From a virus: 41,173 nucleotides of DNA. Both the position numbers and the translations under genes were made by a program. Numbering within the stretch: the stretch's first letter is position 1; each line of letters opens with the position of its first letter. This document shows, in pieces, positions 1 through 41,173 of the stretch. Below the pieces are notes generated by a model. The model saw only the letters and a list, made by a program, of their open reading frames with translations, made no database searches and was not told where the DNA came from. Location of the stretch: the IMG/VR virus record IMGVR_UViG_3300029743_000012, positions 1 through 41,173 of that record. One strand, written 5' to 3'.

Positions 1-72
1 GGAAACACTGGGGGAAACACTGGGGGAAACACTGGGGGAAACACTGGGGGAAACACTGGGGGAAACACTGGG
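1..72. repeat. Six tandem copies of the 12-bp unit GGAAACACTGGG. It is an iteron-like array and lies in frame inside the replication-initiator ORF.
   Basis: Perfect 12-mer periodicity read directly. The same unit ends the window at 41126..41173. Confidence 0.85.
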
Positions 73-396
73 GGAAATCACACCCCCGAAATAAGGGAAG
101 TAAGGGAAGTAAGGGAACATATCTCGGATAAATCCTCGATATGTGTGCCAAAGAGAAAAAATGCAACTCTCGTTCCTGATGACTGGCAGCCTGATGAAAA
201 GACAAGAAATAAACTTTTGAGCAATGGCCTTGATCCGGCCTTAGTTGCTGAGAAATTCAAAAATTCTTGTCATGCCAAGGGATTGAAGTACATCGATTTC
301 AACCGGGCTGTTTTGGCTTGGGATTGGAGCCGGGATCCTGCCGTAAAACGAAAATCTCCCCAAGATGACCCGTTCTATGTCGAATGGCCGGTATAG
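1..396 (+). CDS. Replication initiator protein, C-terminal part. This is the continuation of ORF 40772..41173 across the window boundary.
   Basis: Position 1 is in the same frame as listed ORF 145..396, with no stop from 1 to 396. The 3' repeat ORF ends on a complete codon at 41173. The gene leads directly into the DnaB helicase gene. This resembles the lambda-O arrangement, where iterons sit within the initiator gene. Confidence 0.5.
   Translation, partial: GNTGGNTGGNTGGNTGGNTGGNTGGNHTPEIREVREVREHISDKSSICVPKRKNATLVPDDWQPDEKTRNKLLSNGLDPALVAEKFKNSCHAKGLKYIDFNRAVLAWDWSRDPAVKRKSPQDDPFYVEWPV
93..119. repeat. Three copies of a 9-bp tandem repeat, TAAGGGAAG, immediately downstream of the iteron array
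   Basis: TAAGGGAAG TAAGGGAAG TAAGGGAAC read directly. It is in frame within the rep ORF and encodes (I)REVREVRE. Confidence 0.6.
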
Positions 397-405
397 GAGG
401 GGAGT

Positions 406-1698
406 ATGACTGAGGAGCAGTTGAGAACAGACCGGGAACGCGAGTTAATTTCCCGTTTGCTGAACAAACCAAAATTGCTGCCGCTTGTTTCAGATTCTGT
501 GAAACCGGAATATTTTGCGGATGATTTTTGCCGTAAAGTTTTCGCTGAAATGCTCAAACAAGGTAAATTCAGCAGGATTTCTTTGGAAAAAAACGGCTTT
601 GATCGTCGTTTGATGGTTTTGCTTGAGGGAGAAACGGTTACCTGTTGTACAACCCGGAGTCAGATTGAAGCGGCCGCGTGGATGGTTGTAGAGCACTACA
701 AACAGGCGGAATTGCGCCGTTCAATGGCGGAAATGCAAAGTGACGGTAATGTCGATTTGCAAAAATTGCAAAGCCGCATTGCCGAGCTTAATTTGCTGAA
801 TCCGGAAAAGGCAGAAACGGAAAATTCGGTTGAGGATGTATTTGTTAAGGCTGATCGTTTGTATCGCGGGGAAGCGGATCCGCGTAATCTGCCGACCGGG
901 TTTGCGTCTATCGACGGCCGGATTGAAGGCGTGCAAAACTCCGAGCTGGTAATTATCGGCGGGCGCCCGGGATCAGGAAAAACGACAATTGCCGTAAACA
1001 TTGCGGTAAATCAGGCAAAGCGGGGTAAAAAGATTTTGTTCTTTTCTCTGGAAATGGCAAAATCTGAACTGATCGAAAGGATAGTCATTTCGTTGACCGG
1101 CAACCGTGTTTCTCCGCGGATGTCTCCGGCAGAAATTAACCGCTGGTTGGAATGTGTCCGTTATGTCGAACGGTTGCCGTTGACTATTAACGACAAGGCC
1201 GGGATGACGGTTGAAGGAATTTATTCAGCAGCGCTCAAAAAAAAGGACAGAGAGGGGCTGGATGCCGTTTTTATCGATAATTTGAGCATTTTGAAATCGT
1301 CCAGAATTTTCAAAAACCGTTACGAAGAGGTAAGCGAGATCAGCCGTCAGTTGAAAGTGATGGCCAAAGATTTGGACGTGCCGGTTGTCTGCCTGAGCCA
1401 GCTGAACCGTGCCCTGGAAGCGCGTACCATGAAAGCGCCGACTTTGGCCGATTTACGGGACAGCGGAAGCATTGAGCAGGATGCGGACATGATCGCGTTT
1501 GTTTACCGGCCGGAATATCATCTGGCGCAAGCAGAGCCCGATGACAAAATGTCGGCAGAGTATTCCCGATGGCTTGGAACCATGGAGAAAATACGCGGTA
1601 AATGTGTTTTTATTGTAGCAAAAAATCGACGAGGAGAGTTGGCTAACATCGAACTGAAGTTTAACGGTTATCAATATAGATTTACGGAGGCGGCATGA
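406..1698 (+). CDS. dnaB: DnaB-family replicative DNA helicase
   Basis: Walker A motif IIGGRPGSGKTT. The SLEM motif is present (FFSLEMAKSEL), as is the CLSQLNR motif. A DnaB N-terminal domain precedes them. GGAGG RBS before ATG 406. Confidence 0.9.
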   Translation: MTEEQLRTDRERELISRLLNKPKLLPLVSDSVKPEYFADDFCRKVFAEMLKQGKFSRISLEKNGFDRRLMVLLEGETVTCCTTRSQIEAAAWMVVEHYKQAELRRSMAEMQSDGNVDLQKLQSRIAELNLLNPEKAETENSVEDVFVKADRLYRGEADPRNLPTGFASIDGRIEGVQNSELVIIGGRPGSGKTTIAVNIAVNQAKRGKKILFFSLEMAKSELIERIVISLTGNRVSPRMSPAEINRWLECVRYVERLPLTINDKAGMTVEGIYSAALKKKDREGLDAVFIDNLSILKSSRIFKNRYEEVSEISRQLKVMAKDLDVPVVCLSQLNRALEARTMKAPTLADLRDSGSIEQDADMIAFVYRPEYHLAQAEPDDKMSAEYSRWLGTMEKIRGKCVFIVAKNRRGELANIELKFNGYQYRFTEAA

Positions 1699-1794
1699 CA
1701 AAAACGGAAGAAGACAATTTCAAATCTCTTGGGGAAGTCTTGGGAAATGTTTTGGAGAAAATTAAACCGACAGGGCGAAGAAAGTAGGTGCGTG

Positions 1795-2151
1795 ATGAGC
1801 AAACAGGGGATTTTTGATAAGTTGCTTGCCCAAACGGAAATCTGTGCAGGTGTTGGCCGTAAAGACATTCTGGGTGAGAGCCGGCTGAAAAATATCGTTG
1901 CCGCCCGCAAGATATTCTGGGTGGCGCTAAGAATGGCGGGTTTTACACTCACCGCTATCGGCAACCGGGTCGGGCGGGAACATTCAACCGTTGCGAGGGA
2001 AACAAAATTTGCCCCCGCCAATTTGAAAGACAAGGCCGCCGCCTGTTGCCTGTTGTGCGGAGAGCGCCGGCAATATGAGTTTCACAAACAAATTATCCGG
2101 AGGGTTCCGGATTACAAAAACAACTGCACAAAGTGGGTGGAGGGGGCTTAA
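1795..2151 (+). CDS. DnaA C-terminal (domain IV)-like helix-turn-helix DNA-binding protein
   Basis: DILGESRLKNIVAARKIFWVALRMAGFTLTAIGNRVGREHSTV aligns with the DnaA domain IV pattern (SRSVARPRQMAMALAKELT..IG..FGGRDHTTV). The start is uncertain: TTG at 1729, ATG at 1747 or ATG at 1795. AGGTG lies 4 nt before 1795. Confidence 0.55.
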   Translation: MSKQGIFDKLLAQTEICAGVGRKDILGESRLKNIVAARKIFWVALRMAGFTLTAIGNRVGREHSTVARETKFAPANLKDKAAACCLLCGERRQYEFHKQIIRRVPDYKNNCTKWVEGA

Positions 2152-2154
2152 ACA

Positions 2155-2646
2155 ATGACGGATGAGGCAAAAACGGAACTGGCAAAATGCCGCCGCAAAG
2201 GCTGGCTTGATTTTGGCGACAAGACATACAGCGCCGATGACAGAATGCACGCCGGGGAAAAGCTGGCGGCAGATTTTTTCGAGGCCGGTTTTGCTTTAAC
2301 CCTGGCGCTGGACTACGCCAAGCCGAGGGTAGACAACAGCCGCCGCTCTGATTTGCCAGAACGGGTTTATGATGCTCAGAACAGATATCTGCGGGCAATG
2401 GCTTGTCTGACATCCGGACAGGCTTTCACCGTCCGTACTATTTGCTGTATGGACAAGGCGGTGAAAATTCCTTTCATCCACAAGGCACAGTACGTTCATG
2501 AACTCGAGCTGATGAAGCACGAGCTGTGCGGGGGGCTGGACAGGCTGTGCGCGCACTACTGGGGCAAGCCGTCGGCATCGGACCGGCGGAAGATAGCCGG
2601 TTTTTCTACCGTAAACTTCTGGGACGGGTTCGATGATTGTTATTAA
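2155..2646 (+). CDS. Hypothetical protein
   Basis: 163-aa ORF that follows the preceding gene in operon-like fashion. I recognised no motif. Confidence 0.45.
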   Translation: MTDEAKTELAKCRRKGWLDFGDKTYSADDRMHAGEKLAADFFEAGFALTLALDYAKPRVDNSRRSDLPERVYDAQNRYLRAMACLTSGQAFTVRTICCMDKAVKIPFIHKAQYVHELELMKHELCGGLDRLCAHYWGKPSASDRRKIAGFSTVNFWDGFDDCY

Positions 2647-2662
2647 AAATCAAGCCCACCGG

Positions 2663-3184
2663 TCAATCCGGCAGGCTTCTGTTGTACTCGTAAAACAAAA
2701 CGGCGGCTTTCTTCAGCGCTTCTTTCAGCTGCTCTTTTGTCGCCGGATCTATCGTTTGTATGATGTTAACATATTCCGGCGTTTCCTCCCCGGCTATGGC
2801 GTCGAGAGAATACGACATAAAAGGAAATTCTCTATTCCCGACGACGGCGATAAATCGGGGATAATGAAGACGGATAATATATTCCCCTCCCGCTCCGAAT
2901 TCGTCGCCAAAAACATATTCCGGGATGAATTTATAAAACCCCGGGTCATCCATGCTTACCCCCTGCGAAATGTACTGCATCACTTTTTGCGCGACGCCTG
3001 AAGGGGTGCTGTCCCCGGCTTCCCACATTCTCACGGTGCGCCCGTGGTTGTCGTTTTCCGTATTGAGCCCGACGACAGCGCCAAAGCCCCGGGCGGAAAG
3101 CCCGAGTTCTTTGCGCAGTTTTTTGACGTTTTCCGGCTTTGAAAAGTCAAAGCTTTTTTCATCCTCTTCCATCATATTCACCAT
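2663..3184 (-). CDS. XRE-family HTH DNA-binding protein (candidate repressor or antitoxin) with a C-terminal domain of unknown function
   Basis: N-terminal KLRKELGLSARGFGAVVGLN..RTVRMWEAG is a typical XRE helix-turn-helix. The gene is transcribed leftward from the 3442..3640 regulatory region. Confidence 0.6.
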   Translation of the reverse strand: MVNMMEEDEKSFDFSKPENVKKLRKELGLSARGFGAVVGLNTENDNHGRTVRMWEAGDSTPSGVAQKVMQYISQGVSMDDPGFYKFIPEYVFGDEFGAGGEYIIRLHYPRFIAVVGNREFPFMSYSLDAIAGEETPEYVNIIQTIDPATKEQLKEALKKAAVLFYEYNRSLPD

Positions 3185-3441
3185 TAAAATTTTGCCAAAA
3201 ATTCTTCAACAGTCATTTCGCCGTATTTTTCAACAAATGCGGTAACGGTTGCGTTGCGTTCGTCGAGCGCTTTTTTTGCGCGAGCGGTGTCAACCGCTTC
3301 ACCCATGCCGGCATAGTGCAGGCAGGCGGTGGCGTCGCGGTACTTTTGCGCGTCTGCTCCGGCCAGCTGGCGGATAAGGCCGCAGCCGTTTCCGGTAGTG
3401 GGAAGGTTTTTGATTAAAGTTTTCAGCGTTGATTTTTTCAT
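3184..3441 (-). CDS. Hypothetical protein, upstream partner of the HTH gene
   Basis: 85-aa ORF with an AAGGAG RBS. Its stop overlaps the HTH start (ATGA). Confidence 0.5.
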   Translation of the reverse strand: MKKSTLKTLIKNLPTTGNGCGLIRQLAGADAQKYRDATACLHYAGMGEAVDTARAKKALDERNATVTAFVEKYGEMTVEEFLAKF

Positions 3442-3494
3442 TTTCTTTCTCCTTAAATGGCGGGGCGCTGCCCCTGTGGTTTGTTTATACCTGT

Positions 3495-3523
3495 AGTGTA
3501 GGTAATTATTTCCTACCCGTCAA
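3495..3523 (-). promoter_or_regulatory. Leftward sigma70-like promoter. On the minus strand it reads TTGACG, a 16-nt spacer, then TACACT. It overlaps the palindrome GTAGGTAATTATTTCCTAC.
   Basis: Read directly. The 19-bp inverted repeat at 3498..3516 sits between the -35 and -10 elements, as expected for an operator. Confidence 0.4.
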
Positions 3524-3596
3524 CACTTTTTTCAAAAAATATCATTTTTTATAAAATTATGCAAAAACAATGGGTTATATAATGTAAAAAAAGTAC

Positions 3597-3637
3597 TTGA
3601 CAACTTTTCGAAAAGTTGGTACAAATATTGTCATACT
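3597..3637 (+). promoter_or_regulatory. Rightward promoter. TTGACA is followed by the perfect 18-bp palindrome CAACTTTTCGAAAAGTTG and a TACAAA/CATACT -10 candidate.
   Basis: TTGACA at 3597..3602 and the palindrome at 3601..3618, read directly. Confidence 0.45.
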
Positions 3638-3699
3638 GGATAATAGGCTCTAAAAAAGACTAACACCAGTTAAAAGCCGGATAGCGTGAACTGCTTTCC

Positions 3700-3905
3700 G
3701 GTTTTTTTATGACCAAAACCAACCCCTGGTTATGGTCGCCGCAACTTTCTCCGGAGTCGCGGCTCTTCTTTTTTCTGCCGGTTTTTTCATTTTCCGGCAG
3801 TTTGCCCGCCTGGCCGCCTTTATACCTCCTTCAGCGGCGGCGGGCTCCTCCCGCTGCTTTTATGGCAGCGCCCCGAGGCATGGGCTGTTATAAAAACGCT
3901 CCTAT
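3700..3905. other. Structured, GC-rich non-coding region upstream of the terminase genes. Candidate cos/pac site.
   Basis: Several perfect hairpins: CTGCCGG-n12-CCGGCAG and GCTGC-n7-GCAGC. T-runs are present. The listed ORF 3709..3912 has no RBS and a low-complexity translation. The position is immediately 5' of terS. Confidence 0.3.
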
Positions 3906-4328
3906 TTGTTGATTACGCAAAAGCTCATCGCCCTGGGTTTTTATAAAGCACGAGATATGTACGACAATTTGATTAAAAATAACCGTTTAACGCCGGATGA
4001 ACGCCGGAAAAATGCGCGAAAAGCGGGAAAAGCAAGTGGCAAAGCCCGTCGCGAAAGAAAGGAACTTAAAAAAGAGCTCCTTTTGCTCTTGAAAAGCGGT
4101 GATATTCAGGAAAAAATCTGCACCGCGCTTATAGAAAAAGCGCAAAGCGGCGATGTTAAGGCTTTTGAAGTCATCCGGGACACAATCGGGGAAAAGCCGG
4201 TTGATAAGCTGGCGCACACAGACAGCGAAGGTAAAGACATAGCCCCCGCCGTCGTATCAAACTCCGAGCTGTTGGCTATTATGGAGAGACGAATTGAACG
4301 AATCGATGCGCCAAAATCTTCAGACTGA
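3906..4328 (+). CDS. Terminase small subunit (putative)
   Basis: Basic, Lys/Arg-rich region (RRKNARKAGKASGKARRERKE) directly upstream of, and overlapping, the large terminase gene. The start is uncertain: TTG at 3906 or ATG at 3957. Confidence 0.5.
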   Translation: MLITQKLIALGFYKARDMYDNLIKNNRLTPDERRKNARKAGKASGKARRERKELKKELLLLLKSGDIQEKICTALIEKAQSGDVKAFEVIRDTIGEKPVDKLAHTDSEGKDIAPAVVSNSELLAIMERRIERIDAPKSSD

Positions 4329-5715
4329 TTTTTATCTGTTTTATCTTTACATTAACGAAGATTTGCGCGGCGCCGACGGTTTCCGCACCGGTAAATGGGA
4401 AGAAGAGCTGTGCGACTTCTTTCAATACCGACTGTATTATAAATTTCTAAAAGGTGAGCGTCCTATTGCCACCTGCGAAGAGCCGGTACAGCATGGCAAA
4501 AGCACAAAGCTGCGTATATTCACCGCGTGGCTGATAGGGCGGCACGGTGATTTGAAGTTTAACTTCTACACAAGCTCTGACGACCTGCGCGACAAAACGC
4601 AGGCGGAGGTTTTGAACATTTTGCAGGGGGCACGTTATAAGTCGGTATTTGGCAACGTGATAAAGAAAGCCAATGCCTCAACCGTCTGGTTTAAGAAAGG
4701 CGGACAGATCGATTACAGGCTTATGGGTGAGGGAAATACCGGTTATCCGTCCCACATCTCAATTATTGACGATCCGTACAGAAACGCTGAGGATGCTCTG
4801 TCGCCCACTATCCGCGCCAAGGTAGAGAACCGGTTCCGCGGCGATATTATGAGCCGCCGGCAAAACAACACGATGGTTCTGGTGCTGCATTCCCGCTGGC
4901 ATACTCAGGATCTGATCGGAATGCTTAAAACAGATCCTTATTTTAAGGATAAAATCATATCAAGCCGACATCCGGCGATAGATAAAAATGGCAACGCTCT
5001 TTTCCCGGAGTTCCGCAGCATTGATTTTTTGCGGGAACAGGAGAAAGCGCTCGGGTCTGCAAATTTTGCGGCGTTATATCAGCAGGAGCCGATTATTGAA
5101 GGCGGCAATCTGATAAAGACAAGCCAGATGCAGCGCTATGATATATGTCCGGCGCAGTTTGACAGCCTGTTTATCGTTGCCGATACGGCTTTTTCGGAAA
5201 AAAAATCCGCTGACAATTCGGCGTTCGGACTTTTCGGAACAAAAGGCAAAGACCTTTATATGTTGGACGGCTACTCGAAAAAAGTCATCTTCCCGGATTT
5301 AAGGCGGGATTTGAAGAGCTTTTTTGAGAAAGCCAAAACATATGCGAGCAGTCCGTTTTCCGCAATTTACATTGAAAACAAAGGTTCCGGCATATCTCTG
5401 ATCCAGCAGTTGCGAGAAGAAGGCCTGCCGATAAGAGAGCTGCAGCCGACTGTTCACAATGCGGAACTGAAGAAAGACCAGGTTGCCGATAAGTATTTGA
5501 GATTTAACGAGGTGGCCGCCGATTTGGAAAGCGGCTATTTTCATATCCCGGCATCCGCACCGTGGCTGCTTGAGTTCTTGAGCGAGTGTGAGGCTTTTAC
5601 CGGGGGCAAACAGGACGCGCACGACGACTATTGCGATGTTCTGATCTATGCTTTGAAAATCAGGCGCAAAGCTCAAACTCCTGACTGGGGCGAGCTGATG
5701 CGCATAATGGGGTAG
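4294..5715 (+). CDS. Terminase large subunit
   Basis: ATPase-like N-terminus (EEPVQHGKSTKL). C-terminal nuclease-like acidic motifs are present (LFIVADTAFSEKKSADNSAFGL and DAHDDYCDVLIYAL). TTG start with a GGAGAG RBS. Confidence 0.8.
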   Translation: MNESMRQNLQTDFYLFYLYINEDLRGADGFRTGKWEEELCDFFQYRLYYKFLKGERPIATCEEPVQHGKSTKLRIFTAWLIGRHGDLKFNFYTSSDDLRDKTQAEVLNILQGARYKSVFGNVIKKANASTVWFKKGGQIDYRLMGEGNTGYPSHISIIDDPYRNAEDALSPTIRAKVENRFRGDIMSRRQNNTMVLVLHSRWHTQDLIGMLKTDPYFKDKIISSRHPAIDKNGNALFPEFRSIDFLREQEKALGSANFAALYQQEPIIEGGNLIKTSQMQRYDICPAQFDSLFIVADTAFSEKKSADNSAFGLFGTKGKDLYMLDGYSKKVIFPDLRRDLKSFFEKAKTYASSPFSAIYIENKGSGISLIQQLREEGLPIRELQPTVHNAELKKDQVADKYLRFNEVAADLESGYFHIPASAPWLLEFLSECEAFTGGKQDAHDDYCDVLIYALKIRRKAQTPDWGELMRIMG

Positions 5716-5719
5716 ATTT

Positions 5720-8116
5720 ATGTTTCGTTTTTTCAAAAGAAAACAGGAAAAAAAAGCGGCCGACAATTTCGCTCTTCTTGCCAATATGTTAAAAGAAGAA
5801 CAGGCGGCATCCATATCCGAGCCGTGGACATTGGCAAAAGCACGCCTTGAGGGCGGCGCGAAAGACGCCGGAGCCGGTAAAGGGCTGAGGATGTATAATG
5901 CCCACTTGTCCCGGCTGCAAAATCAATGGATCAACCCCTTGCAGTCGGTCAATTCCGGTTACGGCACCGCGCACGCATCATTGTTTTTGTATCAGCCGGT
6001 TAACTATTATGAGTGCTACTCACTGGCGCAAGATCCGTTGTTTGCCAAGGTTTTTAACGTTTTGAGCGAAACTCCGTTTGCCAAAGGCGGGGAGTTGTCG
6101 AATCTGTCGGCAGAGGAAAAAGACAGAGCAGAAGAAGCGGCTTCCCGTTTTGACCTGTGGCAGCATCTTCGCGCCGCTGTCCGGTCAAATTATGTAACCG
6201 GCGGTTGCCTGCTTTATATGGACTTCGGGCTTTCGGGGCGGGAATTGGAAGAACCGCTTGACTTAAACCGGATGGATATGAAGCGTTTCCGCGGTTTTCG
6301 CCACATAGACCCGATCAACTGCGTTGCCGTGCAGGTTAACACGGTTAATCCGGCGGCCGGAGACTATATGCAGCCTTCAATTTGGTACGTCATCGGTCTG
6401 GGGGCGGTTCATAGAAGCCATTTTCTTAAGTTTGAAGCGAACATCCCGGAATTGCCGATGCGTCCGCTGACGTTGTATTTCGGTATGCCGTTGACGCAGC
6501 TCATCAAGCAGGATGTCGCCAACTCAAATTTGGCAAGTCAGGGTCTGGCAAACCTGATGAACCGTTTTCGCTTTACCTACCTGAAGGCGGATGAGAGTTC
6601 TTTTACGACCGAAAACGCCAAATGCTTTAAGGACAGGCTGAATTTTATGTCGTTTGTGCAGGACAACTTCGGTGTTTGTCCGATCAAGACGACGGAAGAC
6701 GTTATGCAGCTGACAACCAGCCTTGCCGGTATGGCGGAAAACGTCGAAGAATTCTATTTGCTGATTTCCGCCAAAACGGATATTCCTTATACGGAGCTGA
6801 TGGGCAAATCGGCCGAAGGTATGAACGCTACCGGTTCGGGCGACCGCCGCAAATGGTATGACAAATGCCGCAGCATTCAGGAATCAGTAAAAAATAATCT
6901 GCTGTTTATGTATGGCATTGTTGCCGGGGTTGACAGCGGGAAGTTTGTCAAATTTACGGACTTCACCTTTAACCCGTTGGAAGAGGCAACGGAAAAAGAG
7001 CTTGCGGAAAATATCAAGTCGTATGCCGAGGTAGCGAGTGCGCTTGTCAACCTTGGAGCAAAGCAGGATGAAGTCTTTGAGTGGTTAAAACAGTTTAAGC
7101 AGTTTAACCTTGACGGTTTGTCGTTTGATACCGAAACGGAAGGTCTCGGCGGCTATGAGGACATCACGCCGCAGGTTATGTCAGAGTTTCAGGCAATGAA
7201 CTGGGTTGACAATCCGAAGTCGTGGATAACGATGAAGTCGCAGCCGGTTCCGTTGGCAGAAGGCGACACCCCCCGTGATGCGGCAAAACGGTTTTTGGAA
7301 GAAAAGGGGCGTACGTTCAAAGAGCGTGACGGTGGAGAAAAGACTGAGGAACCAAGAGAGGAAAAAATCCCCGATATTTCTCAGTACTCTAAAAAGGATT
7401 TGCAAAGATTAAAAGACAGAAACTTTGAATTATACCAAAAAGTTGTGGAAAAAGCGGCGAGGGATTCTCGCGAAGGGGACGAACGTTTTGCAAAAGGCGG
7501 TTTTGAACTTGTTAAAGAAACGACAAAAGCTTACCAGCTCCAAAAGTCCGGGAAAACGTTTTGGATTCAAAAACGTTGGCTCAAAGAAGACGGAAGCCTG
7601 ACCCCTGCGGGCCAACAGGCTTTTGAGGAGGCAAAAACCGACGAAGAGAAAAAGCAGGCCAAAGAAGAATATATCAAGCGGAGAAAAGAGGGCGTCAAGC
7701 GTCCGGCAAAAGCGGATTGGGAATCCGACAAAGCTTATGGCTATGATATAAATCTTGATTTTTACGACATCGAGAAGGACATAAGGCACCGGATTTTCAT
7801 TCCCAAGTCCGTTATCCAGCCGAACGGAAATATTCCGACGTGGCTTATGGAGAAGAAACTTGAGGAAATAGAAGAGAAATATCCGCATTCAAAATACGGG
7901 GGCTTCTCAATAGACCGGCATCCGTTTGAGGATTATTCTTTTGGCTTTAAGGATTGGAGCCGGCTCGGGCCGAGTGAAGATAGTGAAGAGCCGCCATCAG
8001 ATAATAAAGCGCAAAATTCCGCGTCAATGGTTGTTTATTCCGTCCAAAATAACATCCTTTGTAAATCCTGTGACAACGGGGAAACGTGGGAAAATTGTGA
8101 GGAGTCCGGTTTATGA
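5720..8116 (+). CDS. Portal protein carrying a ~300-aa C-terminal extension of unknown function
   Basis: It sits directly after terL, is 798 aa long, and has a portal-like core. The extension is highly charged (KE-rich) followed by a Cys-containing tail. Confidence 0.6.
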   Translation: MFRFFKRKQEKKAADNFALLANMLKEEQAASISEPWTLAKARLEGGAKDAGAGKGLRMYNAHLSRLQNQWINPLQSVNSGYGTAHASLFLYQPVNYYECYSLAQDPLFAKVFNVLSETPFAKGGELSNLSAEEKDRAEEAASRFDLWQHLRAAVRSNYVTGGCLLYMDFGLSGRELEEPLDLNRMDMKRFRGFRHIDPINCVAVQVNTVNPAAGDYMQPSIWYVIGLGAVHRSHFLKFEANIPELPMRPLTLYFGMPLTQLIKQDVANSNLASQGLANLMNRFRFTYLKADESSFTTENAKCFKDRLNFMSFVQDNFGVCPIKTTEDVMQLTTSLAGMAENVEEFYLLISAKTDIPYTELMGKSAEGMNATGSGDRRKWYDKCRSIQESVKNNLLFMYGIVAGVDSGKFVKFTDFTFNPLEEATEKELAENIKSYAEVASALVNLGAKQDEVFEWLKQFKQFNLDGLSFDTETEGLGGYEDITPQVMSEFQAMNWVDNPKSWITMKSQPVPLAEGDTPRDAAKRFLEEKGRTFKERDGGEKTEEPREEKIPDISQYSKKDLQRLKDRNFELYQKVVEKAARDSREGDERFAKGGFELVKETTKAYQLQKSGKTFWIQKRWLKEDGSLTPAGQQAFEEAKTDEEKKQAKEEYIKRRKEGVKRPAKADWESDKAYGYDINLDFYDIEKDIRHRIFIPKSVIQPNGNIPTWLMEKKLEEIEEKYPHSKYGGFSIDRHPFEDYSFGFKDWSRLGPSEDSEEPPSDNKAQNSASMVVYSVQNNILCKSCDNGETWENCEESGL

Positions 8117-9012
8117 ATAAACAGAACGCGCGGGCAAGAGCGGCGGGCGGGTTCAAAGTGATGGATGACATTGCCAAAAACAAGCACGCCGATTTTTACT
8201 ATCGCAAAGCGATTGAGGCGGAGACGGAAAAAATGCTCTCCGCCTTATTTGCGAGCCTGGAAGACGTCTACACCACCGTTCGTATGGAAAATGCCGCTCC
8301 TCAGGGGAAAAAGCCGACTGTGCGCAATGTGGAAAAGCTGATTGCTTGGTATAAAGGGGAATATCTCGGGCGTTTTTTGCGCAATGCCGAGAAGATTGTA
8401 CAAAAATTTGTACGTCTTGTTAAGCGCGGTGCAAAATCTTCCCTTGCGCGGGTTATGCGCGAGATGTACGGCGACAGTTTTACCCTTAATTTTGACAGCA
8501 AAGAGGTTGAAGAAACCATTCGGCTGATTATCCGCCGCAATATCGGGTTAATCCAGAACACGACGCTTCAGACCTTAAACAATGTTGAAAATATCGTATA
8601 TGACGGGATGACAACGGGGCAGCGCTGGGAAACGGTTGCCAAAGACCTTAAAACTCAGACCCACATTGCCAAAGACCGGATAAAGAGGATTGCCCGCGAC
8701 CAGACGGCAAAAGCGAATGCGGCGTTTAACGAGCAAGCGCAGGCTGCTGCGGGAGTAAAGTTCTTTATGTGGTCAACCGCGCATGACGAACGTGTATCAA
8801 CCGGCAAAGGCGGGCACAAACAGCTTGACGGCAAGATTTACAAATGGGGCGATTCCGAGCATTATCCGGTGATTGATGCCTACGGGCACCGTGGTCTTCC
8901 GGCAGAACGGCCGAACTGCCGCTGTATTGCGCGTTCAATTCTTGTTGCACCCGATTATGAGGCTAAGAGACTTTCTGACGGCTCATATGAAATAATCAAA
9001 GGCAGAATTTAA
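8113..9012 (+). CDS. Head morphogenesis protein, Mu F / SPP1 gp7 family
   Basis: Conserved C-terminal region FMWSTAHDERVS...GHRGLPAERPNCRCIA, with the characteristic CRC motif. The position after portal fits this family. Confidence 0.75.
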   Translation: MNKQNARARAAGGFKVMDDIAKNKHADFYYRKAIEAETEKMLSALFASLEDVYTTVRMENAAPQGKKPTVRNVEKLIAWYKGEYLGRFLRNAEKIVQKFVRLVKRGAKSSLARVMREMYGDSFTLNFDSKEVEETIRLIIRRNIGLIQNTTLQTLNNVENIVYDGMTTGQRWETVAKDLKTQTHIAKDRIKRIARDQTAKANAAFNEQAQAAAGVKFFMWSTAHDERVSTGKGGHKQLDGKIYKWGDSEHYPVIDAYGHRGLPAERPNCRCIARSILVAPDYEAKRLSDGSYEIIKGRI

Positions 9013-10244
9013 TGGTACATCTTTTGACTTACACAACCCGCCTCAGCAATGAGAGCGGGCACCGGCATATAGATGAAAACGGGTATCTCTTCGTTGACGA
9101 AAGCCCGATTTTGCGGTCAGGGATACTTGAATATCTGGGCAAAGAGCTGATAGATGGCGGCAGTCCGGATGTTGACGGAGAAGAGATAGACCCGGACAAG
9201 ATTTATAAGGTTTACATTTCTCCCATTGAGCTGGCCAAGGGGGCAGAGAGTTTCAAGCTTCTGCCTCTGGTCAACGGGCATGAATGGCTTGGCATGGACG
9301 GCGAAGACGCCAAAGGCCGGCAGGAAGGCTCAACGGGAGAACGCGCGGAAATCAAGGGGGATAAGCTTTTTGTCCCCCTTAAATTTACCGGCGACGGAAT
9401 TCTTGCCGACTTAAAAGACGGCAAAGAAGAGCTATCGGCGAGCTATACCAATAAATTGAGCAAATCTGGGGTATCTGATTATGATTTCATAGCTTCCGAT
9501 ATTAAGGGCAATCACATAGCCCTCGTGGAACGGGGTCGGTGCGGCTCCGATGTGAGAGTGTTAAATAACAAAATGGAGAAATCACAAATGAAGTCTAAAA
9601 ACGAAATGAAACTCGTTATTGACGGCAAGGAGATTGACCTCGGCAAATTTTTCGAGCAGGAAGCCGGAGAAGAAGCCCGCGAGGGCACTGGCGCAATCAC
9701 TGAAAGCGATAACGATTCTGTCGACAAAAGAAAGCTGATTGATGAAGTCGGCGGCATTTTGAAAGGAAAAGTCGACGAGGAACTCTGGCGCACCGTTATC
9801 GGCAAGCTGGAAAAGCTGGCCTACGACGGATCGGAAACATCCGAAAGCGACAATGAAGAACCGGAAAAACCGGAAGATCCTGCAATGGAAAACGAAGACG
9901 GCGAAGTGCTTAAAGGCGGAGAACACGCCTGTAAAGCGGCAAATTCCTTTGAGAAGATCTACACCAAGCTGTCAAACGCCTGGGCAAAAAAGGAAAAAGA
10001 CAGAAACGCCGGCCTGAAGCGTGCTTACAATGCGGCGAGTGCGGTTATCGGCGAGTTTAATCCGTTCGGTTTAACCGAGCGCGAAATGCTGGTCAAGGCT
10101 CTCAATCATCAGGGAATTGACACCGATAAGGAGAGCGTTCCCGAACTGTATGCCATGTTAAAAGTCTGCAACTCGCAGACTAAGGTGGACAACGGTTTTG
10201 ATTATGGCACCGGTGGTTCCGATGAAATTGAAATCAACATTTAA
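9012..10244 (+). CDS. Scaffold-like or prohead-protease-like protein with an acidic C-terminal region
   Basis: It lies between the MuF gene and the capsid gene. It has coiled, charged segments and an acidic stretch (ESDNEEPEKPEDPAMENEDGE). I recognised no catalytic motif. Confidence 0.4.
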   Translation: MVHLLTYTTRLSNESGHRHIDENGYLFVDESPILRSGILEYLGKELIDGGSPDVDGEEIDPDKIYKVYISPIELAKGAESFKLLPLVNGHEWLGMDGEDAKGRQEGSTGERAEIKGDKLFVPLKFTGDGILADLKDGKEELSASYTNKLSKSGVSDYDFIASDIKGNHIALVERGRCGSDVRVLNNKMEKSQMKSKNEMKLVIDGKEIDLGKFFEQEAGEEAREGTGAITESDNDSVDKRKLIDEVGGILKGKVDEELWRTVIGKLEKLAYDGSETSESDNEEPEKPEDPAMENEDGEVLKGGEHACKAANSFEKIYTKLSNAWAKKEKDRNAGLKRAYNAASAVIGEFNPFGLTEREMLVKALNHQGIDTDKESVPELYAMLKVCNSQTKVDNGFDYGTGGSDEIEINI

Positions 10245-10256
10245 GAGGAAAAAGAA

Positions 10257-10775
10257 ATGCAGAGTCAAGTATATATCAATCAGGCCTTAGGTCAGCCGGG
10301 AACGATCTCCCGTGAGAATCCGTGCGACAAGATTCCGGTTGTGGCAGAAGGCAGCGCGGTTGTAGCCGGCGGGTTTGTTTTTGAAGGTACTGACCCGGAA
10401 ATTCAGGTTATCGGCTGCAGCGCAGATACAGCTTCCAAAACGGCGGCCGATATTGCCGGCGTTGCCGTGCTGGAAGGTTTTCAGCTGGCGCTCGGCAATG
10501 TTACCGGGATGACCATTAACGAAAGACACGAACTGGCAAAAGTCCGCAAAGGTTATGTGTATGTTGTATCAAATACGGCGTCCGTCCACGATCAGAACGT
10601 TATCGTTAACCCGTCGACCGGTGTTATCGAAACCCAGAACATAACCTATACCACGACCGTTTCCGGAAGTTCTTTGAAAACCACAAGCAACATCAAATCC
10701 GGCTTTATTGATACCGGCTGGCTTGTGGAAACCGGGGGCGCTGCCGGTCAGGTTTGCGAAATCTATAAAATTTAA
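10257..10775 (+). CDS. Head-associated structural protein (decoration-like), hypothetical
   Basis: 172 aa with a strong RBS (AAGAGGAAAAAGAA-ATG). It sits immediately upstream of the capsid gene. Confidence 0.35.
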
Positions 10776-10786
10776 TGAGGAAAACC

Positions 10787-11860
10787 ATGAGTAAATATAA
10801 AGTCAACAACGGCGTGTCCATCAACCACGCCAGCAACCGGGATTTCTTAAAGGCGATGATGAAAAAAGGCATTATCGGCGTTGACAATGCCGCCGCTCCG
10901 GTAATCACTGCGCCTAACATCAACGCTCCCCTCGGTGCGCTTAACTACATTCGCCCGCAGGCGATTGAGATTCTGACCGCGCCGCGTGTGTCTGACGAGC
11001 TGGCCTCGCCGCAGAAAAACGGTACCTGGGGCGATGAATCGGTAACTATCAAGCTGAAAGAATATAAAGGTGCCACCCGTCCCGATGACGGACTGACCTC
11101 TGACGGTTTGCAGCAGAAGACAAACTATAGACCGGAGCTTCGCGGTATCTATTACTATACTACGGGCTGGATGTCGAACGACAGACAGGAAGCCGCTTCC
11201 GGCGCTTTTGCGGAAAACTATCGTGCAGATCAGGCGGAAGGCGCTATGCGCACCATGGCGATTGACCGCAACAACTTCTTCTTTTCCGGCGTTTCCTACA
11301 AAGGTTTGACCGTTTCGGTCTACGGGCTTTTGAACGAACCGAGCCTGCCGGTTTATGAAACCGTTTCCAACAACGCGGAAGGCAATTCGACCTACTGGCC
11401 TAATAAGGCTCCGGAAGAAATTTTCAACGATATTGTGGCCGGTGTCAACCAGTTGTATGTCCAGTCCAACGGTATTGTACAAGATGAGCTGAAAAACGGC
11501 GAAATCATTTTGGCTGTTGCCACCGGTTCTCTCGGCAACCTTGACCGTGCTAACGTTTATGGCAAGACTGCACGGGCAATGCTGAAGGAAACCTACGGCG
11601 AGAAACTGAAGATTGTTGCCGTTCCGCAGTTTAACAATGCCGACAGCAATTCGGACGTCTTCTATATCATCTTCAACATGGGCGGCAGCATTGCAACGCT
11701 GCTGAACTCCTATGTTGAGATGGCAAAAGCTTATCCGATCTTCCAGAAGGACAGCGTTGTTTCGCAGAAGATCAGCGCGGCCACTTCCGGCTGTATTGTC
11801 CAGTATCCGTGGGCGGTTGTTCGTTATAACGGCATCGGCAAAACGGTTATTGCTGCTTAA
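10787..11860 (+). CDS. Major capsid protein (putative)
   Basis: ~357 aa in the canonical position. Codon usage is highly biased towards C at the third position. GAGGAAA RBS before ATG 10787. An alternative ATG at 10775 overlaps the upstream stop. Confidence 0.55.
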
Positions 11861-11907
11861 AAACAGGGAGGGCAAACCCCTCCCTTAACTTTTAAGGAGA
11901 AAAGAAA

Positions 11908-12243
11908 ATGATGACGATTGTAAAAATGGGCACCAATCCGTCGGGGTTTCGTTTGTCTGGCGGAAAGTTCATAAATTTGAATGTTTTTCCAGCGGTAAAC
12001 GATTTGGAAGACGGCGATTTTGAACTGCTGATGAAAGAATATGGTCATTTTATCAAAGAACGCACCTATTCCGACAAAAACCTGACCGGTTGCTTTGTGA
12101 TCCACGAAAAACGCGACTATGCTTCGGAAGCGGCGGAAGAAAACGGCGGGGAGAACAAAGACGGTTCCGCGCCGATAGAAGTTCCCGTGCCGATAGAAGC
12201 TGCGGAAGGAAACAAGGGTAAAAGAAAAGGCAAAGAGAAATGA
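11908..12243 (+). CDS. Hypothetical protein (head-tail region)
   Basis: AAGGAGAAAAGAAA-ATG RBS. Confidence 0.4.
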   Translation: MMTIVKMGTNPSGFRLSGGKFINLNVFPAVNDLEDGDFELLMKEYGHFIKERTYSDKNLTGCFVIHEKRDYASEAAEENGGENKDGSAPIEVPVPIEAAEGNKGKRKGKEK

Positions 12244-12650
12244 TAATCACCGTTGACAATGACACGTTTCGCAAATGGTTTCCTTATTTCAAAGATGCCG
12301 CTGACGAGAGCATACAGGCATCTTATGAGGGCGCAGGCAGTCTGATAGCGCTTGAAACCGGTGTTATCTGCCTGAGCGCAAAAAGCCAGATGCGTGGCGT
12401 GTATCTGGCAACGGCTCATTTGCTTTATCTTTCAATGAATCCGGACAAGGCGGCGTCGGCCAACCTGTCGAGTGCGTCTGAGGGCAGCGTTTCAGCATCG
12501 TTTCAGCTTTATTCCGACCCGTGGCGGCGATATTTGAGCCTGTCGCCTTATGGGACAGAGCTTTTGGCGTTGTTGTCGACGGTTCAGCCGCCGTTGCCCG
12601 AAAAACCGATTAATGTTTTACCTTATTATAATTCGGTAGGTTTCAGATGA
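12240..12650 (+). CDS. Hypothetical head-tail connector/adaptor candidate
   Basis: Translationally coupled: ATGA overlap with the upstream stop. Confidence 0.4.
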   Translation: MIITVDNDTFRKWFPYFKDAADESIQASYEGAGSLIALETGVICLSAKSQMRGVYLATAHLLYLSMNPDKAASANLSSASEGSVSASFQLYSDPWRRYLSLSPYGTELLALLSTVQPPLPEKPINVLPYYNSVGFR

Positions 12651-13141
12651 TTAAAATAAAAACCGATTTCCGGGCTGTCAATCGTATGCTGAAAGGCTTG
12701 AAAAAAGAGCTCGGTAAAGGCAAAAACGGTGCCAAAGCCGGTTATGTGAAGGGGCAGCCGAGAAAACCGGGCGACGGTGAAACATCCGCCCCGGCAACAA
12801 TGGACGAAGTCGCGCTTTTTAACGAGTTTGGCACGGCAACTATCCCGCCGCGTCCGTTTTTACGAAACGCGCAGAAAAAAGCGGCCGAGAGGGGCGGGGA
12901 GATTGTTCAGTCCGGCCTTAACGCCGGTTTGTCGATGGGCGCGATTATGAAGAACGTCGCTGAGGGTTTGCAAGATTTGATTGTTGAAAGTATTGAAGAC
13001 AACATTCCGCCGCCGAATGCCGAATCGACGGTTGCCAAAAAAGGCAGCTCGCATACGTTAATTGATACCAGCCAGCTGCGTGCGTCAGTTCGGCGGGCGT
13101 CGATTGTCGACGGTAAAGAAAAGATGTTGGGAGAAAATTAA
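12647..13141 (+). CDS. HK97 gp10-like head-tail joining / tail-component protein
   Basis: The IPPRPFL motif is present (TATIPPRPFLRNAQ). This motif is characteristic of the HK97 gp10 family. Confidence 0.5.
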   Translation: MIKIKTDFRAVNRMLKGLKKELGKGKNGAKAGYVKGQPRKPGDGETSAPATMDEVALFNEFGTATIPPRPFLRNAQKKAAERGGEIVQSGLNAGLSMGAIMKNVAEGLQDLIVESIEDNIPPPNAESTVAKKGSSHTLIDTSQLRASVRRASIVDGKEKMLGEN

Positions 13142-13143
13142 AA

Positions 13144-13548
13144 ATGTCCTTAAACCTGCACAACATCGTCGGCGAGGCGTTGACGGTCGTCAACGACTGG
13201 CAGGATTTGGTGTTTACCAAAACTACGGTTGAGTGGCTGCCGTCTTCGCGTGAACCGGTCAAAACGCAAACCAAAATGACGGTGCGCGGCAAAATTCAGC
13301 CGGCAAGCCTTCAGGAGCTGCGGGAAACCGGTTTTAATTTGCAGGAATACCAGTATTTCAAAGTCTTTATTACCGGCGATCCGACGCAGCTGGACAGGCT
13401 CCGTCAGTTCGGTTCTGATACTTTTACATGCCAAGGATATAGCTATCAAATTGTTGCCAAAGAGGCATGGGACGATGCCGGCTGGCGTGAGGCTTACGCT
13501 TACCGGGTGGATTATGAGGGAGAAAATGACGGAAACGCAAATTTATGA
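13144..13548 (+). CDS. Hypothetical tail-completion-like protein
   Basis: Lies in the coupled operon between head and tail genes. Confidence 0.4.
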   Translation: MSLNLHNIVGEALTVVNDWQDLVFTKTTVEWLPSSREPVKTQTKMTVRGKIQPASLQELRETGFNLQEYQYFKVFITGDPTQLDRLRQFGSDTFTCQGYSYQIVAKEAWDDAGWREAYAYRVDYEGENDGNANL

Positions 13549-14017
13549 TTACCTGCAAAGCCTGATGCCAAGTTTGCAGTTCGTCAATCCTTATACGGAT
13601 TCCGTACCGCTGCCAAAAAAAGGCGATTTTGCCACTTTTAATATCTTAAGTGTTGAGGACAGAGGCTGGAGCCAAGACCGGCAGACGGGATATGACGCGG
13701 AAACGGGAACGGTCGGGGTTGCCTGGGACGTGCAGCGGATTTACCGGGTGCAGATTGACTTTTACGGGGAAAACGCTTTTTACAACGCGACCGTGTTCAA
13801 ACAGACGCTTCAGGTCAATCTGGCGCAGAAATACGGGCCGGCGGACTTAAAACAGCTTTCTCCCATCCGCAACCTAAGCTTTTTGCAGGAAAACAAACAA
13901 TGGCTAAGGCGATACAATTTTGACGCCGAGGTCTTTATAGTCGATACGGTGGAGCAAACTTCGCCGGTTATTGAAACCGCCACGGTCAAAATCGTAAACC
14001 GCGGCAATAACGCTTAA
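13526..14017 (+). CDS. Hypothetical tail protein
   Basis: Start taken at ATG 13526 (GAGGGAG RBS), which overlaps the upstream ORF. The longer listed ORF (from 13451) would overlap by ~100 nt. Confidence 0.4.
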   Translation: MTETQIYDYLQSLMPSLQFVNPYTDSVPLPKKGDFATFNILSVEDRGWSQDRQTGYDAETGTVGVAWDVQRIYRVQIDFYGENAFYNATVFKQTLQVNLAQKYGPADLKQLSPIRNLSFLQENKQWLRRYNFDAEVFIVDTVEQTSPVIETATVKIVNRGNNA

Positions 14018-14034
14018 CAAAAGGAAGAAAAAGA

Positions 14035-15603
14035 ATGAGTTTACCTTTTTATAAATTTGTACCGATTACCGGCTCGGTTGTTGCGCCTGCGTTTACGACC
14101 GAAAAAAAGCACGCTCTTTTGGCGACAACCAACTCGCTGATTTCAAGCGGCGACAAATATCTGGTCTATTCCGGCATGTCGGCATTAACTAACTTTGCCG
14201 CCGAACTTGGTTCTGAAGGTGCAGATTATCAGTTTGCGCAAAAGTATTTCGGCTTTCTTTCAAAATCAGGTTACGGCGTACAGAAACTTCTGGTTGCCCG
14301 CTGGTATAAAGAAGCGGCGGCGGCTTTTATTAAAGGTTCCAAGCCCGAACCGGTGGCAACCTTAAAAGCCGTCAGCAACGGCTCTTTCGGTATTACACTT
14401 GACAATCAGCAGTTTGAGGTAGTTGTCGATTTCAGTTCAATCACCAGCTATTCTGACGCCGCTACTGTCATTCAGACCGCTATTCGAGCCAATTCCGGCG
14501 GCGGCGAGGCCTATACGGCGGCAACTGTTGACTACAACACAACGGTCAATGCCTTTATTATCAATTCCGGCTCAACCGGGCAACAGTCTAGCGTCGGAAC
14601 GGTAACGGCCGGAATAACCGGCACGGACGTCAGCGCGATGCTGGGGCTTTCCGGTGCGATATTGTCGCAAGGAGCTAACGCGGAAACTTTCGCCGAGTTC
14701 TGCGACCGTATGTTACAGGCCAACAGCGGGGCTTTTTCCGTTACCACCAACGAGGAACTGGACGAAGACAGCATCACCGCTGCGGTTGCCTGGCTGCAGG
14801 GCGTCTTGGGCGGAGAACAGACGATTTATACGTTGAACCGTCTTGTTTTCAACATTTCCGATCTGGAAACGGCCAAAGCGCTGCAATCTTCTCTTTCCTC
14901 GTTGTCCTATACCGGCTATGTTGTTTGCTATGATCCGAACAATGAGCTTGTACATGCGCTTGACTGCGCTATCTGCGCGGCGATTGATTTTAATGTGGCA
15001 AACGGGGCAATCAACTTCAATTTCCAACCGGCAACCGGCTATACGCCGATTACAACGTTGGGAACGGTTATTGATTATCAGCAGGGCAAAACCAACATGA
15101 GTCTTGCCGAAGAACTGGACAGCCTTTGCATTTCCTATATCTATTCGGTCGGGTTTGGTGATCAGGAGCAGGTTCTTTACGGCATGGGTTTAATGCAAGG
15201 TGATTTTGGAACTGAGGACGTACAGGTCAATGAAAGCTGGCTTGAAAATGACCTGCAAACCCGTATCATGAACGGCTTTATCAGTCTTGAAAAGCTTAAA
15301 TTGCAGGGAACGGATGCCCGCGACTTCATGGCCTCGATCATTGCGCCGTCTTTTGAGCAGGGGCAGACAAACGGGGCTATTGCCTATAACGGAACGTTGA
15401 GCGACACCGACCGCAACAGCATTGTTACGGCAACCGGCAATTCGGCGGCGGCAGATTCCGTTGCGGACAACGGTTATTATTACCAGATTCAGGAACTGAC
15501 AGCGGAAGACATTGCCGCGCACCGGGTTCGCATTCTGGCCTGCTATCTCTGCGGCGGGGTGGTTAACAAAGTGGTAATTACCAACAGAATTTACGGAGCG
15601 TAA
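14035..15603 (+). CDS. Contractile tail sheath protein (XkdK-like)
   Basis: 522 aa, directly followed by a ~150-aa tube-like gene. AAGGAAGAAAAAGA-ATG RBS. Confidence 0.6.
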   Translation: MSLPFYKFVPITGSVVAPAFTTEKKHALLATTNSLISSGDKYLVYSGMSALTNFAAELGSEGADYQFAQKYFGFLSKSGYGVQKLLVARWYKEAAAAFIKGSKPEPVATLKAVSNGSFGITLDNQQFEVVVDFSSITSYSDAATVIQTAIRANSGGGEAYTAATVDYNTTVNAFIINSGSTGQQSSVGTVTAGITGTDVSAMLGLSGAILSQGANAETFAEFCDRMLQANSGAFSVTTNEELDEDSITAAVAWLQGVLGGEQTIYTLNRLVFNISDLETAKALQSSLSSLSYTGYVVCYDPNNELVHALDCAICAAIDFNVANGAINFNFQPATGYTPITTLGTVIDYQQGKTNMSLAEELDSLCISYIYSVGFGDQEQVLYGMGLMQGDFGTEDVQVNESWLENDLQTRIMNGFISLEKLKLQGTDARDFMASIIAPSFEQGQTNGAIAYNGTLSDTDRNSIVTATGNSAAADSVADNGYYYQIQELTAEDIAAHRVRILACYLCGGVVNKVVITNRIYGA

Positions 15604-15607
15604 AAAC

Positions 15608-16066
15608 ATGACAGATATTTCAACCAACAAAGTCGGTTTTAAGAACTTAACTTATACGTTAACTGCGCTGCCTCTGGTTCCTTATATTAAACTTGAGGGG
15701 TTCGGTGCGGAAGGCGTACAGTGGGAACGTCCGCAGCCGGCGGTCGCCCGTCTGGGAGCGGATGCCAAAGGCGTCGTCAACCAAAAGGCGGTGATGTATG
15801 TTTGCACCATATCTCTGCTGCCGACGTCAAACTCAAGGCTGGCGCTTGACAACCTGATCAATTTGACAACTCCAAAGTACGGCAAGGATTTGTCCGATTA
15901 TACGGTAGTTATGACGGTAACCAACAACACCACCGGAACCAAAACGGTCTATACCGGCGGCACCATCACCGAGGTGGACGGCGGCGACAACGCCAATTTG
16001 GACGACGGTCAGCAGGACAAAACCTATCAGTTCACCTTCTTTGACCGGGTAATTATGCCGGCCTAG
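15608..16066 (+). CDS. Tail tube protein (XkdM-like)
   Basis: 152 aa immediately after the sheath gene. Confidence 0.55.
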   Translation: MTDISTNKVGFKNLTYTLTALPLVPYIKLEGFGAEGVQWERPQPAVARLGADAKGVVNQKAVMYVCTISLLPTSNSRLALDNLINLTTPKYGKDLSDYTVVMTVTNNTTGTKTVYTGGTITEVDGGDNANLDDGQQDKTYQFTFFDRVIMPA

Positions 16067-16309
16067 GAAAAAGGAGTTGCCAAGCAATCCTCGACAACTC
16101 CCTTGTTCTCGTCTATCGTTTAACAGACAAGAAGATTCGGATTTTCCGAATGATAATAATAAATTTTATTATCATGACTTTCCTTTCAGCCCTTACGGGC
16201 GGTTGGAAAGGGGAAAACCCAAAACCTATTGACATTTTATGTAAAATAGGTTACCTTTAACTCATGAAGTGGTTAAAAGTGGGTTTAACCCCTTTCTGAG
16301 TTAACAAAA

Positions 16310-16341
16310 CATCCAGTGCTGCAACACTGGATGTTTTTCTT
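16310..16341 (+). terminator. Rho-independent terminator. Stem CATCCAGTG, loop CTGCAA, stem CACTGGATG, then TTTTTCTT.
   Basis: Perfect 9-bp stem plus a T-run. The listed ORF 16316..16792 begins inside this hairpin. Confidence 0.6.
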
Positions 16342-16411
16342 ATATAATATACATTTTTTACAGTCAAGCTCTGCCGGCAATCGTCGGCGGGGCTTTTTTT
16401 CGGAGTTTTCA

Positions 16412-16792
16412 ATGGAAACAATAAAAAAAATAACTATCAAAGATTTGGACGGGCAAAAGCTGACGTTTTCCGTCCGCCTTTTTGACGCGCTTGACGGTAT
16501 TGATTTTGTCGACCGCTATGTCAGTTCCAAAGATAAATCAATCAAACCTTTTTTGGCAGATCTGCTTCCGTTGGCGACGCTTTTGGATGCGAGCGGGCAA
16601 AATGCCGTTGACACAATGAGCCTGGAAAAAGTCAACACTTATTTTCAAAATCCGTTGGCGGTTATTGAGTTGGGGCTTGCCATTTTGGAGCATCAAAAGG
16701 TTTTTATGAAAGAATCCGAAGTCTTCCGGCCGTTTCTCGCCATTCTCGAAAAGAAGTCGGCTTTTCCGATTTCGGATTCTCAAATTGCATAG
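16412..16792 (+). CDS. Tail assembly chaperone (XkdN/gpG-like). The -1 frame stays open to 16935, which makes this a candidate G-T-type frameshift.
   Basis: The ATG at 16412 has a GGAG RBS 7 nt upstream. The gene lies between the tube and tape-measure genes. The -1 frame is open from 16669 to 16935, overlapping the last ~40 codons. Confidence 0.45.
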   Translation: METIKKITIKDLDGQKLTFSVRLFDALDGIDFVDRYVSSKDKSIKPFLADLLPLATLLDASGQNAVDTMSLEKVNTYFQNPLAVIELGLAILEHQKVFMKESEVFRPFLAILEKKSAFPISDSQIA

Positions 16793-16931
16793 GGAATATC
16801 TTAAAACCGGAAGTTTCAATAACCGAGTTAAAACAGATGGACTTAGGCGACCTGTATCTTGCCAATCTGGCCGCTTATGTCCGCGCACAAAACGAAATTG
16901 CCGCCTGTAACCGGGCAAAGGATAAAGCAAA

Positions 16932-17309
16932 ATGATTGTCATTTCCATCAGCACGGCCGCGCGTCTGATCAAAATTGACACGCGCTTTGCCACGTTCAAC
17001 GAATGGAAAGAGGAAAACCACCCGCGTGACGGAGAGGGCAAGTTTGCATCAACCGGGGGCGGCAAAGCGAGCAAGAAAGAAGTTGCAAAAGTTGTCAAAA
17101 AAGGTAAAATTAAAAAAATACCCCGTCAGGGGATAAATCTTTCAAAACAAGAGTATGGCCTTTTACATCATTCTTTGAACGAATATGTATCTAATCATCA
17201 AGAAAAAATAGGGTCAATTATTACTTGGGAAGCGGATAATTATCTTTATACTGTTTTAATAGAGGACTATAATGAATACGTTCCACTTTTTAAAAAGGAA
17301 ATTGATTGA
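16932..17309 (+). CDS. Hypothetical protein with an HPRD-GKF motif (WKEENHPRDGEGKF). The 5' half is GC-rich and the 3' half is AT-rich.
   Basis: ORF with a compositional break near 17090. The start overlaps the end of the -1 frame extension of the chaperone. Confidence 0.4.
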   Translation: MIVISISTAARLIKIDTRFATFNEWKEENHPRDGEGKFASTGGGKASKKEVAKVVKKGKIKKIPRQGINLSKQEYGLLHHSLNEYVSNHQEKIGSIITWEADNYLYTVLIEDYNEYVPLFKKEID

Positions 17310-17543
17310 ATGATAAGCGAGAAATTAAAGAAGCAACTTCAAGAGGTTCACGCAAGAGAACAGGATTCTTTTCACACGGAAGAGCAATTTATTCGAGCTG
17401 TTTTTGCCGGTTGTGATACGGATGAAAAAAAACAAAAACTGTCCGGTATATTGGAAAAATGGGAGCTAACCGACAGTGATGTTTTGCTGGCCTCTTTGGA
17501 TATATCCGAAGGTCTAGAACCAGAGATTGAAGAAGTTTCTTGA
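17310..17543 (+). CDS. Hypothetical acidic protein (AT-rich moron gene)
   Basis: 77 aa, ATGA-coupled to the upstream gene. Confidence 0.35.
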   Translation: MISEKLKKQLQEVHAREQDSFHTEEQFIRAVFAGCDTDEKKQKLSGILEKWELTDSDVLLASLDISEGLEPEIEEVS

Positions 17544-17605
17544 TTTTTGTGAAAAATATGTATATTTTTTATATGAAAGGTTGTTAACACTTTATTAACA
17601 TTTGG

Positions 17606-17633
17606 TTGATTTTTTTTGTTTTTTATGTATAAT
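17606..17633 (+). promoter_or_regulatory. Sigma70-like promoter. TTGATT, a 16-nt spacer, then TATAAT. It drives the Panacea-domain/toxin gene pair.
   Basis: Read directly. Followed by an AAGAGGGG RBS and ATG 17656. Confidence 0.55.
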
Positions 17634-17655
17634 ATACATAAAAAAGAGGGGAAGC

Positions 17656-18183
17656 ATGTTTTCATCAAATAAAATATTGCAAGAAGTTTCTTATCTGCTG
17701 TCATTAAACGGCAATAGAATGAATTTGCTTAAACTGATGAAAGAACTTTATCTGATTGATCGCCTTTCTATTGAAGAAAGGGAATCGTCTGTTTCAGGTG
17801 ATGTATTTTTCAGCATGAAGCATGGCCCGGTATTAAGCCAGACCCTTAATATGTGCTATGATTTACCGAATAATGAATGGGGTGAATATTTAGATCAGAT
17901 CACAGCTCCGTTTTATCCTGATATTGCAGTAAAAAAGACAATAGAAACCGGTCTTTTGAGTGCGAAAGAAAAGGAATATATTGAAAAAGTTTCTGCTCAG
18001 TTTATGAACTATAGTCCTCGGCAATTAGAAGACTATACTCATAAGTTACCAGAGTGGGCTCCCTTAACATCAGGTAGAAAAAAAATAAGGTTTTCTGATA
18101 TTATGCGAGCACTGGGAAGAAGTGAAAAAGAAATAGCCGAAGCCAAAGCAGAATACGAAGCGTTTAATTCTTTTTGTGAGTAG
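17656..18183 (+). CDS. Panacea-domain (DUF4065, PanA/SocA/GepA-like) protein. Putative antitoxin or defence-associated protein.
   Basis: NRMNLLKLMKELYLIDRLSIEE...GDVFFSMKHGPVLSQ matches the Panacea-domain pattern (KLQKLLY...GPV). Confidence 0.55.
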   Translation: MFSSNKILQEVSYLLSLNGNRMNLLKLMKELYLIDRLSIEERESSVSGDVFFSMKHGPVLSQTLNMCYDLPNNEWGEYLDQITAPFYPDIAVKKTIETGLLSAKEKEYIEKVSAQFMNYSPRQLEDYTHKLPEWAPLTSGRKKIRFSDIMRALGRSEKEIAEAKAEYEAFNSFCE

Positions 18184-18191
18184 GCAGCTAA

Positions 18192-18602
18192 ATGGATTAC
18201 AAAGGTTATTGTCTTTGGGCTTCGGATGTTCCTGCTATAGGAGTTCCTCATTATGTTATTGTTTCTTCGGGAAGGGATGATGACGACAATTATTTAATTG
18301 TAGCAATATCTTCAATAAAATATAAGCCGGATGGGACGCCGCGTTATTTTGATGAATCTTGTGTGATAAATGTTGATGATTTGAAAGATGAAAACGGTAA
18401 TAATATCTTAAATAAGCCGTCTTTTGCCCGTTATCAGTATTCATGTGTAAAAAGCGGTAAAGAACTGTTGCAAAAACAAATAAGCCGTGGCTATTCTTGC
18501 AAATGTAAAGTAAGCGAGGAATTGCTGAGGCGTATCCAAAAAGGCGCCATGATTTCAAAAGATTTGCCTGACGACTATAAAAGGTTTTTTGCTTACTTTT
18601 AA
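18192..18602 (+). CDS. PemK/MazF-like toxin candidate (putative PanT partner)
   Basis: GYCLWASDVPAIGVPHYVIVSS...NYLIVAISS resembles the PemK/MazF pattern (GDI..V.F.P..G.E...RPALVVS......VIVVPITS). The gene is tightly linked downstream of the Panacea gene. A terminator-like hairpin CTTGAA..TTCAAG plus a T-run follows at 18605..18650. Confidence 0.4.
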   Translation: MDYKGYCLWASDVPAIGVPHYVIVSSGRDDDDNYLIVAISSIKYKPDGTPRYFDESCVINVDDLKDENGNNILNKPSFARYQYSCVKSGKELLQKQISRGYSCKCKVSEELLRRIQKGAMISKDLPDDYKRFFAYF

Positions 18603-18672
18603 CAGCTTGAACTTTTTAGTATAATCAGCCTTCAAGTTTTTCCCTTGGGGGCTTTTTTAATGGAAAAATAAA

Positions 18673-20100
18673 ATGAGTATGTTTTCTGATGCCATTATCA
18701 ACATTTGGCTGAACGTTGGAGATGCCAAAAAACAGCTTGACGGGCTGCAGGGGGCTTTTGCCAAAACCGCGGACAAGATCCAGAACAATTTTATTGCCAA
18801 GCTGGGCGGGCTGGCTCTGGGCGGCGTCGGCATCAAAGGTTTGACCAATGTTTATAACGAGGCCTTAAAAATCCAAAATCTGGCCGAGAGCTGGAATTTG
18901 CCGGTTGAGAAAGTAAGCGCTTTTACCAATGCTTTTTCGCTTTTGGGCGGCAGTACGGACGACGCTTTGAATACTGTAAACAGTTTGCAACAGGCAGCTA
19001 ATCAACTTAGTTTTCACTCTAGCGGACCATTTCGTGAACTTTCTGCGGTTATTCGCCAAAATCTCTTCAAAAAAGATTATCAGGGGGCGATAGAAGCTAT
19101 ACGTCGGGAATACTCACGTTTGAGTAAAGAGCCGGGACGTAATGGGCAAAAAGAACTCCTGAATATGCTGGGCATTGACAACCTGCCGTTTATGCGGATG
19201 TTGAAACTGACGGACGCCGAATACGCCGAAATCAACAAAAAAGCGCAGGAGTTCGGCGTTTTGACGGAGAAAGCATCCGAAGCCCTCAGGGGCATGGAAA
19301 TCTCCCTTGCCACTATCAGTCAGGCTTTTCAGGCGATTGCTTATCCGGTTTTGGAAAAGCTGGCGCCGGTTTTGGATAAAATCAGCGCCGGGATGGAGCG
19401 TGTCGCCTTTCTTTCACCGGAGGTTAAAACCGGCATTGTCGGCATTTTGGGTGCGGTAACGCTGCTTTCGCCGGCCTTAAGAACCGCAGGCTTTTTGTTC
19501 GGTTCGGTTTTCTCGTTTTCAACGGTAGGCATTACGGCCGCCGCCGGTGCGGCTTATCTCCTGTGGCAAAACTGGGATAAGGTCAGTCAGGCTTTTAAGG
19601 ATTATCTGTCGGAAAGCCCGCGGCTGAAAGATGCTTTGGATGCTATCAGTACAGCATTTAGAGGAATCGGCAATGCTATAAAATGGTTGATTGAAAATTT
19701 TAATCCCTCGGATTTCTTGAAAAGTCTTGAAAAATCTTTATGGCCTGTATCGTTGATTATCAAGGGGAGTAATGCTCTTGGAAAGGTTATAGATACATCT
19801 ATGGATGCGTTGGAAGCGTCTGGTGGCGCTCTTGCCGGGTTTGTTTCCGGTGAGGGAATTATGGAAGGTGCCCGCATAGGTATGAGTCATGATGCCCCCA
19901 ACTATCAGCCGAGTTTGGCACAAACAAGGATAAACAACGCCGCGACCAACGACAACAGCCGCAACGTCACGGTCTATGTCGGTTCGGCTGTTTTGCCGAA
20001 TGTTTCCGATTCACGGCAGTTTGTGCGGGATATGGAGCGGATGGGGAACCGCGGGTTGCCGTCGGTGGCGCAGAACAACGCCGGAGGAGTGATGTTATAA
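18673..20100 (+). CDS. Tail tape measure protein (short, 475 aa)
   Basis: Position after the chaperone. Gly/Ala-rich helical repeats and a hydrophobic central segment. Confidence 0.6.
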   Translation: MSMFSDAIINIWLNVGDAKKQLDGLQGAFAKTADKIQNNFIAKLGGLALGGVGIKGLTNVYNEALKIQNLAESWNLPVEKVSAFTNAFSLLGGSTDDALNTVNSLQQAANQLSFHSSGPFRELSAVIRQNLFKKDYQGAIEAIRREYSRLSKEPGRNGQKELLNMLGIDNLPFMRMLKLTDAEYAEINKKAQEFGVLTEKASEALRGMEISLATISQAFQAIAYPVLEKLAPVLDKISAGMERVAFLSPEVKTGIVGILGAVTLLSPALRTAGFLFGSVFSFSTVGITAAAGAAYLLWQNWDKVSQAFKDYLSESPRLKDALDAISTAFRGIGNAIKWLIENFNPSDFLKSLEKSLWPVSLIIKGSNALGKVIDTSMDALEASGGALAGFVSGEGIMEGARIGMSHDAPNYQPSLAQTRINNAATNDNSRNVTVYVGSAVLPNVSDSRQFVRDMERMGNRGLPSVAQNNAGGVML

Positions 20101-20690
20101 TGGAACTTAACTTTTTAAGCAGCATTACCGATAAGCTGGCTAAATCGACCTACAGTATCTATGGAACAGACGAGAAGGGCGACCGCAAGATTTATCTGGA
20201 GTTTGATTCGATTTTAGAATGTTCCTACAACGGTTCGGCCACGGTTACGCAGTATCCGGCAGAATCGGGTATAAACATAACCGATTACAAATATTCAAAC
20301 CCCGATCAGATCACCTTAAAAGGCATTATATCCAAAAACGGCACTGTCGGCATCGGGGCGCTTGACATAAATTATTCCCTTTTCGGGCAGGACAAAGTCA
20401 GCCTGATTGAAACCACCCGCCAGCAGCTGAACGAACTATGCCGGCAAATGAAGAGAGTAAACATCCAGACCCGCAATTCGGGGTTGAGGACGAGCTTTAC
20501 TTTGTCAAGTTTTGAAATCACGGAAACGCCGGACAATTATAATCTTCTGGAAGCGGACATGACTTTTGACGAGGTTCTTTTGTTCGGAACGGACGGAAAA
20601 CTTAACCGCAGCGCCTCCGACGAAGACACGCAGGATGGCGGTATTGTCCAGACTTTGGTAACAGATGTAAAAGCATGGTGGAACTCATGA
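20100..20690 (+). CDS. Tail/baseplate protein (XkdP-position), hypothetical
   Basis: Coupled by TAATG overlap with the tape-measure stop. Confidence 0.4.
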   Translation: MELNFLSSITDKLAKSTYSIYGTDEKGDRKIYLEFDSILECSYNGSATVTQYPAESGINITDYKYSNPDQITLKGIISKNGTVGIGALDINYSLFGQDKVSLIETTRQQLNELCRQMKRVNIQTRNSGLRTSFTLSSFEITETPDNYNLLEADMTFDEVLLFGTDGKLNRSASDEDTQDGGIVQTLVTDVKAWWNS

Positions 20691-21007
20691 CAAGAACGGC
20701 AATCAATCTGATAAACGAGCCGAACAGCAAAGTTTCGGCCAACATTACCGACGCGGCGGGAGAAATCCACACGGTCAATGTGGCGCTCCGCACCATGGCG
20801 GACGGTTCTCTGATTATGGATTTGACGATTGACGGCGAAGTGCAGTTTTACGGTCGCCGCTGTATCAATCGGATGCCGTTGATGCTCTCGCAGGTCGTCT
20901 CCGGCAATTTTTATTTCTATGACCTCTACGGCAACAGTGATCCCGAATATTCGGGATTCAACAACCGCTATCAGTTAATTTATGACACGGATTTTAATTT
21001 GCAATGA
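20687..21007 (+). CDS. Hypothetical tail protein
   Basis: ATGA overlap with the upstream stop. Confidence 0.4.
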   Translation: MTRTAINLINEPNSKVSANITDAAGEIHTVNVALRTMADGSLIMDLTIDGEVQFYGRRCINRMPLMLSQVVSGNFYFYDLYGNSDPEYSGFNNRYQLIYDTDFNLQ

Positions 21008-21858
21008 ACTGGCGAACAAGGAAATTAACAGCGAGTTTGTATTATGACGGCGTTTTGAAAAACACGCTCACGGAAGAACTCGCCTTTACTTTCAATACTT
21101 CTGAGGCGGTGAGCGGCGCCTTAAACGAAGCAAACGTGGTGATAAGCGGGTTAAAAACCGACACCATGTTCAGCCTGGCGACGTCGAATACGCAATGGGT
21201 CAAAAACTGGGTGCAAAACCGTCTGGTGATTGAGGCCGGGTATGACAGCGGCAGCAAAGGCGTTGTTTTTGACGGGACGATTATGGAAGCGAGGCCGGAT
21301 TTAAGTAAGGCGGATTACTCCATAACATTAAAAGCGATGTCGATGTTTTCCGAGCTGACAAAGGTTAAAAGCTATACCTACGCCGGCGATACCCCGGTCA
21401 ATACGATAGCTCGGAAACTGGGGACGGACTTGGGGCTTGTTCTTGTTTCCGACATAGACGATACGGTAACCATAAGCAACTTTCTGTTGCGCGATCAAAA
21501 TGCGGTCATGGGGCTGCGCGCTTTGGCGCAGGCAACCGGATTTGATATTTTTGAAAGCAAAGGGCGGTTGTATGTCAAAAAGCGGGGCGAGGGTTTGAAA
21601 AAACTGCCGCAACTCACCATTCCGCAGACAGAAATCATCGGCGTGCCGGAGCCGACCCCGACCGGCGTGATAATCACTATGCGGCTTAATTCGTCGTATC
21701 AGACGGGGCAAAAGGTAAAAGTCAATTCTTTGAAATATCCGTTGCTTAACAGCTATGATTTTTATATTTCCACTCTATCGCATGCAGGACAAACCCGCGG
21801 CAGCGAATGGATAACGCGGCTTAACTTGATGAAGGAAGGCTTAGGGTTTTATCGATGA
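21004..21858 (+). CDS. Baseplate hub / late-control-D-like tail protein (XkdQ-position)
   Basis: 284 aa. Call is by synteny within the baseplate cluster. Confidence 0.4.
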   Translation: MNWRTRKLTASLYYDGVLKNTLTEELAFTFNTSEAVSGALNEANVVISGLKTDTMFSLATSNTQWVKNWVQNRLVIEAGYDSGSKGVVFDGTIMEARPDLSKADYSITLKAMSMFSELTKVKSYTYAGDTPVNTIARKLGTDLGLVLVSDIDDTVTISNFLLRDQNAVMGLRALAQATGFDIFESKGRLYVKKRGEGLKKLPQLTIPQTEIIGVPEPTPTGVIITMRLNSSYQTGQKVKVNSLKYPLLNSYDFYISTLSHAGQTRGSEWITRLNLMKEGLGFYR

Positions 21859-22517
21859 GCAATAATATTCCGGCATACAATCCGGCGGAGCTGCAAACGG
21901 ACACGGGCGTTTTGCAGCTTTTTTTGCGTCAATATCTCAACTCTTTTCTCGGCACCGTTCAGCCGGTAGAAGTGGCGGCAGTCAGTGAGGACAACGCATT
22001 TGTCGACGTTTTGCCGCTGATCAGACAGATCAATACACAGAACGAGGAAATTCCGATCACCGCGGACAACACGCTTTACAAAATTCCGGTCATGAAGTTT
22101 GAGGGCAACGGCTGCAAAATAACCTACAAACCGGCGGCAGGCGACATCGGGCTGCTGATAGCCTGCAAGTTTGACATCACCAATTTTAAGAACACAAAAG
22201 CGCAGTCAACTGTCGGCAGTTTACGGCAATTCAACTGGGCGGACGGTTTTTTCCTGCCGGTTTCTTTCAATTCTGCCGGCGACGGGCTGGTTATTTCCAA
22301 TCAGCAAACAACCATTACCCTGCTGCCTGCTTCGGTCGATATCAACACGCAAACCGTCAACATCACGGCCGATACGGCAAACGTCACGGCAATGGCGGTT
22401 AAGCTTGGCGGCGAGGGCGGCAAAGGTGTGGCGCGGATCGGTGACACGGTTGAGGTTAATCCTAATACGCACCAGGGCACTATCACTGCCGGTTCTGCTG
22501 TCGTGTTTTCTAAATAA
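21855..22517 (+). CDS. Baseplate assembly / spike protein V-like (tentative)
   Basis: C-terminal GDTVEVNPNTHQGTITAGSAVVF resembles a gpV-type apex. The position precedes the gp25-like gene. Confidence 0.35.
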   Translation: MSNNIPAYNPAELQTDTGVLQLFLRQYLNSFLGTVQPVEVAAVSEDNAFVDVLPLIRQINTQNEEIPITADNTLYKIPVMKFEGNGCKITYKPAAGDIGLLIACKFDITNFKNTKAQSTVGSLRQFNWADGFFLPVSFNSAGDGLVISNQQTTITLLPASVDINTQTVNITADTANVTAMAVKLGGEGGKGVARIGDTVEVNPNTHQGTITAGSAVVFSK

Positions 22518-22527
22518 AGGAGGAAAA

Positions 22528-22863
22528 ATGCAAACTATGCAATTAGACGAGCACAACAATCTGGTGCTTGAAGACGGTTCTTTGACCGTTATCGACGGGA
22601 TTTCTGCTTGCGCTCAAGACGTAAAGACCCGCGTTGGCCTTTGTTTGGGAGAAAACCCATACGATACGGAAGAAGGCATCGACTATTTCAACGAGGTTTT
22701 GGGCAAAACCGGCGGCATTGACGGCGTGCGAGAGATGATCCGCCGGCGGATAAAAGATAACGAAGAGATTGTGCAAATCAACCGGCTTTCCACTTCAAGC
22801 GCGGACAACGTTTTGAATATCACCGCGGAAATATCAAGCATTTACGGAGTTTTTGAATTATGA
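22528..22863 (+). CDS. Baseplate wedge protein, gp25/W-like (XkdS-like)
   Basis: 111 aa. AGGAGG RBS before ATG 22528. It lies immediately upstream of the baseplate J gene. Confidence 0.5.
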   Translation: MQTMQLDEHNNLVLEDGSLTVIDGISACAQDVKTRVGLCLGENPYDTEEGIDYFNEVLGKTGGIDGVREMIRRRIKDNEEIVQINRLSTSSADNVLNITAEISSIYGVFEL

Positions 22864-24035
22864 GCCTTTTTTCTGTTACAAATCAGGGGGTCATCACGGT
22901 TGATACCTCGGAGATCAAAAGCGATTTTGAGGAGGCCTACAAAGGCGCTCTCGGGGAAAATATTAACTTGGAGAGCAGCACCTTTCAGGGGCAGATGATC
23001 ACAAACGACACGGCGACCTTAACAAAGGCGATGAACGAAGTTGTCAATATTGCCAATTCTTTTTCGGTCTATACGGCAACCGGTCAGGCTTTGGACGTGG
23101 CGGCGGCTTTTTTCGGATATTACCGCAAACAGGGCGTCGGTACGGTGGTAACGGCCACTTTAAGCGGTACGGCAAATACTGTTATCGAAGAGGGGGCGTT
23201 GGTAACCGACGGCACCTATCAATATGCGCTTTTGGATACCGTGACAATCGGTGAAGGTGGTACGGTCGAGGCTGAATTTCAATGTTTGACTCCCGGGGCA
23301 ATTCCCTGTCCTGCAGGAACATTGACGACGATTGTAACGGTGATTGAAGGTCGGGACGGCATCAACAATGCAACGGCCGGAATTATCGGCTTTGCCACGG
23401 AAAACGACAACGAGTTTCGCACCCGGATCACGGCAAACTGGCTAAACAAACGGGCACGGAGCATTTTGGGCGCCATTGTTGACAATATTGCGGCAGTTTC
23501 CGGCGTTATCAGCGTTTTAGGTCGCGAAAACTACGGCGATGAACCGCTTGAAATCGACGACATAACACTTGCACCGCATTCCGTTTATTTATGTGTTTTA
23601 GGCGGCGGGGCTTCGGATATTGCAACCGTTTTTGCCGGGCAGAAGACGCTTGGCGCCGGTGTAAACGGCAATACCGAGATAGAGTTTTACGACGCCTCTG
23701 TTGATTACATTTACAAGTATCGGATTGAGCGGCCGGCGGTTGTGCCGATCAAATTACAGATAGAATACGAGGCAAACGCCTATACTGCGGCCGATGTGGA
23801 AACGCAGATCAAAAGCATTGTCATGCAATGGGTGGCGGACAATCCTTTTAAGATACAGCAGACCGTTTCCGGCAATGTTTTGGCGCAAAGCCTCGCCGGG
23901 TTCAATCAGATCAACCTGTTGTCGGTGAAAGTGGCGCTTGTTTCCGGCGGCGATTTTACCGATTACATCACGACTACCATTTCCGAGGTTGCAAGTCTTG
24001 ATGAAAGCAACATAACCGTTTCAAAGGCTGCTTAA
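22860..24035 (+). CDS. Baseplate J-like protein (XkdT-like)
   Basis: 391 aa with a typical J-family N-terminal region. Synteny also supports the call. Confidence 0.65.
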   Translation: MSLFSVTNQGVITVDTSEIKSDFEEAYKGALGENINLESSTFQGQMITNDTATLTKAMNEVVNIANSFSVYTATGQALDVAAAFFGYYRKQGVGTVVTATLSGTANTVIEEGALVTDGTYQYALLDTVTIGEGGTVEAEFQCLTPGAIPCPAGTLTTIVTVIEGRDGINNATAGIIGFATENDNEFRTRITANWLNKRARSILGAIVDNIAAVSGVISVLGRENYGDEPLEIDDITLAPHSVYLCVLGGGASDIATVFAGQKTLGAGVNGNTEIEFYDASVDYIYKYRIERPAVVPIKLQIEYEANAYTAADVETQIKSIVMQWVADNPFKIQQTVSGNVLAQSLAGFNQINLLSVKVALVSGGDFTDYITTTISEVASLDESNITVSKAA

Positions 24036-24611
24036 ATGTTTAAGGAAGTAACGTTAAATACTTTGCAGAAACAGTTCGGCTATACAAACGGGTCGGATTT
24101 GCTTTTGCGCCGCGCCGCCGTGTGGGATAAATACTTTGGCAATATTTCGGAAACTTTTGTAAAAGAAATCTTGGATTATAATACCTGTATTCCGGAAGCG
24201 CTCGACTGGTTTTGGGGAAAAATGCTCAAAATCACCCGCAATTTTACCGGTGAGGACGGGGAGATTTTCACCCTGAACGACGATCAGTTTCGGGAGATTA
24301 TCAAAATCCGGGCATTCGGCACCACGTGGCAGGGTGATATTTTGTCAATGAACGTCTTTTTGCAAAACCTGTTCAAAGACCGCGGCAACGCCTATCTGCT
24401 CGACAATCTGGATATGACGGTGCAGATTTTTGTTTTCGATTTTATTCTTGACGACTGGGAAACGTATTTGTTTACAACACAAGACGTATTGCCGCGTCCG
24501 GCCGGCGTCGGCACAAAAATTTATCAAATTGACACAGAAAACACCTTTGGTTTTTATGGTTCGGACTTCCAGCCGTTCAATCAGGGCGTTTTCTGGGATG
24601 GAATTTTATAA
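24036..24611 (+). CDS. Tail protein I-like / DUF2313-like (XkdU-position)
   Basis: 191 aa, downstream of the J-like gene. Confidence 0.45.
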
Positions 24612-24622
24612 AGGAGAGAAAA

Positions 24623-26623
24623 ATGGAAAGTTTAACCATACCGCAGATTTTATCCGGTGCATTTGCTTACAACGGGCAGAAAAACACGATTCCCGACGCG
24701 CCGACAGGGTCATTCTTGGCCAGCATTCAGGAAGGTTTCCCGCCGATCACGATGATGCCGAAAAAAAACGGCGGTCAGCCTCCGGAAGGAAAGGATTTTA
24801 ACGGCATATTCAATTTGATGAGCCAGTTTTATTTCTTCACCCAAAACGGCGGGACCTATACTTTTAATCAGTCGGTATCGGACGCCATCGGCGGCTATCC
24901 GGAAAACGCACTTTTATGGTACTATCCGGACGAAAACAATGTCACGGCCAAATGGTTGAGGTCAACTAAAGCCAATAATACAGATAACTTTATCACCAAT
25001 CCGGAAGTGATCGGCACCAGCTGGGTCGAGCAAAACAACCAGCAGTCAATATTGCCGCCGACGTCAATTCTGACATTTGACCATCCTGTTGATTTCAGCG
25101 GGTTACTGCCGCTCAATTCGGCTCAATTCAAACAGGGCTACCTGATTGAAAACTGCGATACGAGCTATCCTGACTTCTGGGAAAAGATGCTGGAATATAA
25201 ACGGCTCGGGGCATCAAATGCCGCTTACGCCCGTTATGCCAAGACTCAACAGCAATATACCGCGGAACTATCCGCTAACGGATTTTGCGGGTTCTATGTT
25301 ATCGACGAAAGCGCAAAATCGGTTCGGCTGCCTTATCTGGGCGACGCTTATTTGCAGGGCGGCGCTTCTAACAGTATTGACCGGACGGCAGGGCTTCCGA
25401 GCATTCAGCATACACACAGACACCGCCATGATTTGCCGGGAGCTAATTCGAGCTGCGCCGGCGGCGGGCGTGTTCTTTATGTCTACGGTGCAAACGATTC
25501 GGGATCTGCGGAGCAGGGCTATCGCCAAAGTGCGTACGACAACACTCAGAATTCGGCAGTTTCGGCGATTTACGGCAAATCAGATACGGTACAAACAGAT
25601 TCTGTCGGCGTATTTTTTTACATTGTTGTGGCCAATACGTGGAAAGATATTTCGATAGAGGATTTTACCGCTCGGCTGGATGCTGTTACCGAGCAAGCAA
25701 TTGATCAGATCAACACTCTTGTCGCTTCGGCAACAACGGCGTTCAACACAAATGCAGATGAAAAGCAGGCGGCTGTTGACAGTTCTGCGTCGCAGGCGGA
25801 GGCTGCGGCCGGTGAGGCCAAAACTTCCGAAACCAATGCCAAAAGTTCGGAAACGGCGGCGTCCGGTTCGGCGGAGGCGGCCGCATCTTCGGCAGCTTCG
25901 GCTTCGGAATCGAAGGAAGCGGCGGCCGCGTCGGCTGTATCCGCTTCGGGATCGGCGTCAAGCGCGGAAAGTTTCAAAACCGCGGCGGAGACGGCGGCCG
26001 GTACGGCAAATGAGAAAGCGACGGCGGCGACGGAAAGCGCAACGGCCGCGGCGTCGGCGGCGGACACGGCCGAAGCATGGGCCGTCGGCAGTATAGAAGA
26101 GCGGCCGGAAGGATCGGCAAAGTACTGGGCGGAAAAAATAAATCCGGAAAATTTGCTGCCGGTCGGCATGATCCTTGCGTGGCCGGGAAATACGCCGCCG
26201 GACGGTTGGTTGGTCTGCAACGGTTCGGCCGTTTCCCGGACGACTTATGCGGATTTATTCGCAGCCATAGGTACGACTTTCGGTGCCGGTGACGGATCGA
26301 CGACGTTTAAGCTGCCGGATTATCAGGGGGATTTTTTGAGGGGTTACCTTTCCGGCACTTCTTCGGCGATCGGCACCAGACAAGCCGAAGGGTTGCCGAA
26401 TATCAGCGGTTATATCTCATACCTTTTGATGGGCGAAGACGGCCAGAAATCAGACGGAGCGTTGTCGGCAACGCTGCAAGTCGGAAATCGTTTGATCAAT
26501 GTCGGCACCGGGTCGGCTTGGAAGCAGCTTAATTTCTCTGCCAAAAATTCAAACGCGATTTATGGCGCTAACAGTCATGTCACGCCGCGCAACAACGCTG
26601 TGAAATGGTGCATAAAATATTAG
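24623..26623 (+). CDS. Tail fibre protein with an Ala/Ser-rich repeat shaft and a C-terminal phage tail collar domain
   Basis: Collar motif [63 protein letters not shown] low-complexity A/S/E shaft spans 25740..26080. Confidence 0.8.
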
Positions 26624-26632
26624 GAGAGGAAA

Positions 26633-27187
26633 ATGGAAATATACATGTTTGACGGAGAAACAAAGGAATATATCGGGGCAGAAGATGCACTCTTAGATCC
26701 TTTGGAAACAAAAAAGCAGGGAAAGCCTGTTTATCTGTTGCCGGCGAATGCGGTTTTTGACAGGCCGCCGATTGCCGAAGGCGGAAAAGCCGTTATATTT
26801 GACGACGGTTGGAAACAGGTTGTCGACAACCGGGGAAAAACGGCGGTTAATGCCGATCGCGGGATATTTGAAATTGACTATCTCGGAGAGAAGGAAGGCG
26901 ACACGATCGTAACTGCCGAAATGCAAAAGGGACTGGATGACGGTACGTTTGTCGTTGAGCAGGGACGGATCGTCGAAAAACCCCGGCAGATGAAGGCGGC
27001 GGAAAGAAGACTTGAACGCAATATGCTGATTGCGGCAACCGACAAATACATGTTTGCCGATTATCCGATCAGCGAGGAAGAAAGGGAAAAATACCGGCAG
27101 TATCGTCAGTATTTGCGGGATATTCCGGTGGAAGAAGGTTTTCCGGATATAACAATAAAATCTTTTGATGAATGGAAGGGAGCCTGA
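26633..27187 (+). CDS. Tail fibre assembly protein (Tfa)
   Basis: Characteristic C-terminal region REKYRQYRQYLRDIPVEEGFPDITIKSFDEW. Confidence 0.7.
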   Translation: MEIYMFDGETKEYIGAEDALLDPLETKKQGKPVYLLPANAVFDRPPIAEGGKAVIFDDGWKQVVDNRGKTAVNADRGIFEIDYLGEKEGDTIVTAEMQKGLDDGTFVVEQGRIVEKPRQMKAAERRLERNMLIAATDKYMFADYPISEEEREKYRQYRQYLRDIPVEEGFPDITIKSFDEWKGA

Positions 27188-27205
27188 AGCTCCCTTTTTA
27201 TTTTT
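27178..27205 (+). terminator. Rho-independent terminator. Stem GGGAGC, loop CTGAA, stem GCTCCC, then TTTTTATTTTT.
   Basis: Read directly. The tfa stop codon lies in the loop. Confidence 0.65.
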
Positions 27206-27218
27206 AAGGAGAAAGCCA

Positions 27219-27518
27219 TTGAATAAAACAGAACAGGATTTAATCGAACTTGGTAAAAAGGTCGCTCACAACTATCGTTTGATTGTCGGTGTAGCGGCTT
27301 TTTTTTATGGTTGTTTCGTTTTTTATCAGAATCAGCAAAGCAACAGTCTGGAAATCAACAACTTAAAAGAACGGACTTCAAAATTGGAAGACCGGGTAAC
27401 CGCAAACGAAAAAAACTTCAACATGACGTCGGTCAAGTTGGATACGACATTAAGCCGTATATCAACAGATCTTCAATATATCAAGGAAAAGCTTATCGGA
27501 AAGGCGCTTGAGAAATGA
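27219..27518 (+). CDS. Single-TM plus coiled-coil membrane protein (holin or XhlA-like candidate)
   Basis: TTG start after a GGAG RBS. TM segment LIVGVAAFFYGCFVFY. The position is immediately before the endolysin gene. The start is uncertain. Confidence 0.35.
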   Translation: MNKTEQDLIELGKKVAHNYRLIVGVAAFFYGCFVFYQNQQSNSLEINNLKERTSKLEDRVTANEKNFNMTSVKLDTTLSRISTDLQYIKEKLIGKALEK

Positions 27519-27910
27519 CTGATTACGATTTTGAAATTATGGCCAAAACCATCTACGGGGAGGCCAGAGGAGAAAGCAGGCAGGGGCAGAAAGCCGTTGC
27601 CTGCGTTATTTTTAACCGTTTTAGGTCTGGAAAATGGTTTGCGGCGAAGACGCTGGCCGGCGTTTGCTTAAAACCGCTGCAGTTTTCCTGCTGGAACAAG
27701 TCCGACCCCAACAGTCAGATTTTGGCAAATTTGCCGTATTCGGCTTATAGCCGGTATTTTGACGTGATTAAGGAAGCGGAGAAGGGCGACATCACGGGCG
27801 GCGCAACGCATTATTGCACCTATGCCGCGTTGCCGCATACCAAGTGGGCAGAAGGAAAAGAGCCGTGTTTTGAGTGCGGAAATCATGTATTTTTTAAGGG
27901 GATTGACTAA
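27515..27910 (+). CDS. Cell-wall hydrolase, SleB family (endolysin)
   Basis: IYGEARGESRQGQKAVACVIFNR is the SleB/Hydrolase_2 signature. Confidence 0.8.
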   Translation: MTDYDFEIMAKTIYGEARGESRQGQKAVACVIFNRFRSGKWFAAKTLAGVCLKPLQFSCWNKSDPNSQILANLPYSAYSRYFDVIKEAEKGDITGGATHYCTYAALPHTKWAEGKEPCFECGNHVFFKGID

Positions 27911-28494
27911 TGTTTTATTTAATATCTGTTTTAATTGTTGCGGCCTCAAGCGTTTTGTGGCGCGTGCGTGGCGGATTGTTCAAAGAATACGTACCGGCAA
28001 ATAAAGTCTGGTATGCGGTGTTTTTCGGGGGGCTTGCGTGGCTCTTCCGGGTCGGTACGGCAGAATATGCTCTTTGTGCTGCTTTGGCCTGTTATGCCGG
28101 TTATCAGGCGTTCGGCTGGGGGCTTTATATCGGGCGGTTGCTTGGGGACGGCGAACTCAAACCGAATTTGTCGCAATATCGGGAGTGTGATTTGATTGAT
28201 GACCTGTTATATTCCGCGCATATCACCTTCAAAGGGAATAAAATTTATCTGTACCAGTATCCGCGGCTTTTCGGCTTTTGTGGGACTTGTTTATCCGGGC
28301 TGATTTTGACTTTCCTGATGGGTTTGTCGGTTGGCTCTGTCGGGCTGATGCTCTCCGGGTTGGCAATGGGCGTTTTTTACTGGCTGGGCGGGCAGCTTGA
28401 GAAACTTTACGCTTTGGGCAAACAGGGCTGGAACTGGGGCGAGTGGCTGTTTGGCGCTTATCTCGGGGGAATGTTGGTGTTATGGCTCGGTTGA
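27910..28494 (+). CDS. Multi-pass membrane protein (holin-like), lysis cassette
   Basis: 4-5 predicted TM segments. TAATG coupling to the endolysin gene. Confidence 0.45.
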   Translation: MFYLISVLIVAASSVLWRVRGGLFKEYVPANKVWYAVFFGGLAWLFRVGTAEYALCAALACYAGYQAFGWGLYIGRLLGDGELKPNLSQYRECDLIDDLLYSAHITFKGNKIYLYQYPRLFGFCGTCLSGLILTFLMGLSVGSVGLMLSGLAMGVFYWLGGQLEKLYALGKQGWNWGEWLFGAYLGGMLVLWLG

Positions 28495-28616
28495 AGAAGT
28501 ATAAAAAGCGCCTGATTGCCGTTGCCGCGCTTGTTCTGGCTCTTGTCTGTCTGTTTAAGCCGGAATATGCCGAAAGCGTTGCCCGGGCGTTCATGCTGCT
28601 GATTGCGGGGGTGTGA
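28491..28616 (+). CDS. Small membrane peptide (41 aa, TTG start), speculative
   Basis: KKYKKRLIAVAALVLALVCLF... hydrophobic core. Its stop overlaps the next ATG. Confidence 0.2.
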   Translation: MKKYKKRLIAVAALVLALVCLFKPEYAESVARAFMLLIAGV

Positions 28617-28846
28617 TGGTAAACAAGCTGATACGTTGGGCGGTGACCATGCTTATGGTTGCCGCCCTCTGTTTTGCCTTTTACGAGGTAGGGCAGGAAG
28701 TCGGCCGGAGCGAGGCCAGAGTTCAAGTAATAGAAAAACAGGTTGAGGTGATCCGATATGTGGAAAAGAAGAAGGCGGAGATCCATGCGCGTCCTAATGC
28801 TACAAGAAAAGAATTACTTGAACTTATGAGAAATAATATACTATAA
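28616..28846 (+). CDS. i-spanin (Rz-like) candidate
   Basis: N-terminal TM segment (WAVTMLMVAALCFAFY) followed by a charged coiled-coil region. Sits in the lysis-cassette position. Confidence 0.45.
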   Translation: MVNKLIRWAVTMLMVAALCFAFYEVGQEVGRSEARVQVIEKQVEVIRYVEKKKAEIHARPNATRKELLELMRNNIL

Positions 28847-28938
28847 TTTTATTAGCACTAGGGTCGCTCCCGAAAAGCGAGAAAGCCTATCGCCTGTGCT
28901 AATTCTGTTTAACGGGCTATTTTATAGAGGCTGATAAA

Positions 28939-29697
28939 ATGAAAGATTTAATAGGAAAGAAATTTGGTAGATTAATCATTTTAAATTGTTACATGAAAAA
29001 TTATAAAAGATATTGTTTATGCTTGTGTGATTGTGGCAATAAAAAAGAGATAAGAGCCGACCATATAAGAAATGGACGAACAAAAAGCTGCGGTTGTCTT
29101 TCAAAGGAGCTATTAAAAAAGAGGCAAACAACACACGGAGAAAGCAAAACAAGACTTTATAGGATATGGGATGGCATGAAAAAAAGGTGTAGACCTAACT
29201 CTAAAAATAAATATTATTATGAAAAAGGCATAAAGGTATGTGAAGATTGGAAAGATTTTAATAACTTTAAAGAATGGGCTGAAAATAACGGATATAAAGA
29301 AAATTTAACTATCGATAGAATTGATTGTAATGACGATTATTGTCCTGAAAATTGCAGGTGGGCAACATATAAACAACAAGCGAGGAATACATCTTTTAAT
29401 AGAATGGTAGAATTTGATGGAAAAAGCAAGTGTGCCTCCGAAGTAGCTGAAATTTTAAATATAAAACAATCAACTTTTTTAGGAAGATTAAATAAAAATA
29501 AAGAATATTTGTTTTACAAATACAATAAAAGTAAAAAATATATAGCCTATCATGGTGAAGTTTTATCCATAAGTGAATGGGTTAGAAAGTTAGGCATAAA
29601 TAATTCTTCTTTTTATTATCATATCAGGAGGGGGAAAAGTGCGGAGGATACTATCAATCATTTTATGCTTAAGCTCATGCGCGCCGGCCGGCTATAG
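28939..29697 (+). CDS. HNH-type homing endonuclease-like protein with Cys-cluster and AP2-like regions. An AT-rich insertion.
   Basis: N-terminal GRLIIL...CLCLCDCGN...SCGC, then YRIWDGMKKRC...GIKVCEDW...IDRID...CPENCRWAT. GC content is far lower than the flanking sequence. Confidence 0.55.
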   Translation: MKDLIGKKFGRLIILNCYMKNYKRYCLCLCDCGNKKEIRADHIRNGRTKSCGCLSKELLKKRQTTHGESKTRLYRIWDGMKKRCRPNSKNKYYYEKGIKVCEDWKDFNNFKEWAENNGYKENLTIDRIDCNDDYCPENCRWATYKQQARNTSFNRMVEFDGKSKCASEVAEILNIKQSTFLGRLNKNKEYLFYKYNKSKKYIAYHGEVLSISEWVRKLGINNSSFYYHIRRGKSAEDTINHFMLKLMRAGRL

Positions 29698-29845
29698 TCC
29701 GGGTTGTCCGGTTTATCCGGCAGCCGGCGAAAAAGTGGCCGTGGAGCTGGAAAAAGCCAACTATTCGGAATTTCCGAACACTTGGGAATGGATCGGGCGG
29801 ATCGACAAATTGCGGCAGGAGTTGGAGGTGTGCAATATGCCTTAG
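29639..29845 (+). CDS. o-spanin (Rz1-like) outer-membrane lipoprotein candidate
   Basis: MRRILSIILCLSSC gives a good lipobox (L-S-S-C). The mature part is Pro-rich (PAGYSPGCPVYPAAG). GC-rich, like the phage backbone. Confidence 0.5.
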   Translation: MRRILSIILCLSSCAPAGYSPGCPVYPAAGEKVAVELEKANYSEFPNTWEWIGRIDKLRQELEVCNMP

Positions 29846-29903
29846 ACAAAAGGATTGAAATAGACTCGTGTCTGTTCTTGTCTTGTCTTATTTTATCCAA
29901 CAT

Positions 29904-30170
29904 TTAATCTTCTGCCACATCAAACAACTCCTTTTGAATACTCCAACCTCCGCTTTTGTTGCTATTTTCTTCAAACCTTTTCCGGTAATTCTTGGCAATA
30001 TAATCAATTATTTCCTTGTCTGTCCATTCAGGGAAACAATCTTTTTTTGAACGATTAAATAACCATTGAACGATATTGCTAACGGTTCCATAGCCACCGC
30101 ACAAGCCTTGTCTGATGTTGTTTGTGTAGCTCTCGCCGACACAGATATAAGTCTCTGCAATTTCTCCCAT
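29904..30170 (-). CDS. Hypothetical protein
   Basis: 88-aa ORF, the last gene of the leftward block. Confidence 0.4.
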   Translation of the reverse strand: MGEIAETYICVGESYTNNIRQGLCGGYGTVSNIVQWLFNRSKKDCFPEWTDKEIIDYIAKNYRKRFEENSNKSGGWSIQKELFDVAED

Positions 30171-30175
30171 TTTAT

Positions 30176-30421
30176 TTATCCCCTTATCTTTTTAAGTGCG
30201 TCTTCGGCTAAGGTTACTATTGCTTTCAACCTCATACTGTCTGGCGTATCAACGTTAATTCCCTTTAATTTTCCAAAAGTAGCGGTTGTTTTAATTGTTT
30301 CCAATTTTTCCTTGGCAATCTCAAGCTTTTTCTCTAGCTCAATCTCGCGGGCAGTCTTGTAGCCGGCTTTGCCGCAATCTATGTTGGTAAGCCCGCAGGT
30401 CGGGCAGGTAAAGTTACTCAT
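30176..30421 (-). CDS. Small CxxC...C zinc-ribbon protein. Paralog of 33458..33679.
   Basis: MSNFTCPTCGLTNIDCGKAGYKTAREIELEKKL. About 80% nucleotide identity with the paralog over ~110 bp. Confidence 0.5.
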   Translation of the reverse strand: MSNFTCPTCGLTNIDCGKAGYKTAREIELEKKLEIAKEKLETIKTTATFGKLKGINVDTPDSMRLKAIVTLAEDALKKIRG

Positions 30422-31100
30422 CGCTATCCCCTTTAAAAAAGTTCTTAAAGTCTGTTGCGCCGAATTGCCCCTCGGTCAGCTCTATGATTTCTGCGATTGT
30501 GTAACGCGGCTTTAATTCTCTTAATCCGCCGACAAAGTGTTTCGTTCCAGCCTCACAAGCACCGGTAATTGCCCGATACATTTTGATTGCCTCTTCTTTC
30601 GTAACCACAGAATCAAGACTTAAATCTTCATATTGTGAAGTGTCGCGGTCGCTGATTTTATACATCAAATCTGCACGCGCCTCTTTTATTGTGTCGCCGT
30701 GCGCATAGTTCACGCCGTCAGTTACGACGTATTTTGTTGCAAGTCCGATTTTTACCTTGTAGGCATTCTTGAGTTTGCGCAATACTTCACAAAATATACC
30801 GTCAAAAATACAGTAACGCCCGTTTTGCCAACTTAATTTTGCCTGCACCGACAACTTGAACTCAACCATATTTTGCGGGTTTTTAACCTTTTCCCTTTCT
30901 TTACTCGTAATCCCCGTGTTGCTTAGGTAAAGCGAACCGCCGACGGTCAGGTTATCCGGCAGGCTCGCTATCGTTGGCGATTTCATTAAGCCGAATTTGC
31001 CGTTTTTGACATACTTGTTAAGCGTCCGCAAATCTCCCGGCCGAGATTTAAGCCCCAGCAGCGGCTTGATTTCTTCTGCCGTATAAAAGCCGTCAATCAT
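30414..31100 (-). CDS. Hypothetical protein (228 aa)
   Basis: ORF in operon context. Confidence 0.45.
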   Translation of the reverse strand: MIDGFYTAEEIKPLLGLKSRPGDLRTLNKYVKNGKFGLMKSPTIASLPDNLTVGGSLYLSNTGITSKEREKVKNPQNMVEFKLSVQAKLSWQNGRYCIFDGIFCEVLRKLKNAYKVKIGLATKYVVTDGVNYAHGDTIKEARADLMYKISDRDTSQYEDLSLDSVVTKEEAIKMYRAITGACEAGTKHFVGGLRELKPRYTIAEIIELTEGQFGATDFKNFFKGDSDE

Positions 31101-31305
31101 AGCTTTCTCCCCTCAAGTCGAATTTATCCCCGATTTTGCGCAGGGCTTCCGCCAGATGGCAGGCAAGCCCGACAATGAACTCCGCGGATTTGTCTTTCAA
31201 AAGCTCTTCCTGCTCGTCGCGGGTGAGGTCAGAGAAGCACAGGTCTTCGTATTTCTCCCCGCGTCTGATACGGAAATAACAGCCGTCAAGATTTCTGTTT
31301 ACCAT
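31093..31305 (-). CDS. Hypothetical protein (70 aa)
   Basis: ORF in operon context. Confidence 0.4.
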   Translation of the reverse strand: MVNRNLDGCYFRIRRGEKYEDLCFSDLTRDEQEELLKDKSAEFIVGLACHLAEALRKIGDKFDLRGESYD

Positions 31306-31313
31306 GGTTCACC

Positions 31314-31430
31314 TCATAAGATTATAGATGGACGACTGAAACTTCTGGAGATTCTAACTCCACCCAATCTTGCATTTGCAAAATCTGAAAATAAAACTAA
31401 AGCTAAAACGACAAAAAATATTTTTTTCAT
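31314..31430 (-). CDS. Tiny secreted pre-peptide (38 aa). Signal peptide MKKIFFVVLALVLFSDFANA plus an 18-aa C-terminal peptide RLGGVRISRSFSRPSIIL.
   Basis: AAGGAG RBS 8 nt upstream of the ATG. Canonical n-h-c signal peptide with an A-N-A cleavage site. Not in the ORF track because it is shorter than 60 aa. Confidence 0.35.
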   Translation of the reverse strand: MKKIFFVVLALVLFSDFANARLGGVRISRSFSRPSIIL

Positions 31431-31432
31431 GA

Positions 31433-31819
31433 TTATTTCTCCTTATCCTCGTAAAAAGTGACTTCATCTTTGCGGACGGGGCGGCAGTTTTTCATTGAAA
31501 CCAGATTAAAACCTATTAACCCACAAAATTTTTTATCAAGCAATTGTTGCAAATACCCAATATATGTACATTTATCATCATCCCAAAACCAGCAAAGGCA
31601 TTTGTTCTTAATGATGTAGTCCCAGTCAGGCTCGGGCTCTTTATAAAATTCCCAACCGTCATACGAAAGAGCTTTAACAGAAAAACTATACATAGCTTGA
31701 TTGTTCTGGTCGTAAATACGTCCATCCTTATAATAAGAATAATCTCTTTTATCCCAGCTTTTCTTTCTAATCTTGGCCCCTTTTCTGAACTCGGGCAGCA
31801 GTTCTTCTAAATATGCCAT
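31433..31819 (-). CDS. DUF2829-like (Tad2-like N-terminal motif) protein. Paralog 1.
   Basis: N-terminus MAYLEELLPEFRKGAKIRKKSW matches the DUF2829 pattern (M.F.EAL.ALK.GKKVRRKGW). Tentative. Confidence 0.4.
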   Translation of the reverse strand: MAYLEELLPEFRKGAKIRKKSWDKRDYSYYKDGRIYDQNNQAMYSFSVKALSYDGWEFYKEPEPDWDYIIKNKCLCWFWDDDKCTYIGYLQQLLDKKFCGLIGFNLVSMKNCRPVRKDEVTFYEDKEK

Positions 31820-32031
31820 TAATAATCTCCTCCTTCTGCAAACACACCGTCTAAAACGGCAACGATATTTTCATTTGAAAAATGATAAGCGTCTTCTTTT
31901 CTATGAATATTAACGTTCCCACCACAAAAGGGGACAAACCCCATGTCGTTGATATCTTTAATAGCTTTTTCGAGACGGCGAAGAGCATTTCTAAATTCTT
32001 TAGTGTTATATTGATCTTTGTACACATACAT
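31819..32031 (-). CDS. Hypothetical protein (70 aa)
   Basis: ATG at 32031 overlaps the upstream stop (TAATG). The listed longer ORF uses TTG at 32064. Confidence 0.4.
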   Translation of the reverse strand: MYVYKDQYNTKEFRNALRRLEKAIKDINDMGFVPFCGGNVNIHRKEDAYHFSNENIVAVLDGVFAEGGDY

Positions 32032-32456
32032 TAATCCTGCTCCTCCTCTTTTACTTTTCGCCAAAACAGTGCTTCCTGTTCAGTTCCTGAACAATCCCCG
32101 CTTTCGTTCAACGTCCATAAATCCCACTCTTCAAACTCGCTGATTGTGGTTGAATTGTAAAACCTATTTTGTAGACTATCGGAAAATTTTCTGGCTTTCA
32201 TCAAATCGTTATATTGTTCGTGAGATAACAGCCGTTGTTCTCCGTCGTCGGTTTCGACAATAACGCCGTTTCTTTTGTCAGTTTTCCAAAATCCAACAAG
32301 ACGGAAATGGGGAGACAATTCTTTTGCTATAGCGACGCAGACTTTTTGCGGTACCCCCCACATCTGTGCTTCCTCTTCTGTCGGATAGACAATGAAAGCG
32401 TTTCGGTTGAACAAAAATATGGGGGAAACAACGTAACCAGTGATTATGTTTGTCAT
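32031..32456 (-). CDS. Hypothetical protein (141 aa)
   Basis: ORF. Confidence 0.4.
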   Translation of the reverse strand: MTNIITGYVVSPIFLFNRNAFIVYPTEEEAQMWGVPQKVCVAIAKELSPHFRLVGFWKTDKRNGVIVETDDGEQRLLSHEQYNDLMKARKFSDSLQNRFYNSTTISEFEEWDLWTLNESGDCSGTEQEALFWRKVKEEEQD

Positions 32457-32489
32457 CTTTCTTATCCTTCCAAAATTTTAATTTCCTCA

Positions 32490-32681
32490 TCAGAGAGCGG
32501 GCGGTATGTCGCAAGCATTTCTCACGCAATCATAGCCGACATACATGCCGCACAAACAAAATGCCCCCATCACAAAGCATATCGGCATTAAGAATCTTGC
32601 AGTAGGATCATACAAGAAAGCTTTTTTATCCCACGAGCCTTCCTTCCAGTCTGCTGTCAGTTCTTCGGGGGTTTTTGTCAT
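32490..32681 (-). CDS. Small membrane protein
   Basis: C-terminal TM segment (FLMPICFVMGAFCLCGMYVGY). Confidence 0.35.
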   Translation of the reverse strand: MTKTPEELTADWKEGSWDKKAFLYDPTARFLMPICFVMGAFCLCGMYVGYDCVRNACDIPPAL

Positions 32682-32881
32682 TTGTTTGCTCCGATCGCTT
32701 TAATTATCTGCTCCATTAGTCTTTTTTGGAGGTCTGTTTTAATGAAAGTTTTTCGGCTGCAACATCCACATTGATAAGAAAATTCGTCTTCATTTAATAA
32801 AAAGCTTCCATTTTCAGTATCGTAAACATAATAACAACCAAACTTTTGCCAACCGTATTCTTCTGCTAGTTTATCCATCAT
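32678..32881 (-). CDS. Hypothetical Cys-containing small protein
   Basis: 67 aa with a CGCC motif. ATGA coupling to the downstream gene. Confidence 0.4.
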   Translation of the reverse strand: MMDKLAEEYGWQKFGCYYVYDTENGSFLLNEDEFSYQCGCCSRKTFIKTDLQKRLMEQIIKAIGANK

Positions 32882-33057
32882 CGTTACCTTTCAAAAAAGT
32901 TGCCCGGGATTTCCCAGAACTCCTTACTCAAGCTCCGCCTTATTCGGCATATTCAGGCGGAATCCCGCGGGGCGCCAATGCCGCAATCCGGGTTAATTCC
33001 AGTTTATCCCCCGGCGCGTCCTGCCTTATTGAGTATTCGGCAGCACCCCGAATTGTC

Positions 33058-33453
33058 TTAATCCTCGTCTTGTTCCTCGCCAATATATACAACTTCAATA
33101 AAACTGGTGGCAACATCGTCAACGTCCCAATCACAAGTTGAAACCTTATCTATTGCCAACTTTTTCGCCTCTTCTTTGTTGTCTGTATTAACGGTAATAG
33201 TTGCACTAACATCCGCCGTTGCGTTTAGGTAAACCGAGAATCTCCGCTTTTTCGTTATTTCGCGCCCCATAGGCTCTTCGTAGAGTTCCCAATCATCCGC
33301 TGTTATTTCGTTAGGCTTAATAAAATAAACATCGCCATATTCATCTTTTGCGTAAACTCCAGATAGTTTAATATACTTTCCGTCTCTCCAATCCTTTCTT
33401 CTAATCTTAGCCCCTTTTTTGAACTCGGGCAGAAGTTCTTCTAAATACGACAT
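33058..33453 (-). CDS. DUF2829-like (Tad2-like N-terminal motif) protein with an extra C-terminal domain. Paralog 2.
   Basis: MSYLEELLPEFKKGAKIRRKDW at the N-terminus. Start taken at the internal ATG, 5 nt after the upstream gene's stop. Confidence 0.4.
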   Translation of the reverse strand: MSYLEELLPEFKKGAKIRRKDWRDGKYIKLSGVYAKDEYGDVYFIKPNEITADDWELYEEPMGREITKKRRFSVYLNATADVSATITVNTDNKEEAKKLAIDKVSTCDWDVDDVATSFIEVVYIGEEQDED

Positions 33454-33457
33454 TGTT

Positions 33458-33679
33458 CTAAATCCTTTCCATGTCATAAAAAGCACCGGTTACTGTACCG
33501 ATTAACCACAGAGCGTTAACGTTCCATGTCGCGGTTTCTGCTTCGTTTCGAATCTCATTTAAAGCCTTAAGAGCAATCTTCAGCTTTTTCTCAAGCTCAA
33601 TTTCTTGCTTGGTCTTAAAGCCTGCTTTGCCGCAGTCTATATTCGTAAGCCCGCAGGTCGGGCAAATAAAATTACTCAT
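33458..33679 (-). CDS. Small CxxC...C zinc-ribbon protein. Paralog of 30176..30421.
   Basis: MSNFICPTCGLTNIDCGKAGFKTKQEIELEKKL. Confidence 0.5.
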   Translation of the reverse strand: MSNFICPTCGLTNIDCGKAGFKTKQEIELEKKLKIALKALNEIRNEAETATWNVNALWLIGTVTGAFYDMERI

Positions 33680-33681
33680 CT

Positions 33682-34293
33682 TTATTTTTCTCCTGTAATT
33701 TGTTGAAAAACATATAATCCCAACTCAGGCTTAACGCAGTTTCTAAGCACTTGTCGCTTTTCAATTCCTTGAAAAGTATATTTTTTTAGGTTTATTCCAT
33801 AGTTTTTTTCTTTAAAAGTGTTGCTTGATTGGATTCTATCACATTCAAAATAGTTCCCTAAAATAAATTTATTACTCCAGAAATGATGTCGCTGAATTGT
33901 GAATTTAGGTTGAATTAATGGCTTATAAAATGGGATAACATTTTCAACCACCCAGTCACATTTTGCATAACTACTTAAAAAGATAATCTCCTGCCAAAGC
34001 TTCATGTCCGGATATATGGGATGTACATTTTTTAATACATAATCACTTTGGGCAACACTATATCTTGCTCTGCTATGACTTTGACATGGTGGACTAGACC
34101 AAATAAAATCAAACTCATGGTAATGGTCTAATAGATATTGGTGTGCGTCGCCGACGACCACGTGGTCGTTTGGGAAAAAGTCCTGATAAATTGCAGCTAT
34201 CTCCAGACGCAGCTCTACGGCGGTTATTTCGTGATCATTTCCCCACAATTTGCGATTTCCACCTATACCGGCATAAAGATTAAGTATTTTCAT
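33682..34293 (-). CDS. DNA (cytosine-5)-methyltransferase, compact 203-aa form
   Basis: Motif I NLYAGIGG, motif IV SSPPCQSHS and motif VI VVENV are all present. Confidence 0.75.
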   Translation of the reverse strand: MKILNLYAGIGGNRKLWGNDHEITAVELRLEIAAIYQDFFPNDHVVVGDAHQYLLDHYHEFDFIWSSPPCQSHSRARYSVAQSDYVLKNVHPIYPDMKLWQEIIFLSSYAKCDWVVENVIPFYKPLIQPKFTIQRHHFWSNKFILGNYFECDRIQSSNTFKEKNYGINLKKYTFQGIEKRQVLRNCVKPELGLYVFQQITGEK

Positions 34294-34343
34294 TGTTTTC
34301 CTTTACTGTCGGGGCGGGGTGGCCGCCCCGGGGTGTATCAATG

Positions 34344-34575
34344 TTATTTGGCCATTTGGTTTGACAAATTATAAAGCGACTGCAAGCCGATTGCGTCAAA
34401 CGGGTTGGCGGAGTTTCCGTCAGAGCCGCCGGCAACAATCATGTTTGCCGGGAATTTGACAGAGGCGACAGCCTGAGCAATGCCGACCTTGGTTTTGTAT
34501 TCCGCATGAACCCCACAGGTTACAAGCAACGATAATGCCGATAATGACGACGATGGCGGCAATAATTTCCTTCAT
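34344..34575 (-). CDS. Putative lipoprotein gene with an apparent frameshift at a C4/G4 run (34511..34514)
   Basis: The ATG at 34575 has an AAAGGA RBS and encodes MKEIIAAIVVIIGIIVAC (lipobox IVAC) with backbone-like codon usage. The downstream good-codon-usage frame (…VHAEYKTKVGIAQAVAS…QMAK) is the -1 frame. The two join if one G is removed from the GGGG run. Confidence 0.35.
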
Positions 34576-34912
34576 TTTTTATCCTTTCATTTGATTTTTT
34601 TATAATCTCTGTATGCTTTTTTAACTGAGGCATACACACTCAGAAACGCGCTTTTGAAGAGCCAGCAAAAGCTGATTAAAAGCAAGAATATTATTAAATA
34701 TCTGAACCACATTGGTTATCCTTTCAAATTGGGCGGAGGGGTTGGGAATTACACCCAACACGAGCAAGAGTCCTATCGTAACTGTCCTATCTAAGCTCTT
34801 TTCCAGCAACACATGTTACGAATGTGTTTTAACTGCCAATGCGTCTTATTCCGCCACCCTCCATAATATCAGGCCTTTTAGCCGCATGCCCGGGCGGTTC
34901 TCGGGAGACCCC

Positions 34913-35287
34913 TCAAAAATCCATCGGTACGTCGTCAAAATATGCCGGCGGTTCCGGGGCGTCATAAGATTGCGACGGATAGTTTGCCGCCGGACGATCC
35001 CGTCTTTCTTCTCTTTCTTTTTGCAAGCCGGCGGTCAGTTCGTTATAAGTGCGAACGCAAAGTGCGGCCACTTTCAAAAGCTCGTCCGGGAAAAGGCTCA
35101 CGCTTTGCCGCTGCCAGTTGTCTGTCCCTTTGTCTTCCGGCTTTTGCCAGGAACGCTGGATATTAGCCGAATACGTGGTGTGCAACTGTCCGTCTTTAAT
35201 GTTAACTTCTTGCTTTTTGAAAATAGCTACCGACAAGCCCCGGTCGCGGTTGCTGATGAAAAGTTTGTTTTTATTTTCTTCGTTCAT
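34913..35287 (-). CDS. SSB-like protein candidate with an acidic C-terminal tail DDVPMDF
   Basis: The C-terminus resembles the SSB tail DDDIPF. Position in the recombination module. Tentative. Confidence 0.3.
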   Translation of the reverse strand: MNEENKNKLFISNRDRGLSVAIFKKQEVNIKDGQLHTTYSANIQRSWQKPEDKGTDNWQRQSVSLFPDELLKVAALCVRTYNELTAGLQKEREERRDRPAANYPSQSYDAPEPPAYFDDVPMDF

Positions 35288-35305
35288 TAGTGTTTTCTCC
35301 TTTAG

Positions 35306-35707
35306 TTAAAATTCCTGATAATTTCCATCCGGGTAGATCGGGTCATACTCGCCCTTGCTTTGCTCTACCATCAGGTTTTGAATGCCGTCGGTGTAATTCA
35401 TAAATTCTGCCGTCGTCATCTTGGTTGTGGTTCTGAGGTCAAAGCGGTTTTTGAAATACTCATGCAAAAAATCGGACGTAACAAACCGCAACGGCAAATT
35501 GTCAATGATGAAACCGGTTCTTTCCCAAAATTCAACAATGTGCTTGTAAATCGCCCACAAATATTTGTTTTGCTCAGTTGACCGGGTGCGGGAATGTTTT
35601 TTTATTTCGACGTCAATCCCGTATTTGCTCGAATTGAGAGTTACCTCTAATTTCGGTCGTATAAACTTAAGAATCCCGTCAATGTTTGCCGCTTTATGAA
35701 AAAACAT
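35306..35707 (-). CDS. NinB/Orf-like recombination mediator (tentative)
   Basis: RSTEQNKYLWAIYKHIV resembles the lambda NinB motif SLDQNRKLWACL. Confidence 0.35.
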   Translation of the reverse strand: MFFHKAANIDGILKFIRPKLEVTLNSSKYGIDVEIKKHSRTRSTEQNKYLWAIYKHIVEFWERTGFIIDNLPLRFVTSDFLHEYFKNRFDLRTTTKMTTAEFMNYTDGIQNLMVEQSKGEYDPIYPDGNYQEF

Positions 35708-35714
35708 ACCCACC

Positions 35715-36377
35715 TCAATATTTGCTATGCCAGTTCTTTTCAAAAGCGGCGTTAAATTCTTCGTTTCCGCGAATAAAGGAAACCATCTGTTCGGTGCGGG
35801 CAAGAAGATTTTGCCGGGTGTCTACATCACGGTGATAGTCTTCAGCGTAAACGTTTGATCCGTCGGAGATGACATATCTGAAATTGTCGATACCGCTGCA
35901 CTCCATGTAAAGAAGATGCTGAATTGATTTCAGATATTTTCCCGAGTCGTATTTGCTGACGCGTTTAATGTCGAAAATCGTGTTTCCTCGAATAATGTCG
36001 GCTTTACCGTAAAAAACATAGTTGCCGATTGTTGTGCAAACCGTTTCCTGCCACATGCCGCCTTTAACCATATCTGCAATGATGCGTGCGGTCTGTTGTT
36101 CTTTTTCATCAAGGGTCGGGAAAACAGGAGGAACAATGCTGTTTTTATCTCCGTTTTCCGTGCCTTGGGTCAACTCAAAAACAGCCGTTTCAAAGTTAAT
36201 GCCCCGCTGCAGAATTTCATTTGCCGGTTTTTTGACCTTATTCAGACAGTCCAGCCAGTCCTGCCGGGCTTTTTCTTCAATTTCTTCAGCCTTGTCGCCG
36301 TACTCTTCAAAATCGGTGTGCATATAATAAGAATACGCACCATACAAACTGGCAGTTATTAGATATTTTTTATTCAT
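35715..36377 (-). CDS. PD-(D/E)xK-family nuclease
   Basis: GKADIIRGNTIFDIKRV contains a D...(D/E)xK core. Coupled to the Sak4-like ATPase gene. Confidence 0.5.
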   Translation of the reverse strand: MNKKYLITASLYGAYSYYMHTDFEEYGDKAEEIEEKARQDWLDCLNKVKKPANEILQRGINFETAVFELTQGTENGDKNSIVPPVFPTLDEKEQQTARIIADMVKGGMWQETVCTTIGNYVFYGKADIIRGNTIFDIKRVSKYDSGKYLKSIQHLLYMECSGIDNFRYVISDGSNVYAEDYHRDVDTRQNLLARTEQMVSFIRGNEEFNAAFEKNWHSKY

Positions 36378-37293
36378 CGGCGACCTCGAATTTTCCGGTT
36401 TCCTTGTTGTATCTTGCTTTTAAGGCAGCAGCTTTTTCTTTCAGCATTTTGTTGGCAAAAATCTGACTGTCCCAGATAACCTGAAGGCCGCGGATTTCTC
36501 CATAAACTTCGTTTAAGCCGGTAATGTCTTTTATCTCTCCGACTTTTGTTTCGATGACATTTTTCAAGCTTTCATAATCTGCCAGAAGTTCTGCTTCCTG
36601 CCGGCGTTTTTCAGCGACGGCAGCGACAATTTTATCTTGGAAAAAAGTATTGCCGGAAGCCGTATCCGGGACTTCAATCACCGGCGGGAGATTAAGAGCG
36701 TTTTTGGCGTAATATTTTTCGTTAGGCGTAAAAGAAACGGTGCGTTTATTGCCTTTCATTTCCATGTAACCCATCAAATCCAGTTCTTTAACAATATCCT
36801 TGCCGGAAGAACCGGAAACATCAGGGCGAACAAAACGGATGTCGCCGTCCTTGTCTTCTTTTTCGTGGGCAACAAAGATAACCGATTTGTTGGAATTAAA
36901 AATCTGTTTAACCAAAGCCGCAAACTGAATTTTAATCGCACCCCATGCTTTCATTGACAAGGTTCCGTCCCCTTGCTTGAACTTCGGGTTTTGGCGGGCA
37001 ACGAAGTCCCCCATACGGTCAACCAGCTTGCCGAGGGTATCAATGACGATCGTATTAAACGGACGCAGTTCATCTGAATTTATCAAGTCTAAAATCTGTT
37101 GATAATTCTCAACTTGAAGAGAAGGGCATTGAAAACGCTTTTCCACGCGATAAAGTCCGCGGTCAAGGTCAATCAGAACCGGCTTGTCGACAGACAGGGC
37201 AAGCGTTGTTTTGCCGGTGCCCGGCTGTCCGTAGATCAGGCAGCTTATCGGTTGGTTATGTTTCAATTCTGACGGTTGTGTAAGTAATGACAT
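36370..37293 (-). CDS. Sak4-like (AAA_24) RecA-fold ATPase, phage recombination
   Basis: Walker A motif YGQPGTGKTTLA, followed by DLDRG. Confidence 0.7.
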   Translation of the reverse strand: MSLLTQPSELKHNQPISCLIYGQPGTGKTTLALSVDKPVLIDLDRGLYRVEKRFQCPSLQVENYQQILDLINSDELRPFNTIVIDTLGKLVDRMGDFVARQNPKFKQGDGTLSMKAWGAIKIQFAALVKQIFNSNKSVIFVAHEKEDKDGDIRFVRPDVSGSSGKDIVKELDLMGYMEMKGNKRTVSFTPNEKYYAKNALNLPPVIEVPDTASGNTFFQDKIVAAVAEKRRQEAELLADYESLKNVIETKVGEIKDITGLNEVYGEIRGLQVIWDSQIFANKMLKEKAAALKARYNKETGKFEVADE

Positions 37294-37312
37294 TTTTGTT
37301 TCCTTTCCTTTT

Positions 37313-37465
37313 TTATAAAATTAACATAGCGGCAAGGCTTAGTCCGAGAGCAAAAGCGATAGTAATATCGCCGGCATTAAGCTTGCGGGCAGGGGCTTGG
37401 TAATTTGCCCCGAAGCGGGCTTCCAGCCAGTCCATTTCCGCGTCTGTTAAAATTCTATTCGTCAT
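37313..37465 (-). CDS. Small membrane protein (50 aa)
   Basis: MTNRILTDAEMDWLEARFG...ITIAFALGLSLAAMLIL. Its ATG overlaps the upstream stop. Confidence 0.35.
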   Translation of the reverse strand: MTNRILTDAEMDWLEARFGANYQAPARKLNAGDITIAFALGLSLAAMLIL

Positions 37466-37601
37466 CGTCTTCGTCCTTTTCAAAAAAGTAGTTTTCTTCC
37501 AACTCCGCGAGGCGCTGTTGCCTTGCTTTTTCCCTTTTGATAAAACTGTCTGCAGCGGTAAAAAATTCGGTGATGAAATTATCTTGTTCAAAAACGCCCA
37601 T
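37455..37601 (-). CDS. Small acidic protein (48 aa)
   Basis: AAGGGGAGAG RBS. Translation MGVFEQDNFITEFFTAADSFIKREKARQQRLAELEENYFFEKDEDDDE. Confidence 0.35.
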   Translation of the reverse strand: MGVFEQDNFITEFFTAADSFIKREKARQQRLAELEENYFFEKDEDDDE

Positions 37602-37620
37602 TGTTTTTCTCTCCCCTTAA

Positions 37621-37854
37621 TTAGGCCGCCAGCCACTTGTCGCAGCCGTTTGATACGGTTTGCCGTGCGTTCAAAATCTCAATGTCAAAATCCGGGTCGT
37701 CTGCATCAATTTCTAACTTTTCCGCAAGTTCCAAATCGTCCATGTTGTCGATGTGTTCTTTGAAGCTGCAAACCAGATTGATCTTGTCCAAATAGGTTGT
37801 TTTTTCCTCATAGTCCCAAAACAGGCGATCCAGCTTTTCTTTGAGATTTTTCAT
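37621..37854 (-). CDS. Hypothetical acidic protein, first gene of the leftward operon
   Basis: The ATG follows a GAGG RBS and lies downstream of a TTGACA-containing leftward promoter. Confidence 0.45.
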   Translation of the reverse strand: MKNLKEKLDRLFWDYEEKTTYLDKINLVCSFKEHIDNMDDLELAEKLEIDADDPDFDIEILNARQTVSNGCDKWLAA

Positions 37855-37892
37855 TTTTTTTGACCTCGTTTGTTATCTTATAAAAATAAATT

Positions 37893-37910
37893 AAAACAAA
37901 AATTGTTATA
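37893..37910. promoter_or_regulatory. Operator-like 18-bp element AAAACAAAAATTGTTATA, copy 1. It overlaps the leftward promoter. Its arms AACAA/TTGTT form an inverted repeat.
   Basis: Identical copy at 38088..38105. Extra ATAACAAA half-site-like motifs at 37925..37932 and 37946..37953. Confidence 0.45.
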
Positions 37911-38050
37911 TGTCAACACAAGAATAACAAAAAATGTTTTTAGTGTATAAAAAATAACAAATTTTGCACTAACGCTATGAAAACAAACGATATTTTTTTG
38001 AGTTGAGTTTCAGAACAGGGGTGAAAAATCGGAAAAAGGCAAAAAAAAAT

Positions 38051-38077
38051 ACCGCCCGAAGGCGGTTTGTTGTTTTG
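38051..38077. terminator. Bidirectional terminator-like hairpin. Stem ACCGCC, loop CGAA, stem GGCGGT, with A-run and T-run flanks.
   Basis: Read directly. Confidence 0.4.
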
Positions 38078-38081
38078 CTCT

Positions 38082-38110
38082 TGACTAAAAACAAAAATTG
38101 TTATATTTTC
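38082..38110 (+). promoter_or_regulatory. Rightward promoter. TTGACT is followed by operator copy 2 and a TATATT/ATATTT -10 element.
   Basis: Read directly. The operator copy lies at 38088..38105. Confidence 0.45.
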
Positions 38111-38126
38111 TTCGCAGGAGGATAAG

Positions 38127-38345
38127 ATGACACTTAAAGAATATTTGCAGAAACAAAATAAAAATATGTACGAAGCGGCGCGAGAGCTTAATTTTCACCC
38201 AAATGATGTGCGGCGATATGCTATCGGAGAAATTATTCCCCGTGCTGAGCGGGTAAAGAAAATTTATGAATGGAGTGGCGGACTGGTTACCGCCAACGAT
38301 TTCTACTTTTCCAACGAAAACGGGGGAGCGAAAGAAAAAATATGA
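38127..38345 (+). CDS. Cro/YdaS-like HTH regulator
   Basis: YEAARELNFHPNDVRRYAIGEIIPRAERVKKIYEWSGGLVTANDFY fits the YdaS/Cro-like pattern. The GGAGG RBS has its last G at the ATG. Confidence 0.55.
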   Translation: MTLKEYLQKQNKNMYEAARELNFHPNDVRRYAIGEIIPRAERVKKIYEWSGGLVTANDFYFSNENGGAKEKI

Positions 38346-39679
38346 AACAATACGGAATGCCATACATGGGAAGCAAATCAAAGATTGCCGAAGATATTGT
38401 GGAATTTTTGCCAAGTGGCAAACGTTTTGTCGACCTTTTCGGCGGGGGCGGGGCTATGAGCCATTGCGCCGCTTTGTCCGGAAAATATGAAACGGTTTAT
38501 TATAATGAAATAAACCCGCTTGTTGTTGATTGTTTCTGTAAAGCGATTGCCGGGGAATATAAAAACGAAACGCGGTGGATAAGCCGTGAGGACTTTAAAA
38601 ACCTTAAAAATGTTGACGGATATGTAAAGCTCTGCTGGAGCTTTGGGAATAAAGGGGATTGCTATCTTTATGCGAAAGAAATTGAGCCCTGGAAAAAAGC
38701 TTTACACTATGCCCGAGTTTTAGGCGATTGCAGCCTATTAAAAGAATTTGGCATTGATTCAAACGGCAGCAGGCAGGATATAAAAACCAACAAAGATGAA
38801 TACAAAGAAAAATATATAAAATGGTATTTGAAAAATATATGCCTATCAGATGCCGATTTTAACTGCCTTAAAAACGATTTGGATAAAAAGATAAAAGACC
38901 AGAAAGAAGAACTGCGGCAATATTTGTGCAACGCGTTGAAAGAATCGGGCTTAACGGCGGCGGAAGTTGACCGGCGGTTAAACACACAGATGTCCAAGCA
39001 TTACTTCGGGCGTTCGCAGTGGGCGTTTCCTACCCGTGAAGAATATAATAAAATGCGCGCTTTTATGCCGCTTAAGCCTTATGACGAGGTTTACGGTTAT
39101 CAAGAGTTGCTGGAAAGTCTGCAAAGTCTGCAAAGGCTGGAAAGGCTGGAAAGGCAGCAAAGTCTGGAAAGGCTGCAAAAAAGTCTGGAAAGTCTGGAAA
39201 GGCTGGAAAGTCTGCAAAGTCTGCAAAGGCTGGAAAGGCTGCAAAGTCTGGAAAGGCTGGCTAACTTTGGAAAGATACAAATAAATTGCGGCTCTTATTG
39301 GGATTATGAGTATAAGGACGGCGACGTTGTTTACTGCGACCCTCCGTACGAGGGAACAGCCGGTTATAATGAAAATGTTATGATCAGAATTGAAAAATAT
39401 TTTGGTGAGAATGGAAGACTATATTTTTCTAAACAAAAAGCAGCCGCTTTCGATTCAAAGGCTTTTTACAACTGGGTCGCCGCCGCTCCATTTCCGGTTT
39501 ATTTTTCAAGCTACGAAATAAGCGATAGCCGTTTTTATCCGCTTTGGCAAAAAGAGAAAGCGCAGCTCTTAAGCGGACAAGGGAGTGGTAAAAAGAAGCT
39601 GGAAATAATCTATTCAAACCACCCTTGTCCCCCGTGTGGAACGGTGCAAATGATGTTATTCCCGGAGGCCGCGCAATGA
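38342..39679 (+). CDS. Dam-type (D12 class) N6-adenine DNA methyltransferase carrying an in-frame 9-bp tandem-repeat insertion
   Basis: Motif I MPYMGSKSKIAEDIVEFLP...FVDLFGGGGA. Motif IV VYCDPPY. About 17 copies of CTG[G/C]AAAG[G/T] at 39108..39263 encode the LES/LQS/LER/LQR tract. Confidence 0.7.
   Translation: MKQYGMPYMGSKSKIAEDIVEFLPSGKRFVDLFGGGGAMSHCAALSGKYETVYYNEINPLVVDCFCKAIAGEYKNETRWISREDFKNLKNVDGYVKLCWSFGNKGDCYLYAKEIEPWKKALHYARVLGDCSLLKEFGIDSNGSRQDIKTNKDEYKEKYIKWYLKNICLSDADFNCLKNDLDKKIKDQKEELRQYLCNALKESGLTAAEVDRRLNTQMSKHYFGRSQWAFPTREEYNKMRAFMPLKPYDEVYGYQELLESLQSLQRLERLERQQSLERLQKSLESLERLESLQSLQRLERLQSLERLANFGKIQINCGSYWDYEYKDGDVVYCDPPYEGTAGYNENVMIRIEKYFGENGRLYFSKQKAAAFDSKAFYNWVAAAPFPVYFSSYEISDSRFYPLWQKEKAQLLSGQGSGKKKLEIIYSNHPCPPCGTVQMMLFPEAAQ
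39108..39263 (+). repeat. 9-bp tandem repeat tract (~17 units of CTGGAAAGG / CTGCAAAGT) inside the methyltransferase gene
   Basis: Read directly. The frame is preserved because the unit is a multiple of 3. Confidence 0.85.
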
Positions 39680-40035
39680 CAGAACACACGCTGCAATCGC
39701 AAATTGTCCGTATTCTCCGGGGTGCCGGTTTTATCACCATCGACGGCGACGTGATGTCTGCACTCAGGTATCTGCCGGCGCGTGACAACCGGCGGTTTCT
39801 TTTCATCAACCAGCACAATCAAATGGGCTATACCAAAGGACAGCCGGACTTGATTGTCTTGCTGCCCAAAGGGCGTGTTTTGCTCGTTGAGATGAAAAAC
39901 GGCAAACTCGGACGGCAGCGTTTGGAACAAAAGAAATTTCAAACCGAAACGGAAGCGCTGGGGCACGATTACCGCGTCTGGCGTTCGGTTGAGGATGCCG
40001 TTGCCTTTGTCAGAGAAGAAAGGGGTAAATTGTGA
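39676..40035 (+). CDS. VRR-NUC domain nuclease
   Basis: GQPDLIVLLPKGRVLLVEMKNGKGKL...RQRLEQKKF fits the VRR-NUC pattern. ATGA overlap with the methyltransferase stop. Confidence 0.55.
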   Translation: MTEHTLQSQIVRILRGAGFITIDGDVMSALRYLPARDNRRFLFINQHNQMGYTKGQPDLIVLLPKGRVLLVEMKNGKLGRQRLEQKKFQTETEALGHDYRVWRSVEDAVAFVREERGKL

Positions 40036-40241
40036 ATCAGGCGGAAAAATTATTCGGGAAAAGTAAAACCGACAAATGGGTGAGGGAAGCCCTAAAGCAG
40101 CACCCGCTGATGACGGACGAGCAGCTTCTGAAATTTGAAAAAGCCGTATTGGAGATTGCCGCTCATGAGCGTGGCAATCGAAAAAAAGCGCAAGAACTTT
40201 TAGTGCGAATTGTGGCTGAAAAGATAGAAAGGGGAATATGA
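40032..40241 (+). CDS. Hypothetical protein (69 aa)
   Basis: Coupled ORF. Confidence 0.4.
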   Translation: MNQAEKLFGKSKTDKWVREALKQHPLMTDEQLLKFEKAVLEIAAHERGNRKKAQELLVRIVAEKIERGI

Positions 40242-40549
40242 TGAAAAAGTGCAGCGCATGTGGCATGGCAAAAGATGAAAGCTGTTTTGCAAGTAAAAAT
40301 CACTACTGCCGAAATTGTCAGGCAGAGATGTATAAGTTGGGCTTAAAAGCGACGGAATACCGAACATATCTGACTAAACAGCCAAAAATTGAGAACACCT
40401 GCGGCGGGATTGTTGCCCGCTGGGTGAAGTATACCAAGCCGGGGGAAAGCAAGTGGAGCATTGAGAACACGGTAACCGACTCGCACCGGTTCGGCGACGA
40501 TAAACAGGAATTTTTGAGCGTTTTGAAAAATCAACTGGCAGGGGAGTAG
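40238..40549 (+). CDS. Hypothetical Cys-rich (zinc-finger-like) protein
   Basis: CSACG...CRNC motifs. Confidence 0.4.
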   Translation: MMKKCSACGMAKDESCFASKNHYCRNCQAEMYKLGLKATEYRTYLTKQPKIENTCGGIVARWVKYTKPGESKWSIENTVTDSHRFGDDKQEFLSVLKNQLAGE

Positions 40550-40554
40550 GGAAG

Positions 40555-40788
40555 ATGAGATACGATAAAGCACTTTGGGATATATTAAAGGAAATTGATG
40601 ATATTGAAGACCCAACTTTTGAATTTCTTGCAAGTTGTTTTTCTTACTGCTTAGCGAAAGGTGGACTTACAGATAAGCAAGCCAAGATAATTGATAAATA
40701 TATTGATAAGTATCGTTATCTTTGGTCTGAGTCTAATAAAAACGAACTAAAATTAATTGAAGGAGGTAAAAATGCAGCCATCAATTAG
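40555..40788 (+). CDS. Hypothetical protein (77 aa)
   Basis: ORF. Its end overlaps the start of the rep gene. Confidence 0.4.
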   Translation: MRYDKALWDILKEIDDIEDPTFEFLASCFSYCLAKGGLTDKQAKIIDKYIDKYRYLWSESNKNELKLIEGGKNAAIN

Positions 40789-41173
40789 TTTTGGTATCAA
40801 TGATTGGCGAAATCAGCTGCTTGACCTTGACTGTACTTGTCAAGTTAAGTGTATAGCTTATACGTTATCTATGCATTGGAGAGAAGGGAAACGTTGTTAT
40901 CCTTCTCAAAGAGTTCTCGCCGAGGAGGCTGGGGTTGACCCGAAGACAGTTCGAAAAGCTCTTAATTTTCTGGAAGAAGTCGGACTGATTAAAAGAAAAA
41001 AGCTTAAAATAAAAGCTCTTTCTTTTGATCTGTGCGAATATGAGTTTTTCGGTGTGGACACTGAGGGAAACACTGAGGGAAACACTGAGGGAAACACTGA
41101 GGGAAACACTGAGGGAAACACTGAGGGAAACACTGGGGGAAACACTGGGGGAAACACTGGGGGAAACACTGGG
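40772..41173 (+). CDS. Replication initiator protein, N-terminal part, with a winged-helix-like DNA-binding region. It runs into the iteron array and continues at 1..396.
   Basis: GGAGG RBS 5 nt before the ATG. YPSQRVLAEEAGVDPKTVRKALNFLEEVGLI is HTH/winged-helix-like. The ORF is open to the last base of the window on a complete codon. Confidence 0.5.
   Translation, partial: MQPSISFGINDWRNQLLDLDCTCQVKCIAYTLSMHWREGKRCYPSQRVLAEEAGVDPKTVRKALNFLEEVGLIKRKKLKIKALSFDLCEYEFFGVDTEGNTEGNTEGNTEGNTEGNTEGNTGGNTGGNTGGNTG
41066..41173. repeat. 12-bp tandem repeat array, iteron-like: 5 copies of GGAAACACTGAG followed by 4 copies of GGAAACACTGGG, in phase with the array at 1..72
   Basis: Read directly. It encodes the TEGN/TGGN repeat within the rep ORF. 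Confidence 0.85.

Follow-up and report, generated by a model that had tools for sequence, protein, structure and literature searches.

Tad2/DUF2829 proteins are among the most widespread phage anti-defence families, and work on them has so far centered on single-domain tetrameric sponges of ~90 aa. Tetramerization proceeds through helix α1, and the residues by which SPO1 Tad2 contacts its ligand have been listed (bioRxiv 10.1101/2023.05.01.538930). Tad2 homologues have evolved several specificities, using two different pockets (bioRxiv 10.1101/2025.08.24.671296).

The window analyzed here is a whole stretch of 41,173 nucleotides, IMG/VR record IMGVR_UViG_3300029743_000012, which is a complete-looking ~41-kb genome of a contractile-tailed phage from the gut. 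On its minus strand, in the mosaic distal part of the leftward operon, is an island of small genes. Two of these encode proteins A and B, each of two domains, whereas the characterized Tad2 proteins, such as SPO1 Tad2 (Gp34.65), ModTad2, and HgmTad2 (AcrIIA7), are single-domain proteins of 86-104 aa.

Genomic setting and the compact methyltransferase

The features of the island are as follows.

33682 to 34293, minus strand: compact C5 cytosine methyltransferase, 203 aa (PF00145 match, motifs, homologues)
33458 to 33679, minus strand: CxxC protein b, 73 aa; constant N-terminal block, then variable tail
33058 to 33453, minus strand: protein B, 131 aa, whole ORF (ORF list)
33271 to 33453, minus strand: protein B residues 1-61, mini-DUF2829 (Tad2-fold) domain
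33058 to 33258, minus strand: protein B residues 66-131, separate C-terminal module; predicted β-β-α-β, low confidence
32903 to 32918, minus strand: terminator-like hairpin with T-run, in the 176-nt gap 3' of B; consensus match only
32678 to 32881, minus strand: Cys-rich ORF, 67 aa; no family match, homologues in 6 related loci
32490 to 32681, minus strand: ORF, 63 aa, one hydrophobic segment; homologues in 10 related loci
32031 to 32456, minus strand: ORF, 141 aa, apparent deletion fusion; in relatives, CxxC gene inserted at ~32190
31819 to 32064, minus strand: ORF, 81 aa; 31835-32028 inserted with respect to L008, homologue in 1 related locus only
31433 to 31819, minus strand: protein A, 128 aa, whole ORF (ORF list)
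31634 to 31819, minus strand: protein A residues 1-62, mini-DUF2829 (Tad2-fold) domain
31433 to 31633, minus strand: protein A residues 63-128, second domain; predicted Sm/Tudor-like small barrel
31314 to 31430, minus strand: hydrophobic ORF, 38 aa; homologue in one related locus
31093 to 31305, minus strand: ORF, 70 aa; conserved in 10 related loci
30414 to 31100, minus strand: ORF of no assigned function, 228 aa; mosaic, most relatives share ~50-aa blocks only
30176 to 30421, minus strand: CxxC protein a, 81 aa; paralogue of 33458-33679
29904 to 30170, minus strand: last ORF of the leftward block, 88 aa
30315 to 30427: DNA repeat, CxxC gene constant 5' block, copy 1; 113 nt, 81% identical to copy 2
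33573 to 33685: the same repeat, copy 2
31765 to 31820: DNA repeat, DUF2829-like gene constant 5' block, copy 1; 56 nt, 91% identical to copy 2
33399 to 33454: the same repeat, copy 2

The ORFs reported in a preliminary description of this DNA were all recovered on the minus strand at the same coordinates. The interval it had assigned to the island, 31433-34293, was too narrow, as the CxxC paralogue at 30176-30421 lies outside it. The island ORFs are small, overlapping, and tightly packed 3' of the methyltransferase gene, and the stop codon of CxxC protein b falls 5 nt ahead of the ATG of B. Just upstream of the island in the same operon are recombination genes encoding a Sak4-like annealing protein and NinB. 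Locus comparison revealed that the equivalent operon of related phages ends in an integrase gene, the island region being placed between the recombination genes and the integrase; the position of the island therefore resembles that of the lambda exo-xis/accessory region. Lambdoid exo-xis/accessory ("moron") regions and anti-defence hot-spots likewise occupy the distal end of an early recombination operon with an integrase downstream, and packed, overlapping small ORFs and extreme mosaicism are common to these regions and the island. Unlike in lambda, the island genes have no homology to exo-xis genes, and an integrase is not detectable in the window.

When ten island proteins were scanned against the PADLOC models, the methyltransferase alone matched. 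With Pfam, PHROGs, and NCBIfam, the sole family of known function matched by any of the small proteins was PF11195, just under its cut-off. For the remaining island ORFs, scans against all four collections yielded marginal matches or PHROGs families of unknown function and nothing more. Many of them were found in few relatives only. The DUF2829-like protein had a match in "Dulem virus 29," from the gut of a lemur, and this was the only one that megablast and tblastn searches of GenBank phages returned; there is no cultured relative to draw on. A single host could not be assigned from the titles of metagenome-assembled genomes (MAGs), which conflict (Alphaproteobacteria including "Azospirillum sp. 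51_20," Succinivibrionaceae, Gastranaerophilales, and Vampirovibrio).

The methyltransferase, one of two encoded in the genome, scored 30.2 bits against PF00145 (Pfam cut-off, 22) over residues 1-79 only, and 29.2 against TIGR00675, under the cut-off of 100.65. Pfam, PHROGs, and TIGR00675 align only its first ~80 residues, and in PADLOC one model, for a type II methyltransferase, extends over residues 23-168; beyond ~residue 170, no Pfam, PHROGs, PDB, or PADLOC profile aligns. A profile of the family matched the N-terminal regions of DNMT2 and M.HaeIII in the PDB. The original identification of a 203-aa C5 methyltransferase is borne out by the PF00145 match and by the readable motifs I (LYAGIGG, residues 6-12), IV (SPPC70Q), and VI (E117-N-V). 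Across 37 homologues these three motifs, together with II (E27) and III (D49), are invariant, and an X-like motif, R184-N185-x-V-x-P, is nearly so. The region of motif VIII reads Q134-R135-H136, with H136 alone invariant, and motif IX is not recognizable. Between motif VIII and the X-like motif there are only ~45 residues, and therefore the protein has almost no target-recognition domain. Homologues fall into at least 8000 clusters, and the median among the 120 best is 203 aa. Homologues covering the full length are carried by phages of Gordonia, Vibrio, and Flavobacterium and by a Nitrosopumilaceae virus. Orphan phage C5 DNA methyltransferases (Dcm-like, PF00145) are similar in having the AdoMet-binding/catalytic motifs I-IV, VI, and X-like, in being phage-borne, and in having no restriction endonuclease adjacent; the island enzyme differs in its short length, its near lack of a target-recognition domain, and its membership in a very large compact family. 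A literature search found nothing on compact C5 methyltransferases without a target-recognition domain.

A shortened DUF2829 domain in proteins A and B

A and B had been described as sharing an N-terminal motif. Their similarity is real and wider than that, with 48% identity across 63 residues (E 4e-16), and since the alignment spans 63 residues, the shared part is a whole domain of ~61 aa. Unrelated C-terminal domains follow it, in agreement with the divergent C-termini noted before. Against PF11195 (gathering threshold, 25 bits), B scored 24.0 bits (E 5.8e-5) and A gave no match, while 40 of 47 close relatives matched at E≤0.01, the best at 4.3e-5. Neither direct searches with A and B nor the narrow family profiles A2 and A3 found Tad2 among PDB sequences. 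The link to Tad2 emerged once the profile was broadened with distant representatives; this widened profile, A5, matched 8v3e (1.2e-5), 9eib (1.3e-5), 8sme (2.7e-3), and 8kbi (9.8e-3). The DUF2829/Tad2-like label thus stands as profile homology to solved Tad2 proteins, but for a domain that is shortened and under the Pfam threshold. We refer to it as mini-DUF2829.

At ~61 aa, mini-DUF2829 is shorter than the Pfam model (73 positions) and the Tad2 proteins, and its alignment to ModTad2 and SPO1 Tad2 has a single insertion of ~26 residues on the Tad2 side. It keeps helix α1, which is its most conserved part, the basic G-x-K-I-R-R-K-x-W strand, and the terminal D-W-E strand of the Tad2/AcrIIA7 fold. 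When the alignment is read against the published structure description, the absent ~26 residues would correspond to the β2-β3 loop with helix α2, which is the V-dimer interface, and to part of β3/β4. Mini-DUF2829 differs from the Tad2 sponges in lacking these residues, in being fused or in tandem, and in its hypervariable interior. A second, unrelated domain always follows it in this phage group, and outside the group it occurs in tandem arrays of two to five copies. It is represented in metagenomes by 790 representative clusters at 50% identity; a truncated DUF2829 is not described in the literature found by our search.

The ligand-contact residues of SPO1 Tad2 are mostly lost or variable. 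The equivalents of W25 (W22 here) and W85 are invariant in the mini-DUF2829 family. In place of W73, Tyr is present in A, in B, and in 12 of 26 cassette types, the rest having I, V, C, F, or another residue, and the ligand-contacting pair of W25 and W73 is not kept as a pair. The N26 position is variable across the family, being Arg in B and Asp in A. At the D79 position B has Glu and A has Ala; of the 26 cassette types, 19 have Asp or Glu there. The deleted segment takes in the counterparts of I63 and T65, residues of β4 that line the adenine site.

Monomer structure predictions were of moderate confidence (pLDDT 74 and 69). The second domain of A, in which C74, C76, and C112 are invariant and the middle is hypervariable, is predicted to form a helix and five strands as a small Sm/Tudor-like barrel; the C-terminal module of B is predicted, with low confidence, to be β-β-α-β. 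We also considered that the second domain of A might be a degenerate second DUF2829 copy, and rejected this on an hhalign probability of 0.1%.

Constant blocks and exchangeable cassettes

The two CxxC proteins, a (81 aa) and b (73 aa), both helical with the pattern CxxC-x5-DC, are the paralogues they had been taken for, with 72% identity across 47 residues (E 4e-24). Neither matched any Pfam, PHROGs, or NCBIfam family. The zinc-ribbon label previously attached to them has to be withdrawn, as a zinc ribbon has two CxxC/CxxH knuckles with four ligands and the invariant residues here (C6, C9, D15, and C16) comprise three Cys in one CxxC and one DC. The constant N-terminal block of b consists of a CPTCG-x4-DCG knuckle and a helix, followed by the variable tail. 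P0225 is CxxC protein a with one residue changed.

The ~110-bp nucleotide repeat reported earlier was found as 113 nt at 81% identity, and a second repeat, absent from the preliminary description, spans the 5' ends of both A and B (56 nt, 91%). Both repeats are the constant blocks of the two gene families. In both families these blocks are conserved even at synonymous sites and flank hypervariable cassettes, which in A and B gives the layout constant-variable-constant-variable-constant. The conservation at third positions could partly reflect translational or RNA-level constraint rather than recombination. The cassettes, of 23-36 and 21-39 aa, are discrete, mutually unrelated types (~24% identical to each other) that reassort among related phages. 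More than 40 unrelated types occur in one phage group, a count that depends on sampling because the loci analyzed are metagenomic contigs from few related phage lineages. The two variable modules of the DUF2829-like proteins reassort independently, and the same CxxC type was found paired with different var1 types (13 unique trios only). Cassette architecture of this kind is not described in the literature found by our search.

An origin of the variability in a diversity-generating retroelement (DGR) was rejected, as lengths vary, types are unrelated, and the window holds no template copy; no reverse transcriptase was present among the ORFs scanned in the window. Silent donor cassettes, as in pilin-type antigenic variation, were likewise rejected, since scanning the window in all six frames with HMMs recovered the two copies already known for each family and no others. 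None of the cassettes occurs a second time in the window. HsdS subunits of type I restriction-modification systems shuffle target-recognition domains between conserved regions. The island genes resemble them in the alternation of constant and variable parts and in the reassortment of variable modules by recombination in conserved blocks. There is no relation in sequence or fold, the phage proteins are of 125-135 aa, silent donors are lacking in the window, and shuffling is observed from one phage genome to another.

An assembly artefact, named in the preliminary description as what would undo its reading of the paralogue repeat, or a very recent tandem duplication without functional meaning would fit repeats that are short, direct, and limited to gene 5' ends. 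Either appears highly improbable. The genes for the methyltransferase, CxxC protein, B, and A recur in this order on an independent IMG/VR contig, L008, which matches the window at 99.8% identity over 32186-34819, and this rules out faulty assembly as the source of the arrangement. Many contigs encode near-identical proteins (P0001 on 111 and P0121 on 4), the paralogues are unrelated 3' of the constant blocks, and the gene order b-B...A...a does not fit tandem duplication. In L008, L005, L039, and L040, ~550 bp with a CxxC gene splits the two halves of the 141-aa ORF, 32186-32373 and 32028-32193.

Candidate roles of the island

We propose that A, B, and the CxxC proteins would be binders made early in infection, with variable surfaces that keep pace with variable targets in the host or in rival phages. 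The constant blocks would act as a structural or oligomerization scaffold and would also supply the homology by which recombination swaps cassettes between co-infecting phages or prophages. Counter-defence would be the most likely role because the variable surfaces would track such targets, in a mode differing from the canonical gcADPR sponge, and the methyltransferase would most likely methylate phage DNA so that restriction is evaded. We regard this explanation as a whole as evenly poised. The interpretation of the set as a counter-defence locus with Tad2-like members is supported in part.

Among the other explanations, one we think unlikely is that A and B are true Tad2-type sponges, whose oligomers would sequester Thoeris, CBASS, or Pycsar signals, the cassette setting which signal; gcADPR, His-ADPR, and cyclic di- or mononucleotides would be the candidates. 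The homology to solved Tad2 proteins and the predicted common fold favor sponge activity, as do the invariant W25 and W85 equivalents, the frequent acidic residue at D79, the conservation of the tetramerization helix α1, and the several specificities and two pockets of known homologues. The absence of ~26 Tad2 residues, which would take in the α2 V-dimer interface, the deletion of I63 and T65, the unconserved N26, the replaced W73, and the Ala of A at D79 argue against it. The cassette types also far outnumber the handful of known signals, and A and B have two domains where characterized Tad2 proteins have one. Quite improbable in our estimation is that mini-DUF2829 binds nucleic acid, as AcrIIA7 binds tracrRNA, and sequesters host or phage RNA of a guide or regulatory kind, with the predicted barrel of A possibly adding RNA or peptide binding.

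The island might instead be unrelated to host defence and encode modulators of lysis-lysogeny or host physiology, or superinfection exclusion against rival phages, similar to the poorly understood lambdoid exo-xis genes; its variability would then reflect phage-phage competition or neutral turnover. Hypervariability is also expected of neutral, fast-turnover accessory ("moron") genes. The location of the region in relatives between recombination genes and integrase, its extreme mosaicism with indels (e.g., the apparent fusion by deletion at 32190 and the inserted stretch 31835-32028), the restriction of many ORFs to few relatives, and the lack of defence or anti-defence matches in PADLOC for the ten proteins, methyltransferase excepted, are consistent with such a role. 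We nonetheless hold it to be improbable, as the sole detectable homology of the small proteins, to Tad2/AcrIIA7, points to anti-defence, two methyltransferases indicate restriction pressure, and discrete cassettes in strictly conserved scaffolds indicate selection on binding specificity and not neutral decay.

Somewhat unlikely, in our judgment, is that the constant blocks are dedicated recombination linkers, which would make the locus a population-level, non-DGR system in which two binder families exchange cassettes by homologous recombination at codon-level conserved linkers, and mini-DUF2829 a widespread uncharacterized branch of the Tad2 fold with a binding mode unlike that of the known sponges. 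The Sak4/NinB recombination genes of the same operon may power the exchange, whose outcome would resemble that of HsdS domain shuffling or antigenic variation, applied to counter-defence.

For the Tad2/DUF2829 family, the new element is a shortened fold of ~61 aa, common in metagenomes, used as a fusion or tandem module, and with most known ligand contacts lost; the targets of the mini-DUF2829 proteins are directly testable. A methyltransferase almost without a target-recognition domain, in a very large compact family, raises the question of how sites are chosen. With scaffolds conserved at synonymous sites and swapped cassettes in two unrelated, adjacent families of small proteins, the locus is a concrete case in which to study phage binder diversification without a retroelement.

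Genome and operon setting of the island

At about 41 kb, the window has the appearance of a complete phage genome, in which the following genes were assigned with PHROGs:

406-1698, DnaB-like helicase
4294-5715, large terminase
5720-8116, portal
9012-10244, head protease
10775-11860, major head protein
14035-15603, tail sheath
18673-20100, tape measure
22860-24035, baseplate wedge subunit
24623-26623, tail fibre
28939-29697, HNH endonuclease

An int-alpA RNA motif (Rfam RF02996; 40 bits, gathering score 35.8) lies at 28851-28916 (+), directly 5' of the HNH endonuclease gene. The GC content falls to 0.35-0.43 within the tail-gene module (16001-19000), compared to about 0.48-0.50 in other structural genes, and to 0.35 where the rightward and leftward blocks converge (29001-30000); both stretches may be acquired modules.

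The leftward block spans 37636 to 29904 and encodes a Sak4-like annealing protein (36370-37293), NinB (35306-35803), and a chain of small abutting or overlapping genes together with the methyltransferase of the island:

33682-34293 (-), 203-aa C5 cytosine methyltransferase
33458-33679 (-), CxxC-b, 73 aa
33058-33453 (-), B, DUF2829-like protein, 131 aa
31433-31819 (-), A, paralogue of B, 128 aa
30176-30421 (-), CxxC-a, paralogue of CxxC-b, 81 aa

In phages with a 98%-identical B (loci L060-L065), ERF or YqaJ recombination genes are followed by small ORFs and then a tyrosine integrase, all on one strand. By this order, the A/B island belongs to the accessory part of an early operon for recombination, in a position comparable to the exo-xis region of lambdoid phages. 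An integrase, present in these relatives, was not detected among the scanned ORFs of the window, and the phage may have lost it or have another lifestyle.

Just upstream of the island, a 124-aa protein (34913-35287, -) ends in an acidic tip, DDVPMDF, resembling SSB tails, and had no family match in Pfam, PHROGs, or NCBIfam. The segment between this gene and the methyltransferase (34294-34912) is ORF-poor, its only ORFs being two very small hydrophobic ones at 34420-34575 and 34587-34712. An all-GC hairpin of 7 bp (GGGGCGG-ccacc-CCGCCCC; 34311-34329, -), without a T-run, lies 18-36 nt 5' of the methyltransferase ATG. A terminator-like hairpin with a T-run is found at 32903-32918 (-), inside the 176-nt gap 3' of B, so that the methyltransferase, CxxC-b, and B may be a unit of three genes with a terminator of its own inside the operon.

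Paralogous genes and cassette exchange

The preliminary description had reported similar N-termini in A and B, two related CxxC proteins, and a DNA repeat in the CxxC genes. All were recovered: A and B share 48% identity over 63 residues (E 4e-16), the CxxC proteins 72% over 47 residues (E 4e-24), and a repeat finder placed the CxxC-gene repeat at 30315-30427 and 33573-33685 (113 nt, 81%). A second repeat, absent from that description, is shared by A and B at their 5' ends (31765-31820 and 33399-33454; 56 nt, 91%) and simply is the first constant block of the DUF2829-like genes. The repeats could be read as an assembly artefact, but L008, an independent IMG/VR contig, matches the window in the gene order methyltransferase, CxxC-b, B, A, with 99.8% identity across 32186-34819 of the window; this rules out such an origin, to which we assign a negligible probability.

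Relative to L008, segment 31835-32028 is an insertion in the window. The window appears to have lost the CxxC gene usually found ahead of A, and the 141-aa ORF 32031-32456 appears to be the fusion that this deletion left. A unit of 60 nt, coding for LPDNLTVGGSLYLSNTGITS, is present in a single copy in the window (30904-30967), in a 228-aa protein (ORF 30414-31100), and as four tandem repeats in the related contig L037 (26-269), which suggests a variable-copy repeat protein.

We consider the cassette architecture of the DUF2829-like proteins the most noteworthy feature. Among the best 120 of 194 homologues found with B, residues 1-22 are almost invariant and are followed by about 35 freely varying residues (the first cassette, var1), an almost invariant middle block (D-W-E-L-Y-Q-E-P-I-D-W-D-Y-I-I-K-N-K-C-L-C-W-F-W-D), 21-39 variable residues (var2), and a closing C-R-P-V-R-R-D-E-V-T-F-Y-E-D. 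When 105 distinct proteins were clustered at 60% identity, 43 var1 and 58 var2 types were obtained, with a median between-type identity of 24%. Fifteen of the 43 var1 types were paired with at least two var2 types (maximum 18), and in one case two var1 types were each seen with both of the same two var2 types.

Pairwise identity of constant and variable segments in 35 genes
Three constant blocks: nucleotide 79-86%; third-position 65-77%
Two variable cassettes: nucleotide 42-46%; third-position 39-42%

Within the constant blocks, codons are fixed in a position-specific way, with TAT in 35/35 genes at one Tyr codon, and, at different Glu codons, GAA in 35/35 or GAG in 34/35. The cassettes are replaced and reassorted and do not diverge in place, since blastn against related loci gave blocks of 97-99% identity stopping at the domain border; 33269-33454, for example, is matched in locus L005, where the N-domain of B is fused to an A-type second domain.

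Beyond D-W-E-[LF]-Y-x-E-P, A and B are unrelated. The C-terminal part of B is predicted, with low confidence, to be a beta-beta-alpha-beta module, which is also found alone or behind other N-termini; matches to eL20/LX, PurS, and T7 Gp2 occurred in the list for B only.

The CxxC proteins have the same design. An invariant block (M-S-N-F-x-C-P-T-C-G-x4-D-C-G-K-A-G-Y-K-T-x-R-E-I-E-L-E-K-K-L), conserved at the codon level in the 5' part of the gene, precedes 15-40 residues variable in length and sequence and, in most members, a conserved A-x-x-A-L-x-K-I-K-E-I-K tail that the 73-aa copy of the window lacks. The zinc ribbon proposed previously is not supported, because only C6, C9, D15, and C16 are invariant across the family; a single knuckle made up of three Cys and an Asp would be possible. 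Of the 58 loci found with the DUF2829-like query, approximately 33 have a CxxC gene no more than about 650 bp upstream of a DUF2829-like gene, as do 19-20 of the 28 found with the CxxC query; the linkage is frequent, not obligatory.

The mini-DUF2829 domain and Tad2

B scored 24 bits against PF11195 (Pfam threshold 25) and A had no match, while 40 of 47 close relatives matched at E<=0.01. No solved structures were found with the single sequences of A and B or with narrow profiles. When 1.84 billion representatives were searched exhaustively by profile, 790 clusters were obtained, and a profile of 44 diverse family members was then compared with PDB sequences.

PDB matches of the 44-member profile
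8v3e, Tad2, E 1.2e-5
9eib, ModTad2, E 1.3e-5
8sme, SPO1 Tad2 (Gp34.65), E 2.7e-3
8kbi, AcrIIA7/HgmTad2, E 9.8e-3

The alignment to Tad2 has one gap of about 26 residues on the mini-DUF2829 side. Read against the published description of the SPO1 Tad2 structure (bioRxiv 10.1101/2023.05.01.538930), the gap would correspond to the beta2-beta3 loop with helix alpha2, extending into beta3/beta4. Tad2 owes its V-shaped dimer interface to helix alpha2 and its tetramerisation to helix alpha1, and its pocket is lined by the loops around beta4 (bioRxiv 10.1101/2023.05.01.538930). The alignment numbering reproduced every ligand residue named in that work, and the equivalents of these residues were then located in 26 cassette types from the close family.

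SPO1 Tad2 ligand residues in mini-DUF2829
W25: W22, invariant
W85: W55/56, invariant
N26: variable; R in B, D in A
I63, T65: deleted
W73: Tyr in A, B, and 12/26 types; others aliphatic or other
D79: D or E in 19/26 types; E in B, Ala in A

The likeness to DUF2829/Tad2 noted in the preliminary description thus stands as homology to solved Tad2 proteins and a common fold, but the label of a Tad2-type sponge is not justified at present: the N-domain of A and B is a shortened form, mini-DUF2829, that has lost most documented gcADPR contacts. Tad2 homologues use more than one pocket and bind several ligands (bioRxiv 10.1101/2025.08.24.671296); even so, with these contacts missing, a canonical nucleotide sponge is improbable. 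An RNA binder like AcrIIA7 seems to us less probable again; AcrIIA7, itself among the matched structures, binds tracrRNA via basic residues, which by our own numbering would fall in a strand that is constant in mini-DUF2829.

Members of the wider family carry the mini-domain by itself (61-65 aa), as tandem arrays of 2, 3, or 5 copies, or joined to a wide range of C-termini. Two copies are present in many 110-135-aa proteins, three each in P0409 (213 aa) and P0410 (335 aa), and five in P0388 (943 aa), interleaved with repeats that are Clp_N-like by eye only.

The methyltransferase and the role of the island

Profiles from Pfam, PHROGs, TIGR00675, and PDB align only the first 80-110 or so residues of the 203-aa methyltransferase (motifs I-IV), and one PADLOC type II methyltransferase model covers residues 23-168. 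The catalytic motifs are intact. Motifs I, IV (P-P-C70-Q), and VI (E117-N-V), as described earlier, are invariant or nearly so in an alignment of 37 homologues, as are E27 of motif II, D49 of motif III, H136 of the Q-R-H motif, and an X-like R184-N185-x-V-x-P. Because only about 45 residues separate motif VIII from the X-like motif, the enzyme has essentially no target-recognition domain. The compact family to which it belongs, as an ordinary member, is widespread and poorly characterised (at least 8000 clusters; median 203 aa in the best 120). Full-length homologues of 44-50% identity, annotated as methyltransferases, occur in phages of Gordonia, Vibrio, and Flavobacterium and in a Nitrosopumilaceae virus. 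A second, Dam-like methyltransferase of 469 aa (38270-39679, +) matches phrog_56 and, below cut-off, TIGR00571, in two matched stretches; the phage thus has both a C5 and an N6-adenine methyltransferase.

The constant blocks would serve as scaffold and recombination substrates, and A, B, and the CxxC proteins would be binders expressed early, with variable parts that track changing targets. Counter-defence would be the likeliest role, with the methyltransferase shielding phage DNA from restriction. We give this composite an even chance of being correct; the counter-defence label for the island is plausible, if unproven. A role of the island unrelated to host defence we consider unlikely, to much the same degree as a canonical sponge.

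Our literature search found no description of the shortened DUF2829 module or of the cassette organisation. At their core, these observations describe a shortened Tad2-fold module of wide occurrence and a clear combinatorial exchange of cassettes in two families of small phage proteins that neighbour each other.

Follow-up and report, generated by a model that had tools for sequence, protein, structure and literature searches.

A probable replication origin of 12-bp repeats, purine-rich spacer and covarying palindrome inside the initiator gene of an uncultured tailed phage

In phage P22, initiator gene 18, which is reported to contain the origin, directly precedes gene 12, coding for the phage's own helicase of the DnaB family. 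Short iterons of 11 or 12 bp are known from chromosome II of Vibrio cholerae. Gene O of phage lambda contains the origin in its central part, which codes for the linker between the N-terminal DNA-binding domain and the C-terminal domain (PMC7466680, PMC3349717), and the locus described here has a corresponding layout. Stx phages have six iterons compared to four in lambda and an O protein that is longer by 13 residues (PMC7466680). The gp38 protein of phage SPP1 binds direct repeats inside its own gene (oriL), which adjoin an AT-rich unwinding element, and the DnaB-family helicase gp40 is phage-encoded (PMC6316719). For RepL of phage P1, an origin (oriL) has been postulated inside the initiator coding sequence, with synonymous recoding as a test (PMC9948254). 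In iteron plasmids (RepA/RepE/Pi) and on V. cholerae chromosome II, repeated binding sites of winged-helix-type initiators are found beside the unwinding region (PMC4980987, PMC3401445).

An origin inside the initiator gene is thus a design already known from lambda, and the DNA analysed here (the window, i.e., the whole stretch of 41,173 nucleotides) very probably provide a new example. Judging from its anatomy and by analogy to lambda, the DNA coding for the linker of the initiator is very probably the origin of replication of this phage, and the window is the circularly permuted complete genome of a tailed phage of ~41 kb that was opened inside an array of 12-bp repeats. We assign this whole explanation a probability of about 0.72. 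The linker-coding DNA comprises, in this order, the 12-bp array, purine-rich 9-bp repeats and a 28-nt palindrome, with the following features:

40762-40766, + strand: ribosome-binding site GGAGG, separated by 5 nt from the ATG of the initiator gene (direct reading)
40772-41173, + strand: 5' portion of the initiator gene, with 402 nt from the ATG at 40772 (134 complete codons) that stay open through the last base
40772-41056, + strand: N-terminal winged-helix DNA-binding domain, aa 1-95 (Pfam HTH_36, AF2, Foldseek)
41054-41065, + strand: degenerate first repeat unit, GTGGACACTGAG (direct reading; present as GTGGACACTGRG in every relative)
41066-41125, + strand: five 12-bp units GGAAACACTGAG, peptide GNTE, putative iterons of class 'a' (direct reading, TRF)
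41126-41173, + strand: four 12-bp units GGAAACACTGGG, peptide GNTG, putative iterons of class 'g' (identical to 1-48)
1-72, + strand: six 12-bp units GGAAACACTGGG (direct reading, TRF), of which the first four (1-48) may be the same DNA as 41126-41173
73-84, + strand: degenerate last unit GGAAATCACACC, end of the array (identical closing sequence in every relative)
88-117, + strand: purine-rich 9-bp repeats GAARTAAGG x3.3 (TAAGGGAAG twice, then TAAGGGAAC), peptide EIREVREVRE (TRF)
117-144, no strand assigned: 28-nt imperfect palindrome ACATATC-TC-GGA-TAAA-TCC-TC-GATATGT, peptide HISDKSSIC (covariation, folding)
160-396, + strand: C-terminal domain VPDDWQP...KFKNSCHAKGLKYIDF...WDWS and TAG stop at 394-396 (AF2: three helices, pLDDT ~94)
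406-1698, + strand: gene for a replicative helicase of the DnaB type, with 9 nt between the initiator stop and its start (DnaB_C 4.6e-73, phrog_19 5.4e-83)

The initiator gene is split across the two ends of the contig and for this reason escapes ORF callers. A preceding sequence-only reading had pointed out the ribosome-binding site and the ORF open from 40772 to the last base, which we could read directly, and also the open frame at the other end of the window, where frame 1 indeed runs from base 1 to the stop codon at 394-396 with the DnaB-type gene next to it. The initiator frame continues in frame into 1-396, or into 49-396 when an overlap of 48 nt between the ends is removed, so that the joined ORF encodes 265 aa without and 249 aa with this removal. 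Outside the repeats, the joined protein is 99% identical to the 224-aa relative P0001, and proteins of this type are encoded intact in mid-contig in L001, L002 and L010, in each case flanked by the same two genes, a 77-aa ORF and a 430-aa DnaB helicase. Furthermore, six contigs from different samples join positions 40532-41154 of the window directly to 1-1797 at 98-99.6% identity. As far as such sequence comparisons can tell, the two contig ends are halves of one initiator gene and adjacent in the real molecule, as the earlier proposals of a single ORF of ~265 aa across the ends and of a circular permutation had anticipated.

All 12-bp units of the array lie on the + strand without gaps between them (GGAAACACTGRG), and the two terminal arrays have TRF scores of 207 and 154. 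The terminal repeats that had been described before (five and four copies at the end and six at the start) are real, and both reported unit classes, GAG and GGG, are present. The 9-bp repeat, given as three copies, was found at 88-117, but the degenerate units flanking the array had been overlooked. Elsewhere in the window, six occurrences of the motif with no more than two mismatches compare to 5.2 expected by chance.

The direct terminal repeat of the contig itself consists of this tandem repeat, i.e., the last 48 nt of the window are identical to the first 48 nt and this overlap lies wholly inside the array. The earlier caution that assembly may have inflated the copy number was therefore justified: the unit count in the window may be 12-16, and a count from short-read assembly is not trustworthy. 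Contigs break inside the array because assemblers cannot resolve it, and it forms contig ends in four other cases as well (L011, L024, L027, and L029). Near-identical phages, with genes ~99% identical outside the repeats, have 3 to 15 units. Since one unit equals four codons, slippage or unequal recombination keeps the reading frame and only lengthens a disordered linker. The variation of iteron numbers between lambda and Stx phages can be taken as a precedent for such copy-number change, by analogy. For functional iterons, a spread from 3 to at least 15 copies in genes that are otherwise near-identical would be unusually wide. Within the lineage of the window the units are nearly identical, and recent slippage alone could account for this identity.

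In the joined protein, a disordered linker connects a winged-helix domain (HTH_36) with a small helical domain at the C-terminus. The winged-helix-like segment suspected before is recognized by Pfam HTH_36 (PF13730; aa 38-73) with an E-value of 4.7e-8 and 33.2 bits at a gathering cut-off of 25, and all 24 members of the N-domain family that we tested match this profile as well (best 1.3e-15). An AF2 model, made on the 224-aa relative P0001, comprises a winged helix (aa 5-95), a linker with pLDDT <50 (aa 98-144) and a three-helix domain with pLDDT ~94 (aa 148-210). In the modelled N-domain, two helices precede a helix-turn-helix and a wing formed by a beta-hairpin; the block-mean pLDDT is ~80-92 over most of the domain. 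Foldseek matches of this domain are generic winged-helix regulators, and structural matches in BFVD include "replication protein O", "replication initiator" and "replisome organizer".

At the level of sequence profiles, a first protein search was swamped by low-complexity matches to the TEGN repeat and was rerun with a repeat-less alignment. The joined protein matches phrog_1032 "replication initiation protein" across the junction (aa 40-222; 2.5e-13) and several O-like replication-initiation PHROGs (phrog_678 at 3e-9, 345, 391, and 8540), bearing in mind that PHROG names are annotations and not tested functions. Together with the HTH_36 and structural matches and the adjacent helicase gene, these results agree with the initiator identity that had been proposed. 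An HMM search with the joined protein had been suggested, and it did recover initiation families among the PHROGs, but RepA-type, Phage_rep_O and DnaD profiles of Pfam did not exceed their cut-offs. RepL (15.8 bits, cut-off 20.3; E 0.0099 over the HTH) and RP-C (14.5 bits, cut-off 24.4) also stay below theirs, DnaD_N gives weak matches in 5 of 24 relatives, and a match to phrog_186 "DnaD-like helicase loader" (9.1e-8) is limited to the HTH region. The C-domain is conserved in at least 24 proteins with unrelated N-domains; it has no sequence match in Pfam or PDB and is absent among the Foldseek PDB matches listed.

Repeats are found at the same linker position in all relatives. In the 40 residues after the N-domain, 37 of 40 family representatives have a period of 4 or 8 aa (12 or 24 bp), with a mean self-match of 0.31 at period 4 and 0.27 at period 8 compared to 0.05-0.09 at others. 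The repeated peptide varies with the lineage (GEVT, SDGK, NGAT, DTSN, or EPSI), and the DNA units can be aligned in six lineages, e.g., ACTGAGGGAAAC and AGTGATGGTAAA with 8 of 12 positions identical in our own comparison; the L003-type unit is AGTGATAGTAAA. Relatives with the same C-domain and a DUF6291 N-domain have a different motif, GGTCAAA, five to seven times at the same place, irregularly spaced and in two reading frames (GGT-CAA and G-GTC-AAA). These patterns suggest that the repeat acts at the level of DNA and is tied to the N-domain. In the lineage of the window the unit is always in one reading frame, and a peptide-level cause is thus formally possible there.

The spacer at 88-117 occupies the position of the AT-rich region of lambda. 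An AT-rich unwinding element had been expected near 73-144, and the spacer does show a mild dip in stability (~1 sd below the genome mean) and is purine-rich (87%; 30-mers of 90% purine or more account for 0.024% of the genome), but with just 60% A+T in this 30-mer there is no clear element. The most AT-rich 30-mer nearby is at 40683-40715, ~370 bp upstream of the array. All relatives with N-domain A have one to four copies of the 9-bp element, and the L019 lineage has a clear AT-rich stretch at the position of the spacer.

The palindrome consists of a conserved core (TC-GGA-TAAA-TCC-TC) and freely covarying arms. Across eight lineages, 94.2% of cells are paired and 10 of 13 pairs show changes on both sides, with 24 double changes compared to a single G-U and none of 500 shuffles reaching the observed values. 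As single-stranded DNA it folds with z-scores of -2.5 to -7.4 on either strand. We rejected the idea of a strand-preferring hairpin, given that top and bottom strands have similar fold energies and tandem G-A pairs on the bottom strand were unsupported. A scan of IMG/VR with the 14-mer core gave 119 matches that are nearly all due to chance, with complementary arms in two known relatives only. The palindrome recurs in initiators whose N-domains are of at least three unrelated kinds and whose C-domains are of at least two, which makes its role in lambda-type origins testable by comparison. We tentatively raise the idea, doubtful as it is, that it forms a portable, initiator-independent origin core, i.e., a hairpin or cruciform recognized by its structure through helicase, primase, or a host factor. 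As part of the same doubtful proposal, the array would then be a hypervariable landing pad for the initiator, with 3 to at least 15 units, and its length might tune firing or help to evade origin-sensing defenses.

In the mechanism that we propose, the N-domain would bind with about one copy per 12-bp unit and build a nucleoprotein filament, which might strain or open the adjacent spacer and palindrome; the latter could extrude as a hairpin or cruciform. The C-domain would then bring in the helicase, probably the phage's own DnaB-type enzyme encoded just downstream. The same helicase gene is found 3' of the initiator in L001, L002, L003, L009, L013, and L014. In L012, with the same C-domain, the next gene is an unannotated one of 217 aa in place of DnaB, which makes the helicase a less certain partner of the C-domain. 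Among the ORFs of the window that were scanned, we saw no gene for a P-like helicase loader. A link to DnaA (TTATCC in the palindrome core and a DnaA-domain-IV-like ORF at 1729-2151) was considered and dropped, as palindrome-bearing relatives lack that gene. Another in-frame repeat of this genome (9 bp x16.6) is found in its methyltransferase gene.

Different explanations have to be weighed against this one. The window could be a linear element, either a prophage in host DNA or a molecule with physical terminal repeats, and the half-ORFs would then be separate; its 48-nt direct terminal repeat, made of tandem units, is by itself weak evidence for circularity. However, this reading is already contradicted and has next to no chance of being correct, as the six independent contigs link both ends and the 224-aa protein is encoded whole in mid-contig. 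Moreover, the breaks of four other contigs within the array are what an assembly break predicts, and no host-like flank is seen at either end of the window, whose set of genes for structure, replication, and early functions is complete. Alternatively, repeats and palindrome might act as mRNA structures that affect translation or stability of the initiator-helicase transcript instead of being origin DNA. These elements are transcribed within the ORF, the palindrome folds also as a single strand, and transcription across the lambda origin is important for initiation (PMC3017604). Yet the covariation is almost purely Watson-Crick and both strands fold equally well, which is a better fit to a DNA palindrome, and there is neither a T-run after the palindrome nor an Rfam match at the junction, making a role of RNA very improbable.

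It is also conceivable, though in our view unlikely, that the array is an in-frame microsatellite prone to slippage, which codes for a flexible TEGN/TGGN linker and has no role in DNA binding. The true origin would then be elsewhere, e.g., at the palindrome alone or at the AT-rich TTGATAA repeats at 40683-40715. Such slippage would explain the very loose copy number among otherwise near-identical genes, the near-identity of the units as expected after recent expansion, and the predicted disorder of the encoded segment. The repeat in the methyltransferase gene points in the same direction, and the array is not AT-rich and its motif is found nowhere else in the genome beyond chance. However, random slippage would not fix a period of 4 or 8 residues immediately behind one and the same DNA-binding domain, as seen in 37 of 40 diverged representatives, while the peptide changes, nor does it account for relatives with another N-domain carrying a different motif in two frames at the same place. 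In addition, the succession of array, spacer, and palindrome is the order of the lambda origin.

The lineage comes from human-associated and other metagenomes. In 50,697 phage records, tblastn detected nothing that matches the joined protein, and blastn with positions 1-8000 of the window gave one trivial match. Of two scans of genome contigs for the host, the first found nothing; the second revealed a single MAG, labelled "uncultured proteobacterium", in which just the C-domain has a relative. Very probably, an uncultured phage lineage is thereby added to the class with the origin inside the initiator gene. A simple signature for predicting such origins is an HTH_36 domain and, behind it, a repeat with a period of four residues (12 bp), then a spacer rich in purines and finally a palindrome.

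When read directly, the lambda origin comprises four iterons, a purine-/AT-rich stretch of ~40 bp and a 12+4+12 palindrome of 28 bp, i.e., the same order of iterons, purine-rich stretch, and 28-nt palindrome as in the window. Both systems also share that iteron numbers vary between relatives and alter the length of the protein, but copy number in the window's lineage (3 to at least 15) is far more variable than among lambda and Stx phages such as 933W and P27. The lambda units are 18-bp inverted-repeat iterons with spacers, while those of the window are 12 bp long, contiguous, head-to-tail, and not internally palindromic. The spacer at 88-117, with its 60% A+T, is weaker in this respect than lambda's AT-rich stretch, though with a similar purine-strand bias, and the place of lambda's gene for the P loader is taken by the gene for a DnaB-type helicase. 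The earlier label "lambda-O-like" suits the architecture and the probable mechanism but not the sequence family: an hhalign comparison of the N-domain profile (alignment A6) with lambda O gave a probability of 1.3%, and Phage_rep_O (PF04492) had no match to the joined protein at E up to 1 and a weak one (0.0012) in 1 of 24 family members. Another hhalign run with the mixed full-length alignment A5 was meaningless, since the N-domains in A5 are not homologous.

A phage-encoded DnaB-type helicase without a P-like loader presumably resembles the 18/12 module of P22 in gene order and in the probable place of the origin. SPP1, compared by its description, differs from the window in its separate loader gp39 and a second origin, oriR. 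The match to RepL of P1 is below threshold and confined to the HTH, and P1 has no described tandem 12-bp array. Finally, the iterons of plasmids and of V. cholerae chromosome II are intergenic, stable in number, and control copy number by handcuffing, whereas the array in the window is coding, contiguous, and hypervariable.

In the real molecule, the start and the end of the window adjoin, and a single initiator gene is divided between them. Its signals, read directly, are those that the sequence-only reading had described, and direct reading together with pattern counting also bore out its account of the repeats at both ends:

40762-40766: GGAGG, preceding the initiator ATG at 40772
41054-41065: degenerate first unit GTGGACACTGAG, flanking the array
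41066-41125, + strand: GGAAACACTGAG x5
41126-41173, + strand: GGAAACACTGGG x4
1-72, + strand: GGAAACACTGGG x6
73-84: degenerate last unit GGAAATCACACC, flanking the array
88-117: second repeat, GAARTAAGG x3.3
117-144: palindrome ACATATC-TC-GGA-TAAA-TCC-TC-GATATGT
394-396: TAG stop of frame 1, which is open from base 1
406: start of the DnaB-type gene

Reading from the ATG gives 134 complete codons, the last of which ends on the final base of the window. The terminal 48 nt are the same as the initial 48 nt, so the joined ORF can be given two lengths, 265 aa untrimmed and 249 aa after removal of this overlap. A related protein, P0001 (224 aa, 99% identical to the joined protein outside the repeats), is encoded intact in the middle of two metagenomic contigs (L001 and L002) and has a further copy in L010; in all three, the same 77-aa ORF lies on one side of the gene and the same 430-aa DnaB helicase on the other. 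Moreover, six contigs from different samples carry window positions 40532-41154 running straight into 1-1797 at 98-99.6% identity (blastn). The window ends therefore adjoin, and the proposal of one ORF opened by circular permutation holds. Four other contigs (L011, L024, L027 and L029) begin or end within the same array, which is a spot where assemblies break. In the 3-kb contig L009 (100-210), an initiator copy truncated at its 5' side (177 aa, first residue M34) is joined to unrelated GC-rich upstream DNA; this copy, with just 3 units and two 9-mers, may be what is left after a rearrangement or the product of a chimeric assembly.

The window holds a full phage gene set with terminase, portal, capsid, a DUF3383 (sheath-like) protein, baseplate J and tail fibre, with the early genes on the opposite strand. 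An Rfam int-alpA RNA match (RF02996; 28851-28916, + strand; 40 bits, gathering score 35.8) lies just upstream of an ORF at 28939-29697 (252 aa) that has no integrase domain, and no integrase was found among the window ORFs scanned. A 142-aa ORF (33058-33486, - strand) gave a weak Tad2-like (anti-Thoeris) match at 7.7e-5, which with 23.6 bits falls short of the cut-off (25).

The reading of the joined protein as an initiator is supported. Pfam HTH_36 matches above cut-off at aa 38-73, and the PHROG family phrog_1032 ("replication initiation protein") matches at 2.5e-13 over aa 40-222, a match that extends across the junction. The protein also matches four PHROG families named "replication initiation O-like" and, more weakly, further winged-helix Pfam families, while the Pfam matches to RepL and RP-C stay below their cut-offs. 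An AlphaFold model of P0001 is confident for a winged helix at aa 5-95 (the N-domain) and for a C-domain of three helices at aa 148-210; the stretch between them (aa 98-144) is modelled as disordered, with pLDDT < 50. Foldseek matches in the PDB are generic winged-helix regulators; among viral models they include an "HTH domain protein" of an uncultured siphovirus (244 aa, 92% identical) and, more remotely, "replication protein O" of phage Min27, a "replication initiator protein" and a "replisome organizer". Pfam and PDB sequence searches with the C-domain gave no match.

Within the array, the units follow each other without gaps and all on the + strand, with Tandem Repeats Finder scores of 207 and 154 for its two halves. 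The exact 12-bp motif is absent from the rest of the window, and allowing up to 2 mismatches adds 6 occurrences where 5.2 are expected by chance. Another tandem repeat that keeps the reading frame, GCTGGAAAG x16.6 (39109-39260; super-period 27 bp), sits in the ORF of a D12-class N6-adenine methyltransferase (469 aa, 38270-39679).

Such an array could have arisen by random slippage in a linker, or it could be a set of DNA sites. At the same place, 12-bp tandem arrays of other units recur in five further lineages that have this N-domain: AGTGATAGTAAA in L003, AGTGATGGTAAA in L012, AGYGAYGGTMAA in L013 and L014, AGTAATGGTGCA in L015 and ACTGGTGAAGTA x6 in L035; by our own comparison, the window unit ACTGAGGGAAAC has 8/12 bases in common with that of L012. 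Used alone as the query against 1.84 billion representative proteins, the N-domain returned a small family (n = 134 at E up to 1e-3). In the 40 residues after the N-domain, the best period was 4 or 8 in 37 of 40 members, mean self-match was 0.31 for period 4 and 0.27 for period 8 compared to 0.05-0.09 for others, and 28 of the 40 outscored at least 99% of shuffles. Which peptide is repeated depends on the lineage (GEVT, GELT, SDGK, NGAT, DTSN, EPSI or GGLD). Such constancy of the 12-bp period alongside freedom in the peptide would be expected of a DNA site matched to the N-domain and not of random slippage, although the near-identity of the copies and their single reading frame throughout the window lineage are weak points of the DNA-site reading.

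Relatives that combine the same C-domain with a DUF6291 N-domain (L020 2144-2743, L033 412-1023, L016 and L018) have GGTCAAA x5-7 at this place, with irregular spacing and in two different frames (GGT-CAA and G-GTC-AAA); judged from its sequence, this array therefore cannot be a peptide repeat. In these loci, it is followed by a run of (G/A)GAAAC hexamers and then the palindrome core of the window, whose own 12-bp unit starts with GGAAAC. More generally, the repeat-less profile search and the sequences it returned revealed one N-domain with at least three different C-domains (the window type, P0028 and P0029, and P0040) and one C-domain with unrelated N-domains (the DUF6291, MAWFK and MNKSYFS types). 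Lambdoid O proteins show the same modular pattern, with the N-terminal part setting origin specificity.

Beyond the array lie a purine-rich spacer and then the palindrome. Eight distinct lineages with three N-domain and two C-domain types keep the palindrome core, while the outer arms differ without losing complementarity: pairing holds in 94.2% of cells (18-52% in slid controls), 10 of 13 pairs show double-sided changes (24 cells) with G-U only once, and 0 of 500 shuffles reached these values. The palindrome folds on both strands (z-scores -2.5 to -7.4), and as its covariation is almost exclusively Watson-Crick, a DNA element is favoured over an RNA one. The opening six bases of a DnaA box, TTATCC, occur in the palindrome core, and a 140-aa ORF (1729-2151, + strand) directly after the helicase gene encodes an HTH resembling DnaA domain IV (Pfam Bac_DnaA_C, 5.2e-9); we dropped a link between the two because this gene is absent from relatives that keep the palindrome.

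The sequence-only reading suggested looking for an AT-rich unwinding element next to 73-144. The spacer (88-117) is 87% purine and 60% A+T, and its stability lies only about 1 sd below average; 30-mers with at least 90% purine make up 0.024% of the genome. The AT-richest 30-mer near the putative origin, AAGATAATTGATAAATATATTGATAAGTAT (40683-40715), lies ca. 370 bp upstream of the array, within the upstream 77-aa ORF and ca. 60 nt 5' of the initiator ATG. This region has TTGATAA x3 and a 12-bp Tandem Repeats Finder match (40690-40713), and a promoter-like match (40662-40691) overlaps it.

Near-identical genes with the array wholly within a contig have, counting the degenerate first unit, 3 units (L009, L025), 4 (L028), 5 (L001, L002), 6 (L010, L026), 8 (L023) or 15 (L022). 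The order of GAG-type (a) and GGG-type (g) units varies by locus, e.g., G-aaag-aaag-aaag-ag in L022 and blocks of A-aaaaa-gggg and gggggg across the window ends. The warning of an inflated copy number was justified, as the window would have 12 units if the 48-nt overlap is a single piece of DNA and otherwise 16, and a homogeneous GGG run beyond the assembler k-mer cannot be counted. For a set of functional sites, 3 to at least 15 copies is a loose range, although iteron number also differs between lambda (4) and Stx phages (6; PMC7466680).

From the observed array anatomy, domain folds and conservation, we infer a mechanism in which about one winged-helix domain would bind per 12-bp unit, head to tail, and build a filament on the array. 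This filament would strain the adjoining spacer and palindrome toward opening or extrusion, and the C-domain would bring in the replicative helicase, with the phage DnaB-type enzyme encoded 9 nt downstream as the simplest candidate. As the unit spans four codons, slippage would alter only the length of the disordered linker, which would account for the freedom of the array to vary. In L012 (3681-4334), the initiator shares this C-domain, yet the next gene is an unannotated ORF of 217 aa instead of DnaB, so the partner of the C-domain may not be the phage helicase.

As a putative origin, the feature would work like lambda O and ori-lambda. Read directly, the lambda origin has four 18-bp iterons, a purine- and AT-rich stretch of ca. 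40 bp and finally a 28-bp palindrome (GTCAGAGAATTC-tggc-GAATCCTCTGAC), matching the window in element order and palindrome size. "Lambda-O-like" is therefore apt for the origin-in-gene layout but not for the sequence family: a profile of 24 N-domains showed no homology to lambda O (1.3% probability), and HTH_36 was matched by all 24 whereas Phage_rep_O was touched weakly by one. Among the relatives, the lambda order appears plainest in L019 (2150-2785), whose MAWFK-type N-domain is a third type: GAGAACAATCC x3-4 there precedes first a clearly AT-rich stretch and then a palindrome unlike that of the window, TACCCTC-taac-GAGGGTA. In having its own DnaB-type helicase, the window resembles phage P22 with its genes 18 and 12. 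The window shares this trait with SPP1 gp38/oriL as well (PMC6316719). Origins within initiator genes are already known from lambdoid phages (PMC7466680, PMC3349717) and postulated for P1 RepL (PMC9948254), and the window adds a probable further example. The most interesting by-products are a 12-bp period throughout the family, a hypervariable copy number and a covarying palindrome common to initiators with unrelated domains.
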